In this document: positions 1-55,112 of the stretch, piece by piece
How the letters are laid out: the number at the start of each line of letters is the position of its first letter
How positions within the stretch are numbered: the stretch's first letter is position 1
Source of the DNA: a virus
Lineage: Duplodnaviria; Caudoviricetes
Reading direction: 5' to 3' (one strand)
Virus record (IMG/VR): IMGVR_UViG_3300043399_000050
Coordinates: 1-55,112 of that record
DNA length: 55,112 bases
Made by a program: the position numbers and the translations under genes
The notes under the pieces: generated by a model
Told to the model about the DNA's origin: nothing
The model's input: the letters and a program-made list of their open reading frames with translations, nothing else
The model's database searches: none

Positions 1-254
1 AGCCGATTACAGAGCCTGCGGTAACCGAACCGACTGCACCAGCCACAGCAGCCGATAGGCCGATAGACGATGCAATCGCAGGGGCAGCAAACGGAATGGC
101 AATCGCAGCGACCACACCGATCACTGTTTTAAGACCACCGCGCCCGCCACCGTGTAGCGTAACTTGTTTGCCGCCAATAGCGCGGGCAATAGGATTCAGG
201 CGATGACCGCCTACTCCACCAAATGCTTCTTCAGGAAGATCAGGTACACCCATT
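1..254. repeat. Terminal direct repeat (left copy); circular overlap of the assembly
   Basis: 1-254 equals 54859-55112 except T127 vs C54985; the reading frame runs across the junction. Confidence 0.95.
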
Positions 255-304
255 GCCAACAGTTGTTTGTTGGTGGGCATCCGGACAAAAGTCGTTGCGC
301 TCAT
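1..304 (-). CDS. 5' part of the internal virion/ejection protein that continues in 53531-55111 (MSATTFVRMPTNKQLLAMGVPDLPEEAF...)
   Basis: ATG at 304 overlaps the TGA of 301..786 (ATGA coupling) and reads in frame into the repeated segment. Confidence 0.85.
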   Translation of the reverse strand, partial: MSATTFVRMPTNKQLLAMGVPDLPEEAFGGVGGHRLNPIARAIGGKQVTLHGGGRGGLKTVIGVVAAIAIPFAAPAIASSIGLSAAVAGAVGSVTAGSVIG

Positions 305-786
305 TTCATAGCCTCCGTTAAGTCGAGTCGCATGTGTGTATACACAGGCTTAAAACCATAGCGAGAAATCACCCGCTCCATTGCTGGGGATACCCATCCC
401 TCAATGTAACGGACACTGTTCATATACGCCCAACCACAAAGCATCTTCCAATACTTCTCATGGAGAGCGTCTAAATCATTACCACCAAGAGCCACAATGT
501 TCATGGCTTTCATTTGGGGGTACGGAACAACCTCAAGTACAAGAGCCAACTTCACAGACTTCGTGATGGTCTTGTCGCACTTCACAACAAACACATACAT
601 TCTGCCCTGCATTGCCGCTTGGTGAATATCTTCAATAGTCAACTCACCGTGCATTGCTCGCTTGACGCAGCGTTCTAGCAAGGGCTTAGCCGCAGGCCAG
701 TACATGTCGAAGTTCTCCTTAGTGCTAAGGAGCAGTGGCTCGAAGTCGTCAAGAGGAATGGGGTCAAACCCCGGTGTTTGTGTCAT
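301..786 (-). CDS. GNAT-like virion assembly protein (T7 gp13/P22 gp14-like position)
   Basis: 161 aa; NIVALGG...IEGW...R.GF pattern; lies between the nozzle region and the ejection genes. Confidence 0.55.
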   Translation of the reverse strand: MTQTPGFDPIPLDDFEPLLLSTKENFDMYWPAAKPLLERCVKRAMHGELTIEDIHQAAMQGRMYVFVVKCDKTITKSVKLALVLEVVPYPQMKAMNIVALGGNDLDALHEKYWKMLCGWAYMNSVRYIEGWVSPAMERVISRYGFKPVYTHMRLDLTEAMK

Positions 787-1721
787 ACGTATTTCTTCAG
801 AAGGTTGTCAAAAAACTCACGGCCCTTTGCATCCACAATCTTTTTGGGAATCACATACTCGCCGGGAGAAACATTGATCGCCACATCATCACGCTTACCA
901 GAACCATCACGGGTAGGCGACATATTGCGCGGAACATAACCACCACCTGCCATATTCATAACAGGCTGTTGTTGACCACCCATTGGCATTGCACCCATAC
1001 CACCTGCTTCACGGGCAGAGCGAACAGCCAACAGGATCACAAAGATCAAACCTTGGTCGTACTGAGGCGACAAGTCTTGCTCAGTAGCCATACCTTGCTG
1101 GATAGCAAACTGACGGATGTACTGATACATGTCTGGATTTTGCAGGGCAGTCATTGCCATCTGCTCAGCCATGTTGAGTTCTTCCATCGTGATCTCACCA
1201 GACTGCAAACCTGCTTGAATGGCTTGCGCGATTTGTTGAACCTGTTGTGGGTTCTGCCGCATGAAGTCATTCAGTTGCATTTCCAACTGGCGAGCATCCA
1301 TCGGTTTGCCTTGCTGCATACCCTGAGGCATAACAGGCATACCGTTCTCACCAACCATACCGCCTTCTGCATAAGTAGGCTGGAGACGGAAGTCAAGAAC
1401 AGGTGCTTGTGGATTACTAGCCACCGTGCCAGTTTGTGCCAGTGCATTGTTCTGCTGAATTGCAGGCTCATTGACCATCACCTGTGGAGATGTTGTACCA
1501 AGTAAACCTTGCAACGATGCAGGCAGGTCAAGCGAAGGTGGGGGTGCGGGCAGTTCCGCAGACATCAGTGGAGCCTGAGGCGCCATAACAGGATCAGCAG
1601 GAGTGCTGAGGTTGACAGCCGTTGGGCCTTGTACAGTGGGCAGTCCCGACTGCGGAACAGAGGTCGGCGCAGGGGCTTGCATGTTTAGAATTTCAGTAAC
1701 TGGGTTACGCGAAGCAGCCAT
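783..1721 (-). CDS. Pro/Gln/Met-rich putative internal virion protein
   Basis: 312 aa, low complexity; C-terminal AGGGYV...GSGKRDDVAINVSPGEYVIP motif resembles the A.GG.V.GPG..D.ipa.lS.GE.V motif of tape-measure/ejected proteins. Confidence 0.6.
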   Translation of the reverse strand: MAASRNPVTEILNMQAPAPTSVPQSGLPTVQGPTAVNLSTPADPVMAPQAPLMSAELPAPPPSLDLPASLQGLLGTTSPQVMVNEPAIQQNNALAQTGTVASNPQAPVLDFRLQPTYAEGGMVGENGMPVMPQGMQQGKPMDARQLEMQLNDFMRQNPQQVQQIAQAIQAGLQSGEITMEELNMAEQMAMTALQNPDMYQYIRQFAIQQGMATEQDLSPQYDQGLIFVILLAVRSAREAGGMGAMPMGGQQQPVMNMAGGGYVPRNMSPTRDGSGKRDDVAINVSPGEYVIPKKIVDAKGREFFDNLLKKYV

Positions 1722-1724
1722 GAT

Positions 1725-2072
1725 TTATCCTTTCAACTGGGAGATGAGCGTATTGAGAGTTGACCTCAAAGCCGCGACATCGTTAGCCAATAGTTGTACA
1801 TCGTTAATCAACTTTGCAAACTCGTCTACTGACGCTACATTTACCCCGCTAACAGTATACCCCGTAGGCGACGCTGACACACGAGAAAATGTTGGGTTTG
1901 CAACCGATGAAACTCGCAGCCCACCTTTGACGACTGCCTGACTTGCCCTGTCTGCCTCACCCCGAATACCAGCAAGCAACTCAACATTTTCTTTGAGTGC
2001 GTTCATTACCTGAGATTGCCATTCGGTAACATTACCTGTTGGTATAGAAGGGATGGCAGTAAAGCGAGCCAT
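1725..2072 (-). CDS. Hypothetical virion protein with C-terminal coiled coil
   Basis: 115 aa; start abuts the nozzle gene stop. Confidence 0.7.
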   Translation of the reverse strand: MARFTAIPSIPTGNVTEWQSQVMNALKENVELLAGIRGEADRASQAVVKGGLRVSSVANPTFSRVSASPTGYTVSGVNVASVDEFAKLINDVQLLANDVAALRSTLNTLISQLKG

Positions 2073-4690
2073 TATGCAGTCCTCAATCCGTAAGGGGTTT
2101 CACCAATATGGATGGCTCGGACACGAGCCGAACCGGATACCCCAACTTCAAAGGTATCCGAGCGGTAACCACTGGGCAGGCGGAACACATCGGAGGTAGA
2201 CACCGTGCCTTGGAATACCAATTCTTTGTTGACCCACAACCGGAAGGTAATGGGCAGCACACCGGGGATCGGCAACACTGACCGCATGAAGTTATCCCCG
2301 TTAATCACGGTGGAGTTCAGCGTGCCAAAGTTGGCAATCCGATTCCCTTGTGCATCTAAGCGGTCATAAGGGCCATTCAAGTCGCCCAAGCCTTTAAGGC
2401 AGATAACCGTACCCGTCGTATCAGCAGTCGTGCCGACAGAAGAACCTACGGATGCGTAGGTAAAGGTCGTCGGCCCCGTCACGGTTATGACAACTTGTTG
2501 TGCGTTGAATGTCGATGCTGTGCCGCCCGTGAAACCAGTGATGTCAATCCTTGACCCAGTGACCAAGTTATGCGGCACTGCGGTAGTGATAGTTGCCACA
2601 TTGGACGCACGGGCATAAGACGCCGTTTGTGTCGGGGTGGAGTAATCCAGCCAGACTTGGGCGTTGAACGCCGGAACCCCAGCGTTGTAGGCGGCAATAG
2701 CCTCAGCCTCCTCATCAGGAGTCTGGAAGTCGGCAATCACACGGGCTGCACCAAGGTTCAGAAAGTCCTTGGTCACAATCACTTTGGACTTCCACTCCAT
2801 TGCAGATAGAGGCTGACCGCGCTGATCCCAGCGTAACAGGTTGCCAAGGTTGTCAGCGATATAGTAGAAGTCGTTGGTCTGCGGGTCGTACCACGCAGTG
2901 GAGAAGTTGTAGTTGATCCGAACGAAGTAGCCGCCGACACGCTCATCACGCTCAAAGATAAAGGCAGTTGTTCCGTTAGATCCAAAGTACTTGCCGTTGT
3001 AGAACCGCCCAACCAGTTTCGTCAAATCGAAGTCAACCCCCCAAGTATCCCAATCGTGAACATACTTGGTAATCAGGTCAGCACCAGCCGATGGGTTGTA
3101 AACCGCCAAGCCACCAAAGGTGGCATACACCACGCCGAAGCCCATGTTGACCACTGAGCGTTTGGAGACGCAGGGGTAGAGGGTGTCGATGCGGGCAAAC
3201 GCCATAGTCGCTGGGTTGTTACCCGAGACTTGGAACGGGTACTCTTTGGTCAGCACCAGAATGTAACCAGCCACCGCAGCAATCGCCACGATGTCGTACT
3301 CGAAAGTCAGAACATACTCAGGAGGCCAAGCATGTGGGAATCCGGGCTCGGAGAAGAACAACTGGTTGCCATCAAAGCCGCAAAGGATGTTGTTCTGAAC
3401 CAAAGTCAGACCTTTAAGAGTTGCTGGCGGTGAGTCGAAGTTGTCCGTATCGAGAATGTCAAACAGCGTGCGAGAGTCAAAGTCATCCGTAAACCCGAAC
3501 GACCCATCCCCCCAATACCGAGCGGGCTTATCAATCGTCTCAGCCACATCATGGTAGAGCATACCTGCTGTTTCATCTTTTTCCGCTACATCGGCAGCGG
3601 TCTGGTTGTACTCAAAGGTGTAAGCGTCAATGACATCTTCAACAATACCGTCTGTAATGTTAAAGGTCGTGTCTGTACAACCACTGATCTTGAACCGATC
3701 ATCAACCCCAAGGTTGTGTGGAAACTCCAGCGTAACGCGGGACACATTACCTGAGCGGCTAACCCTAGCCAGTTTGGTGGGAAACCACAAGGTGGCAAGG
3801 CGGAAGTACTCTGTTCCTGACGGAGAAGCCAGCGTACGGTACAGCCGCACACCACGAATGAAGTTATCCCCAGCAGGCTTGGCTGTCGGTAGATTGGTCA
3901 CTGTGACCAACTGGCCTTCCTTGATGTATAGGTTTTCGGATGGCTCAGACGCAACCGATTCTTCTTCCCACGGGGTGTACCAAGTGTAAACATAGGAACG
4001 CGGCACGGTATTACCAGCCAGCGATACCCGCCCGTTAGAGTCTGGGGTCGTACTGACTGTTTCGCCGGGAGAGAAGTAGGTGAAAGTCGTATCGTTAATG
4101 ACCGTGACTTCAGCGTTGGTCGCGTTAAAAGTAGCCACGGTGTTAGTCGCCGCAGGGAAACCTGTGATCGACACGATGTTGCCAGTACGCAAGCCGTGGG
4201 CTGTCGAAGTCACAATCGTGGCAATGTTGCCCGTATCTCGCGCCCGTGAGGTTGTGGTTTTCTGTGTGAACGAGGTTGCAACCGTAGTCACCTTGGTTTC
4301 AGGCAACGGCAGACCAAGTTCGTAAAAGTTATTGGGGTAAGGTACACCTGTGGCAGTAGCCAGTGCATAGTTGCTGACCTTAGGTACACCATCGCCCGTG
4401 TAGTAGAACCGCTGCTCGCCATCTTCCGATGCGGTAGCAGTCACGATGTCAACATCGTTCGCCCACGAAAGCCATACCAACTCGCCCGTGTCAGGATCAC
4501 GCAGGGCATAGATTGTCTTGATCTCACCAACACGGTTCACATTACCCGCGTTACTTGGCAGACGGTAGGGAATCAAGTCACCTGAATATAACTTGACATT
4601 AAATGCAGTCTGAGCAGCAGCATCCGGCAGCAACTCCGGGCTGGTCTTTGGTGCTTCTCCGAGAAACTTGACTATCTTTACGGCTGCCAT
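2072..4690 (-). CDS. Tail nozzle / tail tubular protein B-like (DNA stabilisation protein) with three inserted FCCH-like domains
   Basis: 872 aa, beta-rich; LFFSEP..PHAWP and PCVSKRSVV propeller-type motifs; three T..HGL..G..V.I.G...FN....V....TFTY repeats. Confidence 0.75.
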   Translation of the reverse strand: MAAVKIVKFLGEAPKTSPELLPDAAAQTAFNVKLYSGDLIPYRLPSNAGNVNRVGEIKTIYALRDPDTGELVWLSWANDVDIVTATASEDGEQRFYYTGDGVPKVSNYALATATGVPYPNNFYELGLPLPETKVTTVATSFTQKTTTSRARDTGNIATIVTSTAHGLRTGNIVSITGFPAATNTVATFNATNAEVTVINDTTFTYFSPGETVSTTPDSNGRVSLAGNTVPRSYVYTWYTPWEEESVASEPSENLYIKEGQLVTVTNLPTAKPAGDNFIRGVRLYRTLASPSGTEYFRLATLWFPTKLARVSRSGNVSRVTLEFPHNLGVDDRFKISGCTDTTFNITDGIVEDVIDAYTFEYNQTAADVAEKDETAGMLYHDVAETIDKPARYWGDGSFGFTDDFDSRTLFDILDTDNFDSPPATLKGLTLVQNNILCGFDGNQLFFSEPGFPHAWPPEYVLTFEYDIVAIAAVAGYILVLTKEYPFQVSGNNPATMAFARIDTLYPCVSKRSVVNMGFGVVYATFGGLAVYNPSAGADLITKYVHDWDTWGVDFDLTKLVGRFYNGKYFGSNGTTAFIFERDERVGGYFVRINYNFSTAWYDPQTNDFYYIADNLGNLLRWDQRGQPLSAMEWKSKVIVTKDFLNLGAARVIADFQTPDEEAEAIAAYNAGVPAFNAQVWLDYSTPTQTASYARASNVATITTAVPHNLVTGSRIDITGFTGGTASTFNAQQVVITVTGPTTFTYASVGSSVGTTADTTGTVICLKGLGDLNGPYDRLDAQGNRIANFGTLNSTVINGDNFMRSVLPIPGVLPITFRLWVNKELVFQGTVSTSDVFRLPSGYRSDTFEVGVSGSARVRAIHIGETPYGLRTA

Positions 4691-4692
4691 GA

Positions 4693-5145
4693 TTACACCA
4701 ATTCAAAGTGGGGGGCGTCGATAAACGGCCTACGCCCTTGCCTGCGGCGCTCATCAATATAAAAATTCATTGCTGCTTCCATACTGCCATCCCACTTGCG
4801 GATGTCAGGAATGTTCCAAGCAGCACCCCAACGCACAGCAACATCTTGTTCTATTGCTGCTTGCTTTACGGCGTCAGCGATGTTGTCGTACACATTGAGT
4901 TCCCACGAAACCTGTCCGTCGATGTAAGCCACGAGGTCAACGGCATCCCCAGTTAGATGCTTGGAGTCCATCGTCTGGCTCTTGCCAGTCTCCACATACC
5001 TGCGTTGTGTTTCAAGGGTGCGCAGCCCTTCCGTCACCCCGAAGTCCGCGGTGGTGATCTCAATAGCCCGCTTAACGACTGCAACCAACTGAGGCTTGAC
5101 ACCTGCCAGTCGGTCTAGGCTACGCTGAGACAAACGGAAATTCAT
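4693..5145 (-). CDS. Endolysin, M15-family L-Ala-D-Glu peptidase
   Basis: EGLRT..Q, SKHLTGDAVD (SxHxxGxAxD) and DAPHFEL zinc motifs. Confidence 0.92.
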   Translation of the reverse strand: MNFRLSQRSLDRLAGVKPQLVAVVKRAIEITTADFGVTEGLRTLETQRRYVETGKSQTMDSKHLTGDAVDLVAYIDGQVSWELNVYDNIADAVKQAAIEQDVAVRWGAAWNIPDIRKWDGSMEAAMNFYIDERRRQGRRPFIDAPHFELV

Positions 5146-5597
5146 TTAGGCCATGCTCCTTTTAGCGTTCTGGAATCAAGGGCGTGTCCGTCAGCCGTTT
5201 TTGCCAGTCCTTCAATTTCACTGACACACTCTCCGAATACGGCTGAGAGGGTTGTGGTGTAGTTACGGAGGGAGGCGACGGTAGCGGTGGACACACGGTC
5301 GGCGGTGGCAATTTGGTCGCGCAACCGCTGAGCATCAGCGCGAGCAGTAGAAGCAGCGGCAGCATTACGCTGAGCGATACGGTTTGCTTCATTAAGAGCC
5401 TCCTGTTTCTGTTTCTCCATCGCGGTATACCGAGCAAGAGCATCCGCATTTGCTTTGGCGAGTTGTGTCGCATGGTCAGCAACCATCCTGTCGATCTTGG
5501 CGTTCAGCCTCCACCCGTTGGCTGTCCACCCTGCGATACCTGCGATCAGGGCTGCGGTCAAACTCACGATAAGGGTTAGTTTCATGCCGGGCATCAT
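5142..5597 (-). CDS. Rz: Inner-membrane spanin (Rz-like)
   Basis: N-terminal TM, long Ala-rich coiled coil, one Cys, ends AWPK; next to the endolysin. Confidence 0.85.
   Translation of the reverse strand: MMPGMKLTLIVSLTAALIAGIAGWTANGWRLNAKIDRMVADHATQLAKANADALARYTAMEKQKQEALNEANRIAQRNAAAASTARADAQRLRDQIATADRVSTATVASLRNYTTTLSAVFGECVSEIEGLAKTADGHALDSRTLKGAWPK
5162..5392 (-). CDS. Rz1: Outer-membrane spanin lipoprotein (Rz1-like), nested in Rz
   Basis: AGGAGG 6 nt before the ATG at 5392; MKQTVSLSVMLPLLLLLALMLSGC lipobox; Pro-rich mature part. Confidence 0.88.
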   Translation of the reverse strand: MKQTVSLSVMLPLLLLLALMLSGCATKLPPPTVCPPLPSPPSVTTPQPSQPYSESVSVKLKDWQKRLTDTPLIPER

Positions 5598-5793
5598 TTG
5601 TCCATTTATCGTCTACGGTTGCAAACCCAATATACGCGCCCACCACAGCACCCACGAAAATATAGAACGGGCCAGCGACGCTTCCAAGTTCAGCAGAGTC
5701 TGTGAATAGGAGGAGTAAAGGGAATCCCAAGCCTGCAACCAATGAGGCCCAAGCCATGCGTCTCCGATTTTTCCACCTGTCCACATGGTTCAC
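5476..5793 (-). CDS. Putative holin (2 TM)
   Basis: Basic N-terminus, two hydrophobic helices, charged C-tail; in the lysis cluster. Confidence 0.65.
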   Translation of the reverse strand: MNHVDRWKNRRRMAWASLVAGLGFPLLLLFTDSAELGSVAGPFYIFVGAVVGAYIGFATVDDKWTNDARHETNPYREFDRSPDRRYRRVDSQRVEAERQDRQDGC

Positions 5794-6077
5794 TCTTTAT
5801 CCTCTTTGCTGTCGATCTTTTGAAAGATCATGTTCAGCGTATTGTTGACCTGCTTAAAGCCGTCCTTCATGTCTTGCTTTAACTCATCCATGTCTTTTTG
5901 GACATGAGTCATTGCGTCTTTGAAGTCATCACGCCGCACAAAGTCTTGGTGCATTTTGGAGTCCATAGTCTTGATGTCCTGTTTCAAGTCTTGAATGGCG
6001 TCCCAGATAACCTTCAATAGCCAGCCCCCGAAAAAGCCAGCAACACCGACCGCCCAATTGAAAATCACCTGATCCAT
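5790..6077 (-). CDS. N-terminal TM + coiled-coil protein (lysis cluster)
   Basis: 95 aa; hydrophobic N-terminus then heptads; RBS-like AAAGG upstream. Confidence 0.7.
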   Translation of the reverse strand: MDQVIFNWAVGVAGFFGGWLLKVIWDAIQDLKQDIKTMDSKMHQDFVRRDDFKDAMTHVQKDMDELKQDMKDGFKQVNNTLNMIFQKIDSKEDKE

Positions 6078-6100
6078 AATGCGCCTTTCTCACGGTGTGG

Positions 6101-6250
6101 TTACTTCTTGGTTTTCTTCATGCACTTGCCAGCGGCTTTGCACTTAGCGGGGCTAGGACAGCCAGCGCAAGGCTTAAATACCGGGCCACCCTTGGCGTAT
6201 CCCATCGGCTTAGCAGCAGACTTCTTCGTAGTGGGTTTCTTGCTCATCAT
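6101..6250 (-). CDS. Small Lys-rich 4-Cys protein (49 aa), not in the ORF track
   Basis: MMSKKPTTKKSAAKPMGYAKGGPVFKPCAGCPSPAKCKAAGKCMKKTKK; AAGGAG RBS; ATGA overlap with the upstream stop. Confidence 0.75.
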   Translation of the reverse strand: MMSKKPTTKKSAAKPMGYAKGGPVFKPCAGCPSPAKCKAAGKCMKKTKK

Positions 6251-6432
6251 GATGCGGCTCCTTTGAGGACGATAGTTACGATAATGCCTGCCATACCAAC
6301 TATCAAAGTACCAGCAGACCCAATCAAAATCATTTCAAGACGGTCAAGCCGCTTGAGTAATGTTCCATATCGCTCAGCACCGATGACCTCAAGGGCCACC
6401 AAACGAGCGTCAAGTTCCTTGACCGTTGGCAT
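6247..6432 (-). CDS. Small coiled-coil + C-terminal TM protein
   Basis: GGGAGG RBS before the ATG at 6432; MPTVKELDARL...LIVGMAGIIVTIVL. Confidence 0.7.
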   Translation of the reverse strand: MPTVKELDARLVALEVIGAERYGTLLKRLDRLEMILIGSAGTLIVGMAGIIVTIVLKGAAS

Positions 6433-6589
6433 TGTTTGCCTCCCGCACTGCTTGGGTTTGGTCAATCACTGCTGGGAAATCTTCCTCCTCAGGCAGTTCT
6501 GGTTCAATAACTAGGATTCCCTCAGGCGGCACTTCCTCACAACGGGCTAATGCACCGTTGGGGAATAACACAAGAGGGCGGCGTATCAC
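6410..6589 (-). CDS. Small acidic hypothetical protein (59 aa), not in the ORF track
   Basis: GAGG RBS; GTG start overlapping the upstream TGA; MIRRPLVLFPNGALARCEEVPPEG... Confidence 0.55.
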   Translation of the reverse strand: MIRRPLVLFPNGALARCEEVPPEGILVIEPELPEEEDFPAVIDQTQAVREANNANGQGT

Positions 6590-6789
6590 GGCAGTCCTCT
6601 CACAAATGTCTGTGCTGCTTCGGATGACATAGTGTTGCCATCAGCGTCTTGCAGTTCTGCGCCAGCCACCAAGTCTGCTTTTAGTTGTGGATACTCAGCG
6701 GAGCAAGTCAGGCGGCATAGGCCATCGTCATCAATACGGGCAAAGATTTGTTGTTCGCCGTTAACTAAAGGAAGCATTTTATAAATCAT
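6586..6789 (-). CDS. Putative tail-fibre assembly chaperone
   Basis: 67 aa from ATG 6789, coupled to the fibre stop; GAELQDADGN motif; position directly after a fibre gene. Confidence 0.55.
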   Translation of the reverse strand: MIYKMLPLVNGEQQIFARIDDDGLCRLTCSAEYPQLKADLVAGAELQDADGNTMSSEAAQTFVRGLP

Positions 6790-8210
6790 AGTTCTGCACT
6801 CCATCCAAGGTATGCGCCTGCTCCATTAGTTGCATCTGTTCGGGCTAAAGCGCCAGTATTAGCAGTAAGACCAGAAGCAACATTAAATGAAAATCCTATT
6901 GTGTTTTGAGAAGCACTATTAAATGCTGGAACAACATTACAAGTAAAATTAGATGTAGTATTATTTACAGCGTATTGATTTGCTGTTCCGCTAGTTTCCA
7001 AAGCCGTTGGTGCAATTCGCATTTGAACAGGTAAGTTAATAACATATCTTGAAGAAGTGGTTGTTGAACAATAACCAGAAGCAAGGTGAATGTTAGTTGC
7101 TTGTGGAAATATTTTTTGATAATACCGCTGACACAACGCCAACTCAGTACCATACGGTCTACGCTCAAACGGGGTGGCAACAGAGCCTACTTCAAGTTGT
7201 ACACCGGTTATATACCAAGTGGCGTTGAGAGTGCCGATGACTGAAGTTGCGCCTGTGGCTGAAATATATGTAGAACCGGCCCATGCGCTAGCGGTACCAC
7301 TATAGGTAGAGCCAACACCAAGACCAAAGAATAAACGCATCCCTGTTCCAGTTGTTGTTAACCACGTTCCAGAAGTGTCACCAGAAATAGTGATGGTTTT
7401 TTGTTCCCATGTGTCTGCAGATGAAATTGTGTAGGTAAATGGATATGAGCGGTTATGGGCTGAGTTTGCTACTACACCACCAAATGTTCCAGTAAGGCTA
7501 GAGCGCACCCAAAATGAAAGAGTTACTGTTTTAGCATTAGCAGTTCCCCAACCTAAATCAGATAAATTTGTACCTTCAATTTTTTGAATTACGGCAGCAT
7601 ACTGTGTAGCGCCTAAACTTGTATCAGCAGTGGTGGTTGTAATGACCAATGAGTTGACAAAACCCGCTGGTGCTGTGGTACTTTGTTGACCTGTCATCAC
7701 TCCATCGGTATCTTCATCGCATTGAAAACGATCAACTGGAAAAACACCTGAACTGCTCAAAGTAACACTCGCCCCGTTATTCCTCTGGTCAATCCTCATG
7801 TCACCGTTGATGATGCGGTTGCGGAAGTTCACACCTGTATCGACATACGAAGTCAGCACAGGGCTGGCTGCTTGCTTGGTAGCGAGCGAAGCGGTTACGT
7901 CATCTGCGTTGGCCTTCTCATTAAACAGCGCAGCCGTGGGGCGTAACTCAAACCTGTCATTCGTGCTGTATGCACGGGCTGTGGTGTTGTCCTGCGCACG
8001 CACTACAGTCATTGTGTCCGTGCTGCGTGCCGTGACCTTCACAATCTCAAGGTTGTTCGATGTGTCGATCAGTGTGGCGTAGAAATAGTCACCAGCACCG
8101 AGCGTTGGGAAACGCGCACCTTCGCCTGAGTTAAGGACAATAGTAGTTGAACTGCTGGTGATACCAGCGTTCAGCGTACCAAATGCGTTGTTGGTGACTT
8201 TTAATCCCAT
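6786..8210 (-). CDS. Tail fibre / receptor-binding protein 1
   Basis: 474 aa; N-terminal anchor shared with 8512..9783; NRIINGDMRIDQRN...QLEVGSVATPFE.R..G.ELALCQRYY carbohydrate-binding-like fibre domain. Confidence 0.85.
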   Translation of the reverse strand: MGLKVTNNAFGTLNAGITSSSTTIVLNSGEGARFPTLGAGDYFYATLIDTSNNLEIVKVTARSTDTMTVVRAQDNTTARAYSTNDRFELRPTAALFNEKANADDVTASLATKQAASPVLTSYVDTGVNFRNRIINGDMRIDQRNNGASVTLSSSGVFPVDRFQCDEDTDGVMTGQQSTTAPAGFVNSLVITTTTADTSLGATQYAAVIQKIEGTNLSDLGWGTANAKTVTLSFWVRSSLTGTFGGVVANSAHNRSYPFTYTISSADTWEQKTITISGDTSGTWLTTTGTGMRLFFGLGVGSTYSGTASAWAGSTYISATGATSVIGTLNATWYITGVQLEVGSVATPFERRPYGTELALCQRYYQKIFPQATNIHLASGYCSTTTSSRYVINLPVQMRIAPTALETSGTANQYAVNNTTSNFTCNVVPAFNSASQNTIGFSFNVASGLTANTGALARTDATNGAGAYLGWSAEL

Positions 8211-8213
8211 GAC

Positions 8214-8249
8214 TTACTCCTGACTCGGTTCGTCTGCAGGCAGCGGGGT
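8214..8249 (-). pseudogene. C-terminal remnant (TPLPADEPSQE*) of a fibre-chaperone gene
   Basis: Begins 1 nt after the stop of 8251..8502; resembles the GNTPLPADE terminus of small fibre-associated proteins. Confidence 0.45.
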
Positions 8250-8250
8250 G

Positions 8251-8502
8251 CTAGACATTGTTGAAATCTTCCTTGCTGAAACCAAAACGCTCAATCGTAG
8301 ACAAATCTTCCACTTCTTCCCAAATCGGTTCAAGTATTGCGCCTTCATAGCCAGGCTGACCGTATCCTTCTGGGTAAACCTGAACGTCTTGCTTTCTTGT
8401 CATCGAGCCTTTGAGCGACTGCATAAAGTCTGCGTGTTCAGGAGTTCCTGCAATTGCGTCAAGGTCGGCCCGAGTGTTGATTATTGTTTTTAATGGTCTC
8501 AT
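8251..8502 (-). CDS. Hypothetical protein linked to the Mtd-like fibre
   Basis: 83 aa acidic; AAGGGA RBS; 9 nt after the mtd-like stop. Confidence 0.75.
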   Translation of the reverse strand: MRPLKTIINTRADLDAIAGTPEHADFMQSLKGSMTRKQDVQVYPEGYGQPGYEGAILEPIWEEVEDLSTIERFGFSKEDFNNV

Positions 8503-8511
8503 GGTTATCCC

Positions 8512-8650
8512 TTAATCAAGTAACAGGTGGTCACAGACGAAGCGCGACCCGAAGCTGCTGACCGAGACCGACGCAGCGTTGGGCCAGTACGAGCAACGAG
8601 AACCGGCGTCCGACCCGCTGACCCAGTTGCCGCCAAAGAGCGCCGCATTG
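8512..8650 (-). other. DGR variable-region (VR)-like segment with IMH-like end
   Basis: Variable positions all NNC codons; fixed positions A-free; ends GGGTCGCGCTTCGTCTGTGACCACCTG. Confidence 0.75.
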
Positions 8651-9783
8651 GGGGCGTTGTATTCAGAACCCCTGCCTTCGGTATTGGCGTTCCAGCTTGC
8701 GGCTGCGAACGGGCCGCCACGGTCAGCTGCCCAAGAATAAAGCACACCTGACGACTGAATGACACCCCACTTGGAAGTGTAAGCGGCGTTCAGAACAGTC
8801 GATACTTGGTCTGATCCAACACTTGATGCCTCGGTGGTTCCATAAGCCAGAGCCATGAATTCACGCTGAGTCGGCAAGCGTTTGCCAAAAGCACAGGCGT
8901 GTTCACAGGCTTCAAACCAAGTATAAGAGCCATAAGTCGTTGAGCCGTTGCCGCCGAATTTTGCGGAAATCTTTGGCGGGCTAGACCAATCAGCCATCGT
9001 CACGTTGTACTTTGACGAGCCGTTTGTTATTGCATCCACACCAGTCAGATAAATGTCCGACCAGAAACCGTCTGCCACTAGCGTCATGCCCCGTGGGTCT
9101 GGGCAGGCAGGGCGAAACTTCAAATCCCAGAATGAATACTCGTTAATCTGCGCTGTCGTGTTGCCGCCGCTAGTTCCGGATGCGTTACCGCCGGGGGCGT
9201 AGTGAAAGCCGCCAACTTTGCGAGCGTTGGTTGTGGGTGGCGACGTATGGTTGCTAGTTGCTTCCAGAGTTCCATCGGTCTTGGCCCAAATAGCGTAGTC
9301 GGTGCCGGTTGTGGCAGAGCCGGGCATGGTTACCGCGGTAGAAGACGCAATTGTTTTTACTGCGCCATTAACTTCTATATATAAAGTAGTTGCTGTCGAA
9401 ACAGTAAACGCGCCGGTTTTAGACCATGCAACAATTGTTGGGTCTGCCTTGCGGAACAGGCCGTAGTTAATTGGAGGAATAGCCGTAGCATCTAAAAACG
9501 TCTGCGCTGTGATACGAATCTCAATGCGATCACCTGTGCTATACGCACGAGCAGATGTACCTTCTTGCGCACGGACAACTGTTAGTACATCCGTACTGCG
9601 AGCCGTACACTTAACAATCTCCAAGTTGTTGGAGATGTCGATCAGCGTTGCGTAAAAGTAGTCGCCCGCGCCCAGAGTTGGGAAACGAGCGCCCTGCCCA
9701 GTAGTCAGCGTAATGCTCGTAGCCGAACTGTTAATACCAGCAGCGAGAGTTGCAAACGCATTGTTAGAGACTTTGATGCCCAT
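8512..9783 (-). CDS. mtd: Major tropism determinant (Mtd)-like tail fibre, C-type lectin/FGE fold
   Basis: ARKVGGFHYAPG.NA...GGNTTAQINEYS.WD.KFRP...DPRGMTLVA, SKWGV.Q.SG and ALFGGNW...GSR....W......G.R.VCDHL match Bordetella phage BPP-1 Mtd as recalled. Confidence 0.9.
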   Translation of the reverse strand: MGIKVSNNAFATLAAGINSSATSITLTTGQGARFPTLGAGDYFYATLIDISNNLEIVKCTARSTDVLTVVRAQEGTSARAYSTGDRIEIRITAQTFLDATAIPPINYGLFRKADPTIVAWSKTGAFTVSTATTLYIEVNGAVKTIASSTAVTMPGSATTGTDYAIWAKTDGTLEATSNHTSPPTTNARKVGGFHYAPGGNASGTSGGNTTAQINEYSFWDLKFRPACPDPRGMTLVADGFWSDIYLTGVDAITNGSSKYNVTMADWSSPPKISAKFGGNGSTTYGSYTWFEACEHACAFGKRLPTQREFMALAYGTTEASSVGSDQVSTVLNAAYTSKWGVIQSSGVLYSWAADRGGPFAAASWNANTEGRGSEYNAPNAALFGGNWVSGSDAGSRCSYWPNAASVSVSSFGSRFVCDHLLLD

Positions 9784-10232
9784 TATGCGTACCTCCAGTA
9801 CTGCCCGTTCTTAATCCGTTGAATTGATTTGCGAGACACACCATACTCCTCTGCTATCAAGTGTAGCGGCTTATATTCCTCAGCCAAAATGCGTTTGATC
9901 TCTTTGACCTGCTCGGGCGTTAGCGCTTTACCTGCACGCAACTTACGAGCCATATCGTCAAGATTGTCTGCGTCAGTGCCAAGGAACAGATGGTCAGGAT
10001 TTACGCAAGACGGGTTATCACAAGTGTGACATACATGAAGCCCAGTAGGGTCGCCTTTCATAAGTTCATATGCAACACGATGTGCCTGCCGAGTTTTCCC
10101 AAGAAAATTGAACTTACCGTAGCCGAGTGGGGACTTAGCCCCCATCCATAGCCAGCAACCATCCTGCTTCTGGACATAGTGCCAGAAACGTTGGTCAACC
10201 GTTAGGTTCATAGTTTCCTTGGGCCTAGACAT
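9783..10232 (-). mobile_element. Free-standing HNH homing endonuclease with C-terminal HTH
   Basis: CWLW.G...GYG, AHRVAY, VCHTCDNPSCVNPDHLFLGT..DN..D, then an HTH (IAEEYGVSRKSI.RI). Confidence 0.9.
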
Positions 10233-10233
10233 A

Positions 10234-10674
10234 TTATGAAACCGTGACAGTCCAAGTAATACCGAGTGTGTCAGCAGCGCCCTTGTTGATAACTGAGAAC
10301 ACAGTACGGCAAAGCAGCGTGCCAGATGAAGAATCGTTCAAAATGCCTGCTTCAGTGATTGCACCAGTACCTGTACCTGCGGGGAAGGTTGCTACATAAG
10401 CGATAGCATTATTGGTACGGACATTAGAAGTCAGCGCCACGCGGCCTACTTCAGTTACCAGTGCAGTTTGCCCAACAGCCGCAGCAGTCGTACCAGTACC
10501 AATAGCCATATGCGACATGATGTTGTCAGTAACACCAATCATGCGCGAAGCAATGAAGTTTTTACCGACGGTCACAACGAGGTTAGGAACCTCGCGCTCG
10601 TCCTTAATGTTGCCCTGTGCGTCAGCAAGAACAATCTTGAGCGCACCAGTCAAAATAACAGAGTCTTGAAGCAT
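10234..10674 (-). CDS. Virion structural protein (tail-collar/fibre-associated)
   Basis: NLVVTVG, MAIGTGTTA...TALVTE, ITEAGILN...GTLLCR pattern of phage structural proteins; AAGGAG RBS. Confidence 0.7.
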   Translation of the reverse strand: MLQDSVILTGALKIVLADAQGNIKDEREVPNLVVTVGKNFIASRMIGVTDNIMSHMAIGTGTTAAAVGQTALVTEVGRVALTSNVRTNNAIAYVATFPAGTGTGAITEAGILNDSSSGTLLCRTVFSVINKGAADTLGITWTVTVS

Positions 10675-10684
10675 GATTTACTCC

Positions 10685-12280
10685 TTAGTTAAGTTGGTTT
10701 CCATTGAGTGTGTACCCTGCAAAGGTGTACTCCGACTCCGTGCGGATATTGTAAACAATACCAGCATTGGGGTCAGTTGTCAGTACAAACTCACCGTTCA
10801 CAAGCGGTTGGTGAACTAGGTGGCTGTTGAGTGTACCCGGCACAGGGAAGTATGTGAACTTGTCGTCCGAGGTAAACGCGAAGTCGTAGAGCGGAGATGT
10901 CTGCCCTAAAATTAACTCCAGCGTAATGTTATCGTCAATTGTTGCGCTATCTGTTAGCGCAAGACCAACTACAAATACAGGCGCGGCATCTGTCGCGGTA
11001 ACTGCATCAGTCTGAACTTCGCTGACATTAAGCGCAACAGTATCAGCAACGGCTACAGAGTCAGTCAAGTCTGGTTTGGTTACTACGAACGCCGTGATTT
11101 CATCGGCGGTTGCAGCAGAGTCAACAGCAACATCTGTACTGAAGGCGGAAATCGCATCGTCAACTGTGACTGAATCAGTTAGGGTTTTCCCTACCGTAAA
11201 GTCGTTGATTTCATCAGTCGCGGCTACGGTATCAGCCTCACCTTTACTGATGTCAAACGAGTTGACTGCATCGGCTACCGTCACGGCATCAGTATCTACC
11301 CTGTCAACCGCCAATGCTGTTGCATCATCAACAGTCACCGCATCGCTATCGACACGGGCTACATCGAGCGCAGTGGCATCATCAACAGTCACCGCATCGC
11401 TATCGACACGGGCTACATCGAGCGCAGTGGCATCATCAGCCGTAACCGCGTCTGTCTCAACCTTAGCGACATCAAGTGCCGTGGTGTCAGCCACAGTTAC
11501 AGCATCAGTTTCACTCTTACCCGGTGCAAGAACTGCGGTATCCGCAACAGTTACCGCATCTGTTTCGACTTTACCCGGTGCAAGAACTGCGGTATCCGCA
11601 ACAGTTACCGCATCTGTTTCGACTTTACCCGGTGCGAGTGTCGCAGTATCTGCAACAGTAACCGCATCTGTAAGGTCAGGCTTGGTCACCTCAAACGCCG
11701 TGATGGAATCCACCGCAGCAGTTGTATCCAGCACAATACCCGCATCAAACGCCGAGATTGTTTCGGTAACTGTTACTGAGTCGGTTAGTACTTTTCCAAC
11801 GGTGAACTCGTTGATCTCGTCTGCCCCCGTTACGGAGTCAGTCTCGACCTTAGCGACATTAAGTGTCGTGGTGTCAGCCACCGTGACAGCATCAGTTTCA
11901 CTCTTACCCGGTGCAAGAGCGGTTGCATCAGCCATCGTGACAGCATCCGTCGCCGTTTTACCCGGTTCAAGAGCCGCTGCATCAGACAATGTAAAGTCGT
12001 CAGACAGGACTTTTTCGACAGTCAGAGCAACATCTTCTGTGACAGTTGCAACCTCAATCAGGACTGTCCCAATATCGAAGTTAATTAGGTCGTCAGTAAT
12101 GCTCGCCGTATCCGCCAATAGTTTTGACGGGATGATGGATACCGCGCTGACAAAGGCGCGGGACTGGTAATTTTCAGTAACTACAATCTCGGGGGCGCGA
12201 ACAGACGCACTTACTGTTGCTGCCGCAACAAGGGCAGACAGTGAAGTGACAACCTGAGCGGCAACCCGGATATTAGCCAT
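10685..12280 (-). CDS. Acidic repeat-rich fibre-like structural protein (18-aa repeats)
   Basis: 531 aa; ~20 imperfect DAVTVADT..L..GK.ET units. Confidence 0.8.
   Translation of the reverse strand: MANIRVAAQVVTSLSALVAAATVSASVRAPEIVVTENYQSRAFVSAVSIIPSKLLADTASITDDLINFDIGTVLIEVATVTEDVALTVEKVLSDDFTLSDAAALEPGKTATDAVTMADATALAPGKSETDAVTVADTTTLNVAKVETDSVTGADEINEFTVGKVLTDSVTVTETISAFDAGIVLDTTAAVDSITAFEVTKPDLTDAVTVADTATLAPGKVETDAVTVADTAVLAPGKVETDAVTVADTAVLAPGKSETDAVTVADTTALDVAKVETDAVTADDATALDVARVDSDAVTVDDATALDVARVDSDAVTVDDATALAVDRVDTDAVTVADAVNSFDISKGEADTVAATDEINDFTVGKTLTDSVTVDDAISAFSTDVAVDSAATADEITAFVVTKPDLTDSVAVADTVALNVSEVQTDAVTATDAAPVFVVGLALTDSATIDDNITLELILGQTSPLYDFAFTSDDKFTYFPVPGTLNSHLVHQPLVNGEFVLTTDPNAGIVYNIRTESEYTFAGYTLNGNQLN
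11322..11438. repeat. Exact 54-bp tandem repeat (2+ copies)
   Basis: Unit GCATCATCAACAGTCACCGCATCGCTATCGACACGGGCTACATCGAGCGCAGTG at 11322 and 11376. Confidence 0.9.
11517..11635. repeat. Exact 54-bp tandem repeat (2+ copies)
   Basis: TTACCCGGTGC recurs at 11517, 11571 and 11625 with identical intervening sequence. Confidence 0.9.
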
Positions 12281-12618
12281 CAGTCAAAGTTCTCCCGCAC
12301 ACGGAAAGCCAAGAGGTCATAGACCGTCTCAGTCTGCCCGTCATAGTCAATAACGATCTCACCTTCGTAGGCTCCTGCCGGAACATCTAGCACGCCACCT
12401 ACAAAGTTGAAAATAACTTTACCATCAGCACCCGTTGTCAACTTGTTGCAAGGAATAGTAACGGGGGTGTTAGTCGTGCCAGCCTCACGAAACTTCAGAA
12501 CCACAGTCGTTGTGGCGGCAGACAGGTCAACAGGCGAGTTCGTAATGTCATCCGTAAGCGTTAGGATGATGAATGGTCGCTCGTCGCCTTTGACTAATCG
12601 GATGACATCTACTGACAT
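12280..12618 (-). CDS. Ig-like/BppU-N-like structural protein
   Basis: GD......LTD....PVDLS....G.Y.GE..I.Y.G..ET......F.VRE pattern. Confidence 0.6.
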   Translation of the reverse strand: MSVDVIRLVKGDERPFIILTLTDDITNSPVDLSAATTTVVLKFREAGTTNTPVTIPCNKLTTGADGKVIFNFVGGVLDVPAGAYEGEIVIDYDGQTETVYDLLAFRVRENFD

Positions 12619-12625
12619 AGTGACC

Positions 12626-13279
12626 TCACGCTAAGGGGCGCATCTGAACCGTCATCGACGCTCTCGCGTTACCGATGTTGGCTCTGGCTCTGCGCTCAGA
12701 TGTTTTGGCAATATACTGCTTGGCGTGATACGCGGCTAGTTCCCGGTCACTCCAGTTCTTGTTAGGCATCACCAGCAAATGCTGCAATGCACCGTGCATG
12801 ATGACATTCTCAAGATCATCAAACACGGTTTTGTCCATCCCCGTTGAGTCCCGTAGCGGCTTGAGAGCCACGATCATGCGCAAGTCGTAAGGCTCAGCGC
12901 TGTCAGGAAGCGGTGCAACAACGAAGTTATCGGGGTCAATCTGGCAGATCAGGCGGGGGGTTGCCCTTTGGTCTACCGTATAGTCAGGCCAGCCGGGGTA
13001 CTTGGCATACAACTGCTCAAGCGTTACAGGGTCAAGCGGCTCTCTGTTGACCGTAGCAGTCAGCACAGCGTGGACTTCAGACTGAGTTGGCTGCTCGTAA
13101 GGGTAGTCGTAAACACCCGGTGTCAAGCGGATAGCAGGCTGCTCATAGCGCCATGCAAGGGTGCGTTCGCACACCTCGATAGCGGCATCACGAACATATT
13201 GCTCGATGACTGGCTGAGGACAGCCCGGCACGCTTGGTGCAAGGCGGGTAACCATTGAGGAGAAGGTGCGTAGCGTCAT
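12626..13279 (-). CDS. Head-tail adaptor / tail tubular protein A-like
   Basis: 217 aa; VPGCP...IEQYVRDAAIEVCERT..W; between head and fibre genes. Confidence 0.65.
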   Translation of the reverse strand: MTLRTFSSMVTRLAPSVPGCPQPVIEQYVRDAAIEVCERTLAWRYEQPAIRLTPGVYDYPYEQPTQSEVHAVLTATVNREPLDPVTLEQLYAKYPGWPDYTVDQRATPRLICQIDPDNFVVAPLPDSAEPYDLRMIVALKPLRDSTGMDKTVFDDLENVIMHGALQHLLVMPNKNWSDRELAAYHAKQYIAKTSERRARANIGNARASMTVQMRPLA

Positions 13280-13926
13280 GATGCAATCACCTCATCTTTC
13301 TGTAAGCCCGCGTTCTCAGTATCAGTCATTGTCCTAGCCTGTGCGCTGACCCCAAGAGCCTGTGTAAAGGACTGCTGGAACAACTGCGCACGGTTGGAGT
13401 TGACATGCTCGTTGTCCACAGACTCAGCCAAGAACACCGTACCGTCAATCACAACGGGTAAGTAGGCATCTGGAAGCAGTGCAACATCTTGGTCGGCTGT
13501 GTACTCAATCGGGGTTTGCGCGTATTCGGCAATCAACACCTGCCCTACGGGGGCTTTGGGGTAGATGAAAAACTTGTTGGCGTTGCGTACATGGCGCATC
13601 CAGTTAATGGCTGGGCCAGCCGGGTCATTCATCCACATCGGATAGGTTTCATCCAGAGTCGTGCGATCAACTTCAACCACACCGCCGCCGTCCTTGACTT
13701 GAAAAATCTCCATCACACGGATGGAGTCAGCGGGGGGTGTCTGTAGTACCTGACCTGCGGCAGTAGGGATTTCCCCAATGTAAGCAAAGAGGTCAGGGCG
13801 CAAAACCGCCATGCGCTTGAGTGCCTGATTGGCGAACCCAAGCAACACTGCATCGCTGTACCGCTGGGGTACATTGATGTCTTGGAGGATGCGGCGAGCC
13901 TCAGTGATTACACTGGAAAGTTTCAT
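13276..13926 (-). CDS. Head-tail adaptor-like protein (second of a tandem pair)
   Basis: 216 aa; ARRILQD...RYSD..LL..N.A......RPD; FFIYP; helical bundle + beta insertion typical of podovirus adaptors. Confidence 0.65.
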   Translation of the reverse strand: MKLSSVITEARRILQDINVPQRYSDAVLLGFANQALKRMAVLRPDLFAYIGEIPTAAGQVLQTPPADSIRVMEIFQVKDGGGVVEVDRTTLDETYPMWMNDPAGPAINWMRHVRNANKFFIYPKAPVGQVLIAEYAQTPIEYTADQDVALLPDAYLPVVIDGTVFLAESVDNEHVNSNRAQLFQQSFTQALGVSAQARTMTDTENAGLQKDEVIAS

Positions 13927-14162
13927 GCTGGAAGATTCCTCGAAGCATCAGCGTTAATGTCCGGGTTGCCCACATCAATGGACTCCTCGGGGATAACTTC
14001 AGTTTCAAGCGTCAAGCCAGTCTTACGACCCTTTTGCTTCTTGGGGATAAACCGCTCAGGAAAGGCTTCTTCCTCAGTTACTTCCTCACACAGTGCGTTC
14101 GCAGCAAGAATTTCATCCCACTCGTAAATCGTGCCATCGCGTCGGTTTCGTAGGTATCGCAT
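13923..14162 (-). CDS. Hypothetical protein
   Basis: ATG at 14162 with AAAGG RBS; overlaps the next gene by 4 nt. Confidence 0.65.
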   Translation of the reverse strand: MRYLRNRRDGTIYEWDEILAANALCEEVTEEEAFPERFIPKKQKGRKTGLTLETEVIPEESIDVGNPDINADASRNLPA

Positions 14163-14164
14163 GG

Positions 14165-14299
14165 TCAACCTTTCTTCCAGTAGTTTCTAGGTAGGCGGTT
14201 AGCGGTCTGTTCCGCGATAGTCGCCCAACGAACATTGCCCGGCTCGTAATGCCCAAGTGGGTCAATCCGATCCAGTGTGCACCCATCACACCTCCTCAT
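14165..14299 (-). pseudogene. Truncated HNH endonuclease remnant
   Basis: GCTLDRIDPLGHYEPGNVRWATIAEQTANR is the C-terminal half of the LDRID..G.Y.P.N.RWAT..EQ..N HNH type; the 5' half is missing. Confidence 0.75.
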
Positions 14300-14573
14300 A
14301 AATAACGGTGACAGTCGTACCTGCTTTAACCGTCACATAAATTCCATCATCAAACAAAACTCCGGGGTCAACAATGGGAAAATTTTCCTGCCCTTTGCCA
14401 TAGACCTCAAAGATATAGTATGGGTCAGTAACCTCAGGAGTTCTTGCTAGATCATAAAACTTATAGACCGAATCATCAGAGATGGAATGAAACACAAGCA
14501 GTTGCCTAAACAATGCACGCTTCTGAGTAACAAACCCATCGGCAGTAAGTTGTTTTGCAAGTAGTCGTGCCAT
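14286..14573 (-). CDS. Hypothetical small beta-sandwich virion protein
   Basis: 95 aa; AGGAG RBS; PGVLFDDGIYV...TVTVIY; more AT-rich than its neighbours. Confidence 0.7.
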   Translation of the reverse strand: MARLLAKQLTADGFVTQKRALFRQLLVFHSISDDSVYKFYDLARTPEVTDPYYIFEVYGKGQENFPIVDPGVLFDDGIYVTVKAGTTVTVIYEEV

Positions 14574-14584
14574 CTCAGTCTCCT

Positions 14585-14608
14585 AAAAGACGGGGGCCGA
14601 AGCCCCCG
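14585..14608 (-). terminator. Rho-independent terminator
   Basis: CGGGGGC-TTCG-GCCCCCG then TCTTTT on the minus strand. Confidence 0.8.
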
Positions 14609-14613
14609 CTTAA

Positions 14614-15090
14614 TTACGAAGCGTCGGCAACCAAAGCCCACACGCGTACAACAGCAGCATCAGCAGCGTTGACGGTGATGACATCAATGGTGTCAGCAGC
14701 AGCGTAGTACTTGCCAGCGCCGTAACCAACGAAGGTGTTCGGAGTACCTTCAGCCAGTGCAGCAGCAGAGCAGTAAGAAGCAACGGTGTTAGCGTTCACG
14801 CCGTCAAGCCAACCATCAGGATCAGTAGCATCACCAACATCAAGGGTCAGCGTACCGCCTTCAGCGGTGACAACATCAGCACCAACAGCCAGCACCAGCG
14901 ATTTAGCCGGGATAGCGATTGCTTCCAGACCGTCACCAGCGCCAATTGCAGCAGCGCCAGCAGCAGTACGAGCAGCAGAGATCGCTGCAAAGTCTAGTTC
15001 GACTTCATAGCGAGTTACTTTGTCAAGACCCTCAGCGCGGGGAGCGGCTGAGCCCTTATTAAAACCAAGACCTTCAGAACGAATAGCCAT
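14614..15090 (-). CDS. Putative capsid decoration/cement protein
   Basis: 158 aa, Ala-rich; IPAKSLV......V......TLDVGD..D.DG; directly after the capsid gene. Confidence 0.65.
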   Translation of the reverse strand: MAIRSEGLGFNKGSAAPRAEGLDKVTRYEVELDFAAISAARTAAGAAAIGAGDGLEAIAIPAKSLVLAVGADVVTAEGGTLTLDVGDATDPDGWLDGVNANTVASYCSAAALAEGTPNTFVGYGAGKYYAAADTIDVITVNAADAAVVRVWALVADAS

Positions 15091-15112
15091 TTCAATCTCC
15101 TAAATAAGTTGC

Positions 15113-15135
15113 AAAACAGGGGGCCGAAGCCCCCC
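15113..15135 (-). terminator. Rho-independent terminator after the major capsid gene
   Basis: GGGGGC-TTCG-GCCCCC then TGTTTT. Confidence 0.75.
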
Positions 15136-15140
15136 ATTTA

Positions 15141-16052
15141 TTACGACAGGGTAACGACACCTGTAGCCAAAGCCTCAGGCTTCACCACTTGGTAGCCATA
15201 AACTTGCAGGCCACGGATGATGTTGCCGAAAGTGGACTCAGAACGGATCGTTTCCATCTCGGTCATCTGAGAGGCGAAAGTAAAGCCCATCTTATGACCA
15301 GCGATCAGGTTGAACTTACCGCCAGTGTCGATCTTGATGTTGTGGCTCATGTAGATCGTGAAACGATCAATCATACCGAGGCGACCATTACGGAGAATGG
15401 AAGTGCCATCACCAGCCAACGATGCGTCTTGCAGGTCAGACTTCTTAATCATGCCAGCCATCTTGGCAGGAATGACGAGGAAGCGGTTACCTTCAGGGCA
15501 GTTGGCTTCGTCCAGAACCGTGCCGAGGTCAACAATGTAGTCCAGAACATCGGCCTTGGTAATAGCAACTGGAGAACCAGTCGTACCCAAGTTGAAGTTA
15601 CCGGAGATACGGCCTGCGTTTGCGCCCTTGTTGATAGCAGCAACACCCGGCAGGATGTCGGTCAACACGCGCTGGTCGATCTTGATCTTCATACGCTCGG
15701 AAGCGTCTTTCGACCAAGTATCCATCAGGTTGATGTCGGACTGAACCTTATCCACATCGTCCTCGATACAGGCGAAGTACTCGCCCTTGTCGATTACGAG
15801 TTGGAGTTTCGGCTTGTCAGGGTTCTCGACCTGAAGGGTCTGACCTTTGACATAGGTTTTGATCGTGATCTCAGGAGTGGTACGGATGTTAACCGTGTCA
15901 CCCATGCTCTTGATTTCGCCTTCGTAATCTGTGTTGGCAATAGCAGCCAAAACAGTTGCGTCGTAGAAATTCTCGATCAGTTTGCCCGACCAAATTTCGG
16001 GGATGAAATTGCCGCTATAGTTGGGGCGGCCACCTGCTACGGGAAATCCCAT
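15141..16052 (-). CDS. Major capsid protein (HK97 fold)
   Basis: FIPEIWS, NTDYEGEI..GDTV.I, IRGLQVYG..VVKPE; follows the scaffold; GAGGAG RBS. Confidence 0.92.
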   Translation of the reverse strand: MGFPVAGGRPNYSGNFIPEIWSGKLIENFYDATVLAAIANTDYEGEIKSMGDTVNIRTTPEITIKTYVKGQTLQVENPDKPKLQLVIDKGEYFACIEDDVDKVQSDINLMDTWSKDASERMKIKIDQRVLTDILPGVAAINKGANAGRISGNFNLGTTGSPVAITKADVLDYIVDLGTVLDEANCPEGNRFLVIPAKMAGMIKKSDLQDASLAGDGTSILRNGRLGMIDRFTIYMSHNIKIDTGGKFNLIAGHKMGFTFASQMTEMETIRSESTFGNIIRGLQVYGYQVVKPEALATGVVTLS

Positions 16053-16068
16053 GATAAAACTCCTCTAA

Positions 16069-17106
16069 TCAAGCGTTAGCAACAATGCGTCCATCTCGCT
16101 GTGCAGCAAAGATGTCGCGTTCAATGCGGTCACGCTCCTGCTCTCTACCCTTGTATTTACCCGAACGGACATCGTTAAAGAACTTTTGGATGTCAGCAGG
16201 CGAGTAAGTACGAGCGTTTGAGTTAGACGGCGCACCAGTGTTCCGAGAACGACCCGGAGCCACTTGGCGTTCCAACTCTGAGGCAGGCGCAGCCCGGCGA
16301 GTGTTTTGAGCAACATTGGCTTGTCCAGTGAACTCAAGCCAAGACTTAAAGAAACTACCTACGCGCCGCACATCAAGGTTACGCTGTGCATCCTCAAGGA
16401 TGGTCTGACGAACAATACCAGTCAGTGGATCAATATCGAGCATCCAAGATTGGAACGCATCGCTATCATTGATCTCACGCCAGTTAGGTACGGCGTCAGT
16501 AAGCGCAGCCCAAAACTGCTGCTCAGCAGACATAGCCTGTCGTTGCGCCACAGCCTGTACCTGAGGTACGACATTGGCAGACAACTGACGGATCATGCCT
16601 TCCAACTGCGCAATCTTCTGAGCGACTGGAATGAGTTCTTCACGAGACACACGACGCATAACATCGAGTGATTCGCCATACTCCTCCTGATCCTTCTCAG
16701 TAATCAAGGCTTCAATTTGTGGTTGACGCTTTGCAGACTGTGCAGACAGAGTAGCCAGCAGTTGCTCCATTTGCTGTAGTCGGCCTGCAAGTTCTTTGTT
16801 CTGACTATGCAGACGCGGAACCTCGGCGTTGTACATGCCTTGGAGAGTGCGGTACTTTTGATTCAGTGTTTCTTCGGAGCCTTTTCCGTCGTCGTTGGTA
16901 TGCTCGTTACCCGACGACTGAGCAGCGTGGTTCGTTGCAGAGTTCTCGTCGGCAGATGCAGCAGGTGCATTAGTGTTCTCAGTGGGCGGAGTTCCACCGT
17001 CGGCAGAAGAATTTTGTTCTTCGCCATTGGTTCCATCACCATTGAGTTGCTTATACAACTCCTGTACAGCCTCGGTCTGTTTACGAATTTGCTCTGGAAG
17101 TGCCAT
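16069..17106 (-). CDS. Capsid scaffolding protein
   Basis: Acidic disordered N-terminus, KYRTLQGMYN coiled coil, C-terminal AQRDGRI; between portal and capsid. Confidence 0.8.
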   Translation of the reverse strand: MALPEQIRKQTEAVQELYKQLNGDGTNGEEQNSSADGGTPPTENTNAPAASADENSATNHAAQSSGNEHTNDDGKGSEETLNQKYRTLQGMYNAEVPRLHSQNKELAGRLQQMEQLLATLSAQSAKRQPQIEALITEKDQEEYGESLDVMRRVSREELIPVAQKIAQLEGMIRQLSANVVPQVQAVAQRQAMSAEQQFWAALTDAVPNWREINDSDAFQSWMLDIDPLTGIVRQTILEDAQRNLDVRRVGSFFKSWLEFTGQANVAQNTRRAAPASELERQVAPGRSRNTGAPSNSNARTYSPADIQKFFNDVRSGKYKGREQERDRIERDIFAAQRDGRIVANA

Positions 17107-17151
17107 GATTAAACGCTCCTATCGGTATGCGTGATTAGACGGCGAGTCATA

Positions 17152-17370
17152 TCAGTGAGACTTTGCCGCTAGTTCAGGGGACTCTTTGACGAGTTTGTAC
17201 AACTCGCCCAAAACTTGGCATCGCCCCTGCATCAATGCCGCGTTGTTAATCGCACTGGGTAACTGCTCCAACTCGTGCATACGCCATGCAGCAAGAAACT
17301 CCAGAATCTCTGGGAACTGCCGAGTAGCGATGGCAAAAGCCTTCACAGTTTTTTCGTCAGGCCGAATCAT
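17152..17370 (-). CDS. Small conserved protein after the portal
   Basis: 72 aa helical; QGR...L..L motif. Confidence 0.7.
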   Translation of the reverse strand: MIRPDEKTVKAFAIATRQFPEILEFLAAWRMHELEQLPSAINNAALMQGRCQVLGELYKLVKESPELAAKSH

Positions 17371-19427
17371 GGCTGACCTCCACTGCGGTTCATGACTGTG
17401 TTGGAATCCATACCACCTTTGGGACTACCATCGGGTTGCGTCGGTGTAGGTGCTGGACTTCCTTGTGAGGGGGCCATAACCCCGCCCTCACCAGTTGGTG
17501 CAGCAAGCCTTGCAACGAACGCAGCCTTCTCCCGAGATGGAATGATTTCATCCACAGGCATTTGCAACCCTTTAGCCACTTCACGAAGAATCGCGGCGCG
17601 ACCATCCTTACCAAGAATCTCGATGTCAATCGGATTGGCGGTTGCGTTAAGGAACTCGATGCGGCGCACATTGACAGTCTCTTTGACAGCCAAGTTAACT
17701 GCGCCTCGGGCGACAACCTGAGCGTCACCCTTAATGCTTTCATCCTCGTCGTAGCGCATGTTGTACACGAACTGGCGTATGACGATGGGTTTAATGACAT
17801 CTGTATCTATGTGGCCCACCACTTGGCGGATACCCTTACCAGCAGCGCCCATCAGCATGGACAAGCCAGATGATGTACGCCCAGCACCCTGCGTGTCGAG
17901 GTTGCCATACAGATAAGCCGGAATACCTGAGTGATCGTCAGCCATGCGGCTGAACTTCTCATACACACCCATCAGTGTGTTGGCATTGTCATCAGGCTGC
18001 GTGAAGCGCACAGCAGGCGCACTCGACCCGACGGGGTCGTTCATCACCTGCCAAATCTTCCACGGGTGCATCTGAGTGATGTCCTCGTTCGGAGGAATAC
18101 GCTCAAGGTTGACCTCGACCTGTGGGCCAGAGGCAATGCCCATGTTGTTTACCAGTGCGCGAGCAGCGGCGTTACAGATGTTCTGAATGTCCTCGATGAT
18201 CTCTGGAATACCTTTACCCCAGAACGCACCCGGACACTTGATAAACGAAGTCTTGCAGTAAGGCTTCTGCCCTAATGGGTCGTAGTTCAATACGGCCTTG
18301 ACGACATAGTTACCGATCACCCACACATTGGCGTCGTACTCTTGTGCTGGATCAGGCACTTCTTCTTCAGTCATACCCCATTCCAACAGCATCTTGCCAG
18401 AAACCTTACCCCAAAACTCCAACGCATCGAAGATGTCAGTCGGACGCATGTAGGAGTAGAACTTGCGCTCCTCCTCTTGCTTTTCCAACTCAGCAATCTC
18501 ATTGATCCACGAAGGGCCAGCACCGTTGTCCAGAATCTCGCGGATCGCATCCTCGTCATAGCCCGGCACACCAATGAGGTCTGCCAACTCTGAACGAGAA
18601 AGTGGGTGATGCTCAAACAAGAAGCCTTCGTCTATGTTGGTAATACCCGGCTCGGGATAAATACGGAATGGATCAACCCGCTCAAACTCAGGAGCCAGAC
18701 GCTCAATGGGCTTGACCATAGTCACACCCGTTGAAGTATCCCAGCCGAGTGCACGCTGACGGCGCACAATCGGCCCTTTGATGAACGCACAAGGGAAAGT
18801 AACAAGATCAGTGATAAAGTCATTGAAAGACTCGACCCAGCCGCCTTGTGCGAACTGATCTTCGATCTTGATCTTCATCTTGTCCACGCGGTTCTGCGCG
18901 GCCTGCAACAACTTGAAGCGGTATTCTTGTGATACCAACTCCTTGAGTTCTTCCATCTGTTGTTTGCTCGGAGCCTGCTGAGTCTCCTGAAGAATCTCCA
19001 GCACCTTGTTAGCAAACTCATCTTGCAGCGTTTTCTGCTGCATCGGGGACAGATCAGGAATAGGAGTAGGCAGAATATCCCACGGGGGAGTACCACTATC
19101 CAACAGAATATCTCTGAGCCAAGACTCCGCTGCGCGGCACTTGACTTCGGTAATCATCATGAAGATTTCAGAGCCGCCTTGCGAACGAATCTGTGTCAAC
19201 TTCTCAGGCTCGTACTCGCCATTGCGCTGACGCATGGCTGTCAACATCTTGTTCTTAATCGGCTCCTTGGCAATCTTGGCTGCATCCCAGCACATACGCA
19301 GATGCGAAGCCAACCCTAGAATCATGGGCTGGTTCTGCCGCTCTTGCAAAGCGGCTTGCGTTGCCTCAGCCTCTTGGCGGGCAAGTTCGTCGTTGCCGAC
19401 GACGCGCAGGAATGTCAGGCCAGCCAT
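17367..19427 (-). CDS. Portal protein
   Basis: 686 aa; RVDPF..YP.P, FWGKGIPE, N..IASGP, SGIP....G, RTSSGLSMLM motifs of P22/T7-like portals. Confidence 0.92.
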   Translation of the reverse strand: MAGLTFLRVVGNDELARQEAEATQAALQERQNQPMILGLASHLRMCWDAAKIAKEPIKNKMLTAMRQRNGEYEPEKLTQIRSQGGSEIFMMITEVKCRAAESWLRDILLDSGTPPWDILPTPIPDLSPMQQKTLQDEFANKVLEILQETQQAPSKQQMEELKELVSQEYRFKLLQAAQNRVDKMKIKIEDQFAQGGWVESFNDFITDLVTFPCAFIKGPIVRRQRALGWDTSTGVTMVKPIERLAPEFERVDPFRIYPEPGITNIDEGFLFEHHPLSRSELADLIGVPGYDEDAIREILDNGAGPSWINEIAELEKQEEERKFYSYMRPTDIFDALEFWGKVSGKMLLEWGMTEEEVPDPAQEYDANVWVIGNYVVKAVLNYDPLGQKPYCKTSFIKCPGAFWGKGIPEIIEDIQNICNAAARALVNNMGIASGPQVEVNLERIPPNEDITQMHPWKIWQVMNDPVGSSAPAVRFTQPDDNANTLMGVYEKFSRMADDHSGIPAYLYGNLDTQGAGRTSSGLSMLMGAAGKGIRQVVGHIDTDVIKPIVIRQFVYNMRYDEDESIKGDAQVVARGAVNLAVKETVNVRRIEFLNATANPIDIEILGKDGRAAILREVAKGLQMPVDEIIPSREKAAFVARLAAPTGEGGVMAPSQGSPAPTPTQPDGSPKGGMDSNTVMNRSGGQP

Positions 19428-19435
19428 GTTAGTCC

Positions 19436-19786
19436 TTAGTCTTTACCTTTGAGGCTCTTTACCAATTTCGCTGAGGCTTTCAGTACGTCAGTCTTGTCCG
19501 GCATACAGAGAACTTCCTGACCTACTACATCAAACGCATGGTCAGTCGATAACCCTTGATTCACATAACCTGCGGCTTTACGCATATTGGCAGGTGAACT
19601 CAATGCTTTGTCTTTGCGCGCAATTCTATTCACATCGTCGATTGCACCAAGGTATAACTCACCACCAGCAACATCTTTAGGTGGGAGTGACTGACCGGCA
19701 TAGCCATATCGTGGCGACTTTGCAGAGATACCACTGGTATCCGTCTTCGCGTTAGTCGAGAAAATCGTTGACTGTTTGGTTGCCAT
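19436..19786 (-). CDS. Hypothetical protein (116 aa; start MATKQ)
   Basis: AAGGAG RBS before ATG 19786; the longer ORF-track version runs through a terminator and terL. Confidence 0.7.
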   Translation of the reverse strand: MATKQSTIFSTNAKTDTSGISAKSPRYGYAGQSLPPKDVAGGELYLGAIDDVNRIARKDKALSSPANMRKAAGYVNQGLSTDHAFDVVGQEVLCMPDKTDVLKASAKLVKSLKGKD

Positions 19787-19828
19787 GCTCGTCTCCTTGA
19801 TTGGCACATTACATCTTATTGTAGTGTG

Positions 19829-19857
19829 GACATAGCAGCAAGTATACAGGTTGTCAA
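19829..19857 (-). promoter_or_regulatory. Putative sigma70 promoter for head genes
   Basis: TTGACA-17-TATGTC with TGn extension; -10 imperfect. Confidence 0.4.
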
Positions 19858-19893
19858 AAGAAAAAAGAACCCCGGAGCGAACTCGACGGGGTT
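19856..19893 (-). terminator. Terminator after terL
   Basis: AACCCCG...CGGGGTT stem followed by CTTTTTTCTTTT. Confidence 0.7.
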
Positions 19894-19937
19894 TAAGGCA
19901 TGGAAGGGGACATGCCGAGGTGACAAGACAGAATATA

Positions 19938-21326
19938 TCATGTCCAGCCAACCGCCGACAAGCGCTTAATCTCACGGCGTTGGGGTAAATGATGCCCCTC
20001 GCCAACGCTGGCGATATGGAGCATGAGGTATTGTAACGCTTCAGCCACATGGGAGTGCTTATTCTTCTCAATGTCGCCATCACCTCGGGGTTTATACCTA
20101 TATCCACCCATCATCGCCGCCTTGAGTTGGGTGCAACTGGGGTCAACTAGAAACGCCGGGTCGCCGTCAACTTGCCGCATCAGATAGTCATCGACCGCGT
20201 TGATCCGCGCCGAGACGCTGTTGGTCTTGGCAGGCATGACCTTGAGCCCTTCAGCCTTGATGATGTCCACCGCGCTGCGCTCGTCGGTCTGCGCCCGCTG
20301 CACGCCAGCCGGGTCAGTAATCACCATGATGGGAGCCCCGCCGAACCGCTCGAAGATAAGCGGCTTGAGCAGAGTACGGACAAACCGTTGCACACCCATG
20401 TCAAAACTTACACACTCAGCCAGCACCAAAGCCCGACCACGCGGGTCTTGCTGACCGATAACGGCTGCGGGCGTGAGGCCCAAGTCCATCCCGATAACAA
20501 TGGGTCGAACCCCATTGTGGATATGGCGAAGCCTCTCTCTAGCCATATGGTAGTCCGGCCTGAAATACTTGTAGACTGGCATACCAGCCGAGGACAGCCC
20601 ATACTCCCCGTCAATGTATACGCGGATGTATTCTTCTGAGCGGCCTTGGGTGTCGTAGTAGCCGTCCGGAAGGTTCTCGATGTTCTCGGCATAGATCGAG
20701 CGCCCACTGGGTTGCTTGAATACGGCCCAGCCATTATTGTTCGGAGATACGCCATCTTTGGGATCAAGTCCTTCCATCATGTAGAACCACCATCCGTCCA
20801 TCGTTGGCGGGTTCGTATCCCCCCACATTCCATGCCATGTCGGCCCCCCGTCCTTGGCTGACGGGAAACGACCAATACGCTTAGACATCGCATCCACAAT
20901 ATCTGGGTGGATGTCCCTACACTCGTTAAACCACGCGAAGGTCAACTCCAGAGAGTTCAAGTTCGCCACATCATCTGCGTCATCCAGTGCGCGGAACATT
21001 ATCTCGCACTCTATATCGCCCACCCGAAAGAAGTAAGTCTTGGTGGTACGCATGTAGTCTCCGCACTGCCCCGGTGGGAACCAGTCGAGGAAGGTCTTGA
21101 TGGTCGTATCCTGTAACTGACGCGCCGTCTCACGGACTATGGCTGCCCTTGACCGCCTGCGCCCATTTGCGTCAGGAGCCTGCATACTTGCGCGGCGCAC
21201 AATCTCAAAGGAGCAAGTCACCGACTTACCCGAACCCACTGGGCCCATGAGTACGCGCATCTTGGAGTCGTCCTCCATGAACTTTTTACCCGTAGGCGGG
21301 GGGGTGTAGTTAATGTCAAGTGGCAT
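19938..21326 (-). CDS. terL: Terminase large subunit
   Basis: GPVGSGKS Walker A, WFNE Walker B, DTNPP, GMDLGLTPA nuclease, DPAG, SHVAEALQY; GGAG RBS before ATG 21326. Confidence 0.95.
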   Translation of the reverse strand: MPLDINYTPPPTGKKFMEDDSKMRVLMGPVGSGKSVTCSFEIVRRASMQAPDANGRRRSRAAIVRETARQLQDTTIKTFLDWFPPGQCGDYMRTTKTYFFRVGDIECEIMFRALDDADDVANLNSLELTFAWFNECRDIHPDIVDAMSKRIGRFPSAKDGGPTWHGMWGDTNPPTMDGWWFYMMEGLDPKDGVSPNNNGWAVFKQPSGRSIYAENIENLPDGYYDTQGRSEEYIRVYIDGEYGLSSAGMPVYKYFRPDYHMARERLRHIHNGVRPIVIGMDLGLTPAAVIGQQDPRGRALVLAECVSFDMGVQRFVRTLLKPLIFERFGGAPIMVITDPAGVQRAQTDERSAVDIIKAEGLKVMPAKTNSVSARINAVDDYLMRQVDGDPAFLVDPSCTQLKAAMMGGYRYKPRGDGDIEKNKHSHVAEALQYLMLHIASVGEGHHLPQRREIKRLSAVGWT

Positions 21327-21522
21327 CTGCTGTCTCCACAAGCATCACGACGAACTCGCGCCCGCGCTTTTTGTGCTTGGTTATCTTGGTTCGGAATGAC
21401 GCCTTCGCTTCGCTTAGCGCCAATGTAAAGTTATTGTACTCCGCAGAGTTTGTGAAGATCGCGGCTTTGAAGCCATCGTAGGTCGCATTAAGCCTGTTCG
21501 CTATGCTCAATGGCAGTGACAT
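21316..21522 (-). CDS. Hypothetical protein
   Basis: 68 aa filling the terS-terL gap. Confidence 0.5.
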   Translation of the reverse strand: MSLPLSIANRLNATYDGFKAAIFTNSAEYNNFTLALSEAKASFRTKITKHKKRGREFVVMLVETADAT

Positions 21523-21979
21523 CTTCGGCCTCTATGGTTTTTGCTTCGATTGTGCGGGCGTCTTGCGGTGAGTTGCCAAGGTTGATCGTGATTCTCACGC
21601 CACCCCCACCACCTTCGCCTTGTGTGTTGTTGACAGGTTCAAGTCCTGCCCACTTCACCGTGGACTTAATCAGATCGGCTTTGACCGCTGGCGATACAGC
21701 CGGGTCATGGATCAACAACCAAGATGTAGTCAGGAGTTCTTCCGCTTGGGCGCGGGCCTTGAGTTTGAATGTCAGACCTTTTTCGCGCACCTCACCCCGG
21801 TAGTGTTCCACTTTCTTGAGGAATACCGGATCAGCGTTGAAAGTCAGAATAGCGTTGGCGTCGATCTTGTGACGATCCATGACTTCTTGCAAAGTCTCGC
21901 CGCTACCCTCCAATGTGAGGGCAATGTCGAACGCCAGCCTATCTGACCACTTGGTGTGGTGTAGTGGAAGTGTGTCCAT
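21488..21979 (-). CDS. Putative terminase small subunit
   Basis: N-terminal HTH-like part, helical core, C-terminal VRITINLG strand; upstream of terL. Confidence 0.65.
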   Translation of the reverse strand: MDTLPLHHTKWSDRLAFDIALTLEGSGETLQEVMDRHKIDANAILTFNADPVFLKKVEHYRGEVREKGLTFKLKARAQAEELLTTSWLLIHDPAVSPAVKADLIKSTVKWAGLEPVNNTQGEGGGGGVRITINLGNSPQDARTIEAKTIEAEDVTAIEHSEQA

Positions 21980-21985
21980 GCCCCG

Positions 21986-22016
21986 AATATAACACGGCAA
22001 CTTACGGGTGTGTCAA
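21986..22016 (-). promoter_or_regulatory. Putative leftward (late-arm) promoter, leaderless transcript
   Basis: TTGACA-19-TATATT with TGn extension; ATG 6 nt after the -10; no RBS. Confidence 0.55.
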
Positions 22017-22277
22017 TGATTTGGAGGGGGCGGTGTGTCCAACAACCGAACCCCACTTTTGCCGGAATCCTGTGTTCCGCCCCCGGTAGTAAGACTAACA
22101 CGGGGGTGGGTGGTTTCAAAACTTTACGCTTCGGTTTTTGGAGTCTTGCTTTAAGAGGTTTGGAATATAGGAGGGGGGGCCGTCCAAGCGCGAGTCCATG
22201 TACCCCCCTCACCCCTGCCAGCCAGCGCCAGCCAGCCAGCGATAAGGCAAGGCGCGAAGCCCCTATTTACCCCGTAC

Positions 22278-22305
22278 TTGACCTTTTTGTAAAGTCTGGC
22301 AATCT
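22278..22305 (+). promoter_or_regulatory. Putative early promoter A
   Basis: gtacTTGACC-16-CAATCT with TGn extension. Confidence 0.5.
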
Positions 22306-22366
22306 GGAATTGTCGTGAAAACGACATCGTTCTTTAACAACTAACTTCTCTTGAAAGGAGAAAACC

Positions 22367-22639
22367 ATGAGCGAACGCGCTCCGACCGCTAAGCGGTCTA
22401 TTGAGCCCGTCACTTTGACGGTTGAGTTGACTGCTACTCGCATCAACGAAAACGGGACTTTGAGCGGTATTACCGCCAAAGTTGTCAAACAGCCAATCAA
22501 GGGCAACGAGTTTAAAACCTCAGTACCCCCAATGGCTGGCGGTGCAATCTACATCAAGGCTCTGAGCCTTGACGGTCTGAAGATTGTATCCGAGGACGGC
22601 GGGCAAAAGGAACAGGCTCCCAAGCGGAAACTGTTCTAA
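22367..22639 (+). CDS. Early hypothetical protein, paralog A
   Basis: AAAGGAG RBS; paralog of 23695..23955. Confidence 0.85.
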   Translation: MSERAPTAKRSIEPVTLTVELTATRINENGTLSGITAKVVKQPIKGNEFKTSVPPMAGGAIYIKALSLDGLKIVSEDGGQKEQAPKRKLF

Positions 22640-22647
22640 GTAGGACG

Positions 22648-22673
22648 GAGCCGGAGAAATCCGGCTCCTTTTC
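22648..22673 (+). terminator. Hairpin/terminator
   Basis: GAGCCGGA-GAAA-TCCGGCTC then CTTTT. Confidence 0.7.
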
Positions 22674-22700
22674 TCAACCCTTGCAACGAAGGAGAAAACC

Positions 22701-22868
22701 ATGAGCAAGGAACGCAAGAAACGCGCCCCTGAAACGCGGCGCTACGAAGTACGCTGGATCGAAGGAAGCATGATCTTCATGCGCTGGTTCTGCCGGAACT
22801 CGGCAGCCCTGAACTTCGCCAGAGACTTAAAGGCGGAAGGCTACGAAGTGATAGTAGCCAAGTGGTAA
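22701..22868 (+). CDS. Small early protein (55 aa), not in the ORF track
   Basis: AAGGAGAAAACC-ATG; MSKERKKRAPETRRYEVRWIEG... Confidence 0.75.
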   Translation: MSKERKKRAPETRRYEVRWIEGSMIFMRWFCRNSAALNFARDLKAEGYEVIVAKW

Positions 22869-22919
22869 AACCCTAGGAGCGGAGGCGAAAGCCTCCCTCC
22901 TTTAACCAAGGAGATCAAG

Positions 22920-23012
22920 ATGGAAGCATTTATGGAGAAGCACCCGTTCTTAACAGCCCTGCTGGTAGCACCGATCCTGTATGTGATGCTGGTTCTAGCC
23001 ATGTCCCTCTAA
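22920..23012 (+). CDS. 30-aa single-TM peptide, not in the ORF track
   Basis: AAGGAG RBS; MEAFMEKHPFLTALLVAPILYVMLVLAMSL. Confidence 0.65.
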   Translation: MEAFMEKHPFLTALLVAPILYVMLVLAMSL

Positions 23013-23015
23013 CCT

Positions 23016-23041
23016 AAGCCCGCTTCGGCGGGTTTTTTCTT
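23016..23041 (+). terminator. Rho-independent terminator
   Basis: AAGCCCGC-TTCG-GCGGGTTTTTTCTT. Confidence 0.85.
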
Positions 23042-23136
23042 GTTTGTAATGTTATATATAAACCATACGCCGGGGGGTTGAGGCACGACATATGGCGCAA
23101 CTTGACACATGTAATGTAAAGTAATGGGGCATTTGC

Positions 23137-23525
23137 CACAATCTAAGCGATAATCTGCACAATCTAAACCACAAAGGGGCGATTTAGATTGTTTACATTC
23201 GTACTTGACAGCCCCAAACCCGCATGAAACCAAGGAACTTTACTCTCTCTGTATGTAAACAATCTAAATAATCTAAATAATCTATGTTTTTTTCATATGC
23301 GTCACTCTCCACATTTTGGCTACACAATTACGATGTAAAGTGCGTGCCAATATGCTCTTATGTAGGTGTCGCCATACCCTAAAAATCGTAGATTATTTAG
23401 ATTATCTAGATTATTGCCTCGTAACCCCTTGATTTTATTGAACATTCCAAACAATCTAAATTTTGATTTTGTACCCATCTCATGCCTTGTATTTGCTACC
23501 GCGTAGATTATTTACTTTGTAAAGT
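23137..23525. repeat. AT-rich non-coding region with inverted AATCTA/TAGATT iterons; candidate origin or packaging site
   Basis: AATCTA at 23140, 23161, 23261, 23270, 23279, 23453; TAGATT at 23185, 23389, 23398, 23407, 23504. Confidence 0.75.
23422..23434. promoter_or_regulatory. IHF consensus site
   Basis: TAACCCCTTGATT fits YAA-N4-TTGATW. Confidence 0.55.
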
Positions 23526-23598
23526 ATTCGATTACAAAACTTGGCGAACCTTCGTGAGTGACCGCTCACTTCCTCGGAAACCCGCGCCCAGCCTGTAC

Positions 23599-23627
23599 TT
23601 GCGCCGCGCCCCGAACCCTGCCAATCT
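23599..23627 (+). promoter_or_regulatory. Putative early promoter B
   Basis: gtacTTGCGC-17-CAATCTgg with TGn; same architecture as promoter A. Confidence 0.5.
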
Positions 23628-23694
23628 GGGCTGAGCCCTTGGGAAAGCCCATTGGTGTGTGTTGTAATGTTTAACTTTACTTTAGGAGTTTGCT

Positions 23695-23955
23695 ATGCAA
23701 GCAACAGTGAAAAAGGCGATTAAACCCGTTACCTTTACAGTCACCTTGGTGGCTAAGAAGGTCAACGAGAATGGCACATTCAGTTCCTTTGAGATTCAGG
23801 GCGTAAAGTCCAATGTCAATAACAACACCTTCCGTGTTGTTGCACCACCACAAGCAGGCGGTGCGCTTTACATCAAGTGCGATAGCCTTGATGGACTGGA
23901 GATGATCGAAGGCACAACGCAAGTCAGCGGTATGCCTAAGGTCAAGTTGTTCTGA
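23695..23955 (+). CDS. Early hypothetical protein, paralog B
   Basis: TAGGAG RBS; shares I.PVT.TV.L.A...NENGT.S, PP.AGGA.YIK..SLDGL, PK.KLF with 22367..22639. Confidence 0.85.
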   Translation: MQATVKKAIKPVTFTVTLVAKKVNENGTFSSFEIQGVKSNVNNNTFRVVAPPQAGGALYIKCDSLDGLEMIEGTTQVSGMPKVKLF

Positions 23956-24016
23956 TGTACACGGCAGGGCTACATGCCCTGCCTTCTTTAACCTTACCAA
24001 CCACATGAGGACTACT

Positions 24017-24151
24017 ATGGAGTGGACACTTAAACGCATCAATGGCAAGTATGTTGTCAAGTTTCAGGGTGAAGATGCCTTGGAGTTCCTAACCCGTGGC
24101 GGTGCATTGGCTTACATCAATGACCGTGTACTAACCACGATGGAGCTATAA
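24017..24151 (+). CDS. Small hypothetical protein (44 aa), not in the ORF track
   Basis: GAGGA RBS; MEWTLKRINGKYVVKF... Confidence 0.6.
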   Translation: MEWTLKRINGKYVVKFQGEDALEFLTRGGALAYINDRVLTTMEL

Positions 24152-24152
24152 C

Positions 24153-24518
24153 ATGGACAAGGTAGCCAACAACAAATGCCGCAACTATGTTGTGGCACGG
24201 CTACCCTTCAAGGGTAGCAACCTATGGGGTGAGTGGGTTAAGCCCCTCGGTACTTTACGCAATGAGACTGACAAACACCAGTATGTTGTGTATTCCTACG
24301 GGGCGCACTTCCCTGTTTATGTCTACTCAGAGGGCATGTGGTTTGAGAATGAGGACAAGTACAGCCGTACTACGGCACGGCATCTAAGCCAAGCACGACC
24401 CACAGACAAGACGATCCTTCTGTCCACAAGAGCCATGATTGCACTGGTGGTTGAGGGGTACAACTACCTTGTAAAGCAACGCATCTTAACGGGAGACAAC
24501 TATGCACGAGGAAGATAG
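24153..24518 (+). CDS. Hypothetical early protein
   Basis: 121 aa; YVVYSYG.HFP, KYSRTTARH phage motif. Confidence 0.8.
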   Translation: MDKVANNKCRNYVVARLPFKGSNLWGEWVKPLGTLRNETDKHQYVVYSYGAHFPVYVYSEGMWFENEDKYSRTTARHLSQARPTDKTILLSTRAMIALVVEGYNYLVKQRILTGDNYARGR

Positions 24519-24714
24519 GCGGTATCTGTGTACGCAGTGCCATTGGGCGCATGTGGAGTATCGGCGGTGGAAGGTGGGATATACCACCTGCCTGCCGTGT
24601 GGTGACGAGATAGCCAAAGCCCGCAAGCACACCATCGCACCGCTTAACAAAAGCAACTACATGGTGTTTACCGACACCGACATGCTCAAACAACTTAACC
24701 CAAAGAGGACATGA
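24502..24714 (+). CDS. Small zinc-finger protein
   Basis: CTQC...TCLPCG (DksA/TraR-like C4 spacing). Confidence 0.65.
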   Translation: MHEEDRRYLCTQCHWAHVEYRRWKVGYTTCLPCGDEIAKARKHTIAPLNKSNYMVFTDTDMLKQLNPKRT

Positions 24715-25061
24715 TGAAAACATCTGAGTTAAGTGGGGCCGCATTAGACTGGGCGGTGGCGAAGTGTGAGGGGTTGGAGGGGTTTTGGCTACAACCTGAC
24801 GAGTTTAATCCGCAGTATGAGGCGGGTGAGTATCACTATTCGACCGATTGGGCACAAGGTGGGCCGATCATTGAACGTGAGAAGGTGGCTATCTATTGGC
24901 GAGAATACTTTGATGAACCGCCCGAAGAAAGTTATTGGGTCGCAACGATTGATAAACCATTAACAGAAACCCAAGGACAAACCCCACTAATCGCAGCCAT
25001 GCGCTGTTATGTAGCAAGCAAACTAGGCGATGAGATCGAACTGCCAGAGGGTCTAGCATGA
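24711..25061 (+). CDS. ninX: NinX-family (DUF2591) protein
   Basis: ELSGAALDWAVAK, YSTDWAQGGPIIERE, G.TPLIAAMRCYV.SKLGDE. Confidence 0.85.
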   Translation: MMKTSELSGAALDWAVAKCEGLEGFWLQPDEFNPQYEAGEYHYSTDWAQGGPIIEREKVAIYWREYFDEPPEESYWVATIDKPLTETQGQTPLIAAMRCYVASKLGDEIELPEGLA

Positions 25062-25225
25062 AACGCTTGATTGAAGGTATATCCGTGGTTCTTGTCACGG
25101 TGTTTTTCGCAGGGCTCTTTGCCCTTGTAGTTATCGAATGGTTCGCAGGCTGTGGGGAAACCTACATAGACGCTAATGGGGTGCGTCATGCCTACGAATG
25201 TGTGTTTATCCCCCAACCCAAGTGA
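25058..25225 (+). CDS. Small membrane protein/possible lipoprotein (55 aa), not in the ORF track
   Basis: MKR + hydrophobic helix + FAGC; ATGA overlap with ninX. Confidence 0.6.
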   Translation: MKRLIEGISVVLVTVFFAGLFALVVIEWFAGCGETYIDANGVRHAYECVFIPQPK

Positions 25226-25236
25226 AAGGAAAGACC

Positions 25237-25416
25237 ATGAAGCGACTGTTTGCTCTGCGGGATAGCCGTGGAAACCTTGTCAAAGACGAGGACAAACAAC
25301 CCAAGTACTTTACTGACAAGCAATCAGCGAGGGTGTACCGCACCAAGTTGACAGACCGTCACGATGAGTACTTCGTGACTTACGGCATTGACCATAAACT
25401 TTACAAAGGAAAATAA
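25237..25416 (+). CDS. Hypothetical protein
   Basis: AAAGGA RBS; ATG 25237. Confidence 0.7.
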   Translation: MKRLFALRDSRGNLVKDEDKQPKYFTDKQSARVYRTKLTDRHDEYFVTYGIDHKLYKGK

Positions 25417-25417
25417 C

Positions 25418-26401
25418 ATGCGAGCCACATTGCTTAAAGAAACCCTGAAGTCCCTGTTCCCCATTCAGCGTACAGTTGCCATTGAGGGTGCGCCCGGTGG
25501 TGGCAAGACGACCATTGTACATGAAGTTGCCAACGAGTTAGATGTGCCTTGCACCGAGGTGCATATGCCGACAATGCTTGTCGAGGACTTCGGTATCCCC
25601 ACCCTTGACGGTGACCGACTAGCCTACAAGTTGCCACATTGGTATCCTATCAAGGGCAAGTCACCTGACAAGGGCATCTTGCTGTTCGATGACCGCAACC
25701 AAGCAAGCAACGACTTGCAAAAAGTCCTAGCCAACATCTGCCAAGCACGAACCTTACACGGCGTGCCTATGCCTGATGGGTGGCAGGTTATCTCAACGGG
25801 CAACCGACAATCCGACCGAGCAGGTGCTAACCGTATCCTGAGCCATCTACGCAACCGCGAGACTGTGCTTGAGTTTGACACGCACCTTGATGACTTCACG
25901 ACATGGTGTATTGACAACGGTGTAAAGCCTGAGGTGGTGTCGTTCATTCGCTTTAGACCCGGACTACTGCATGACCATGACCCACAACGCGATCAGAACC
26001 CTAGCCCTCGTGCATGGGTTGAGGGTGTTAGCGATGTGATCGGTACTGTGCCACACGATGCAGAGTACGAGTGCTTCAAGGGTGCAGTCGGTGAAGGTGC
26101 GGCGGCAGAGTTTGTAGGTTTCGTTCGCATCTTCCGCAAGTTGCCTAATCCTGATGCAGTCCTGATGAACCCGACCACTAGCGATGTGCCGACTGACCCT
26201 GCCACCCTGTATGCCTTGAGTGGTGCGCTTGCAGAGCGGGCAACAGAGGGCAACTTTGAGCGGGTGACAACCTATGCAGAGCGTATGCCTGCTGACTTCT
26301 CAGTGCTTACTGTGTCCTATGCGTCCCGTAAGAAACCCGAGTTGGCGAACACGCAAGCGTTTACCAAGTGGGCAATGAAACACCAAGATGTATTGTTCTG
26401 A
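25418..26401 (+). CDS. MoxR-like AAA+ ATPase
   Basis: GAPGGGKT Walker A, ILLFDD Walker B, STGN sensor, L.NR arginine finger, SPRAW. Confidence 0.9.
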   Translation: MRATLLKETLKSLFPIQRTVAIEGAPGGGKTTIVHEVANELDVPCTEVHMPTMLVEDFGIPTLDGDRLAYKLPHWYPIKGKSPDKGILLFDDRNQASNDLQKVLANICQARTLHGVPMPDGWQVISTGNRQSDRAGANRILSHLRNRETVLEFDTHLDDFTTWCIDNGVKPEVVSFIRFRPGLLHDHDPQRDQNPSPRAWVEGVSDVIGTVPHDAEYECFKGAVGEGAAAEFVGFVRIFRKLPNPDAVLMNPTTSDVPTDPATLYALSGALAERATEGNFERVTTYAERMPADFSVLTVSYASRKKPELANTQAFTKWAMKHQDVLF

Positions 26402-26412
26402 TTGACAACCAA

Positions 26413-26437
26413 GGGATACCCACACCACGGGTATCCC
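26413..26437. other. Perfect 9-bp inverted repeat in an intergenic gap
   Basis: GGGATACCC-ACACCAC-GGGTATCCC; no U-tract. Confidence 0.7.
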
Positions 26438-26459
26438 ACAACAGAAGGAGTGTGACACT

Positions 26460-27308
26460 ATGAATCTGAATGACCGAGCCCTACTGGTGCAGTTATCCGT
26501 ATCCCAATGGACTGCCCGCAAGTATGACAAACGAGCCACGAGTGAGGTGGCGACTGCCTTTAACACGACCAAAGATGCAGGTCGGTACAACAAAGCCTTG
26601 CTACCAATGAGCGGTGAGTTGGATAGGGTGCATAAGAAAACCACCCATATCCGTGAGAAATTCTACAAGAACACGCTACCTTGGGGTATCGAGGGTACGA
26701 TGATGCTACCCACTAGCAACTACTTGCAGTTCATGACTGACTTCCGTAAGGAAAAAGCAGAGTGGCAGTACCTTGTTGACCAGTTCGTAGGCAACTATGA
26801 CCAACTGCGACTTGATGCCAAGCGTATTCTTGGTGGGTTGTATGACGATGCTGACTACCCTGATGAGGTGGAGATTGCCCGTAAGTTCAAGATGGACATG
26901 GCTATCTTCCCAGTTCCATCGACCGACTTCAGGGTAGCGATTGCAAGCGATGAGTTGACACGCATACAGCAAGATGTTGAGAAGCGTGTAGCAGACGCGC
27001 AGTCTACTGCCATGAAGGAAGTATGGGACAGACTGTATGACCGAGTGAAGCACATGGCAGAGAAACTTGCTGACCCCAAGGCTATCTTCCGTGACACGAT
27101 GGTGGAGAACACCAAAGAGTTGTGTGCCTTACTGCCACGGTTGAACTTCATGGACGACCCTGACTTGGAAGCCATGCGCCTACAAGTTGAGGACAGTCTG
27201 CTGAAACACCCCGAAGCATTGCGTAATGACCCTGACCTACGCCGTGATACTGCGGCAGAAGCCAAAGCAATCATGGACAAGATGTCCGTATTCATGAAAG
27301 GAGTATGA
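26460..27308 (+). CDS. Helical protein of the AAA+/VWA module (possibly DUF3150-like)
   Basis: 282 aa; AAGGAG RBS; lies between the AAA+ and VWA genes. Confidence 0.6.
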   Translation: MNLNDRALLVQLSVSQWTARKYDKRATSEVATAFNTTKDAGRYNKALLPMSGELDRVHKKTTHIREKFYKNTLPWGIEGTMMLPTSNYLQFMTDFRKEKAEWQYLVDQFVGNYDQLRLDAKRILGGLYDDADYPDEVEIARKFKMDMAIFPVPSTDFRVAIASDELTRIQQDVEKRVADAQSTAMKEVWDRLYDRVKHMAEKLADPKAIFRDTMVENTKELCALLPRLNFMDDPDLEAMRLQVEDSLLKHPEALRNDPDLRRDTAAEAKAIMDKMSVFMKGV

Positions 27309-28453
27309 CGATGACACCTGTACCTAACCATAAGGACTTTGAACCCCTTAGTCCTGCTGACGAGAAGCGCATTGATCGCTTGCTTGCCAAAGCCCGTACC
27401 GCATTGGTACTGGAACACCCATTCGTGGGCAACATTGCATTGAACATGCCGTTCAAGATCGACTACACCTGCCGTACTGCCGCAACAAACGGTAAGGAGA
27501 TTCGATATAACCCTCACTTCATGAATGACCTGAATGATGAGGAACGCAAGTTCGTGGTAGCACACGAGTGCTTTCACCCCATGCTTGACCACAACTTCCG
27601 CAGAGGTGAGCGTCAACCCAAACGGTGGAATCATGCCGCTGACTATGTGGTAAACCAACTGCTGACTGACGAGAGCATCGGTAAAATGCCATCGTTCGGA
27701 CTGCTTAACCCACAACTGTACCAAGCAGGTGGCGGTACGACTGACGGTATCTACAACTTGTTGCCCGAAGATTTAGACGGTGACTCGCTTGACGAGTGCG
27801 AAGATGGTGGTGATACACCTGCTGACCAAGCGCAACAGGAAGCAGAGTGGAAGGTACGGGTAGCACAAGCGGCGCAAGCCGCGAAGATGATGGGCAAGAT
27901 GTCGGCAGGACTTGAACGCCTAGTGGGTGAAGTATTGCAACCCAAGGTTGACTGGCGTGATGTGCTACGAAAGTTCGTGGAGAAAGCCAAGAACGATCAA
28001 CGATCATTCGCCCGACCCAACCGTAGGTTTATCGGACAAGGACTGTACCTGCCAAGCATTAGCGGTGAGACGCTAGGCGAAGTGTGCTTTGCAGTTGACT
28101 GCTCAGGTTCGATTGACCAAAAGACTATCGACCAATTCGCGGCAGAGATTCATGCCGTTAAAGACGAAGGGAATCCAAGTGCGATTCATGTTATTTATTT
28201 TGATAGCGAAGTGTCTCACTACGATAAGTTTGGCAGAGACGATGCCCTGCACATTGCACCCCACGGTGGCGGTGGCACTGCTTTCAGCCCAGTCTTTGAC
28301 TACATGCGACAACATGAGATCAACCCCGTTGCTTGCATCTTCCTGACTGACTTGTGTTGCGATGACTTTGGTGATGCACCTGAGTATCCTGTACTGTGGG
28401 TGTCAACCGATGAAGGTGACGCACCATTCGGTGAAGTAGTGGTGATGAAATGA
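27305..28453 (+). CDS. DUF2201-type metallopeptidase + VWA protein
   Basis: TAATNG, AHECFH (HExxH), WNHAAD..VN, MIDAS DCSGS, GGGGTAF, FLTD. Confidence 0.9.
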   Translation: MTMTPVPNHKDFEPLSPADEKRIDRLLAKARTALVLEHPFVGNIALNMPFKIDYTCRTAATNGKEIRYNPHFMNDLNDEERKFVVAHECFHPMLDHNFRRGERQPKRWNHAADYVVNQLLTDESIGKMPSFGLLNPQLYQAGGGTTDGIYNLLPEDLDGDSLDECEDGGDTPADQAQQEAEWKVRVAQAAQAAKMMGKMSAGLERLVGEVLQPKVDWRDVLRKFVEKAKNDQRSFARPNRRFIGQGLYLPSISGETLGEVCFAVDCSGSIDQKTIDQFAAEIHAVKDEGNPSAIHVIYFDSEVSHYDKFGRDDALHIAPHGGGGTAFSPVFDYMRQHEINPVACIFLTDLCCDDFGDAPEYPVLWVSTDEGDAPFGEVVVMK

Positions 28454-28746
28454 TTAACCTTCCCAATGGCTTTACTCTCAAGAGTAGACAGGTTGGGAAG
28501 ATTGTCGGTAGTGAGTTCGAGTTGATTGTCTACTGGCGCAAAAGTCCACAAGACTTTGCCCGACCTGCCTTTGAACTGCGCAAGCACTTTGACACAACCT
28601 TGTACCAAGCCAAGTATGCAGGCAGGCTAGTCAATGCTTACGAGGTAGGTGGTGGCGACTGGCTACAAGACACCGACCTTGACCGATTGATACTAACCAT
28701 GTGTGCTAAGGCACGAATACTAGGAGGTGGACATGGACATAAGTGA
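28450..28746 (+). CDS. Hypothetical protein
   Basis: 98 aa; ATGA coupled. Confidence 0.6.
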   Translation: MINLPNGFTLKSRQVGKIVGSEFELIVYWRKSPQDFARPAFELRKHFDTTLYQAKYAGRLVNAYEVGGGDWLQDTDLDRLILTMCAKARILGGGHGHK

Positions 28747-29314
28747 TGAACTACTAGAGAAGTATCGGCACTTCAATGTCGAGCATACTGATTGGTGGGA
28801 CTACACCTACGACGACTTCAAGTCACGCATGATTGATGTTGGCATACGGGTAGATGAGATTTACTTCTCAGGGTTTTGTTCTCAAGGTGCTGGCGCATGT
28901 TTCAAGGGTGAGATTGAGAACACACCGCTATTTCTTGAGAAGCATTGCAAGCCTGATGAGTACCCGATGATACGCAAGTTGTTGGCTAGTGGTGGCACAT
29001 GCAAGATCAGAAGTGAACACCGTGGGCATTACTACCATGAGAACTGCACCACATTCGATGTGATCGCAGATCAGTTGTGGCAGGTGTTATCCATGCCGAC
29101 AGAGTTTCACGAACAGATCGTAGAAGAATGGGACAAGATGTTAAAGTATGAATTGCAGGACTTTGAGAAGGAAAGCGTTGAGATATTCAAACGCTACATG
29201 AGGGAGTTGTACCGTGAGTTAGAGCAAGATTATGACTATCTCACAAGTGACGAGGCGGTCAAGGAATCCATCATCGCTAATGACTTAACTGAAACTGAAA
29301 CAGAAGGAGTGTGA
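28733..29314 (+). CDS. Acidic hypothetical protein (family often labelled antitoxin-like in mobile elements)
   Basis: IYFSGF.SQG.GACF.G, YYHEN, LY..LE..YDYLTSDEAV.E.I.AN; AGGAGG RBS. Confidence 0.65.
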   Translation: MDISDELLEKYRHFNVEHTDWWDYTYDDFKSRMIDVGIRVDEIYFSGFCSQGAGACFKGEIENTPLFLEKHCKPDEYPMIRKLLASGGTCKIRSEHRGHYYHENCTTFDVIADQLWQVLSMPTEFHEQIVEEWDKMLKYELQDFEKESVEIFKRYMRELYRELEQDYDYLTSDEAVKESIIANDLTETETEGV

Positions 29315-29315
29315 C

Positions 29316-29951
29316 ATGGCAACAGTACGATTTAGCAAGGAATTGCAAGAGGAAATTATCAAGAACGCTAAGGCAGTATTCGACAAGCAAGCGCAAGCGG
29401 CACGGGAAGCCAAGCCCGATGAGGCATGGGGTGAAAAGATATACAACATCTTGTTCGGTGAGCATGTGCCTGCCCTGAACGCAGTACCCCAGTACTTCTT
29501 AAACATGACCGAGAAGATCAAGATCGAGCAGGTCGGTGATCGCTCATGCAACCTTGAGTTCAAACTCAACAACCCACGCCCCTTCCCCATCCCCAATGAG
29601 TTTCCCAACATGGAATTGGCTAAGAAGGCAGGCTATTACGACAACGCCATTGCCTTGAAGGACAACCTTGTATGGAGTGAGTTCTTTGCCGAAGTAGCCA
29701 AGTGGCAGGAAGGCATGAAGGCAGTCGAAGAAAAACGCCGTGTGTTTGTCGAGCAGGTGGAGAAGATCATCAATGCACATGCCACCCTTGCCCCTGCCCT
29801 AAAGATGTGGCAACCCCTGTGGGATTTAATCCCTGAAGAATACAAGGAACGCCACCGCAAGATCGTTGAGCGTGAGAAGAAGGAAGTCAATGTCGATGTT
29901 GACTTGCAATCCCTGACTGCCACGGTAGTCGCCCACAAAATCACACGCTAA
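29316..29951 (+). CDS. Nmad5-like hypothetical protein
   Basis: N-terminal RFSKEL.E.I and C-terminal TL..ALK.W..L..LIP. Confidence 0.5.
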   Translation: MATVRFSKELQEEIIKNAKAVFDKQAQAAREAKPDEAWGEKIYNILFGEHVPALNAVPQYFLNMTEKIKIEQVGDRSCNLEFKLNNPRPFPIPNEFPNMELAKKAGYYDNAIALKDNLVWSEFFAEVAKWQEGMKAVEEKRRVFVEQVEKIINAHATLAPALKMWQPLWDLIPEEYKERHRKIVEREKKEVNVDVDLQSLTATVVAHKITR

Positions 29952-29960
29952 GGAGTTGAC

Positions 29961-30833
29961 ATGAGGACAGACAAACTAGCGTACCAAGATGTTGCTGAGT
30001 GGTTCAAACGAGCCCGTAATCCTGAGAACGGCAGACCCGTACAGTCATGGGGTCGAATGTACCAAGTGGGTGAGAACTACGAACTGCGGTTCGGTTCACG
30101 GATCTCCACCGTAGGTGTGTTCACACCTGACAACAAGTTTATATTTAAGTTGACTGCAAGCGAAGCACGGAATTGTAGTGTCACCCTGAGCCAAGCATTG
30201 CAACGAGCCATACCATTCCTGTGGTATCGGGTAGGCGCAGGCAGATATGTTGTCAAGCCGACACCACAATGGGCAGAGTTCAAGCAAGCCAACCCAAACC
30301 ACAGTTATGCGTGGCAGTTCTTCAAAAATCAAAAGGGTTATGAAGTATTCGATGGGCTATGCTTTGACCTGAATACATACATGCCTGTAAATGCACGACC
30401 TGACTACAAAAATCAGGCAGTCAACCAAGATCAAAAGTTAGAGTGGCTACGCCAACTGCGGAAGTTCAAACATGCGGCAAAAGTACGAGCGCGTATGGGT
30501 GTAGTAGATACCCTGATAGCGCAGGTAAACAAAGAGCGTGGTGGTAGTTCACGATACGATTGGAAGATGCCTGATTGGAACAGTGATGAATGGCAAAACA
30601 TACTGTACACTTCAATAAAAAACACAGACTGCACAACCGAACTACTCAAGGGTGTTATCCAAACCGTACGCCGTGGCTATTACGGTAGCCCTGTTGGCGG
30701 TAGCTCTGTTGGTAGCGCGGAAGTACTGAAGGAACTAGACCGCATATGCACAACATACAGTATCGACTTACGCCGAAAGTTCGGGGTATTTGATGAAGTG
30801 TCCAACTTGCAAGAGCAGAATGAAGTGTCTTGA
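29961..30833 (+). CDS. Hypothetical protein
   Basis: 290 aa; AAGGAG RBS. Confidence 0.8.
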   Translation: MRTDKLAYQDVAEWFKRARNPENGRPVQSWGRMYQVGENYELRFGSRISTVGVFTPDNKFIFKLTASEARNCSVTLSQALQRAIPFLWYRVGAGRYVVKPTPQWAEFKQANPNHSYAWQFFKNQKGYEVFDGLCFDLNTYMPVNARPDYKNQAVNQDQKLEWLRQLRKFKHAAKVRARMGVVDTLIAQVNKERGGSSRYDWKMPDWNSDEWQNILYTSIKNTDCTTELLKGVIQTVRRGYYGSPVGGSSVGSAEVLKELDRICTTYSIDLRRKFGVFDEVSNLQEQNEVS

Positions 30834-31137
30834 CACACGGTGGCAAGCGGCGGATAGAGTCACATTACGCAGGTGGCAATGCACTTGTGGTTTGCGTGGC
30901 AAGACTATTGAGCAATGGATAAATGAAACCGTTGACCAAAAGCCTGAGCAACCCAAGCCAAGTAAACCAAGCAAGCCATTGACACCGCGTAAAGTCGTGA
31001 AGCAAAAGATACAGAAACAAGTTGTGAATAGACGACGCCCTTCTCAGTTCGATGACATTGATGAGGACTACTCGCCCAGCCGCAACGAGGACTTCAGGGA
31101 TATTGGGATAGACCTACCACACGGAAAGGACTGGTGA
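30793..31137 (+). CDS. NrdR-like zinc-ribbon protein
   Basis: MKCP.C......DTR......RR..C.CG.R..T.E. Confidence 0.7.
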   Translation: MKCPTCKSRMKCLDTRWQAADRVTLRRWQCTCGLRGKTIEQWINETVDQKPEQPKPSKPSKPLTPRKVVKQKIQKQVVNRRRPSQFDDIDEDYSPSRNEDFRDIGIDLPHGKDW

Positions 31138-31364
31138 TGGAACAGAAAGATGCAGAGAACTACCTGCGGGTAGTCGATAAGATTCAAGCGGCGATGCACG
31201 GTGAGAACATTGATGATCTTGTCCCTGCCCTTGCTACTTGTTTAGCGCAGGTGGGTGCAGAGTTCGCACCTAACAAGCAAAGGTTCGTATCGTATGTAGT
31301 CGGTACGATTGATAACTTGTACGACCATTGTCGGAAAGGAATGAGCGATGGAAAATCACATTAA
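31137..31364 (+). CDS. Hypothetical protein
   Basis: 75 aa; AAGGA RBS. Confidence 0.65.
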   Translation: MEQKDAENYLRVVDKIQAAMHGENIDDLVPALATCLAQVGAEFAPNKQRFVSYVVGTIDNLYDHCRKGMSDGKSH

Positions 31365-31545
31365 AGTAAAGTGCCATGCCTGTGGTTGGGTATCCAACGA
31401 TGGGTTTGCCATGAAGTCGGAAGTCGATGGCAAAGAAGTTATGGGTTGTCCCCAATGCCGTGGTGTTGACACGGTGGGGCAAGCCTGTGGGGTAGAAGGT
31501 TGTTGGAACTTTATCCCATGCCCTGAACACGGTGAGATCAAATGA
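31348..31545 (+). CDS. Cys-rich zinc-binding small protein
   Basis: CHAC, CPQC, C...GC, CPEH. Confidence 0.65.
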   Translation: MENHIKVKCHACGWVSNDGFAMKSEVDGKEVMGCPQCRGVDTVGQACGVEGCWNFIPCPEHGEIK

Positions 31546-31640
31546 TGCGCGGCGGTGACCCGTGGCAGATGATCGTACTCGTGTATGCCCTATTGATTGC
31601 AGTAGCGGCAGTTGTCTTGTTGTTAAACATATATTTCTAG
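31542..31640 (+). CDS. 32-aa single-TM peptide, not in the ORF track
   Basis: MMRGGDPWQMIVLVYALLIAVAAVVLLLNIYF; ATGA coupled. Confidence 0.5.
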   Translation: MMRGGDPWQMIVLVYALLIAVAAVVLLLNIYF

Positions 31641-31649
31641 GAGAGTGAC

Positions 31650-32240
31650 ATGCGACCAGAAGCATTACGCTTGGCTGAATACTTAGAACTTCCACATATC
31701 GGGCAAAACAAATCCGCCGCAGAGTTACGCCGATTGCATGAGGTGAACGAAGCACTACGCCAAGCAGCAGAGATGGTGCTGGAGGCTTTGGTAAATTTTG
31801 GACAAGGGAATTCCGAGCCAGAACAAAAATCTGCGGTTTATCAATGCCCAAGATGCGCTACTTCAATGGACGTAGACATAAATGCCAAACCTGTCGATAC
31901 CGTAAACATATCAGCAGAAAGTGTCGATGGAACAGAGAAACATCGACACGAGCATTTGTTTCGCATCGAGCGCCGAGGCAGCGAGTGGTCAATCTATCGA
32001 GGCCGAGACCATCAACACCAAGGCTTTCTCCTTGGGTGGCTGGTGGAGACCGACTACAAAACGGCCAAGATGCTTGAAGACCGTCTAAATGCTGCACCAC
32101 CAAAGCGTGAATGGGTAGGGCTAACGGATGAGGAGGTCGGTGGACTTACGATGTTTGATGGTTTGACTCACATTGAAGTGCCAATACTTGCTGATTTTGC
32201 CCGCGCCATCGAGGCCAAACTAAAGGAGAAGAACACATGA
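31650..32240 (+). CDS. Mosaic hypothetical protein
   Basis: EALRLA..LE..AAELRRLH and REWVGLTDEE...FARAIEAKLKEKN modules common in phage early genes. Confidence 0.75.
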   Translation: MRPEALRLAEYLELPHIGQNKSAAELRRLHEVNEALRQAAEMVLEALVNFGQGNSEPEQKSAVYQCPRCATSMDVDINAKPVDTVNISAESVDGTEKHRHEHLFRIERRGSEWSIYRGRDHQHQGFLLGWLVETDYKTAKMLEDRLNAAPPKREWVGLTDEEVGGLTMFDGLTHIEVPILADFARAIEAKLKEKNT

Positions 32241-32683
32241 GCGTCATAGTGTGGGATGGCAGGACACTTGCCGCAGATAAGCAGTCAACGACCGATGGGT
32301 TAAAGCGCAAGACCACTAAGATTTTTAGAATCAACGGTGATCTTGTTGGCTTTACGGGTGCGTGGGATTTAGCACAGACCATTAAGCAGTGGTACGCCAA
32401 CGGTGCAAAGCCTGATGAGTGGCCTGACTTCCAAGCAAACGATGACAAGTGGGTGGGCATACTCGCAATAACTTCAAGCGGCAAGGTGCATAAGTACGAA
32501 CGCTCGCCCTACCCTATGGACTACACGAAAGCAGGTGCGATGTGCATCGGCAGTGGTAGGGACTATGCCTATGGTGCATTGGCAATGGGTGCAGATGCTA
32601 GACAGGCAGTGCTTATCGCCATTAAGTACGACGCGGGTTGCGGTATGGGTGTAGACACATTGACATTTGAGAGGGTGAAATGA
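32237..32683 (+). CDS. HslV/proteasome-beta-like Ntn hydrolase
   Basis: S-V-I-V-W-D-G..LAAD.Q, KIF, GFTG, IGSG..YA.GAL..G..A..AV..A...D...G. Confidence 0.75.
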   Translation: MSVIVWDGRTLAADKQSTTDGLKRKTTKIFRINGDLVGFTGAWDLAQTIKQWYANGAKPDEWPDFQANDDKWVGILAITSSGKVHKYERSPYPMDYTKAGAMCIGSGRDYAYGALAMGADARQAVLIAIKYDAGCGMGVDTLTFERVK

Positions 32684-32913
32684 ATAAAGCAAACGAAACG
32701 CAAGAAGGTGGGGATCACTATAAGAACATGGGCATTGAACCGTGGGACGTGGTGGATACATGGCCCATCGAGCAACGCATTGGATATTACCGAGGTGGTG
32801 CATTGAAGTACATCATGCGTATGGGTAGTAAAGATGAATCCCCATTGGAGATTGCCAAAGGCAAACACTACATGCAGAAGTTGCTTGAGGTTCTTAATGA
32901 ACAGTATCCATAA
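32680..32913 (+). CDS. DUF3310 (SaV/T7 gp1.7-like) protein
   Basis: Q.GGDHYK...IEPWD, G.ALKYI.R.G.K, I.K..HY. Confidence 0.85.
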   Translation: MNKANETQEGGDHYKNMGIEPWDVVDTWPIEQRIGYYRGGALKYIMRMGSKDESPLEIAKGKHYMQKLLEVLNEQYP

Positions 32914-33139
32914 AGAAGTTCTTGCATGGGCACTGGAAGAAAAGAGTGGTGGGCGCAAAGGGAAACTGATAACGGTGGACTACGCACCGTACTGGCACCC
33001 TATACATACTGCTGTGTTCGCTACGCGTAGTGACGCGACCGCTTATCGGCGCAACAAAAATGCTATAGATAAGCTGGCAGTTGTCCGAGTAAAAATAATT
33101 ATTGAGAAGGTGGTGCAAGATGGACATAGTGACGATTGA
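32897..33139 (+). CDS. Hypothetical protein
   Basis: GAGG RBS before ATG 32897. Confidence 0.55.
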   Translation: MNSIHKEVLAWALEEKSGGRKGKLITVDYAPYWHPIHTAVFATRSDATAYRRNKNAIDKLAVVRVKIIIEKVVQDGHSDD

Positions 33140-34997
33140 TTTTGAAACCTACTACGACAAGGAGTATTCGCTTTCAAAGATAACCACCGAACAGTATGTT
33201 CGTAGCCCTGAGTTTGAAGTCATCGGCGTGGGGGTTAAAGTCAACGACTACCCGACTGACTGGTACTCAGGCGATAACCCTGAGCGGTTTCTCAAGAGTC
33301 TTGACTACCGAGACAAGGCAATCCTTTGCCACAACACTGCGTTCGATGGGGCAATCCTGTCGTGGCGGTTTGGCATCAAGCCTAAGTTGTGGCTCGACAC
33401 CCTGAGTATGGCTAGACCTCTGCATCAAATGACTGTGGGGGGTTCTCTCAAAGCACTGGCAACTTATTATGGGTTGGGTGTGAAGGGTGACGAAGTCATC
33501 ATGGCATTGGGTAAACGCAGGGCTGACTTTAGTCCTGACGAAATGGCACGGTACGCATCGTACTGTGTGAATGATGTTGACCTGACCTACGCATTGTTCA
33601 ACAAGTTGAAGGTTGGTTTTCCTGTGTCGGAGATGCTGGTCATCGACCAAACCATTCGCATGTACACCGAGCCAGTGATCGAGTTGGACAGGGAACTCTT
33701 AGAGAAACATCTTGGTGAAGTCATTGCCAAGAAGCGCACTCTAATCTCTGACATGGGCATCAACGATGCGAGTGAGGAAGCCATTAAGAAAGTCTTGATG
33801 AGCAACCAAATCTTTGCGAAGTACCTGACTAACCTCGGAGTCGAGCCACCAACCAAGGTGAGCGCCCGCACGGGCAAGGAAACATTTGCGTTCGGCAAGA
33901 CGGACAAAGGATTCACTGACTTGCTAGAACATCCTGATGAGAGAGTGCAGGTCGCGGTCGCGGCGAGACTGGGGGTCAAGTCTACTATTGAAGAAACCCG
34001 CACCCTCAATTTGATCGGGGTGTCCGAGCGAGGTCGCCTGCCGATCATGCTCAATTACTATGGGGCGCACACTGGTCGGTTCAGTGGCGGGGACAAACTC
34101 AATCTTCAGAACCTGCCTGCGCGTGGGAACAACACAATCCGACGGGCATTGAAAGCACCCGCAGGGCAAGTTATTGTGGCGTGTGATTCGGCACAGATCG
34201 AGGCCCGCATGGTTGCATGGGTAGCCGAGCAACAAGATTTGCTTGAAGCCTTTGCTCAGAAGCGTGATGTGTACTCAGAGTTTGCCACCGAAGTTTATGG
34301 GCGCACCATTACCAAGGCTGACAAGGTGGAGCGGTTCGTGGGCAAGACCTGTATTTTGGGGTTAGGTTATGGCATGGGCGCAGAGAAGTTCAGGCGCACA
34401 TTGGAGATTGGTCAAGGCGGTGTGTCCGTCAAGATCACCATCCAAGAAGCCGAGAGGATTGTGCGTCTGTATCGGCAGAAGAACTTCAAGATTGTCCAGT
34501 TGTGGAACAAGTGTGGGCAAGCACTGAACGGCATACTCAATCGTGTATCGGGTGAGATAGCCCGTGGAATTATCTACGATGAGCAAGGCATAAGACTCCC
34601 CAACAAGTTGTACATTCGCTACCCTGCACTGCGAGCCAACGGCACGAACTTTGAGTACATCGCTGACGCTCGTCAATATAGGAAGGCGGTGCAAGACCGA
34701 GTGGTATCAGGGCAGACCTCTGACATTTCGTGGACAAAAATCTACGGGGGCAAGGTCACGGAGAACTTGATTCAAGCACTGGCTCGTATCGTAGTCGCAG
34801 AACAAATGGCAAAGATCGGGCAACACTACCATGTCGCTTTCCAAGTGCATGACGAGATCATCATCACGGCCCCGGAAGCAGATGCGACAAACGCACAGCA
34901 ACTTCTTGAGGCAGTCATGTCCACTGCACCACGCTGGTGTCCTGATCTACCAGTCGCATGTGAGTCGGGTGTGGCAACCAACTATGGAGAAACATGA
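33120..34997 (+). CDS. polA: Family A DNA polymerase with 3'-5' exonuclease
   Basis: DFET, HN..FD, YC.ND exonuclease motifs; TGRFS, NLQNLP, motif A DSAQIEAR, motif B R..GK...LGLGYG, motif C VHDE. Confidence 0.95.
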   Translation: MDIVTIDFETYYDKEYSLSKITTEQYVRSPEFEVIGVGVKVNDYPTDWYSGDNPERFLKSLDYRDKAILCHNTAFDGAILSWRFGIKPKLWLDTLSMARPLHQMTVGGSLKALATYYGLGVKGDEVIMALGKRRADFSPDEMARYASYCVNDVDLTYALFNKLKVGFPVSEMLVIDQTIRMYTEPVIELDRELLEKHLGEVIAKKRTLISDMGINDASEEAIKKVLMSNQIFAKYLTNLGVEPPTKVSARTGKETFAFGKTDKGFTDLLEHPDERVQVAVAARLGVKSTIEETRTLNLIGVSERGRLPIMLNYYGAHTGRFSGGDKLNLQNLPARGNNTIRRALKAPAGQVIVACDSAQIEARMVAWVAEQQDLLEAFAQKRDVYSEFATEVYGRTITKADKVERFVGKTCILGLGYGMGAEKFRRTLEIGQGGVSVKITIQEAERIVRLYRQKNFKIVQLWNKCGQALNGILNRVSGEIARGIIYDEQGIRLPNKLYIRYPALRANGTNFEYIADARQYRKAVQDRVVSGQTSDISWTKIYGGKVTENLIQALARIVVAEQMAKIGQHYHVAFQVHDEIIITAPEADATNAQQLLEAVMSTAPRWCPDLPVACESGVATNYGET

Positions 34998-35215
34998 TGG
35001 GTGCTGACTTGAGAGATTGGACTGACATTGTTAGAACGGTGCGGTTCGGTCACAACAAACCGTTCTACTGGATTGAAATGCCCGATGGCAAACGCAACCG
35101 CATGATTACTCGTGGCAAGTTGATGGCATCGCTTGCAGTACTGCGTATGAACTACCCTGATTTGATTCTGAAACAAGTGGGCGAGTTGCCCAAACAAAAG
35201 GAGAAACGGAAATGA
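34994..35215 (+). CDS. Hypothetical protein
   Basis: 73 aa; GGAG RBS; ATGA coupled. Confidence 0.6.
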   Translation: MMGADLRDWTDIVRTVRFGHNKPFYWIEMPDGKRNRMITRGKLMASLAVLRMNYPDLILKQVGELPKQKEKRK

Positions 35216-35472
35216 CAAGTGGTCGTGACGAAATGATGAGCAATGTGGCAAACCTGACTACGGTAGTCGGGAATAAACGCAACGATGAAGTTGTTGACAT
35301 GTTGGAGCAAGCCCTAGCCTCTGCCAAAGAGGGGGGCTCAACGGATGTGTTCATCCTGCTGAAAAAGGGGGGTACTTTCTACCGCTACTCCCCCAAAGTC
35401 GAGGATGTAATGGAGTCAATCGCCCAGTTTGAACTGCTGAAATACGACATGTTGCGCCGTATGCACGACTGA
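35212..35472 (+). CDS. Hypothetical protein
   Basis: 86 aa; AAGGAG RBS. Confidence 0.7.
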   Translation: MTSGRDEMMSNVANLTTVVGNKRNDEVVDMLEQALASAKEGGSTDVFILLKKGGTFYRYSPKVEDVMESIAQFELLKYDMLRRMHD

Positions 35473-35533
35473 TATATACTGGCCTTTCCAACTGAACAGA
35501 GAACCCCAAGGACACCCCGAGGGGCTACAATTT

Positions 35534-36193
35534 ATGCGCTTAGCACACTCTTACTCGTCCATTAAGTTGTACGAGAACTGCCCGTACCGCTACTTCCGTC
35601 AGCGGATTGTGAAGGATGTTGTCGATGAAGGCGGCGAGGCCAGCAAGTATGGGGAACGCATCCACCAATATCTTGAGATGCGTTTGAAGCAAGACGGTCT
35701 GCTGCCGCAGGAAGTCGCACACTACGAACCACTGTGTGCATCGGTGGAGCGCATCGCCAAGGGCGGGGAACTGCACATCGAAAAGGAACTGGTGCTGACC
35801 GACAACCTTACACCAACAGGTTGGTGGGATGCAGACGCATGGCTCCGATCCAAACTTGACATCCTTGTAATCAGCGGTAATGATGCGGTGGTCATGGATT
35901 GGAAAACAGGCAAGCGCAACCCCGACTTCTTTCAGATGCAAATCTTTGCGGCGCAGGTATTCAAACACTTCCCCGATGTGGTCAGAGTCAAGACCAGTTT
36001 GGTGTGGCTCAAGACGATGGAGATGGACACGGAGAACTACGACAGGGTGAGCATCAACGCTATATGGGCTGAGATCATGAAGCGTATCCAACGGATTCAC
36101 ACCAGTCTTGAGCATGACAACTGGCCTATGCGACCCAGTGGGTTGTGTCGGTTCTGCCCTGCTCGGCACGACTGCGTGAGTGCTAGGGTTTAA
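35534..36193 (+). CDS. Cas4-like/RecB-family PD-(D/E)xK exonuclease
   Basis: SYSS...Y..CP, G..IH, E, LD, DWKTG, QM.IF, CRFCP...C Fe-S cysteines. Confidence 0.9.
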   Translation: MRLAHSYSSIKLYENCPYRYFRQRIVKDVVDEGGEASKYGERIHQYLEMRLKQDGLLPQEVAHYEPLCASVERIAKGGELHIEKELVLTDNLTPTGWWDADAWLRSKLDILVISGNDAVVMDWKTGKRNPDFFQMQIFAAQVFKHFPDVVRVKTSLVWLKTMEMDTENYDRVSINAIWAEIMKRIQRIHTSLEHDNWPMRPSGLCRFCPARHDCVSARV

Positions 36194-36209
36194 CCTTAGA
36201 AAATAATAC

Positions 36210-36237
36210 TTGACAAGATTGTAAAGGGGAGTAAGAT
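36210..36237 (+). promoter_or_regulatory. Possible internal promoter
   Basis: TTGACA-16-TAAGAT in an AT-rich gap; -10 overlaps the next ATG. Confidence 0.35.
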
Positions 36238-36538
36238 GAGCGTTGCAACACCCGAATCAAAGGTGAAGCGTAAGGTGACGGAACTCCTGAAGAAGCACAA
36301 GGTTTGGTACTTCTTCCCCGCAAACAACGGGTTCGGTAGAGGGGGGATACCCGACATCATCGCCATCGTTGGAGGGGTGTTTGTAGGAATTGAATGTAAA
36401 GCAGACCGCACGAAGAAGCCGACAGAGTTGCAAGTGCGTTGTGGTGCAGAGATCAGAGATGCAGGTGGACAGTGGTTCTTGGTTTGTGATGACCACTCAC
36501 TGAGTCAGGTTGAAGCGTACATAGAAAAGAACAGGTGA
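36236..36538 (+). CDS. VRR-NUC endonuclease (Holliday junction resolvase-like)
   Basis: TPE.KVK, GIPD, IECK, PT.LQ, AGG. Confidence 0.9.
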   Translation: MSVATPESKVKRKVTELLKKHKVWYFFPANNGFGRGGIPDIIAIVGGVFVGIECKADRTKKPTELQVRCGAEIRDAGGQWFLVCDDHSLSQVEAYIEKNR

Positions 36539-36541
36539 CCC

Positions 36542-38092
36542 ATGCTAGTAGTTGAACGGGCTAAGACATTAGCCCTCAAACTGAACCACCCCAACAGGGT
36601 GCTAGAAACTATACCCACTGCCAAGACAGTGGAGGTTCGTGGCATCCCACTGGTACTTGCACCCCATCGGTTAGATGAAGTGAAGGTGCTGAACAACCTT
36701 GGCATCAAAGCCCCTAGCCCCATCCTGCATTACTACGACTGGCCCGGTCAGCACATCCCGTATGACCATCAGAAACAAACTGCCGCGTTCTTGACGCTGA
36801 ACCAACGCGGGTTGGTGCTAAACGAAATCGGTACAGGCAAAACCCAATCGTCTTTGTGGGCGGCTGACTACCTCATCAAGACAGGGCATGTAAAGAAAGT
36901 GCTGATTCTTTCACCACTGTCCACCCTTGAGCGAGTGTGGGGTGATGCACTGTTCAAAGAGTTTACACACCGCAAGTTCGTGGTGCTTCACGGTACTGCC
37001 AAGAAGCGGATTGAATTGCTCAAGCGCGATGTACAGTTTTATATCATCAACCACGATGGGTTTCAGATCATTGCTGAAGAAGCCGTGGGCATGTTTGATC
37101 TTGTCATCGTTGATGAAGCGGCAGTGCTACGCAACCCATCGACACGCAGGTTCAAGTTGTTCCGCAAGTGGATAGACATGAACCCTGCAACACGCTTGTG
37201 GTTGATGACTGGCACACCCACACCGAACGACCCGACAGACGCATGGGCTTTAGCCAAACTTGTTGGTAGCCCCAACTGCACCAAGACCTACACCGCTTTC
37301 CGTGAGCAGGTGATGATGAAGATTGGTCAGTGGAAGTTCATCCCCCGCCCTGAGTCGGTGGATATAGTGAAACATATTCTGCAACCTGCGGTGCGCTACA
37401 CCCGTGACGAGTGCTTTGATCTACCCGATACGGTGGTGCAGACACGGCAGGTAGATTTAACGCCTGAGCAATCACTTCATTACAAAAAGATGCTCAAACA
37501 TTTTGTATCCGAAGCAACCGAAGGAACCATCACTGCGGTCAACGAAGCGGTGAAGATTCAGAAGTTGGTTCAGATAGCCTGTGGCGTAGCCTATGGCGAT
37601 GACGGGCAGTGCATCGAACTGGACTGCTCACCCCGTGTGAACTTAGTGAAGGAGGTGATTGAAGAAGCAGGGGAAAAAGTGATTGTGTTCGTGCCGCTGA
37701 CTGGCACTCTGCACATGTTGGAGAAAGAACTTGCCAAGCATTGGTCGGTTGGTGTCGTCAACGGTGAGGTATCCTCACACAAGCGCAACCAAATCTTCCA
37801 CGACTTTCAGCACAGTAAAGACCCACATGTTCTGATTGCCCACCCCGGCACAATGGCGCATGGGCTTACGCTCACCACAGCGTCAACGATCATTTGGTAT
37901 GGCCCGATCAACAGCAACGAGCAGTACACCCAAGCAAATGGTCGGATTGAGCGTATCGGTAAGAAGCATGTGTCCAATGTAATCCACATCGAAGCCACTG
38001 AGTTGGAGTACAGAATGTACGAACGGCTCAAAAACAAACAGAAGTTACAAGGCTTGCTTCTTGATTTGATTCAACAAGAAACTAATAGGTGA
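36542..38092 (+). CDS. SNF2-like SF2 helicase
   Basis: YDHQ, EIGTGKT, IVDEA, MTGTP, HGLTL, QANGRIERIG. Confidence 0.92.
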   Translation: MLVVERAKTLALKLNHPNRVLETIPTAKTVEVRGIPLVLAPHRLDEVKVLNNLGIKAPSPILHYYDWPGQHIPYDHQKQTAAFLTLNQRGLVLNEIGTGKTQSSLWAADYLIKTGHVKKVLILSPLSTLERVWGDALFKEFTHRKFVVLHGTAKKRIELLKRDVQFYIINHDGFQIIAEEAVGMFDLVIVDEAAVLRNPSTRRFKLFRKWIDMNPATRLWLMTGTPTPNDPTDAWALAKLVGSPNCTKTYTAFREQVMMKIGQWKFIPRPESVDIVKHILQPAVRYTRDECFDLPDTVVQTRQVDLTPEQSLHYKKMLKHFVSEATEGTITAVNEAVKIQKLVQIACGVAYGDDGQCIELDCSPRVNLVKEVIEEAGEKVIVFVPLTGTLHMLEKELAKHWSVGVVNGEVSSHKRNQIFHDFQHSKDPHVLIAHPGTMAHGLTLTTASTIIWYGPINSNEQYTQANGRIERIGKKHVSNVIHIEATELEYRMYERLKNKQKLQGLLLDLIQQETNR

Positions 38093-38096
38093 CACT

Positions 38097-38501
38097 ATGA
38101 CAGTTAATGTAGACGATGTAGTTGCGACCTACATGAAGTTACGGTCGCAGAAGGAAGCCATCGAAGCCGAAGTCAAGGACAAGGTGGCAGGCATCAAAGC
38201 CAAGATGGAGAAGTTGGAAGCGTGGATTAAAGAACAGGCTGACGCGCAAGGTGTGACATCGTTCAAGACCAAGCACGGCACTGCGTTCCTAACCACAACC
38301 GACTACGCCAATGTTGCTGACTGGGATGCGGTGCTTGATTTCATCCGTACCCAAGAAGCCTACGACATGTTGGAGAAGCGCATCAGCAAGGTCGCAGTCC
38401 GTGGCTATATTGAAGCCAACAAAGCCGTTCCCCCCGGTGTCAATTACGGCACGAAGTTGGAGGTGAACATTCGTAAACCCGCCGTGAAAGTGGAGGACTG
38501 A
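38097..38501 (+). CDS. Conserved replication-cluster protein (coiled coil, PPGV motif)
   Basis: 134 aa; SFKT..GT, DWD, PPGV. Confidence 0.8.
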   Translation: MTVNVDDVVATYMKLRSQKEAIEAEVKDKVAGIKAKMEKLEAWIKEQADAQGVTSFKTKHGTAFLTTTDYANVADWDAVLDFIRTQEAYDMLEKRISKVAVRGYIEANKAVPPGVNYGTKLEVNIRKPAVKVED

Positions 38502-38502
38502 C

Positions 38503-38871
38503 ATGTTCGCAGGATGGTTTAGAAAGATGGTGCGTGAATCCATGAATGAGTTGGCAGGCGCACAAGTGCGTGAGTCCACACAGATGGAGCGCATGTTCGG
38601 TAACTGCTCACCCGCAGTCGTTGCGTTCAAAATCAACAACGGTTATGTGGTGCAAACGATTGACACCTCTAATGAAGTTGTTGGTGGTGTGCGCTCCACT
38701 GGGTTCACCTACTGCAAGGACAACCAAGCCATTGCAGATCACATTGTGGCGTCAGCCATGAAGGAAAAGATGGGGCTCCAACCCTATCAGCAAGAAATGT
38801 TTGAAGCGGCACAATCCAGTGCCAAGTTATCGACGACCAGTCGTTTTGCTACAACCAACCGCTCACTTTAA
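38503..38871 (+). CDS. Hypothetical protein
   Basis: 122 aa; GGAGG RBS. Confidence 0.7.
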   Translation: MFAGWFRKMVRESMNELAGAQVRESTQMERMFGNCSPAVVAFKINNGYVVQTIDTSNEVVGGVRSTGFTYCKDNQAIADHIVASAMKEKMGLQPYQQEMFEAAQSSAKLSTTSRFATTNRSL

Positions 38872-38881
38872 GGAGAAATCT

Positions 38882-39865
38882 ATGAGCAACCTGACCCTTG
38901 CTAATGTGCAAGTTCCCGCCCACCTCGCCACTCGCGTTGGTGTTCCTTCCGTTTTGTCCCAGTCTTTGGGTGGTGGTATCGGTGGTGGTGAATCCACTGC
39001 TCGTATCAGTATCAAAGGTTCGCGCTTCCGTATTGTTGAGGGCGGTACTGAGACTGTGATTGATGCCACCTCCCTAGATGTTGTGGTAGTTGGTGCTAAC
39101 CCCCGCCTGTCCAAGACTTGGTACGCCAAGCAGTGGACTCCTGAGAGCGAACCGTCTAGCCCTGACTGCTTCTCGTTGGATGGTGTGAGCCCTGACCCAC
39201 AAAGCGAAAGCCCTCAGAATGACCTGTGTGCATCTTGCCCACAGAACGCTTGGGGTTCCAAGATCACGCCGCAGGGCAAGCAGATCAAAGCCTGTTCCGA
39301 TCAGAAGCGTCTTGCTGTTGTGTCTGCTGATGACCCGACTGGGCCTATCTACTTGTTGCAGGTTACCCCTGCCGCACTGCAAGGTCTTGGCAAGTACCAA
39401 AAAGAATTGTCCATGCGCGGTATCCCCGCCGAGATCGTCCGTACCCGTGTATCATTTGACACCGATGCTTCGTTCCCCAAACTGAAGTTTGACTTCGGTG
39501 GATTCTTAGATGAAGCCACTCAAGCAGAAGTTGACAAACTGTTTGGTTCCGAGGAAGTTCGTCAAATCACTGGTGAATTGCGTGCGTCTACTCCTCCGGC
39601 AGTACCGCAAGTGACACACCAACAAGTTGCGCCGAAGCCCGCCCCTGTTGCGGCGGCTCCCCAACCCGCTCCTATCCCCGTGGCGGAACCTCAACCCGAA
39701 GCACCCAAGCGTGGCTTTGGCGCACCTAAAAAGGCGGCTCCTGCCGCTCCTGCAAAGGCGGCAACAGTTGTTGCACCCGCTTCTGCACCAGCCGCTCCGT
39801 CTGCCGCTTCACTGGCTGACGAGATCGCCGCACTTGTCGGGGAGGTAAATGCTGATGACGCCTAA
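38882..39865 (+). CDS. Putative ssDNA-binding/annealing protein with Zn site
   Basis: AAGGAG RBS; PDC.S.DG, C..CP.N.WGS, KAC; Pro/Ala linker; acidic end; location in the replication cluster. Confidence 0.65.
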   Translation: MSNLTLANVQVPAHLATRVGVPSVLSQSLGGGIGGGESTARISIKGSRFRIVEGGTETVIDATSLDVVVVGANPRLSKTWYAKQWTPESEPSSPDCFSLDGVSPDPQSESPQNDLCASCPQNAWGSKITPQGKQIKACSDQKRLAVVSADDPTGPIYLLQVTPAALQGLGKYQKELSMRGIPAEIVRTRVSFDTDASFPKLKFDFGGFLDEATQAEVDKLFGSEEVRQITGELRASTPPAVPQVTHQQVAPKPAPVAAAPQPAPIPVAEPQPEAPKRGFGAPKKAAPAAPAKAATVVAPASAPAAPSAASLADEIAALVGEVNADDA

Positions 39866-40142
39866 CCCGCCTATCGACTTTGTAAAGGTCGAGGCGTTAC
39901 GGAGGCACATGATGTTGACAACCGACAACATGGCGCGTCTGTTTGGTGTCAGTCGGATGACTTATTATGGGTGGGTTAAGGGTAAGCCCCTGCGCAAATC
40001 CAACGACGGAATGGTGAGGACTGTGCTAAAACAGTTGCTTGCTATCATGGTCGAGGACAAGTGGCCCACTCCTGATGTCATAGCGATGGAGCAACCACAA
40101 CGCAAGGAACGCCTTGACGAACTATTGAAGCGTTTTGAATGA
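39855..40142 (+). CDS. Cro/CI-type (XRE) HTH regulator
   Basis: LRR...LT...MARLFGVSRMTYYGW.KG.P. Confidence 0.85.
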   Translation: MTPNPPIDFVKVEALRRHMMLTTDNMARLFGVSRMTYYGWVKGKPLRKSNDGMVRTVLKQLLAIMVEDKWPTPDVIAMEQPQRKERLDELLKRFE

Positions 40143-40182
40143 GGTAAGGGGGGAGCAATCCCCCCTGAATAACGGGGACTGT

Positions 40183-43050
40183 ATGGACACGCTGAGTTTT
40201 CTTCAGCGAGTTTTACCAACTGAGGGATGGTACTGTGTAGCCAGTTTTGAGGGTGACAATCCAAAACCAAGGCATGGATACTTTGATTCAGTAGAAAAAC
40301 TCGCAAAAGTTATTGTTGCCCTGAACGGGCGTGGGATGAACACCTACTACTCTATCTCCACTTTCAAGGAGAAGCGTAGGCTCAAGGAGAATGTTCAACT
40401 CACCAAAGTCCTAGCCATAGATGTTGATTGTGGCATAGGCAAGAACGGAAAGCCGAAGCCCTTTCCAAATGCAAGTGAGGGCGCAAAGGCTCTTGTTGCT
40501 TTCGTCAAAGCGACAGGGCTACCCATGCCGATGATGATCTCGTCAGGCAACGGCATACATGTTTACTGGATATTGGATGAAGCGATAGCGCCTGAGCAGT
40601 GGAACCCACTGGCTCATGCTTTGAAAGCCGCTTGCTTGAAACACAACTTCACTCCCGACATTGGGGTGACTGGTGATAGCGCACGGATTCTGCGCCCTGT
40701 TGGGTGCGTCAACCCCTTTGGTGGAAAGACCGCAACCTTTATTCGCGACACGCAAGAAGTGTCGTATGCACAACTGTGGTCAATCCTTGAACCATATACA
40801 TCAGGCTCACCGTATGAGCCACCCGAGCGTAAACAATCTACCAGTAAGTTGCTGGATGCTTTGGCAGTCAAGCACGAGTACCAACCCGCAAATCCCGAGC
40901 GCATCATCAATGGATGCCAACAGATCAAATGGGCAGTCGAGCATCAGGACGAAGTGTCCGAACCCATGTGGTACAACCTCATCGGTGTAGCGGCGTTCTG
41001 TAATGAACCTGAGCAGGTAGCCATTGAGTGGAGCAAGAACCACCCCGGCTTTGACCAAACCGCAACCCTCAACAAGTTGCACCATTGGAAGCAGGGCGCG
41101 ACCGGCCCGACGACATGTCCGAAGTTTGAAACCGAACGCCCCGGTGGATGTAAGGGTTGTAAGTTCAAAGACAAGATCGGTAGCCCCGCAAGATTGGGAA
41201 CCCAGTTTGCAGAAGTCAAGTCGATGGCGGCACTTGCTGACCCATTGGCGGCAGAGATTCCAGTACCCAAACCGTTTAAGCGCACCACAGATGGCATGAA
41301 GATGGTGATTGATGACACGGATGTGGATGTGTGTAAGTTTGACTTGTATCCGATTGGATACGGGAGAGACGAGGGGTTGGGTTATGAAGTCGTGCGCTAC
41401 ATGTGGAATCGCCCGCATGTGGGGTGGACTGAGTTAGCCCTACGGCAAGCCCATCTGACTGATGGTAGCCGTGACTTTGCCGCCGCGATTGCCGATCAGG
41501 GCATCGTACTTTTTAACAAGAACCAAACGGGATATTTCCAAATGCTTCTACGCTCATACATGGAGGAGTTGAAGCAACGCCGTGGACTGACCAACCTTTA
41601 TTCTTCAATGGGATGGAAGGATAACTACAACGAGTTTGTCATCGGCAATGCTGTGATGCGCCGTAATGCTAACGGTGAAGTCACCTCCGAACAAATCAAC
41701 CTAGCGGCATCCATTGGTCGAGTCACCGAGGACATGTATGCGTCCAAGGGCTCGCTTGAAGAATGGGTGAACTTCACAAACATCTTGCAGACTGGCGGCT
41801 TGACACTCCACAAGTTCTTGCTAGGCTTCTCATTCGGCACACCGCTACTGAAGATCAGTGGCTTGAAGGGTTTAATCCTGTCGCTCTACGGCAAGACTGG
41901 TGGCGGCAAGACCTTGGGTCAGTACATGATGCAGTCCATTTGGGGCAACCCTGACCTGCTCCATTTCGGTGGCAAGTTCACACAAAATGGTTTGTTCTCT
42001 CGCTTGGCTTTGCATGGCAACACGCCCATGACCGTGGACGAACTGACCATGATGAACAACGAGGAAGCGGGTGACTTACTTTACTGGACTAGCCAAGGGC
42101 GAGACAAGGCAAGATTGAACCGCAACTCCGAGGAACGGGCGATCAAAGAGTGGGCAACCACCTTGACTGCATCCACCAACGAGTCGCTACATAGCAAACT
42201 GTTTGCCCACGGACACGCAACCGATGCGCAACTGGCTCGACTGATTGAGTTCAATGTTCACCCCCATCCACTGTTCATCAAGAACACACAAGTTGGTAGG
42301 CAAATCCACGCTTTTCTAATGAGCAACTACGGACTGGCTGGCCCTGAGTTTATGAAACGCATCATGGTGATGGGCGCACCTGCCGTCAAAGGGATGCTTG
42401 AACATGCTCTTGCGGAGTTCCCCAAAAAGTACGGGGTACATTTTTCAGGCGAAGATCGGTTCATCGAAGCGGGTCTAGTGCTTGCTGACTTGGGCAACCA
42501 ACTTGCCAAAGAGTGGGGCTTAGTCCTGTATGACTATGAGGACGCAACTGCTTGGGCAGTGAATGAAGTCAAGAGCATGAAGTCCGTAGCCGAGGGTAAC
42601 AAGTCAGATGCCTTCGACACCTTGGGGGAGTTCATCAACGAACACATGGATAAGATGGTTAGTGTCAGCCACACCGATGGACAGAAACCCATGCGGGACA
42701 ACACCCGCCCATACATTGATGAGGTGGTTATTCGTTACGACTTCTACCGCAAGAACTTCACTGATGTGTACCACGGTGGTACGGTGCTAATCGAACGCAC
42801 GGCACTACGCAAGTGGTTGTCCCGCAGAGGTGTGGACTTCAAAGGATTCATACGGGAGTTTGAGGAAGAAGGCATCATCGCCACACCCAAGTCGCAGAAG
42901 GCATATTTCGGTAAAGATATTGGGCTAAAGATTCCGCAGTGCTATGTGATTGGCGTCAACCTCAATCACCCACGCTTGCAGGGAATCTTGGATGACGCCG
43001 CTTCTCAGCCTATTGAGAACCTAACGCATGGGCAGTTGAAGGTAGTTTAA
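40183..43050 (+). CDS. Primase (RepB/AEP-like) + PriCT-like + DUF927 helicase
   Basis: DVD, SSGNGIHVYW, RILRP.G..N; C-rich linker; GW motif; YGKTGGGKT Walker A, VDE Walker B, STN. Confidence 0.88.
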   Translation: MDTLSFLQRVLPTEGWYCVASFEGDNPKPRHGYFDSVEKLAKVIVALNGRGMNTYYSISTFKEKRRLKENVQLTKVLAIDVDCGIGKNGKPKPFPNASEGAKALVAFVKATGLPMPMMISSGNGIHVYWILDEAIAPEQWNPLAHALKAACLKHNFTPDIGVTGDSARILRPVGCVNPFGGKTATFIRDTQEVSYAQLWSILEPYTSGSPYEPPERKQSTSKLLDALAVKHEYQPANPERIINGCQQIKWAVEHQDEVSEPMWYNLIGVAAFCNEPEQVAIEWSKNHPGFDQTATLNKLHHWKQGATGPTTCPKFETERPGGCKGCKFKDKIGSPARLGTQFAEVKSMAALADPLAAEIPVPKPFKRTTDGMKMVIDDTDVDVCKFDLYPIGYGRDEGLGYEVVRYMWNRPHVGWTELALRQAHLTDGSRDFAAAIADQGIVLFNKNQTGYFQMLLRSYMEELKQRRGLTNLYSSMGWKDNYNEFVIGNAVMRRNANGEVTSEQINLAASIGRVTEDMYASKGSLEEWVNFTNILQTGGLTLHKFLLGFSFGTPLLKISGLKGLILSLYGKTGGGKTLGQYMMQSIWGNPDLLHFGGKFTQNGLFSRLALHGNTPMTVDELTMMNNEEAGDLLYWTSQGRDKARLNRNSEERAIKEWATTLTASTNESLHSKLFAHGHATDAQLARLIEFNVHPHPLFIKNTQVGRQIHAFLMSNYGLAGPEFMKRIMVMGAPAVKGMLEHALAEFPKKYGVHFSGEDRFIEAGLVLADLGNQLAKEWGLVLYDYEDATAWAVNEVKSMKSVAEGNKSDAFDTLGEFINEHMDKMVSVSHTDGQKPMRDNTRPYIDEVVIRYDFYRKNFTDVYHGGTVLIERTALRKWLSRRGVDFKGFIREFEEEGIIATPKSQKAYFGKDIGLKIPQCYVIGVNLNHPRLQGILDDAASQPIENLTHGQLKVV

Positions 43051-46000
43051 TCGGGGACACCCGCAAGGGTTTCCTCGTCTACCCCATACATGCGCAGAAG
43101 TTCTTTGGCTTCTGCACGACCCGCCTGCGCGGAGGACTTGAGCGCACGAATCGCCATTGGTTTTTTGGCTTCACGGAAAGCACGGTTGACCGAGTTACCA
43201 AAGTTCCTGATCTCAAGGCGTGTACCCTTAGTGGATTCGTTCCACTCACGAATGTAGTCTTTGACTGCGGCTTCTGACTCACGGTCGCCTGACAGACGGG
43301 CAGATACAGAACGGCGCACCGCTTCAGTCTTAATCATCTGCATGTAGGCTTGTTCTTGAGAGTCAGCCATCAACCAGTCCATCTGAGCCTGTGCGCGGGA
43401 TGGATGCCAGCCCATCGCTTTACCCATGATCTCCCAAGTTGTTGCGTTCTGAGAAACTACATAACCTTTCTTGTCCGTAATCGCACCCGTGTTGTGGTAC
43501 TTGAACGCATCGCCAAGGTTAGCGATTGCCCGTACTGGGGAGTCACCCATCAGGGATGTGAAACTCTTGCGACCCGTAACCACTCCGGGGATGGTGTTGA
43601 AGGTGTACTCAAACGCACCTGCCAAGAACGAAGTAGGCGCACCTGCGATGTTGACCACTTCACGAAGAATCTCTTGCTTGGTAGCCGAAGGCTTGAGCAG
43701 ACCAGTGCCGGGGACAATATCGCCAAGACCCAAGCGGTTGGAGAATGACCAGCCAGTGAAGTGGTCAAGCAGACCACGCATCATGATCGGAGTCAGATCG
43801 TTGGCAAGTTCTTCACCCACGGTGTTGCGCAAGATACGAGCAAACTCTTTCTCAATCGAACCAGTCTTGAGGCCAAGACGCTGGGCAATACCATCAACAA
43901 TGTCCAACAAGTCGTCAGAACCCGGTAGTCCTCTCACCCCGGAGAGCAGGAGCAACGACCCAAGCATGATGATTCGCCCTTCGTAATTCATATTCTTGAG
44001 CAACTGAATCATCATAATCGGGTACTGTTTGTACATGTACACGAAGGACTGCAAGCCACCACGGAAGAAAGCAGGGCGGTTGTACTGAGCGTAATCACCT
44101 TGCGTTGCATCAACGGCACGAGTGGCTACCCCACGGGCGGCAATGTCGGCTTGCGTTGTCGTAGCGCCAGAAGCAATCTGCCGATCATACTCACCACGAT
44201 ATGCTGCTAGGAGTGTGACTCGACGGTTGAACTGCTCGGTGTAAGCGAAGGGGAACATCCAAGCCTGAATAAATTTCTGCGCAGTTGGGTTACCAGTGAT
44301 GCGGCGACCACGGCTAGTACCAGTCATGGCGTTGAATTGAGCGGCGTCAAGGCGTTGCTCCTCAGTCATCTGCTCAAGGAAAGACAACTCACCGAGGGTT
44401 AAGCCATCCTTATTGGTCTTAGCACCTGACTTCTGTAAGGCTTCGATTTGATCTTTGATGTACTGAAGGTTGGCGTACTTGAAGTTGCCCACCCGCATAC
44501 CATAGGAAAGCAAAAGCGATGCGGCTTTACCTGCACCCAGTCCGACACCAAAGCCAGTCTTGGGGTTGAAGGTAGACAGGTACGCCCATGAGTTTGTCGG
44601 CAACGAAAGCACTTGCGTTACGCCAGTGGCAATGGAGCCACCTAGTTGGGCAATAGCCGCCCAAGTACGAGCCGCAACCGACCACTCGTTGTTTGTCCAA
44701 ATGTCATCGGCGTGAACGATGTCACCCGTAGAGTCGAGCCAGTCGATCATGGACTTGGCGCGTTCCTTATAGTAGTTACCCTTGGTGACAAACTTATCGT
44801 CAGGAGCCACGGCATTGCCATAATAGTATTTCTCTTGGAAGTACTCGCGTGCTGCCAGTTCTTTGGCTTCACCCTTGGCGGATTCCCACTTCAGGCGCAG
44901 TTCTTCCAGTCGGTCAGCATCGCCTTCCCAGTTCAGTGGGTTGTCAATGATCTCGTCATACTGGTGGCGGAACTCTTTGTTAGCGGCAGTGTAGGCTTGT
45001 TGCTCCAAGAAGGCAGACGCACTACGAACCACATCAGCATCCCAGCCAGCCATACCTGCACGCTGGAGGTTGGCACGAGCGCGGGTGTTTTGTGCCGTGA
45101 CTTTCTTAACGAGCGTGTCGCGCTCACCCGGAGTCAGGCGGATGCCAAGACGGGACAGGGAATACATCACTTCGTCATAGTGCAAGATGTCTACCAGTGC
45201 TGGTGTCTGTTCAGCGACGGAGGCTACGGCACGCAAATAGACGGTCTGTGCAACTCCGTCTTTGTCACGCATCTCATGCTCACCCGCAAGGATGGCATCA
45301 ACTTCATCCTTGACTTCACGGGCGGCTTTCTCGTTTGCCACCTTGGTAAAGAACAGGGAGTCTTGCTGGCTCTGCGACAGACGGACTGGAATCTCTTTGC
45401 CACCTTCCATACGGTAGGCTTGGACACGCACTTGCCAGTCGCCGTCACGGGTCAAGGGTACATAGTTACCAGCGATGGTGCGCTTGGCGTACATCTGATC
45501 GTCATTGATCGAAGCGGCAAACATGGTGCGCTCCTCCACCCGGCGAACCAACGCCCAAATGGAGTTACCGTTCACATCGTCCAACTCAGGGTCAGTACCG
45601 ATGCGCAGTTTGGGGCGCAACCCTTTAACAATCTCGTTGACTTCCTCAGCCGTGTAACCTTTGACGGTCTTAGCCAAGTCGTTCAAGGCAAGGTCAGTGT
45701 AAAGTGAGCGACCAAACTTCTTGTTTAGCCATTCGTTGGCGTTGTCCTCAGACTGTTCGCTTAGTACCAAGCGGTTGTCTTTGTAGACTGCTTCTTCCAT
45801 ACGCATGTCATCGTAGATAGCCACGATGTCGTCAATGAACTTGCGTTCGCGTGCAGTCAGTCCAGACTTGAAAGCATCTCCGATACCAGCCGTAACTGTG
45901 CGGGTCTGTTCATGGATAGCACCCATGTACTTGGAGCGCAGAATATCCACGGCACTATTGGCGATGGTGTCAGAGAACTCTTGGTAGACCTTGTACTCAA

Positions 46001-49000
46001 TAGAGTCCTCGGTCAGGTCTTTGAACCATGCGGGGGTGTCCACCATGTTAGGCACGGCGTAAGTACTCTCGCTCAACTGCTTGGTGTATCTACGCTTGGT
46101 TGCTTCAATCTTACGGTCGAAGTCCCGCTCAGTTTTCTTGATCTTGAGTTGTTGTTCCAACTTGGCTTCTTCGTTATCCAGTTCAGCCAACTTGTCATTC
46201 ATGCGCTTGAGGTTCTTAGCCTTGCCTGCTTCCAATGCCTCAAGGTCAGCCGTTTGGTTAGCGGCAATCTCAGCCCGATGCTCATCGGTCATCGGCACTT
46301 CCTTGAATCCTTGCTGAACCTTAAAGCCTTTCTTGAACTCCTCAAAGGACACCATACCCATCTTCTTCAGGGACTCAATGGCGTCAGCGTTGATACCAAA
46401 AGTCTGCTCGGTCAGGTCGTAGTAGACGGGGTTATCCATCTTAGCCAGTTGGCTATCCGAGTACTGGTTCATGCGCAACAGCGTGGCGTAAGCCATCAAT
46501 TGCCCAGCCCGCAAGTTCTCGTCAGGAGTCATACCCTCGCCCATGCCTAGGAACTTGGCTTCGTGAGCAGTCTTGGTTCCCTCGGCGTAGCGGGTCTTGT
46601 ATTCAGTTTGGCGGGCAGCACGGTTCTGAGTAACCGTAAATACTTTGAAGTAGCCCTTACTCTTGCGAGCCATGTTGTCTTGCGTTTGGATACCGTCAAG
46701 AACTTTCTGTACCACATTACGGACATTAGCCAGTACGCCCTTGCCTTCCTTGCGCATCTTCTCAGCCGTTATCTTGGCTTCAAGTAAGTCTTTCCACGCA
46801 CGCTGGATACCGCCGTACATTGCACGGTTTTGGTTTACATTGTTCAAAGCAAATGTGGCGTCCCCGATTGGCATTGCTTGCGCAAAGCGCAGAACTTCCA
46901 TGTCCGATTGCTCGTTGAGCAGAGACTGATTGACCTCTTTGAAAATGCTAGAGACATTGACTTCAGAACGACCAATGCCTTGACGGATGTACTTGCGTGA
47001 TAGACCAATCAAATAGCGGGCAGAGTCGTCTTGGAAGCGGAAGCCCAACTTGTTGAGTTGGTCTTTGACCCAGTTCCAGAATCGCAGAATGGTGTTCGTA
47101 TCTAGTGCAGCGGCACGGTCAGCCAGTACTTCTTCAACGGCTTCAAGGAACGGGATGTTCTTACCTTGGGCGTACACCTCGGCTGCGTGCGTAAGTGTGG
47201 GGTCAGAATCAGCAACAAGTCGGAGTATCTTGTTCAGTGCAGCATCGCTAAATAAACCACGGAAGCCCACATGCCCCAGCGTTTCGTGGGCAATGATGAA
47301 GCGGGCGTGATCTTCGGAGTAGATGAAGTCCGAGAACAGGACGATGTTGTTGCCCCAAGCCATACCAGCGGCATTAACCGCTTCGATGTCGCCTTCACGG
47401 CGGGCTTTGGCTGCGGCTTCAAACAGCGCAGGGTTTTGCCGTTTCATCTCAGCAAGGTTGGAGAACACCGCCACATTGGGCTTGCGTGCGTAACGGGAGA
47501 TGATGCGGGCAACGAACAGACGCAGCGGGCCAGCCTTCATTGGGTCAGCAGGTTTGCCATCCACACGGAAGAAACTCAGGTCGCCACGGTCAGTACCAGT
47601 CTTGTTGTCCATCAGCGGGTCATACTGAATGTCGTCCAGCGTGGTCTGATCTTCCACATCTTCTAGTTCACGCAGTTCCTTACGGGCTTCGTTGTGCTTC
47701 TTAGTGAAGTCATCACGAGTCATCTTCTCGTCAGTGCGAGTGTTCGGGATGTAGTAGGACTTGCCCGGTGGCTGGGAAACAATCGGCTCACCTTCAGCCG
47801 TAAAGTAATCTTGGATGGTTCCACGAGGGCCAACAACATAGGATGGCTCATCAACCTTGGCGTACAGTTTCTTGAGGTGGTTAACCAACTGCTCTTTCTT
47901 AGGCCACTGAGGGGTGGAGTTCAGAAAGTTAGCCAGTCGCTCCTCAGGAGTAACCAGTTCATTAGCAGGTGGCGTAGTGATTGGGCCAGCCACGGCTTCT
48001 TGTTCAGCCTTGGCTCCGGGTTCACGGACTCGCTCTTGCACAGTGGCGTCGTTCAACAGACCGTTCTCAGCCAGCAGTGCGTACAGACGCGAGTTTGGAC
48101 GGATTACATCTTGGTCAAGAGCAACCTCACGCAGTGCCTGCTGGAAGTCCAGTTTCGATACGCCTTGCTCATGGTCTGCCAAGAAGTTTTCAGATGTCTT
48201 ACGCAGGTAGGTTCGAGGTGCAGAGAACACCAGCGTCTCAACGATGTCGTACAGGGCTTCCGCATAGGCGGCAGCATCCTTGGTTGTCTCAGCCGTTTCA
48301 ATGGCGAGGTCAAGTTCTTCGTTGGCGGCAACTGTTTCTTCAGACGCTTCACGCGGGCCACGCTTGGTTTCACTGGCAACCACGGCAGGCTGGGTAGTTG
48401 TACCCATGATCTGCCCCACCATAGCCGCAATACCACTCGGGCCTTTTTGCAACTTGGCGGCTTTGGGTGCAGGCTGCGCCTTAGCCTCAGTCTTTTTTGC
48501 CGGGGCTTTCTTTAGCGTCTTGCCCCCTTTGGGTGGAGGCGGTGGCTCCTCAGGTGGAGTCTCGGCTACTTTTTCTTCGGCTTTGCCTTTGCGGAGGGCT
48601 TTACCTTTTCCGGCAGGTTCTTTGGCACGCCGTACTTCTTGGCCCACTTCTTCGCCAGTTGGGGTTTCTGGCTGAACAGATACCCCTGCTGCGCCTTGCT
48701 CTTGAACGGCATCTTGTTTCTCCTTACGGGTACGCTTGGGTTTAGCAGGCGGCTGAGGCGTACCTTGGAACTCACCGTCTTTGAACTCGCCATCCATGAC
48801 GGTTCCATCGGAATCCAAGAAACGACCCTGCCCGTGGGGTACGCCATCTTTCATGCCCCCTGTGTAGACACTGCCATCGAAATAAGTCAGGGTTCCCTGA
48901 CCGTTGGGTTCACCGTTGCGCAACTGCCCTTCGTAAACCGAGCCATCCTCATAGGTAAAGATGCCAGTACGCTGGCGCTTGAGTGCTGCACCCCTAGCCG

Positions 49001-51293
49001 CTTGGCTAGTGACTGCTGTAACGGGTGCGCCTGTCGGCGGAATCTGGGCAGCGCCAGCCTGCACGGTCGGTACAACTCGTTGCTGTGTGCCTGCTGAACG
49101 CAGGGCAGCCATCGTGGGCTGACCTTGCTGGGTAAATAGGGACAACTGACCAGCCCGCTGAAACTCTTGCGGGGTAGGACGAGCGACCACAGGAGCGGGG
49201 GCTGGAGCCATAGGAGCCACGGGGCGAGGAGCCGTGCGTGGCGGGATCGGAGCCTGCCGCTGGGTAAAGAGAGGCAACTGACCACCCTGTGTAGACCGAA
49301 GTGCCTGCTGCGTGGGCTGACCACGCTGATTGAACAAGGACATTTGCTGCGGTGTACGAACTGGGACAGGTACAGTCGGTGGGGCAGACGGCATTGTGGA
49401 TGCAGTTTGCGGGGTCATTTCGGGCTGCACACGGGTAAGCGGCATCTGACCGGGGAACAGGGGTAACTGACCAGTCGGAGGGGCAAGCGGAGCCTGCTCA
49501 CCTTGGAATAGACCCATCTGACCTTGCTGAGCCTGAGCCGCTTGAGCAGCCACAGGGGGTAGGTCTTGGAACTCTGCAAGTTGTTGGTCAATCTGTTGCA
49601 GTGCAGTACGGGCTTGCTCCATGTTTTGCCGCAACATGTTGATGCGACCTTGTTGAAGCACGGCCCGTCCACCTGCCATGTCAGACAGTTCTTGCTGGGC
49701 ATCAGTAATGAAGCGAGCCAGTTGAGCGCGTTGGTCAAGCAAAGCCTGACGCTGTTCCATACGAGGAGCCGGGCTAACGGCTGCACCAGCAGGGGGCGTC
49801 CCCATCGGTGGCTCAGGCGGTGCGCCAAACAATTCACCTTGGGTTCCCGGTGGGCCTTCAGGCAGTGTAGGTACTTGAGGCGCACTGCTGGTCATCGAGG
49901 TATCAGGGTTATTACCACCTGACAACAAGTCGGCAGGTTGTTTACCCAATGGGCCGCGACGGAGGTTTGCACCTGCTCCAATCGTTCCACCCACACCAAA
50001 GCCAGCGGCAAACGACTCAATCAAGCGGTCAATGTTTTCTTCGCTACCAAAGTCCTGCCCAGTCAAACCAAGCAGCATGGACTCTTGTCCAACTTCAGTC
50101 AGACCTTCAGCAGGGCCACCGATAGCAACACCTTTGGCTCCGCGTTTGAGTAGTTCGCCGCCGCGCTTAGCCCCCGTGGTTAGAAGGTTTGTACCCTGAA
50201 TATCCTTGAGCGCAGTCGCGCCTGAGCGTGGGGACAGACCACCAACACCAAACAGACGAGACGCAAGCAGGTACTCAGGCAAAGACTCCAGCAGGGCGTA
50301 AGGCACGCCACCAAGGAAGGCAGAGGTTCTTGCGCCTACATCTTCGGGGCCAGCACCCTGTTCACGGAACTCACCGTAAATATCAGAGATACCCATGCCG
50401 TAGTTCTGCGCCGTGCTTGCTGCAACCGCACCCGTAATACCTGCGGCTTGGCGTAGAAACTTCTCATCGAAGGCTTGGCCTGCGGCACGCTTGGCTAGTT
50501 CACGCTCAACCTTGTCGGCAAATTCTTTCTTACCAGCCGTGCTGGCAAGCCACTGACCGACACGAGGAAGTATCGCACTACCACCTGCACCCGTAGCAGC
50601 CAATGGGCCACCAAGGAAATAACCACCCGCAGCAGCCGCAATCGAACCAAGGATGTTCGGCCCTTGTTGGGCAACCGTTGCAGCCAGCCAGTCAATGGCT
50701 CCACCCGCCGAGTCAATCTCTTGGAACTCACGGCGGTACGGCAGGTTCTTACGGATGTCCTCGTACTGACGGTCAACAATGTTCTGACCAACTTCCTCAG
50801 CGCCAAACAACTGCAAACCACGACCAGCAAGTTGCTGCATCTGATCCACACCGATGCCAAAGTTCTTGGACATCAACCGACCAAGGCCGGGGTTACGAAT
50901 CTGATTGGCTAGTTGGGAGTATGTATCGGGTGTCAGCGTAATCCAGTCGCCACCTTTGGGTAGACCTACGGGAGGTTGCCCAAGCAACTGCTCAGCACGC
51001 AGAGTCATGTCAGCGTCGTCCTCATCAAAGGTGACGCCTTGCACAAACAACTTCTTCTGCGACGGACTGTACGCAATAGCAGGTTCAGTCTGAACCTGCT
51101 GGGTTTGGAACTGCGGAACTTGGGCAAGCGCGGCCTGACCAGCAGCCGCTAGACCTGCGGCGGCTTCTTGCGTGGACAAGCCAGAACTACCCTGCCCCGG
51201 ATACAAAAACCCGTAAGCACTCATGCTCCTAGCGAGTTGATCGTTAGGAGTTGAGTAGATCGGGTCTGTCAAACTTGGCCCCGCTTTAGCCAT
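43047..51293 (-). CDS. Giant internal virion/DNA-ejection polyvalent protein (2748 aa)
   Basis: Last and largest of three ejection-type genes; hydrophobic Gly/Ala N-domain, QxxLF array, MORN repeats, HETLGH zincin motif, helical C-terminus. Confidence 0.85.
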   Translation of the reverse strand: MAKAGPSLTDPIYSTPNDQLARSMSAYGFLYPGQGSSGLSTQEAAAGLAAAGQAALAQVPQFQTQQVQTEPAIAYSPSQKKLFVQGVTFDEDDADMTLRAEQLLGQPPVGLPKGGDWITLTPDTYSQLANQIRNPGLGRLMSKNFGIGVDQMQQLAGRGLQLFGAEEVGQNIVDRQYEDIRKNLPYRREFQEIDSAGGAIDWLAATVAQQGPNILGSIAAAAGGYFLGGPLAATGAGGSAILPRVGQWLASTAGKKEFADKVERELAKRAAGQAFDEKFLRQAAGITGAVAASTAQNYGMGISDIYGEFREQGAGPEDVGARTSAFLGGVPYALLESLPEYLLASRLFGVGGLSPRSGATALKDIQGTNLLTTGAKRGGELLKRGAKGVAIGGPAEGLTEVGQESMLLGLTGQDFGSEENIDRLIESFAAGFGVGGTIGAGANLRRGPLGKQPADLLSGGNNPDTSMTSSAPQVPTLPEGPPGTQGELFGAPPEPPMGTPPAGAAVSPAPRMEQRQALLDQRAQLARFITDAQQELSDMAGGRAVLQQGRINMLRQNMEQARTALQQIDQQLAEFQDLPPVAAQAAQAQQGQMGLFQGEQAPLAPPTGQLPLFPGQMPLTRVQPEMTPQTASTMPSAPPTVPVPVRTPQQMSLFNQRGQPTQQALRSTQGGQLPLFTQRQAPIPPRTAPRPVAPMAPAPAPVVARPTPQEFQRAGQLSLFTQQGQPTMAALRSAGTQQRVVPTVQAGAAQIPPTGAPVTAVTSQAARGAALKRQRTGIFTYEDGSVYEGQLRNGEPNGQGTLTYFDGSVYTGGMKDGVPHGQGRFLDSDGTVMDGEFKDGEFQGTPQPPAKPKRTRKEKQDAVQEQGAAGVSVQPETPTGEEVGQEVRRAKEPAGKGKALRKGKAEEKVAETPPEEPPPPPKGGKTLKKAPAKKTEAKAQPAPKAAKLQKGPSGIAAMVGQIMGTTTQPAVVASETKRGPREASEETVAANEELDLAIETAETTKDAAAYAEALYDIVETLVFSAPRTYLRKTSENFLADHEQGVSKLDFQQALREVALDQDVIRPNSRLYALLAENGLLNDATVQERVREPGAKAEQEAVAGPITTPPANELVTPEERLANFLNSTPQWPKKEQLVNHLKKLYAKVDEPSYVVGPRGTIQDYFTAEGEPIVSQPPGKSYYIPNTRTDEKMTRDDFTKKHNEARKELRELEDVEDQTTLDDIQYDPLMDNKTGTDRGDLSFFRVDGKPADPMKAGPLRLFVARIISRYARKPNVAVFSNLAEMKRQNPALFEAAAKARREGDIEAVNAAGMAWGNNIVLFSDFIYSEDHARFIIAHETLGHVGFRGLFSDAALNKILRLVADSDPTLTHAAEVYAQGKNIPFLEAVEEVLADRAAALDTNTILRFWNWVKDQLNKLGFRFQDDSARYLIGLSRKYIRQGIGRSEVNVSSIFKEVNQSLLNEQSDMEVLRFAQAMPIGDATFALNNVNQNRAMYGGIQRAWKDLLEAKITAEKMRKEGKGVLANVRNVVQKVLDGIQTQDNMARKSKGYFKVFTVTQNRAARQTEYKTRYAEGTKTAHEAKFLGMGEGMTPDENLRAGQLMAYATLLRMNQYSDSQLAKMDNPVYYDLTEQTFGINADAIESLKKMGMVSFEEFKKGFKVQQGFKEVPMTDEHRAEIAANQTADLEALEAGKAKNLKRMNDKLAELDNEEAKLEQQLKIKKTERDFDRKIEATKRRYTKQLSESTYAVPNMVDTPAWFKDLTEDSIEYKVYQEFSDTIANSAVDILRSKYMGAIHEQTRTVTAGIGDAFKSGLTARERKFIDDIVAIYDDMRMEEAVYKDNRLVLSEQSEDNANEWLNKKFGRSLYTDLALNDLAKTVKGYTAEEVNEIVKGLRPKLRIGTDPELDDVNGNSIWALVRRVEERTMFAASINDDQMYAKRTIAGNYVPLTRDGDWQVRVQAYRMEGGKEIPVRLSQSQQDSLFFTKVANEKAAREVKDEVDAILAGEHEMRDKDGVAQTVYLRAVASVAEQTPALVDILHYDEVMYSLSRLGIRLTPGERDTLVKKVTAQNTRARANLQRAGMAGWDADVVRSASAFLEQQAYTAANKEFRHQYDEIIDNPLNWEGDADRLEELRLKWESAKGEAKELAAREYFQEKYYYGNAVAPDDKFVTKGNYYKERAKSMIDWLDSTGDIVHADDIWTNNEWSVAARTWAAIAQLGGSIATGVTQVLSLPTNSWAYLSTFNPKTGFGVGLGAGKAASLLLSYGMRVGNFKYANLQYIKDQIEALQKSGAKTNKDGLTLGELSFLEQMTEEQRLDAAQFNAMTGTSRGRRITGNPTAQKFIQAWMFPFAYTEQFNRRVTLLAAYRGEYDRQIASGATTTQADIAARGVATRAVDATQGDYAQYNRPAFFRGGLQSFVYMYKQYPIMMIQLLKNMNYEGRIIMLGSLLLLSGVRGLPGSDDLLDIVDGIAQRLGLKTGSIEKEFARILRNTVGEELANDLTPIMMRGLLDHFTGWSFSNRLGLGDIVPGTGLLKPSATKQEILREVVNIAGAPTSFLAGAFEYTFNTIPGVVTGRKSFTSLMGDSPVRAIANLGDAFKYHNTGAITDKKGYVVSQNATTWEIMGKAMGWHPSRAQAQMDWLMADSQEQAYMQMIKTEAVRRSVSARLSGDRESEAAVKDYIREWNESTKGTRLEIRNFGNSVNRAFREAKKPMAIRALKSSAQAGRAEAKELLRMYGVDEETLAGVPD
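48566..48712 (-). CDS. Overprinted 48-aa basic protein in an alternative frame of the giant gene
   Basis: AAGGAG 7 nt before ATG; MPFKSKAQQGYLFSQKPQLAKKWAKKYG resembles a recurrent small phage protein family. Confidence 0.6.
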   Translation of the reverse strand: MPFKSKAQQGYLFSQKPQLAKKWAKKYGVPKNLPEKVKPSAKAKPKKK

Positions 51294-51295
51294 AA

Positions 51296-53518
51296 TTACC
51301 TCTCAGTTACTTGCTGTGGTGCATTAACTGCACTCCAGATTCCAGTAGTGTTAATACCGCTAACTCGTGCAGCCGTTGGGCCAACCTGCGCAGTGTTACC
51401 ACCAATGGTAATCGTCTTAGTCTCAGGGTCAATGATATAAATTTCCCCAGCAGGATTGCTATAAGAAATTTGCCCCGTGCTAAGTGCGGTTGCCTTAAAG
51501 CCAGCGTTCTCCATTTTCTTCTTAGCCAACTCAAAGTTACCTTTGATGAGTTCAGCATTGGCCTCACGAACACCTTGGAGGTACTGCTTGCTAGATTCTT
51601 CCCGTATTTTCAGTTCGGACTCAAAAGCCTTATCACCACGGGCGGTCTGAATCTCAGCCAACTTCGCACGGTAGGCAGCATCCACGCGGGAGCGTACCAA
51701 CTGCTCAACTTGTGGGCCAGTCAGATTCACACCGTTCTTAGCCACTTGACCGTTGATGTACAGGTCATAGTTACCGTCAGGGCGTTGCAAGACTTGGTGC
51801 GGCGCATTAGTAAAGGTAGACAAGACCGACATGGCACGGCTGAAGTTACCAGTAGTGGCTCCTTCATACACACCCCAGTCTGCTTGGTTCTTGTACATGC
51901 CAAGGTCAAGTGCTTGAATTTTGCCTACGGTTTCCCATGCCTTATCGCCCATGCCGTATTGCGCATACAACTTGACATCTTCCTGCAACTTACTGCGGAT
52001 TGTTAGAAGTTGCCGAACCTCAGGATTCTGGGCATTAGGAGGCAGCGCGGCTGGGCCTTGCATCGTGCCTGAAGTGGCAGGTGCAGGGGGTTTTACCGCT
52101 TGAGACGCAGCAGTTGCGACTTGAGTCGCGTTACCAGACTGGACTGCTGTTGCCACTTGTTGAGTCGGGCTAGGAAGTCGTGGAGCATTTGCATTGCTTG
52201 CAGTGACCACTGCCGCACCTTGGTTAAAGCCGAGCGCAATACCTGTTTCGATTGTTCGAGCATCATAAGGAACCTTTCCGTTCTCCATTTGGATGATGCC
52301 GCGAACCAACTTTTCCATCGTAGCGGGGTCTTGCACATCGACTACATCATCCGGTTTAACTCCAAGTTGCTCAGTCAAAAACTTCGTGTACGACGCACGA
52401 TCAGTCGTAGTCCAGTTGTTGACGATACCCCGAATGGTGTTGACCCCACGGTTGTTGTAGGACATCAGGTTCATCGTCATGGCACGGATGCCAGCCTCAG
52501 GCGTATCGAAACGAACGAACTCGCCATCGTTGACATAGTTGCCATTGGCATCTTTCATCGACCCTTTCCACGGGGAGTCGGGGGAGAACTTGATATTGCC
52601 GGGGTTGTTATTGCGCAGACCACGGACAGGATTACCCTTGTCGTCAAGCATCCAGTCGGCGTACCCTTCGGCTACTGCCTTTTGTGCGTTAGCAGAACGA
52701 GTCTTTTCGGCGGCAGTGGCTTTTTGGGTTTCAGTCTTGCGTAGATTCTCAATCAGTTGGGCTTCAGTAAGTGGGCGGTTTGCCTGCTCAGCCTGACGAA
52801 CCATGTCGTAGTAAGGCGTAGCCGTACCAGAACCAATCGTGGGAATCTCCACACGGGTAACATCAGGATCATAGATACCAAGCGCACGACCAAGGCGTGG
52901 GACACCAATCTGGTTTGCCAACCAAGTACCACCTTGAGCAACGGCATTAACTGGGCCACCAACAAAGATGTCAGCAGCAGCCGCAGGAGCCTTACCCAAA
53001 GCAGAGCGGTCAATAGCAGCCTGACGCCGCTGGTTTTCAAACTGCAAACGGCGTACCCGCTCAGCATCAGGAAGCGCCTGAAACTCAGCAACACTTAACT
53101 GTTCAGTAGGTACATTGAGCAACTGCTCAGGAGTACGCAAACCAGCGGGGCGAGCGGCAGGTGCAGCGGTTGCAGCAGGTGCAGCAGGTGTAGTCGTAAG
53201 GGGCCGTACTTCAATCTGTGGCGTTGGCACAGGGTATGCGGTCGCTCCACCTGCGGAAGGCGGAACTTGCAACCCACCTTGCGGTGCGGCTGACGGCGTG
53301 CCAAAGGCTTGCCCCGGTGCTTGGTCGAATTGCAAAAGCGGCTGGTTAGCCGCGTTGATTGCACTCTGACCTTGCTTCGCCCGAATCTCGTTGAGTTTGT
53401 TTAACTCTTGAATCTGTAGTTCGCGTTGTCGTTGCGCGAGTAAAGCATCTTCAGCCGCACGCTGGCGGCTGGCGATGACACCCATGCTACTTGCGAACTG
53501 TCCTAGGCTGAGAGCCAT
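51296..53518 (-). CDS. Internal virion protein with lysozyme-like domain
   Basis: RGLRNNNPGNI...F..F.TPE.G.RAM...L..Y...G..TI..I...W...I.MENG at 52278-52625; GGGAGG RBS. Confidence 0.8.
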   Translation of the reverse strand: MALSLGQFASSMGVIASRQRAAEDALLAQRQRELQIQELNKLNEIRAKQGQSAINAANQPLLQFDQAPGQAFGTPSAAPQGGLQVPPSAGGATAYPVPTPQIEVRPLTTTPAAPAATAAPAARPAGLRTPEQLLNVPTEQLSVAEFQALPDAERVRRLQFENQRRQAAIDRSALGKAPAAAADIFVGGPVNAVAQGGTWLANQIGVPRLGRALGIYDPDVTRVEIPTIGSGTATPYYDMVRQAEQANRPLTEAQLIENLRKTETQKATAAEKTRSANAQKAVAEGYADWMLDDKGNPVRGLRNNNPGNIKFSPDSPWKGSMKDANGNYVNDGEFVRFDTPEAGIRAMTMNLMSYNNRGVNTIRGIVNNWTTTDRASYTKFLTEQLGVKPDDVVDVQDPATMEKLVRGIIQMENGKVPYDARTIETGIALGFNQGAAVVTASNANAPRLPSPTQQVATAVQSGNATQVATAASQAVKPPAPATSGTMQGPAALPPNAQNPEVRQLLTIRSKLQEDVKLYAQYGMGDKAWETVGKIQALDLGMYKNQADWGVYEGATTGNFSRAMSVLSTFTNAPHQVLQRPDGNYDLYINGQVAKNGVNLTGPQVEQLVRSRVDAAYRAKLAEIQTARGDKAFESELKIREESSKQYLQGVREANAELIKGNFELAKKKMENAGFKATALSTGQISYSNPAGEIYIIDPETKTITIGGNTAQVGPTAARVSGINTTGIWSAVNAPQQVTER

Positions 53519-53530
53519 AGTGACCTCCCA

Positions 53531-55111
53531 TTAACCGTAGTTGATCCTGAGCTGCTGCAACAGGTCGCCGGGGCTAGTAGACTTCGACGAGCCAGTAAAT
53601 GTCCCAAACAGATCACCAATATCACCAGCGGTCTGGCGACGACGGCGGTCAGCAGCATCATACAAATTACCAACATATTGTCCGTACTGGAGCGAAGTGG
53701 TCGGAGCATTTGGAACCAGTCCGAGGCCAGCCTGCTTGGTACGAAGTTTCTGTTGCTGAGCCCAGTCAGCACCTTGAAGGTAAGCAGTCTCACCACCTTT
53801 GGCAATACCGAGATCAATGCGGCGCTCCTCAGCAGTACGCAGACCACTGCGGCGACCACCTGAAACCTTGCGGAGTGTTTCGGCTTTGGCGCGAGCGCCT
53901 GAGGTTTGTACACCACGCTGGCTCATCAGACCAAACTGAGCGGGGTCAAAGTAATCGGCCTCACCCACAATGTTGTAAGCCTCTTGCAGTTTGCGCTGGT
54001 AAGCGGCTTGGTCTTGTGTACGCAGTTGCTCAAGTTCAGCCTTTTGCTGTTCAAGCAGAGCGCGTTCTTCAGGACTCATACCATCACCAGCCATTGCTGC
54101 ACCAGCCGACAGACTTGCTGCACGCAGTAAGAACTCAGCCTGCTTGCGTGGGTCAGTAAGTTGTTGTTTGAGCGCTGCACTAACTGTTGTTGGAGCAGCC
54201 GTTCCAGTACTACCTGCGGCTCCGGGTTGTCCGGGTTGCTGCGCACCGGGTTGGGCAGCAGCCATCGAAGGTTGGAACGAAGCCTGAACCGCAGCGGCTT
54301 GCTCAGCAGCCGGAGTAACCGTCACACCTGCTTGTGAGTACGCAGGAGCAGTTTGCGTTGCGTAGTTGGTCGGGCCAAACGCACCTGTTGCAGCAGCATC
54401 AGGATTGTAGAAAGCACCAGTACCACCGCCAGAACCGAAGGCAGCAGCATTACCGCCGTAAACAGCAGGGGTGTTGACCTGAATACCTTGCATGGAGTTG
54501 GCAAGGCTAGAAGCATCGACCGCACCAGAACTCAACTGAGCAGCAAGATCACTGGAAACCGTACCGCCATAAGCAATGTTTTGTGGAGCGATTGCATTAC
54601 CAGTCATCGGGTCAATAAACTGCCCCAACTCAGAACTCCAAGAACCAGTACCGCTACCCACATTGGTAACCACTGCGTTGACAGAAGGCTCAGCACCAGC
54701 AACAGCAGCACCAGCACCCGACGGGGCTTGAATGGCTTGAGGAGCGTTGAAGTATCCACTTACGCCACCACCGATACCACCCATCAGTGCGCCTTGTCTC
54801 CAGTCACCACCCTGCAATTTGGCAGAGATAGCACCTAGACCAGCACCTACGATGGCGGAGCCGATTACAGAGCCTGCGGTAACCGAACCGACTGCACCAG
54901 CCACAGCAGCCGATAGGCCGATAGACGATGCAATCGCAGGGGCAGCAAACGGAATGGCAATCGCAGCGACCACACCGATCACTGCTTTAAGACCACCGCG
55001 CCCGCCACCGTGTAGCGTAACTTGTTTGCCGCCAATAGCGCGGGCAATAGGATTCAGGCGATGACCGCCTACTCCACCAAATGCTTCTTCAGGAAGATCA
55101 GGTACACCCAT
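53531..55111 (-). CDS. Internal virion/ejection (pilot-like) protein; true start at 304 across the circular junction (~543 aa)
   Basis: Gly/Ala-rich hydrophobic N-region with glycine zippers, Gln/Ala-rich body, coiled coil. Confidence 0.8.
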   Translation of the reverse strand: MGVPDLPEEAFGGVGGHRLNPIARAIGGKQVTLHGGGRGGLKAVIGVVAAIAIPFAAPAIASSIGLSAAVAGAVGSVTAGSVIGSAIVGAGLGAISAKLQGGDWRQGALMGGIGGGVSGYFNAPQAIQAPSGAGAAVAGAEPSVNAVVTNVGSGTGSWSSELGQFIDPMTGNAIAPQNIAYGGTVSSDLAAQLSSGAVDASSLANSMQGIQVNTPAVYGGNAAAFGSGGGTGAFYNPDAAATGAFGPTNYATQTAPAYSQAGVTVTPAAEQAAAVQASFQPSMAAAQPGAQQPGQPGAAGSTGTAAPTTVSAALKQQLTDPRKQAEFLLRAASLSAGAAMAGDGMSPEERALLEQQKAELEQLRTQDQAAYQRKLQEAYNIVGEADYFDPAQFGLMSQRGVQTSGARAKAETLRKVSGGRRSGLRTAEERRIDLGIAKGGETAYLQGADWAQQQKLRTKQAGLGLVPNAPTTSLQYGQYVGNLYDAADRRRRQTAGDIGDLFGTFTGSSKSTSPGDLLQQLRINYG

Positions 55112-55112
55112 T
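54859..55112. repeat. Terminal direct repeat (right copy)
   Basis: Matches 1-254 with one mismatch. Confidence 0.95.

What the first reader, a model, noticed from the sequence alone, without database searches (positions are those of the whole stretch)
48566..48728. Same-strand overprinted gene hidden in the giant ejection gene
Seen: a 48-codon alternative-frame ORF with AAGGAG 7 nt upstream encodes MPFKSKAQQGYLFSQKPQLAKKWAKKYGVPKNLPEKVKPSAKAKPKKK, while the main frame here is a disordered linker (DAVQEQGAAGVSVQPETPTGEEVGQEV). Recalled: MPFKS..Q...L....P..AK.W is a recurrent standalone small phage protein. Inference: a captured mini-gene now dual-coded, which standard gene callers would miss.
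Basis: partly seen in the sequence, partly recalled or inferred. Interest (0 to 1): 0.75.

Follow-up and report, generated by a model that had tools for sequence, protein, structure and literature searches.

The report
Small gene hidden inside giant phage gene
A 48-codon gene for a small, very basic protein sits in a second reading frame inside a 2,748-codon phage virion gene, and it belongs to a widespread phage gene family that occurs both free-standing and embedded in larger genes.

Summary
The ORF runs from ATG 48712 to TAG 48566, with AAGGAG 7 nt upstream, inside the 2,748-aa ORF 51293..43047.

An ORF with a ribosome-binding site is not beyond chance here. A control ORF at 48265 has both and is not conserved. 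Homology is decisive: 68 small proteins match, with E down to 4e-17.

Among the 80 best viral loci, 24 copies lie in giant ORFs, 18 lie in ~400-aa genes between portal and capsid genes, and 37 stand alone. All 42 embedded copies use the same relative frame.

In a sample drawn by the giant protein's C-terminus, 36 of 69 whole giants carry an intact copy. There, 118, 63 and 36 changes fall on small-frame codon positions 3, 1 and 2. 29 of 31 carry GGAG or GAGG upstream.

The embedded copy is the only copy in 4 of 4 genome records searched, three of them rated 100% complete. It is unannotated in GenBank MW202828.1.

Translation is not shown, and the protein's function is unknown; a virion or head-assembly role is my inference. 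The gene is dispensable in some lineages.

The parts
48566..48712 (-). Embedded 48-codon ORF (stop included). It encodes a 5.5-kDa protein with pI 10.5, 15 Lys and 1 acidic residue, predicted to form two short helices followed by a Lys/Pro-rich tail.
   Evidence: for the sequence. for homologs, E down to 3.7e-17; only match in the 55,112-bp record, E 2.1e-25 to the family model. AlphaFold helices 6-15 and 17-27, mean pLDDT 74.6. for composition.
48720..48725 (-). Shine-Dalgarno-like AAGGAG, 7 nt before the ATG of the embedded ORF.
   Evidence: It is identical in relative L170. 28 of 51 long ORFs of this phage have GGAG/GAGG at -17..-4, against 4.4% of all positions. 29 of 31 unique embedded copies in the host-sampled set have it; background inside giant ORFs is 7%.
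43047..51293 (-). Host gene: a 2,748-aa giant virion-module ORF of unknown function. It is read through the embedded ORF in the frame that starts one base earlier.
   Evidence: Pfam finds only MORN; phrog_11358 (unknown function) over aa 2306-2710; its C-terminal domain is shared with other giant ORFs.
48771..48977 (-). MORN-repeat stretch of the host protein (aa 773-841), immediately 5' of the embedded ORF.
   Evidence: PF02493, E 3.3e-9 at aa 787-809; phrog_7324 at aa 773-841.
48465..48565 (-). Hypervariable host linker immediately 3' of the embedded ORF's stop. It is rich in insertions and deletions between relatives.
   Evidence: the WIN-L170 alignment has 81 and 68 gap columns per 100 here; contigs of other runs break or carry a replacement between 48546 and 48565.
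51296..53518 (-). Upstream neighbour, 740 aa, with a transglycosylase-type region. It is the context for calling this a virion or ejection module.
   Evidence: phrog_873 E 2.3e-41; phrog_7182 'tail injection transglycosylase' E 5.3e-14.

Best explanation
The 48-codon ORF is a real, separately translated gene embedded out of frame in a giant virion gene.

Mechanism. Shown: the late mRNA of the giant gene carries an internal SD (AAGGAG) and an ATG. Inferred: ribosomes initiate there and make a 5.5-kDa, strongly basic, two-helix protein. Ribosomes that started at the giant gene's own start read the same bases one position earlier, as part of a variable, indel-prone linker.

Selection acts on the small frame. 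On the host frame it mainly demands that no stop codon arises.

The small gene is the older partner. Its family is widespread as a free-standing gene in phage head modules, typically just after the portal gene. In two kinds of larger virion gene it is overlapped by the long reading frame. These are giant internal/ejection-module genes and a ~400-aa acidic gene in the scaffold position.

Function, inferred at about 40%: a virion- or head-assembly-associated basic protein that binds DNA or acidic internal proteins, expressed together with its host gene.
For: - Anatomy: ORF, SD and nesting verified.
- Family: 68 of 75 candidates at E<=0.01, the best at 3.7e-17.
- Contexts in the best 80 loci: 24 in giant ORFs, 18 in 300-999-aa ORFs, 37 free-standing, 1 not recognised. 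All 42 embedded copies lie in the same relative frame.
- Host-defined sample, drawn by the giant's C-terminal domain without reference to the small ORF: of 78 loci, 9 have a 5'-cut giant. Of the other 69, 36 carry an intact embedded ORF, 1 is cut at 27 codons and 32 have none.
- Substitution pattern in that sample: 217 changes, with 118/63/36 on small-frame codon positions 3/1/2. The host's wobble position is therefore the least variable. Changes silent in the small frame but not in the host are 2.72x their opportunity; the reverse class is 0.42x.
- The first sample shows the same: embedded in giants 2.58x against 0.53x; free-standing 2.92x against 0.60x. The pattern holds after dropping the pattern-conditioned codons.
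- SD: 29 of 31 unique copies and 14 of 23, against a 7% background (p=3e-11).
- Dual-coding constraint: the Phe3-Lys4 codons are always TTC-AAR in embedded copies (22 of 22 and 25 of 25). They are TTT-AAR in 15 of 36 free-standing ones. TTT-AAR would create TAA in the host frame.
- Closest relative L170: 36 of 146 nt differ, yet the ATG, the 48 codons, the stop and the SD are all kept. Small-protein identity is 34/48, against 28/49 for the host frame.
- Control: the alternative-frame ORF at 48265, which also has an SD, is not kept in L170.
- The embedded copy is the only family member in 4 of 4 records searched: three IMG/VR records rated 100% complete and the circular GenBank complete genome MW202828.1.
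- Start windows are less structured than the host mean in 51 of 52 unique embedded loci.
- Head-module link: the free-standing copy sits between the portal-position gene and the scaffold/capsid genes (L040). Papyrus gp8 lies directly after the portal gene. One in-frame fusion joins the small domain to a 350-aa acidic protein (P0100).
Against: - There is no direct evidence of translation.
- The gene is dispensable in places. 32 of 69 whole giants lack it. 31 of 80 scaffold-position genes lack it. Two loci carry a decayed remnant in an intact host (L148 and L150). One copy is cut at 27 codons (L232). One 100%-complete genome of the capsid-defined clade has no copy at all (G031).
- In the window-L170 pair alone the signal is modest: 12 changes are silent only in the small frame and 8 only in the host. 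The small protein (71% identity) is less conserved than many 100-aa windows of the giant (70-97%).
- The window's own start region is only at the 27th percentile for low structure.
- My substitution counts use minimum-spanning-tree pairs. They make no correction for transition bias or codon usage. The copies were recognised by small-frame patterns, which favours that frame.
- Function: no Pfam, NCBIfam or PDB match. The 'scaffold' and 'ejection' labels of the host genes rest on gene order and weak PHROG hits.
Confidence: 0.85

Rival explanations
1. Relic: the small gene was overrun by the giant reading frame and is no longer expressed. Its intact look in the window is recent history, not selection.
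For: Decayed or truncated embedded copies exist in other lineages (L148 and L150; L232). Many relatives lack the gene. The window-L170 comparison alone gives only a modest excess of small-frame-silent changes, 12 against 8.
Against: 36 of 37 embedded copies in the host-defined sample are intact, across hosts whose C-terminal domains are only 41-100% identical. Their substitution pattern equals that of free-standing genes. The SD is kept in 29 of 31. The embedded copy is the sole copy in 4 of 4 genome records searched. L170 keeps start, stop, length and SD despite 25% nucleotide divergence.
Confidence: 0.06
2. The stretch is expressed only as part of the giant protein, by programmed frameshifting. 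Ribosomes slip from the host frame into the small frame and make a truncated giant protein with a basic C-terminal tail. There is no independent initiation.
For: In the window the small frame is open for 45 codons upstream of the ATG, so a shift product is formally possible.
Against: The homologous region always begins exactly at a start codon: 38 ATG and 7 GTG among the 45 nested copies whose start codon was listed (some contigs occur in both samples). An SD sits at the right spacing in most copies in giant ORFs. In many relatives the small frame closes 1-10 codons upstream of the start, for example 41 against 40 in L015, 41 against 40 in L016 and 54 against 53 in L055. Free-standing copies need no shift. 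I did not search for slippery sites.
Confidence: 0.04
3. The conserved feature is not the small protein. It is either the host-frame motif (D/N)AVQEQS..EV, or a nucleic-acid element such as an RNA structure or a DNA site. The small ORF would then be a by-product.
For: The host frame shows a recurrent AVQEQ motif over every embedded copy. Between the window's giant and several others, this stretch is the only detectable similarity.
Against: The host's wobble position is the least variable of the three positions (36 of 217 changes). That is the opposite of host-frame protein selection. Changes silent in the small frame are enriched 2.7x. 37 free-standing copies have no long host frame at all. 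The host frame is open over the ORF in only 8 of 36 of them. The AVQEQ motif is absent wherever the small ORF is absent. A nucleic-acid element would not leave a three-base periodicity centred on small-frame third positions.
Confidence: 0.03

Closest known systems
Phage lambda Rz/Rz1 (spanin genes), recalled from general knowledge and not from a call
   Same: A short gene lies wholly embedded, on the same strand and out of frame, inside a longer phage gene. It has its own start codon.
   Different: Rz1 is usually regarded as tied to its host gene, with which it forms one functional unit. Here the embedded gene also exists widely as a free-standing gene (37 of 80 loci) and sits in two unrelated host genes. 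The host-frame stretch looks like a passenger linker. No functional link to the host gene is shown.
Overprinted genes of small viruses, e.g. phiX174 B in A and E in D (recalled; the review listings were seen as titles and abstract starts only)
   Same: Dual coding of one DNA stretch in two frames, with selection visible in both. Here that means amino-acid selection in one frame and stop avoidance in the other.
   Different: In classical overprinting the embedded frame is the new gene. Here the embedded frame is the old, widely distributed one and the long frame's stretch is the derived one. The genome is a 55-kb dsDNA phage, where space saving is a weaker argument.
PHROG 1375 (unknown function)
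   Same: The only library family matched. The window's peptide scores E 0.0031, and 20 of 58 family members score E<=0.001, the best at 4.2e-6.
   Different: The match is weak for the window's own copy (no hit at E<=0.001). The PHROG carries no function.
Mycobacterium phage Papyrus gp8 (annotated as a hypothetical protein)
   Same: A distant family member: 32.7 bits to the family model, E 1.8e-11 in a 4-sequence search. It is a 53-aa basic protein encoded directly after the portal gene. It is the most accessible cultured-phage relative.
   Different: It is free-standing, carries an N-terminal Arg/Lys extension, and lacks the MPFKS start. tblastn alone gave only E 0.2.
Pfam DUF3008 (PF11450)
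   Same: It is the nearest Pfam-bearing cluster by language-model features: score 0.85, with the family on 15% of that cluster's members. I also recalled a similar MP.KSKAQQ start, which is recall and not a test.
   Different: 0 of 58 family members match it at E<=1, and the window's peptide does not match at E<=10. I do not file it as a member.

Membership tests
MPFKS small basic phage protein family (this report's alignments A1 and A5; related to PHROG 1375) | Significant sequence similarity over the whole 40-60-aa length to free-standing small phage proteins | tested here: met
   68 of 75 candidates at E<=0.01; top hits 77-89% identical, E 3.7e-17 to 5e-15. E 2.1e-25 to the A1 model, which includes the window's own sequence.
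MPFKS small basic phage protein family (this report's alignments A1 and A5; related to PHROG 1375) | Conserved columns M1 P2 S5 A20 L33 (invariant in A1) and F3 K4 K6 A7 Q8 F13 P17 K21 W23 K31 P34 (90% or more) | tested here: met
   One search lists these columns by their residue in the window's sequence, which is the first row of the alignment.
MPFKS small basic phage protein family (this report's alignments A1 and A5; related to PHROG 1375) | Match to PHROG 1375 | tested here: inconclusive
   Window peptide E 0.0031, 18.9 bits, and no hit at E<=0.001. 20 of 58 family members hit at E<=0.001.
Embedded out-of-frame phage genes (Rz1-in-Rz type architecture) | The whole ORF lies inside a longer ORF on the same strand in another frame | tested here: met
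   The same holds in 42 of 80 loci and 37 of 69 loci.
Embedded out-of-frame phage genes (Rz1-in-Rz type architecture) | Own start codon and ribosome-binding site | tested here: met
   AAGGAG, 7 nt, ATG. 29 of 31 relatives have GGAG/GAGG. The AT-rich ~400-aa class has 0 of 27 with an SD but has A-rich leaders.
Embedded out-of-frame phage genes (Rz1-in-Rz type architecture) | Purifying selection in the embedded frame | tested here: met
   2.5-2.7x enrichment of small-frame-silent changes and 0.4-0.7x for the reverse class. The counts are descriptive and not tree-corrected.
Embedded out-of-frame phage genes (Rz1-in-Rz type architecture) | A separate protein product is made | not testable with these tools
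   No ribosome profiling or proteomics is available. See Tried and rejected for the sequencing-run search.
Programmed-frameshift product of the giant gene | The alternative frame is open back to a shift site in the host gene, and no own start is needed | tested here: not met
   In relatives the small frame closes 1-10 codons before the conserved ATG or GTG. A start codon is present in all intact copies. I did not search for slippery sites.
Pfam DUF3008 (PF11450) | Match to the Pfam model | tested here: not met
   0 of 58 members at E<=1.

The most novel reading that the evidence does not exclude
Acidic, disordered stretches of phage virion genes may serve as harbours for small basic-protein genes read one base out of step. 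The long genes would have grown or fused across an older free-standing head-module gene. The embedded ORF would then be the ancestral, selected reading, and the long frame's stretch the passenger: overprinting in reverse.

The arrangement has changed host gene at least once. A well-supported clade of 18 scaffold-position copies contains one giant-gene copy. A second, unrelated basic ORF with the same substitution signature shares the same harbour.

If this is general, many dsDNA phage genomes hide a layer of small virion-linked genes that annotation misses. Their dosage may be tied to that of their acidic host proteins.
Probability: 0.35. Interest if true: 0.8.

Novelty: new variant of a known kind. 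Interest (0 to 1): 0.72.

Why it matters
Embedded genes in dsDNA phages are known from a handful of cases and are usually read as new genes born inside old ones. Here an old, widespread small gene is read inside larger virion genes, always in the same relative frame. This holds in at least 42 of the 80 best viral loci and in 36 of 69 independently sampled giant genes. Ribosome-binding sites are conserved and selection in the small frame is clear.

- **Annotation:** it gives a concrete, testable family for asking how often phage annotation misses such genes. A GenBank complete genome lacks the feature.
- **Evolution:** it shows that a long gene can tolerate a passenger stretch dictated by another gene.
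- **Function:** it points to a small basic protein linked to head or internal-virion modules whose role is unknown.
- **Tractability:** cultured relatives with free-standing copies make the function testable. They are Mycobacterium phage Papyrus gp8 and an unannotated ORF in Synechococcus phage S-CBS2.

Tried and rejected
- **Cultured phages.** tblastn of the 48-aa peptide found nothing at E<=1e-3, and megablast of the giant gene found nothing. A 36-aa query at E<=5 gave 17 weak records. I looked at four of them, and the family model confirmed all four.
- **Libraries and structures.** Pfam, NCBIfam and PDB sequence searches gave nothing. Foldseek against PDB gave only E>5. BFVD gave uncharacterised small phage proteins, the best at E 0.025. 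The AlphaFold model is a simple two-helix unit and does not point to a function.
- **Atlas.** All 30 nearest clusters are hypothetical proteins.
- **Cluster names.** All are 'hypothetical'. Two long cluster members, P0074 and P0090, are unrelated sequences.
- **Internal promoter.** None was found in 48300-49300.
- **'Seam' idea.** I asked whether the embedded ORF marks the junction of two formerly separate genes. The pre-ORF halves of five giants have no hit (E<=1e-4) in seven giant ORFs in which I found no embedded copy, including one phage with adjacent 1,011-aa and 2,251-aa ORFs. Only the C-terminal domain is shared. This is neither support nor refutation.
- **First giant-based sampling.** It found only 8 loci. 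It was replaced.
- **Sequencing runs.** No RNA holder is listed. Contigs of four runs were laid. X4 and X5 cover 48567-48950 with 4 and 1 differences. They diverge (21-22 of 197 nt) or break just 3' of the ORF's stop. The low-variation tract extends well beyond the ORF, so I do not count it as evidence for dual coding.
- **Copies elsewhere in records that lack the scaffold-position nest.** 31 of 33 have none, but 32 of the 33 records are fragments.
- **Literature.** Five searches covered overlapping or embedded phage genes, DUF3008 and the motif string. I saw listings and abstract starts only and read no paper. None describes this family or arrangement, and the motif and DUF3008 searches returned 0 papers. 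Supplements were not consulted.
Full report
**1. The observation**

On the minus strand an ATG at 48712 opens a 48-codon frame that ends with TAG at 48568-48566. AAGGAG lies at 48725-48720, 7 nt before the ATG. The frame lies wholly inside the 2,748-aa ORF 51293..43047.

An ORF with an SD is not remarkable here by itself. The giant gene contains 13 other-frame ATG-to-stop stretches of 40 codons or more, and 2 of them have a 5-mer SD. The second, at 48265, translates to a Cys/Arg/Trp-rich string. In the closest relative it has no ATG, no SD and an internal stop. It serves as a negative control.

**2. It is a member of a real gene family**

The peptide matches 68 of 75 candidate small proteins (40-80 aa) at E<=0.01. 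The best matches are 77-89% identical, with E from 3.7e-17 to 5e-15. All source names are 'hypothetical protein'.

In the family alignment M1, P2, S5, A20 and L33 are invariant. F3, K4, K6, A7, Q8, F13, P17, K21, W23, K31 and P34 are nearly invariant.

Libraries say little:
- Pfam and NCBIfam give nothing.
- PHROG 1375 (unknown function) matches at E 0.0031 for the window's copy, and at E<=0.001 for 20 of 58 family members.
- The PDB gives nothing by sequence or fold.
- BFVD returns uncharacterised 43-44-aa phage proteins.

The protein has 15 Lys and one acidic residue, with pI 10.5. AlphaFold predicts helices 6-15 and 17-27 followed by an unstructured Lys/Pro tail, with mean pLDDT 74.6.

**3. 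Where the family sits**

In the 80 best IMG/VR loci:
- 24 copies lie inside open frames of 1,000 aa or more.
- 18 lie inside open frames of 300-999 aa.
- 37 stand alone.
- 1 was not recognised by the final pattern.

All 42 embedded copies are on the host's strand and in the same relative frame. None is in the other frame.

The ~400-aa hosts are acidic proteins encoded between a portal gene (phrog_6547) and a capsid-like gene (phrog_13704). That is the scaffold position. They match no PHROG themselves.

The giant hosts follow genes with 'virion structural / DNA ejection protein' PHROG hits. In the window the upstream neighbour carries a transglycosylase-type region.

Free-standing copies are typically in the head module. 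In L040 the order is large terminase, a 640-aa portal-position gene, an 83-aa ORF, the small gene, a 274-aa gene and the major head protein.

In GenBank:
- Mycobacterium phage Papyrus gp8, directly after the portal gene, is a distant member.
- Synechococcus phage S-CBS2 and phage C75C1 carry unannotated free-standing copies.
- The complete genome MW202828.1 carries an embedded copy under a 3,859-aa CDS, with no feature for the small ORF.

One database protein, P0100 (399 aa), is an in-frame fusion of the small domain to an acidic ~350-aa protein. It is a single case.

**4. Is the embedded copy under selection as a protein?**

I counted changes along minimum-spanning-tree pairs over the ungapped first 24 codons and compared them with mutational opportunity.

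| Sample | Unique copies / changes | Silent in small frame, not in host | Silent in host, not in small frame |
|---|---|---|---|
| Embedded in giants | 23 / 241 | 110 (2.58x) | 32 (0.53x) |
| Embedded in ~400-aa hosts | 29 / 211 | 94 (2.43x) | 43 (0.92x) |
| Free-standing ('host' frame hypothetical) | 35 / 480 | 247 (2.92x) | 67 (0.60x) |
| Giants sampled by C-terminal domain | 31 / 217 | 110 (2.72x) | 24 (0.42x) |

Dropping the eight codons that my recognition pattern fixes leaves the picture unchanged: 2.46x against 0.69x, 2.29x against 1.09x, and 2.59x against 0.79x.

These copies were found through the small frame, so I drew a second sample through the host. The C-terminal 650 aa of six giants retrieved 78 loci:
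- 9 giants are cut at the 5' end of the locus and are uninformative.
- Of the other 69, 36 hold an intact embedded ORF, all in the same relative frame; 30 start with ATG and 6 with GTG.
- 1 is cut at 27 codons.
- 32 hold none.

In this sample the 217 changes fall 118, 63 and 36 on small-frame positions 3, 1 and 2. The host's own wobble position is therefore the least variable. Without codons 2-8 the ratios are 2.72x and 0.48x.

These are descriptive counts. They are not tree-based rates, and they do not correct for transition bias.

**5. Signs of dual coding and of independent initiation**

The Phe3-Lys4 codon pair is TTC-AAR in 22 of 22 giant-embedded copies and in 25 of 25 mid-size-embedded copies that have Phe-Lys. 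It is TTT-AAR in 15 of 36 free-standing copies. TTT-AAR would put TAA into the host frame.

In free-standing copies the two other frames are open across the ORF in only 7 and 8 of 36. The unbroken host frame of embedded copies is therefore maintained, not accidental.

GGAG or GAGG lies at -17..-4 in 14 of 23 unique giant-embedded copies and in 29 of 31 in the host-defined sample. The background is 7% of positions, and 7% of same-frame ATG/GTG codons inside the same giants (binomial p=3e-11, not corrected for relatedness).

The window's phage itself uses such sites: 28 of 51 long ORFs against a 4.4% background.

The AT-rich ~400-aa class has no SD (0 of 27) but has A-rich leaders.

The 60-nt windows around the embedded starts are less structured than the host-gene mean in 51 of 52 unique loci. 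The median percentile is 0.10 for giants and 0.06 for mid-size hosts. The window's own site is at 0.27.

**6. The window's closest relative**

One metagenome contig, L170, encodes a 2,916-aa giant that is 65-97% identical per 100-aa window outside the linker. Over the embedded ORF, 36 of 146 nt differ. Even so the ATG, the 48 codons, the stop position and the SD context are kept. The small protein is 34/48 identical and the host-frame stretch 28/49.

Of the differences, 12 are silent only in the small frame, 8 only in the host frame, and 16 in neither.

Directly 3' of the ORF's stop, the host linker carries a large insertion/deletion. Contigs of other runs break at the same place.

**7. The embedded copy is the only copy**

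The family model finds exactly one match, the embedded one, in each of four genome records. They are the window's 55,112-bp record and two related records (G035, G036), all rated 100% complete, and the circular GenBank complete genome MW202828.1, for which no completeness estimate was given.

**8. It is not universal**

In 80 loci drawn by the capsid-like gene:
- 47 scaffold-position genes hold an intact copy. They include a Cys-bearing variant subfamily that grades into the canonical form.
- 2 hold a remnant with a premature stop in an intact host (L148 and L150).
- 31 show no trace, and also lack the host-frame AVQEQ motif.

A search of the 33 records without an intact copy found none elsewhere. 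However, 32 of the 33 records are fragments. The one complete genome among them (G031, 68,886 bp) has none.

**9. History**

A 43-column tree is poorly resolved. It needs at least 15 context changes, against a shuffled mean of 47. It places the giant-embedded copy of MW202828.1 inside a starred clade of 18 scaffold-position copies. The small gene has therefore changed host gene at least once.

The window's giant shares with several other giants only the embedded stretch and, more distantly, the C-terminal domain.

Why is it always this frame? This is inference. Read one base earlier, Lys-rich codons give Glu/Gln/Val/Ala-rich, linker-like sequence. In the third frame the window's stretch reads Arg/Cys-rich and contains a stop.

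Whether the long genes grew or fused across the small gene, or the small gene was inserted, is open. My one test was uninformative.

**10. Verdict**

The most likely mechanism is independent internal initiation on the giant gene's mRNA. It would yield a small basic protein that selection preserves, while the giant protein carries the same bases as a tolerated linker.

- Shown: anatomy, homology, frame-specific constraint, SD conservation and sole-copy status.
- Inferred: translation, virion or head-assembly function, and the direction of the evolutionary event.

Five literature searches found no description of this family or arrangement. I saw listings and abstract starts only and read no paper. 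I did not see supplements.

Noticed in passing
L103, L107, L108, L112, L120, L122, L123, L126, L128, L129, L132, L141, L144, L158, L161 (about 1420-1600 in each locus): This is a second, unrelated, small basic ORF in the same relative frame of the scaffold-position gene. It carries the motif LT..EW..A[LM]K.P.PH[RK]NKKKY. It lies about 45-110 codons into the host, either with the MPFKS ORF or without it. Among 15 unique copies, 200 changes fall 101/55/44 on its codon positions 3/1/2. Changes silent only in this frame are 2.75x their opportunity, and the reverse class 0.59x. Only 3 called proteins match it, so no free-standing form is shown. The copies were found by a pattern in that frame, which biases the count.
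   Followed up: partly
window 48104-48265 (-): This is another other-frame ATG ORF (53 codons) inside the giant gene with a 5-mer SD. Its translation is Cys/Arg/Trp-rich. In relative L170 it has ACG instead of ATG, no SD and an internal stop. It is a chance ORF and was used as a negative control.
   Followed up: yes
L092, L095, L096, L099-L101, L103, L107, L108, L110, L114, L142, L146, L147, L155, L160, L161, L163, L164; L171 1501-1629: This is a variant subfamily of the small protein. It has an inserted segment and two conserved Cys (MPFKN..Q..AC ... W[ND]C). Intermediates link it to the canonical form. It might bind a metal or form a disulfide. This was not tested.
   Followed up: no
L005/L085/L226, L006/L243, L195, L209, L224, L225: These embedded copies start with GTG instead of ATG; the host codon there is xGT. 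6 of the 36 intact copies in the host-defined sample do so.
   Followed up: partly
window 48597-48657: In several metagenome runs, short contigs from other organisms match only this 60-nt core of the small ORF with 6 or fewer differences, and then run on into unlike sequence on both sides (tables 7-8). The family's core is thus nearly identical at the DNA level across different phages in one sample.
   Followed up: no
L088 1383-4415 and 4415-11167: A distant relative has adjacent 1,011-aa and 2,251-aa ORFs where others have one giant ORF, and it has no embedded small gene. Giant genes of this family seem to be split or fused in different phages.
   Followed up: partly
window 40135-43050 (+) and 43047-51293 (-): The giant gene converges on a 971-aa primase/helicase-like gene (phrog_25314, E 1.6e-96). 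Their ends overlap by 4 bases.
   Followed up: no

What the first reader, a model, noticed from the sequence alone, without database searches (positions are those of the whole stretch)
49134..49841. Array of six beta-clamp-binding-like motifs in an injected virion protein
Seen: QGELF (49827-49841), QMGLF (49506-49520), QLPLF (49455-49469), QMSLF (49332-49346), QLPLF (49266-49280) and QLSLF (49134-49148) within a Pro/Gln-rich disordered stretch of ~235 aa; two are followed by a repeated F.Q.GQPT..ALRS unit. Established: QL[S/D]LF is the DnaN clamp-binding consensus. Inference: a virion-delivered multivalent clamp sponge or recruiter acting before phage gene expression, either stalling host replication or tethering incoming DNA to host clamps; the phage has PolA but no clamp of its own.
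Basis: partly seen in the sequence, partly recalled or inferred. Interest (0 to 1): 0.8.

Follow-up and report, generated by a model that had tools for sequence, protein, structure and literature searches.

The report
Clamp-binding motif array in phage ejection protein
A giant virion protein of an uncultured short-tailed phage carries, in a flexible linker, several conserved short motifs that closely match the peptides bacterial proteins use to grip the DNA sliding clamp, so the phage may hook onto the host's replication machinery.

Summary
All six Q..LF pentapeptides lie at the stated coordinates in a 2748-aa ORF (43047-51293, minus strand). Composition predicts 0.13 in that stretch, and 0 of 200,000 shuffles gave 5 or more.

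The motifs are conserved. Of 121 proteins, 119 keep at least one. Two units about 44 aa apart recur even at about 30% overall identity. Their substitution pattern is invariant Q, aliphatic or Met, any residue, L/M, then F. This matches the published clamp-binding rule Q-phi-x-[L/M]-[F/L].

A complex model places QLSLF in the canonical cleft of E. coli DnaN. The score is 0.71 against 0.00 for the best control. This may reflect memory of solved clamp-peptide complexes.

The C-terminal domain is homologous to giant F116-group structural proteins, which a paper classes as T7 gp16-like ejection proteins carrying cytoplasm-destined cargo.

Six motifs is a trait of the closest clade only. A "sponge" role, action before gene expression and a betaproteobacterial host are not supported. 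Binding itself is untested. I rate it a new variant of a known kind.

The parts
43047..51293 (-). Giant gene, 2748 aa (P0001). It is the last gene of the structural/ejection block.
   Evidence: ORF list and translation. 231 homologs with E<=1e-3, of which 120 are listed, mostly 2560-2960 aa on contigs of about 54-56 kb.
48999..49961 (-). Linker, aa 445-765. It is poorly conserved, Q/P/A-rich, and carries the motif array.
   Evidence: Composition: P, Q, A, G, S and T together make up 0.65 here, against 0.36 in aa 1001-2748. In the alignment only the short motifs are conserved.
49827..49841 (-). QGELF (aa 485). In most relatives this place holds family motif M1, 'QGVLD[IV]FG'.
   Evidence: M1 found in 68 of 145 long family proteins. 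It does not fit phi at position 2.
49506..49520 (-). QMGLF (aa 592). In relatives this place holds family motif M2, 'Q[GLM]ALQF', a hexameric form.
   Evidence: Q592 is invariant and L595 nearly invariant in 48 sequences. Q..LQF occurs 117 times in 145 proteins, including QLALQF 30 and QMALQF 18.
49455..49469 (-). QLPLF (aa 609), an extra copy specific to the query's clade.
   Evidence: A Q..LF at this position occurs only in P0001-P0006.
49293..49346 (-). QMSLF plus NQRGQPTQQALRS (aa 650-667). It sits at the family's unit A position but carries a unit-B-like tail.
   Evidence: P648, L653 and F654 are invariant, and Q650 is nearly invariant. Context.
49224..49280 (-). QLPLF plus TQRQAPIPPRTAPR (aa 672-690), with a degenerate unit A tail.
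   Evidence: P682 is invariant; P684 and R690 are nearly invariant. Family unit A reads 'QLxLFxRRQAPxPSRAEGLRRGVG'.
49089..49148 (-). Unit B: QLSLF plus TQQGQPTMAALRSAG (aa 716-735). This is the best-conserved unit and the one docked on DnaN in the model.
   Evidence: Q716, G724 and A730 are invariant. Profile. Model contacts at aa 713-720, 722, 724, 726, 729-730 and 732-735.
48771..48977 (-). MORN repeats (aa 773-841), directly after the array.
   Evidence: Pfam PF02493, E=3.3e-9. PHROG 7324 covers aa 773-841.
47271..47288 (-). Invariant H-E-x-x-x-H (aa 1336-1341, 'HETLGH') in a conserved central domain. It may be a zincin-like site with an unusual spacing.
   Evidence: H1336, E1337, G1340 and H1341 are invariant in 48 sequences. 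The distant relatives P0165 and P0168 have HExxH at the equivalent place. Atlas lead to LPD1/LPD5, score 0.89.
43146..44429 (-). C-terminal PLxRFG domain (aa 2289-2716), shared with giant structural proteins of F116-like Pseudomonas phages.
   Evidence: NCBIfam NF032893, 154.1 bits against a cut-off of 100. PHROG 11358. tblastn finds 40 phage records. The Epa33 'structural protein' of 3799 aa.
51296..53518 (-). Upstream neighbour, 740 aa, with a transglycosylase/lysozyme-type domain. It is a likely ejection protein.
   Evidence: PHROGs 873, 2276 and 7182, the last named 'tail injection transglycosylase'.
26384..26398 (+). QDVLF at the exact C-terminus of the MoxR-like AAA ATPase (gene 25388-26401). 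This is a possible second clamp-type motif in the same phage.
   Evidence: All 120 listed homologs end in [QS][DENS][VI]LF. The tail is absent from 3 of 3 distant homologs checked.

Best explanation
The 2748-aa protein is a T7-gp16-type (IVP-D-like) internal virion or ejection protein of an uncultured podovirus. Its N-terminal two-thirds is cargo meant to act inside the host cell.

Its flexible linker (aa ~445-765) carries short linear motifs that bind the hydrophobic cleft of the host beta sliding clamp (DnaN). The family core has four motifs:
- two pentameric units about 44 aa apart, unit A 'QLxLF..PSRAEGLRRG' and unit B 'Q-phi-xLFTQxGxPSxAALKSAG';
- a hexameric 'Q.ALQF';
- a 'QGVLDIF'.

The window's clade has remodelled these into six Q..LF copies.

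What is shown: the motifs exist, are enriched, are conserved with the clamp-motif substitution pattern, and are compatible with the cleft in a model.

What is inferred:
- The protein is packaged and ejected.
- The linker reaches the cytoplasm.
- The pair of units, at a conserved spacing, can occupy both clefts of one clamp dimer.
- The effect is to tether the ejection complex, the entering genome or the later-made protein to DNA-loaded clamps at host replication sites, or locally to displace clamp clients. Titrating all clamps is less likely.
For: 1. Enrichment. There are 6 motifs against 0.13 expected, and 0 of 200,000 shuffles gave 5 or more. Across 48 diverse homologs the linker holds 109 Q..LF against 3.64 expected (the rows are related, so they are not independent).

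2. Conservation in a poorly conserved linker. 119 of 121 proteins keep at least one motif there. In 157 distinct profile-aligned rows:
- Unit A: Q 151/152; position 2 L127 M17 I4; position 3 free (P59 E36 S22 D20 and others); position 4 L149/152; position 5 F145/152.
- Unit B: Q 150/150; position 2 L54 V37 M26 I17 G10; position 3 free; position 4 L103 M46; position 5 F138 I9 L2.
This is the published rule Q-phi-x-[L/M][F/L], with position 3 tolerant and Leu/Phe preferred at the end. The hexamer rule Q-phi-x-[L/M]-x-[F/L] fits QLALQF and QMALQF (passages of PMC11139829).

3. Spacing between units A and B is 43-46 aa in 115 of the 146 proteins where both were found, although the sequence between them varies.

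4. Complex model of two E. coli DnaN chains with aa 703-742:
- Score 0.71 (runs 0.71, 0.69, 0.72); best of 3 controls 0.00.
- The mark was reached by 58 of 80 solved complexes and 2 of 110 mismatched pairs. The tool says these counts hold only roughly, because my own alignment was used and the job was not a pair of single chains.
- The runs agree in at least 74% of contacts, and the partner's pLDDT is at least 64.
- Contacts cover 11 of 12 subsite I residues and 7 of 8 subsite II residues as listed in PMC11139829.
- Q716 and L717 sit against 175, 320 and 362-364; L719 and F720 sit against 172, 174-177, 242, 247 and 360.
- Clamp-peptide complexes are solved, so this shows likeness and may come from memory.
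- 7 of the 8 conserved unit B positions (Q716, F720, Q722, G724, P726, A730, A734; not L731) are among the modelled contacts.

5. Ejection-protein context:
- The C-terminal PLxRFG domain scores 154 bits against a cut-off of 100.
- It matches the C-terminus of giant F116-group 'structural proteins'.
- PMC4819975 (passages) classes the F116-group giant protein as a T7 IVP-D homolog fused to domains that must act intracellularly.
- The neighbouring gene carries a transglycosylase-type domain, and an internal virion protein (PHROG 511) lies on the same strand.

6. Precedent. Phage Mu MuC binds the E. coli clamp through two near-consensus motifs, and L-to-A changes abolish binding (passages of PMC12867686).

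7. Specificity:
- 0 motifs in the 3799-aa Epa33 giant protein.
- 3 Q..[LM]F in the other 12,512 aa of this phage.
- One of those 3 is the exact C-terminus of an AAA ATPase, conserved in 120 of 120 close homologs and absent in 3 of 3 distant ones.
Against: - No binding measurement exists. The only test is a model that can pass from memory of solved clamp-peptide complexes, and it used E. coli DnaN as a stand-in for an unknown host.
- The conserved units extend 15-19 residues beyond the pentapeptide. Classical clamp motifs do not need this, so the units may serve another or an additional partner.
- Pro is the commonest residue at position 3. The review reports position 3 as tolerant but gives no data on Pro there.
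- QGELF and the common forms of M1 and M2 (QGVLDIF, QGALQF) have Gly at position 2 and fall outside the canonical rule.
- One lineage (P0079, P0089) lacks the motifs altogether.
- Packaging, ejection and cytoplasmic exposure are inferred from homology of the C-terminal domain only. The literature on PLxRFG proteins is thin.
- The phage has its own PolA, helicase and primase, so it has no obvious need for the host clamp.
Confidence: 0.6

Rival explanations
1. The Q-phi-xLF units are docking peptides for a partner other than DnaN. Candidates are a phage component such as the portal, the capsid interior, another ejection protein or the MoxR-like ATPase, or another host hub. The likeness to clamp motifs would then be convergent.
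For: - The conserved units are about 20-24 aa, longer than a clamp pentapeptide. Invariant downstream residues (G724, P726, A730; 'PSRAEGLRRG' in unit A) have no role in known clamp motifs.
- The module occurs only in this protein family: 53 hits in 1.84 billion representatives, all the same family or its fragments except one repeat-driven hit. This would suit a family-internal assembly contact.
- A Q..LF tail on the phage's own ATPase could mean a shared phage-encoded partner.
Against: - The five core positions follow the published clamp rule position by position in two independent units and in the hexamer form.
- The model puts each core residue in its canonical subsite, and the conserved downstream residues on the clamp surface.
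- No candidate alternative partner is known.
Confidence: 0.2
2. The motifs are maturation or processing sites. A prohead protease, or the protein's own HExxxH domain, would cut the giant protein in the linker to release cargo domains.
For: - Conserved short motifs lie in disordered linkers between domains.
- An invariant H-E-x-x-x-H site lies in the central domain.
- There is an Atlas lead to domains associated with large polyvalent proteins, score 0.89, which is only a lead.
Against: - No protease specificity of this form was found in any call.
- Four to six near-identical sites within 250 aa would be unusual for processing.
- A conserved 43-46 aa spacing is not needed for cleavage.
- The clamp-motif pattern would be a coincidence.
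Confidence: 0.08
3. Unit B is a BRC-like peptide that binds the host recombinase RecA, as BRCA2 repeats bind RAD51, to block SOS induction or recombination.
For: The module profile hit one eukaryote-like protein with 16 tandem BRC-type repeats (P0162, E=7.7e-8, 16 stretches). The match aligns '..LFDEGG..GLQTAGG..' with '..LFTQEG..ALKSAG..'. Naming these repeats as BRC repeats rests on my recall.
Against: - The score of 48.7 bits is summed over 16 repeats, about 3 bits each. No single repeat is significant.
- The match spans the junction of two repeats, so the module order is reversed relative to one BRC repeat.
- It does not explain unit A, M1 or M2.
- It does not explain the invariant Q four residues before the F.
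Confidence: 0.03
4. The array is a by-product of composition or of recent tandem duplication and has no function.
For: - The window's extra copies (aa 609, and the 650/672 mosaic) arose by local duplication or recombination within one clade.
- The linker is low in complexity.
Against: - 0 of 200,000 shuffles reach 5 motifs.
- The two core units persist in relatives with about 30-35% overall identity, while the flanking linker sequence does not.
Confidence: 0.01

Closest known systems
Phage Mu late activator MuC (Mor/C family) and its two clamp-binding motifs
   Same: It is a phage protein with more than one near-consensus clamp motif (QHDLF, QPDLF) that binds host DnaN. The motifs are conserved across the family (passages of PMC12867686).
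   Different: MuC is a small transcription factor made after infection, with motifs at its termini. Here the motifs form an internal array in a 2748-aa virion-associated protein, fit the consensus better (QLSLF, QLPLF, and QLDLF or QLELF in relatives), and carry conserved tails of 15-19 aa.
Cellular clamp clients (Pol II, Pol III alpha, Pol IV, Pol V, Hda, MutS/MutL, delta) and transposases that use Q-phi-x-[L/M][F/L]
   Same: The same core pattern and position tolerances, and the same modelled docking in subsites I and II. The Mu paper notes that some transposases also bind the clamp.
   Different: Those proteins carry one or two motifs, beside or inside an enzyme that works on DNA. No polymerase, nuclease or transposase domain was detected in this protein.
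T7 gp16 / IVP-D family ejection proteins with cytoplasm-destined cargo (N4 gp50 virion RNA polymerase; H66 gp60 and F116 p60 with methylase-like domains)
   Same: A giant protein at the end of the structural block. Its C-terminal domain is homologous to the F116-group giant structural proteins, and the N-terminal part plausibly acts inside the cell.
   Different: The cargo here is a clamp-motif array, MORN repeats and an HExxxH domain, not a recognisable polymerase or methylase. The Epa33 homolog has no Q..LF at all. IVP-D homology of this protein rests on the F116-group link. I did not test it directly against T7 gp16.
Plasmid RK2 initiator TrfA and staphylococcal phage proteins that target DnaN (recalled, not seen in any call)
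   Same: Mobile-element proteins that engage the host clamp, either to build a replisome on their own DNA or to stop host replication.
   Different: They are made in the cell, not delivered in the particle, and are single-site binders. This comparison rests on memory only.

Membership tests
Beta-clamp (DnaN) ligands with a canonical clamp-binding motif | Core sequence Q-phi-x-[L/M]-[F/L] or Q-phi-x-[L/M]-x-[F/L] (PMC11139829, passages) | tested here: met
   Five of the six window motifs fit if Met counts as phi; QGELF does not. Family units A and B fit in nearly all of 157 rows. M2 fits as QLALQF or QMALQF in 48 occurrences, but has Gly at position 2 in 54 QGALQF.
Beta-clamp (DnaN) ligands with a canonical clamp-binding motif | Position-specific tolerance: Gln strongly kept, position 2 aliphatic, position 3 free, Leu/Met then Phe (Leu or Ile tolerated) | tested here: met
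   Counts per position in 157 distinct rows for two units, compared with the review text.
Beta-clamp (DnaN) ligands with a canonical clamp-binding motif | Motif lies in an exposed, flexible segment or at a terminus | tested here: inconclusive
   The linker is Q/P/A-rich and unconserved apart from the motifs. No structure or disorder predictor was run on it.
Beta-clamp (DnaN) ligands with a canonical clamp-binding motif | Docks in the cleft between domains II and III (subsites I and II) | tested here: met
   Model only. Score 0.71 against a best control of 0.00. 11 of 12 subsite I and 7 of 8 subsite II residues are in contact, and the residue-to-subsite assignment is canonical. The result may come from memory of solved complexes, and E. 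coli DnaN was a stand-in.
Beta-clamp (DnaN) ligands with a canonical clamp-binding motif | Measured binding to DnaN that is lost on changing the LF | not testable with these tools
   Needs ITC, fluorescence polarisation, two-hybrid or pull-down assays.
PLxRFG domain proteins (NCBIfam NF032893) | Score above the curated cut-off | tested here: met
   154.1 bits against a cut-off of 100, at aa 2289-2716.
T7 gp16-type (IVP-D) ejection proteins | Sequence homology to the IVP-D family | tested here: inconclusive
   The link is indirect. The C-terminal 400-500 aa match F116-group giant proteins at 27-28% identity, with E down to 3e-13. PMC4819975 joins that group to IVP-D by profile comparison. No direct comparison with T7 gp16 was run.
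T7 gp16-type (IVP-D) ejection proteins | Present in the virion and ejected on infection | not testable with these tools
   The phage is uncultured. There is only gene position next to a transglycosylase-bearing protein and other structural genes.
BRC repeats (RAD51/RecA-binding) | Significant match of a single repeat, with FxxA-type and LFDE-type modules in the BRC order | tested here: not met
   About 3 bits per repeat. The match spans two repeats with the module order reversed.
Large polyvalent proteins of phages and conjugative elements (LPD domains) | Match to an LPD or polyvalent-protein domain model | tested here: inconclusive
   No Pfam hit at E<=0.01 other than MORN. The only sign is an Atlas lead to LPD1/LPD5, score 0.89 at rank 24.

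The most novel reading that the evidence does not exclude
A podovirus ejection protein uses a bivalent-to-multivalent array of clamp-binding peptides to seize DNA-loaded host sliding clamps at the moment of infection. This would physically couple the ejection complex and the entering genome to the host replisome or nucleoid. A second clamp-type tail on the phage's AAA ATPase would act on the same hub. That would be a delivery-stage host-takeover mechanism with no described counterpart.
Probability: 0.2. Interest if true: 0.85.

Novelty: new variant of a known kind. Interest (0 to 1): 0.62.

Why it matters
Clamp-binding peptides are a well-understood way to reach the bacterial replisome, and the same cleft is a drug target.

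Phage use of the host clamp has so far been shown for proteins made after infection, such as Mu MuC. I found no paper that links clamp-binding motifs with virion or ejection proteins:
- 'clamp-binding' together with 'virion protein' returned 0 papers.
- None of the papers listed makes the link. Those calls list only the top 15-20 of their hits.
- Subscription journals are not covered by these searches.

If the array binds DnaN, three things follow:
- It would show that giant ejection proteins can carry short-motif cargo aimed at a host hub.
- It would give a function to a large, abundant family of uncultured phages: 231 homologs, many on contigs of about 55 kb.
- It would supply natural extended peptides of about 20 aa that may bind the cleft region more broadly than the pentapeptide.

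The claim is directly testable with synthetic peptides.

Tried and rejected
- Megablast of 13 kb of the window against phage records found nothing.
- A profile of the full-length family against PDB sequences gave no meaningful hit. The best was E=0.44 on the MORN region.
- A genome-contig scan returned two short MAG fragments, labelled Verrucomicrobiota and Armatimonadia, which say nothing reliable about the host.
- The listing of cluster members gave no names for six NCBI-sourced homologs.
- AF2 of the AAA ATPase with a shallow alignment (24 rows at 79-94% identity) gave mean pLDDT 50.7. That is too poor for a fold search, so none was run.
- Sequence searches place the ATPase only as a generic or MoxR-like AAA.
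- The idea that the phage encodes its own clamp was checked three ways:
  - There is no PF00712 match in the record.
  - The unannotated 282-aa ORF beside the ATPase gives only a DUF3150 lead.
  - Other unannotated ORFs of 195-312 aa were not folded, so a novel clamp is not excluded.
- The BRC-repeat likeness of unit B was considered and rejected as repeat-inflated.
- The 'sponge from the virion' reading was set aside on recalled copy numbers, not on a calculation here.
- Supplementary files of the papers were not available. The MuC family motif logo and the beta-clamp contact tables are in supplements I could not see.

Full report
**What is there**

The finding lies in one very long ORF, window 43047-51293 on the minus strand, 2748 aa. 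A pattern scan finds Q..LF at aa 485, 592, 609, 650, 672 and 716. The motifs at 650 and 716 are followed by NQRGQPTQQALRS and TQQGQPTMAALRS, as described.

In aa 471-740, six of the nine Phe residues are the F of a Q..LF. Residue shuffles of that segment give a mean of 0.13 motifs. None of 200,000 shuffles gave five or more.

**The protein and its setting**

The window is a whole virus record of 55,112 bp. PHROG, Pfam and NCBIfam scans show a podovirus-type layout:
- terminase, portal, tail fibres with T7-like N-termini, and an internal virion protein (PHROG 511);
- a 740-aa protein with a transglycosylase-type domain directly upstream of the giant gene;
- on the other strand, a MoxR-like AAA ATPase, PolA, an exonuclease, an SNF2-type helicase and a DUF927 primase-helicase.

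The portal is closest to Rhizobium phages (36.7% identity). It is next closest to HMO-2011-type roseophages and pelagiphages at about 26%. The cultured relatives therefore infect Alphaproteobacteria, and the host of this phage is unknown.

The giant protein has only three recognisable pieces:
- MORN repeats at aa 773-841.
- An invariant H-E-x-x-x-H at aa 1336-1341 in a conserved central domain.
- A C-terminal PLxRFG domain (NF032893, 154 bits against a cut-off of 100).

The PLxRFG domain matches the C-terminus of giant 'structural proteins' of F116-like Pseudomonas phages. Hardies et al. (PMC4819975; passages read) class the F116-group giant protein as a homolog of T7 internal virion protein D (gp16). 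They note that such proteins host 'domains destined for the cytoplasm', N4 virion RNA polymerase being the best-known case. 'Injected virion protein' is therefore a reasonable inference, but it rests on this indirect homology and on gene position. I did not test it directly.

**Conservation**

A word-indexed search found 231 homologs, 120 of them listed. Most are 2560-2960 aa and sit on contigs of about 54-56 kb. Of 121 proteins including the query, 119 have at least one Q..[LM]F in the linker. Only the query and five relatives at 81% identity or more have five or six. The exceptions are P0079 and P0089, which carry LGGP-type repeats instead.

An alignment of 48 diverse members shows a linker that is otherwise poorly conserved but holds four conserved short motifs:

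| Motif | Family consensus | Query equivalent |
|---|---|---|
| M1 | QGVLD[IV]FG | QGELF (aa 485) |
| M2 | Q[GLM]ALQFAPPAP | QMGLF (aa 592) |
| Unit A | PQQLxLFxRRQAPxPSRAEGLRRGVG | QMSLF (650) and QLPLF (672), a mosaic |
| Unit B | Q-phi-xLFTQxGQPSxAALKSAG | QLSLF (aa 716) |

In query numbering, Q592, P648, L653, F654, P682, Q716, G724 and A730 are invariant.

A profile built from the two-unit module (A1) was run against 1.84 billion representatives. It found 53 proteins at E<=1e-3. All are the same family or its fragments, with two kinds of exception. Two shorter relatives of about 2000 aa have a different N-terminus but keep M1 or M2 together with unit A. One further hit is driven by tandem repeats and is discussed below.

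Units A and B were both found in 146 of 171 family proteins. They lie 43-46 aa apart in 115 of those 146. The detection used regular expressions that miss some variants.

**Do the motifs behave like clamp-binding motifs?**

The review PMC11139829 (passages read) defines natural clamp-binding motifs as Q-phi-x-[L/M][F/L] and Q-phi-x-[L/M]-x-[F/L]. Its account of each position is:
- Gln is important.
- Position 2 is usually aliphatic, with Leu best.
- Position 3 is largely free.
- Leu followed by Phe is the best ending, and Leu or Ile is tolerated in place of Phe.

In 157 distinct profile-aligned rows the counts are:

| Position | Unit A | Unit B |
|---|---|---|
| 1 | Q 151/152 | Q 150/150 |
| 2 | L127 M17 I4 | L54 V37 M26 I17 G10 |
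| 3 | P59 E36 S22 D20 and others | P83 S23 A19 I10 and others |
| 4 | L149 | L103 M46 |
| 5 | F145 | F138 I9 L2 |

M2 occurs as QLALQF (30) and QMALQF (18), the hexamer form, and as QGALQF (54), which lacks the aliphatic residue. This position-by-position agreement in independent units is the strongest sequence argument for the clamp reading.

Three points go against a simple clamp peptide:
- Each unit is conserved for another 15-19 residues.
- Pro dominates position 3.
- M1, much of M2 and the query's QGELF fall outside the canonical rule.

**Model of the complex**

One controlled job was allowed. I modelled two E. coli DnaN chains with aa 703-742 (unit B), using the family alignment.

- The verdict was that the model supports binding. 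The score was 0.71 (runs 0.71, 0.69, 0.72), and the best of three controls scored 0.00.
- The mark was reached by 58 of 80 solved complexes and 2 of 110 mismatched pairs. The tool warns that these counts hold only roughly, because my own alignment was used and the job was not a pair of single chains.
- The runs agree in at least 74% of contacts, and the partner's pLDDT is at least 64.
- The contacts include 11 of 12 subsite I residues and 7 of 8 subsite II residues listed in the review.
- Q716 and L717 lie against 175, 320 and 362-364. L719 and F720 lie against 172, 174-177, 242, 247 and 360. This is the canonical pose.
- Seven of the eight conserved unit B positions (Q716, F720, Q722, G724, P726, A730, A734; not L731) are among the modelled contacts. 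An extended interface could therefore explain the long conserved tail.

Many clamp-peptide complexes are solved, so the pass may come from memory. It shows likeness, not binding. E. coli DnaN is also only a stand-in for the unknown host, although the review states that the cleft is conserved and that clamps of different species bind the same ligands.

**Specificity checks**

The 3799-aa giant protein of the F116-like phage Epa33 has no Q..LF at all. The other 38 ORFs of this phage, 12,512 aa in total, have three Q..[LM]F.

One of those three is the exact C-terminus, QDVLF, of the MoxR-like ATPase at 25388-26401. All 120 listed homologs at 79% identity or more end in [QS][DENS][VI]LF. Three of three more distant homologs lack this tail: two N4-like phages and a Rhizobium phage. 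This is a second, lineage-specific motif of the same type in the same phage group. It is one evolutionary event, so it is weak support, and position 2 is Asp.

**Most likely mechanism**

I consider it most likely (about 0.6) that the linker motifs bind the host beta clamp.

The conserved pair at a conserved spacing suits bivalent binding to the two clefts of one clamp dimer. That is inference.

From recalled figures, not from any call, ejection proteins are present in a few copies per particle, while cells hold hundreds of clamps. Two alternatives fit better: tethering the ejection complex or entering DNA to DNA-loaded clamps, or local competition with clamp clients. Titration by the much larger amount of protein made late in infection is also possible. 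The MORN repeats directly after the array could anchor the complex at the membrane; this too is inference.

A precedent exists. Phage Mu MuC binds the E. coli clamp through two near-consensus motifs. L-to-A changes abolish the binding, and overexpression is lethal.

**Rivals**

- Another partner, phage or host, with convergent likeness to clamp motifs (0.2). The long conserved tails and the restriction of the module to this family favour it.
- Processing sites for a protease, possibly the protein's own HExxxH domain (0.08).
- A BRC-like RecA-binding peptide (0.03). This was suggested by a hit to a protein with 16 BRC-type repeats. The hit scores only about 3 bits per repeat and has the module order reversed.
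- Composition or duplication without function (0.01). The conservation data contradict it.

**Novelty**

Clamp-binding motifs in mobile-element and phage proteins are known. I found no paper linking them to virion or ejection proteins:
- 'clamp-binding' with 'virion protein' returned 0 papers.
- None of the papers listed makes the link. Those calls list only the top 15-20 hits, and subscription journals are not covered.

I rate this a new variant of a known kind. It is directly testable with peptides.

**Limits**

- Binding, packaging and cytoplasmic delivery are all untested.
- The host is unknown.
- Only one unit was modelled.
- Paper supplements were closed.

Noticed in passing
window 25388-26401 (+); motif at 26384-26398: The MoxR-like AAA ATPase that opens the replication block ends exactly in QDVLF. 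All 120 listed homologs (79% identity or more) end in [QS][DENS][VI]LF, whereas 3 of 3 distant homologs in N4-like and Rhizobium phages lack the tail. It may be a second clamp-type motif. The TTG start may be about 10 codons too early, since most homologs are 327-329 aa.
   Followed up: partly
P0162, against unit B of window 49089-49148: The two-unit profile hit a 1215-aa eukaryote-like protein with 16 tandem repeats that I recognise, from memory, as BRC-type (BRCA2-like). The hit is inflated by the repeats, at about 3 bits per repeat, and is probably meaningless. It does raise a RecA-binding idea.
   Followed up: partly
window 47271-47288 (-), aa 1336-1341 of the giant protein: An invariant H-E-x-x-x-H ('HETLGH') lies in a conserved central domain. 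The distant 2000-aa relatives P0165 and P0168 have a standard HExxH at the equivalent place. The Atlas gives only a lead to LPD1/LPD5 polyvalent-protein domains.
   Followed up: partly
window 28727-30833 (+): The ORF 29316-29951 gives a sub-threshold Pfam match to Nmad5, a nucleotide-modification-associated domain (23.2 bits against a cut-off of 27). It is flanked by unannotated ORFs, so this may be a DNA-modification cluster.
   Followed up: no
window 48771-48977 (-), aa 773-841: MORN repeats follow the motif array directly. They are present in many family members but not all, according to the precomputed Pfam column.
   Followed up: no
window ends: 2-304 (-) and 53531-55111 (-): The minus-strand structural block runs off both ends of the window. 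The ORF 2-304 is open at the window edge, and another ORF ends at 55111. The record therefore looks like a permuted or cut complete genome whose structural operon wraps around.
   Followed up: no
P0079 and P0089 (homologs): One lineage of the family has replaced the whole motif-bearing linker with 'P.LGGP / LGAPP' repeats and has no Q..LF. This is a natural loss-of-motif variant that could serve as a comparison.
   Followed up: no
window 51045-51059 (-), aa 79-83: QKKLF in the conserved N-terminal domain recurs in many homologs. It lies in a well-conserved, presumably folded region, so I did not count it in the array.
   Followed up: no
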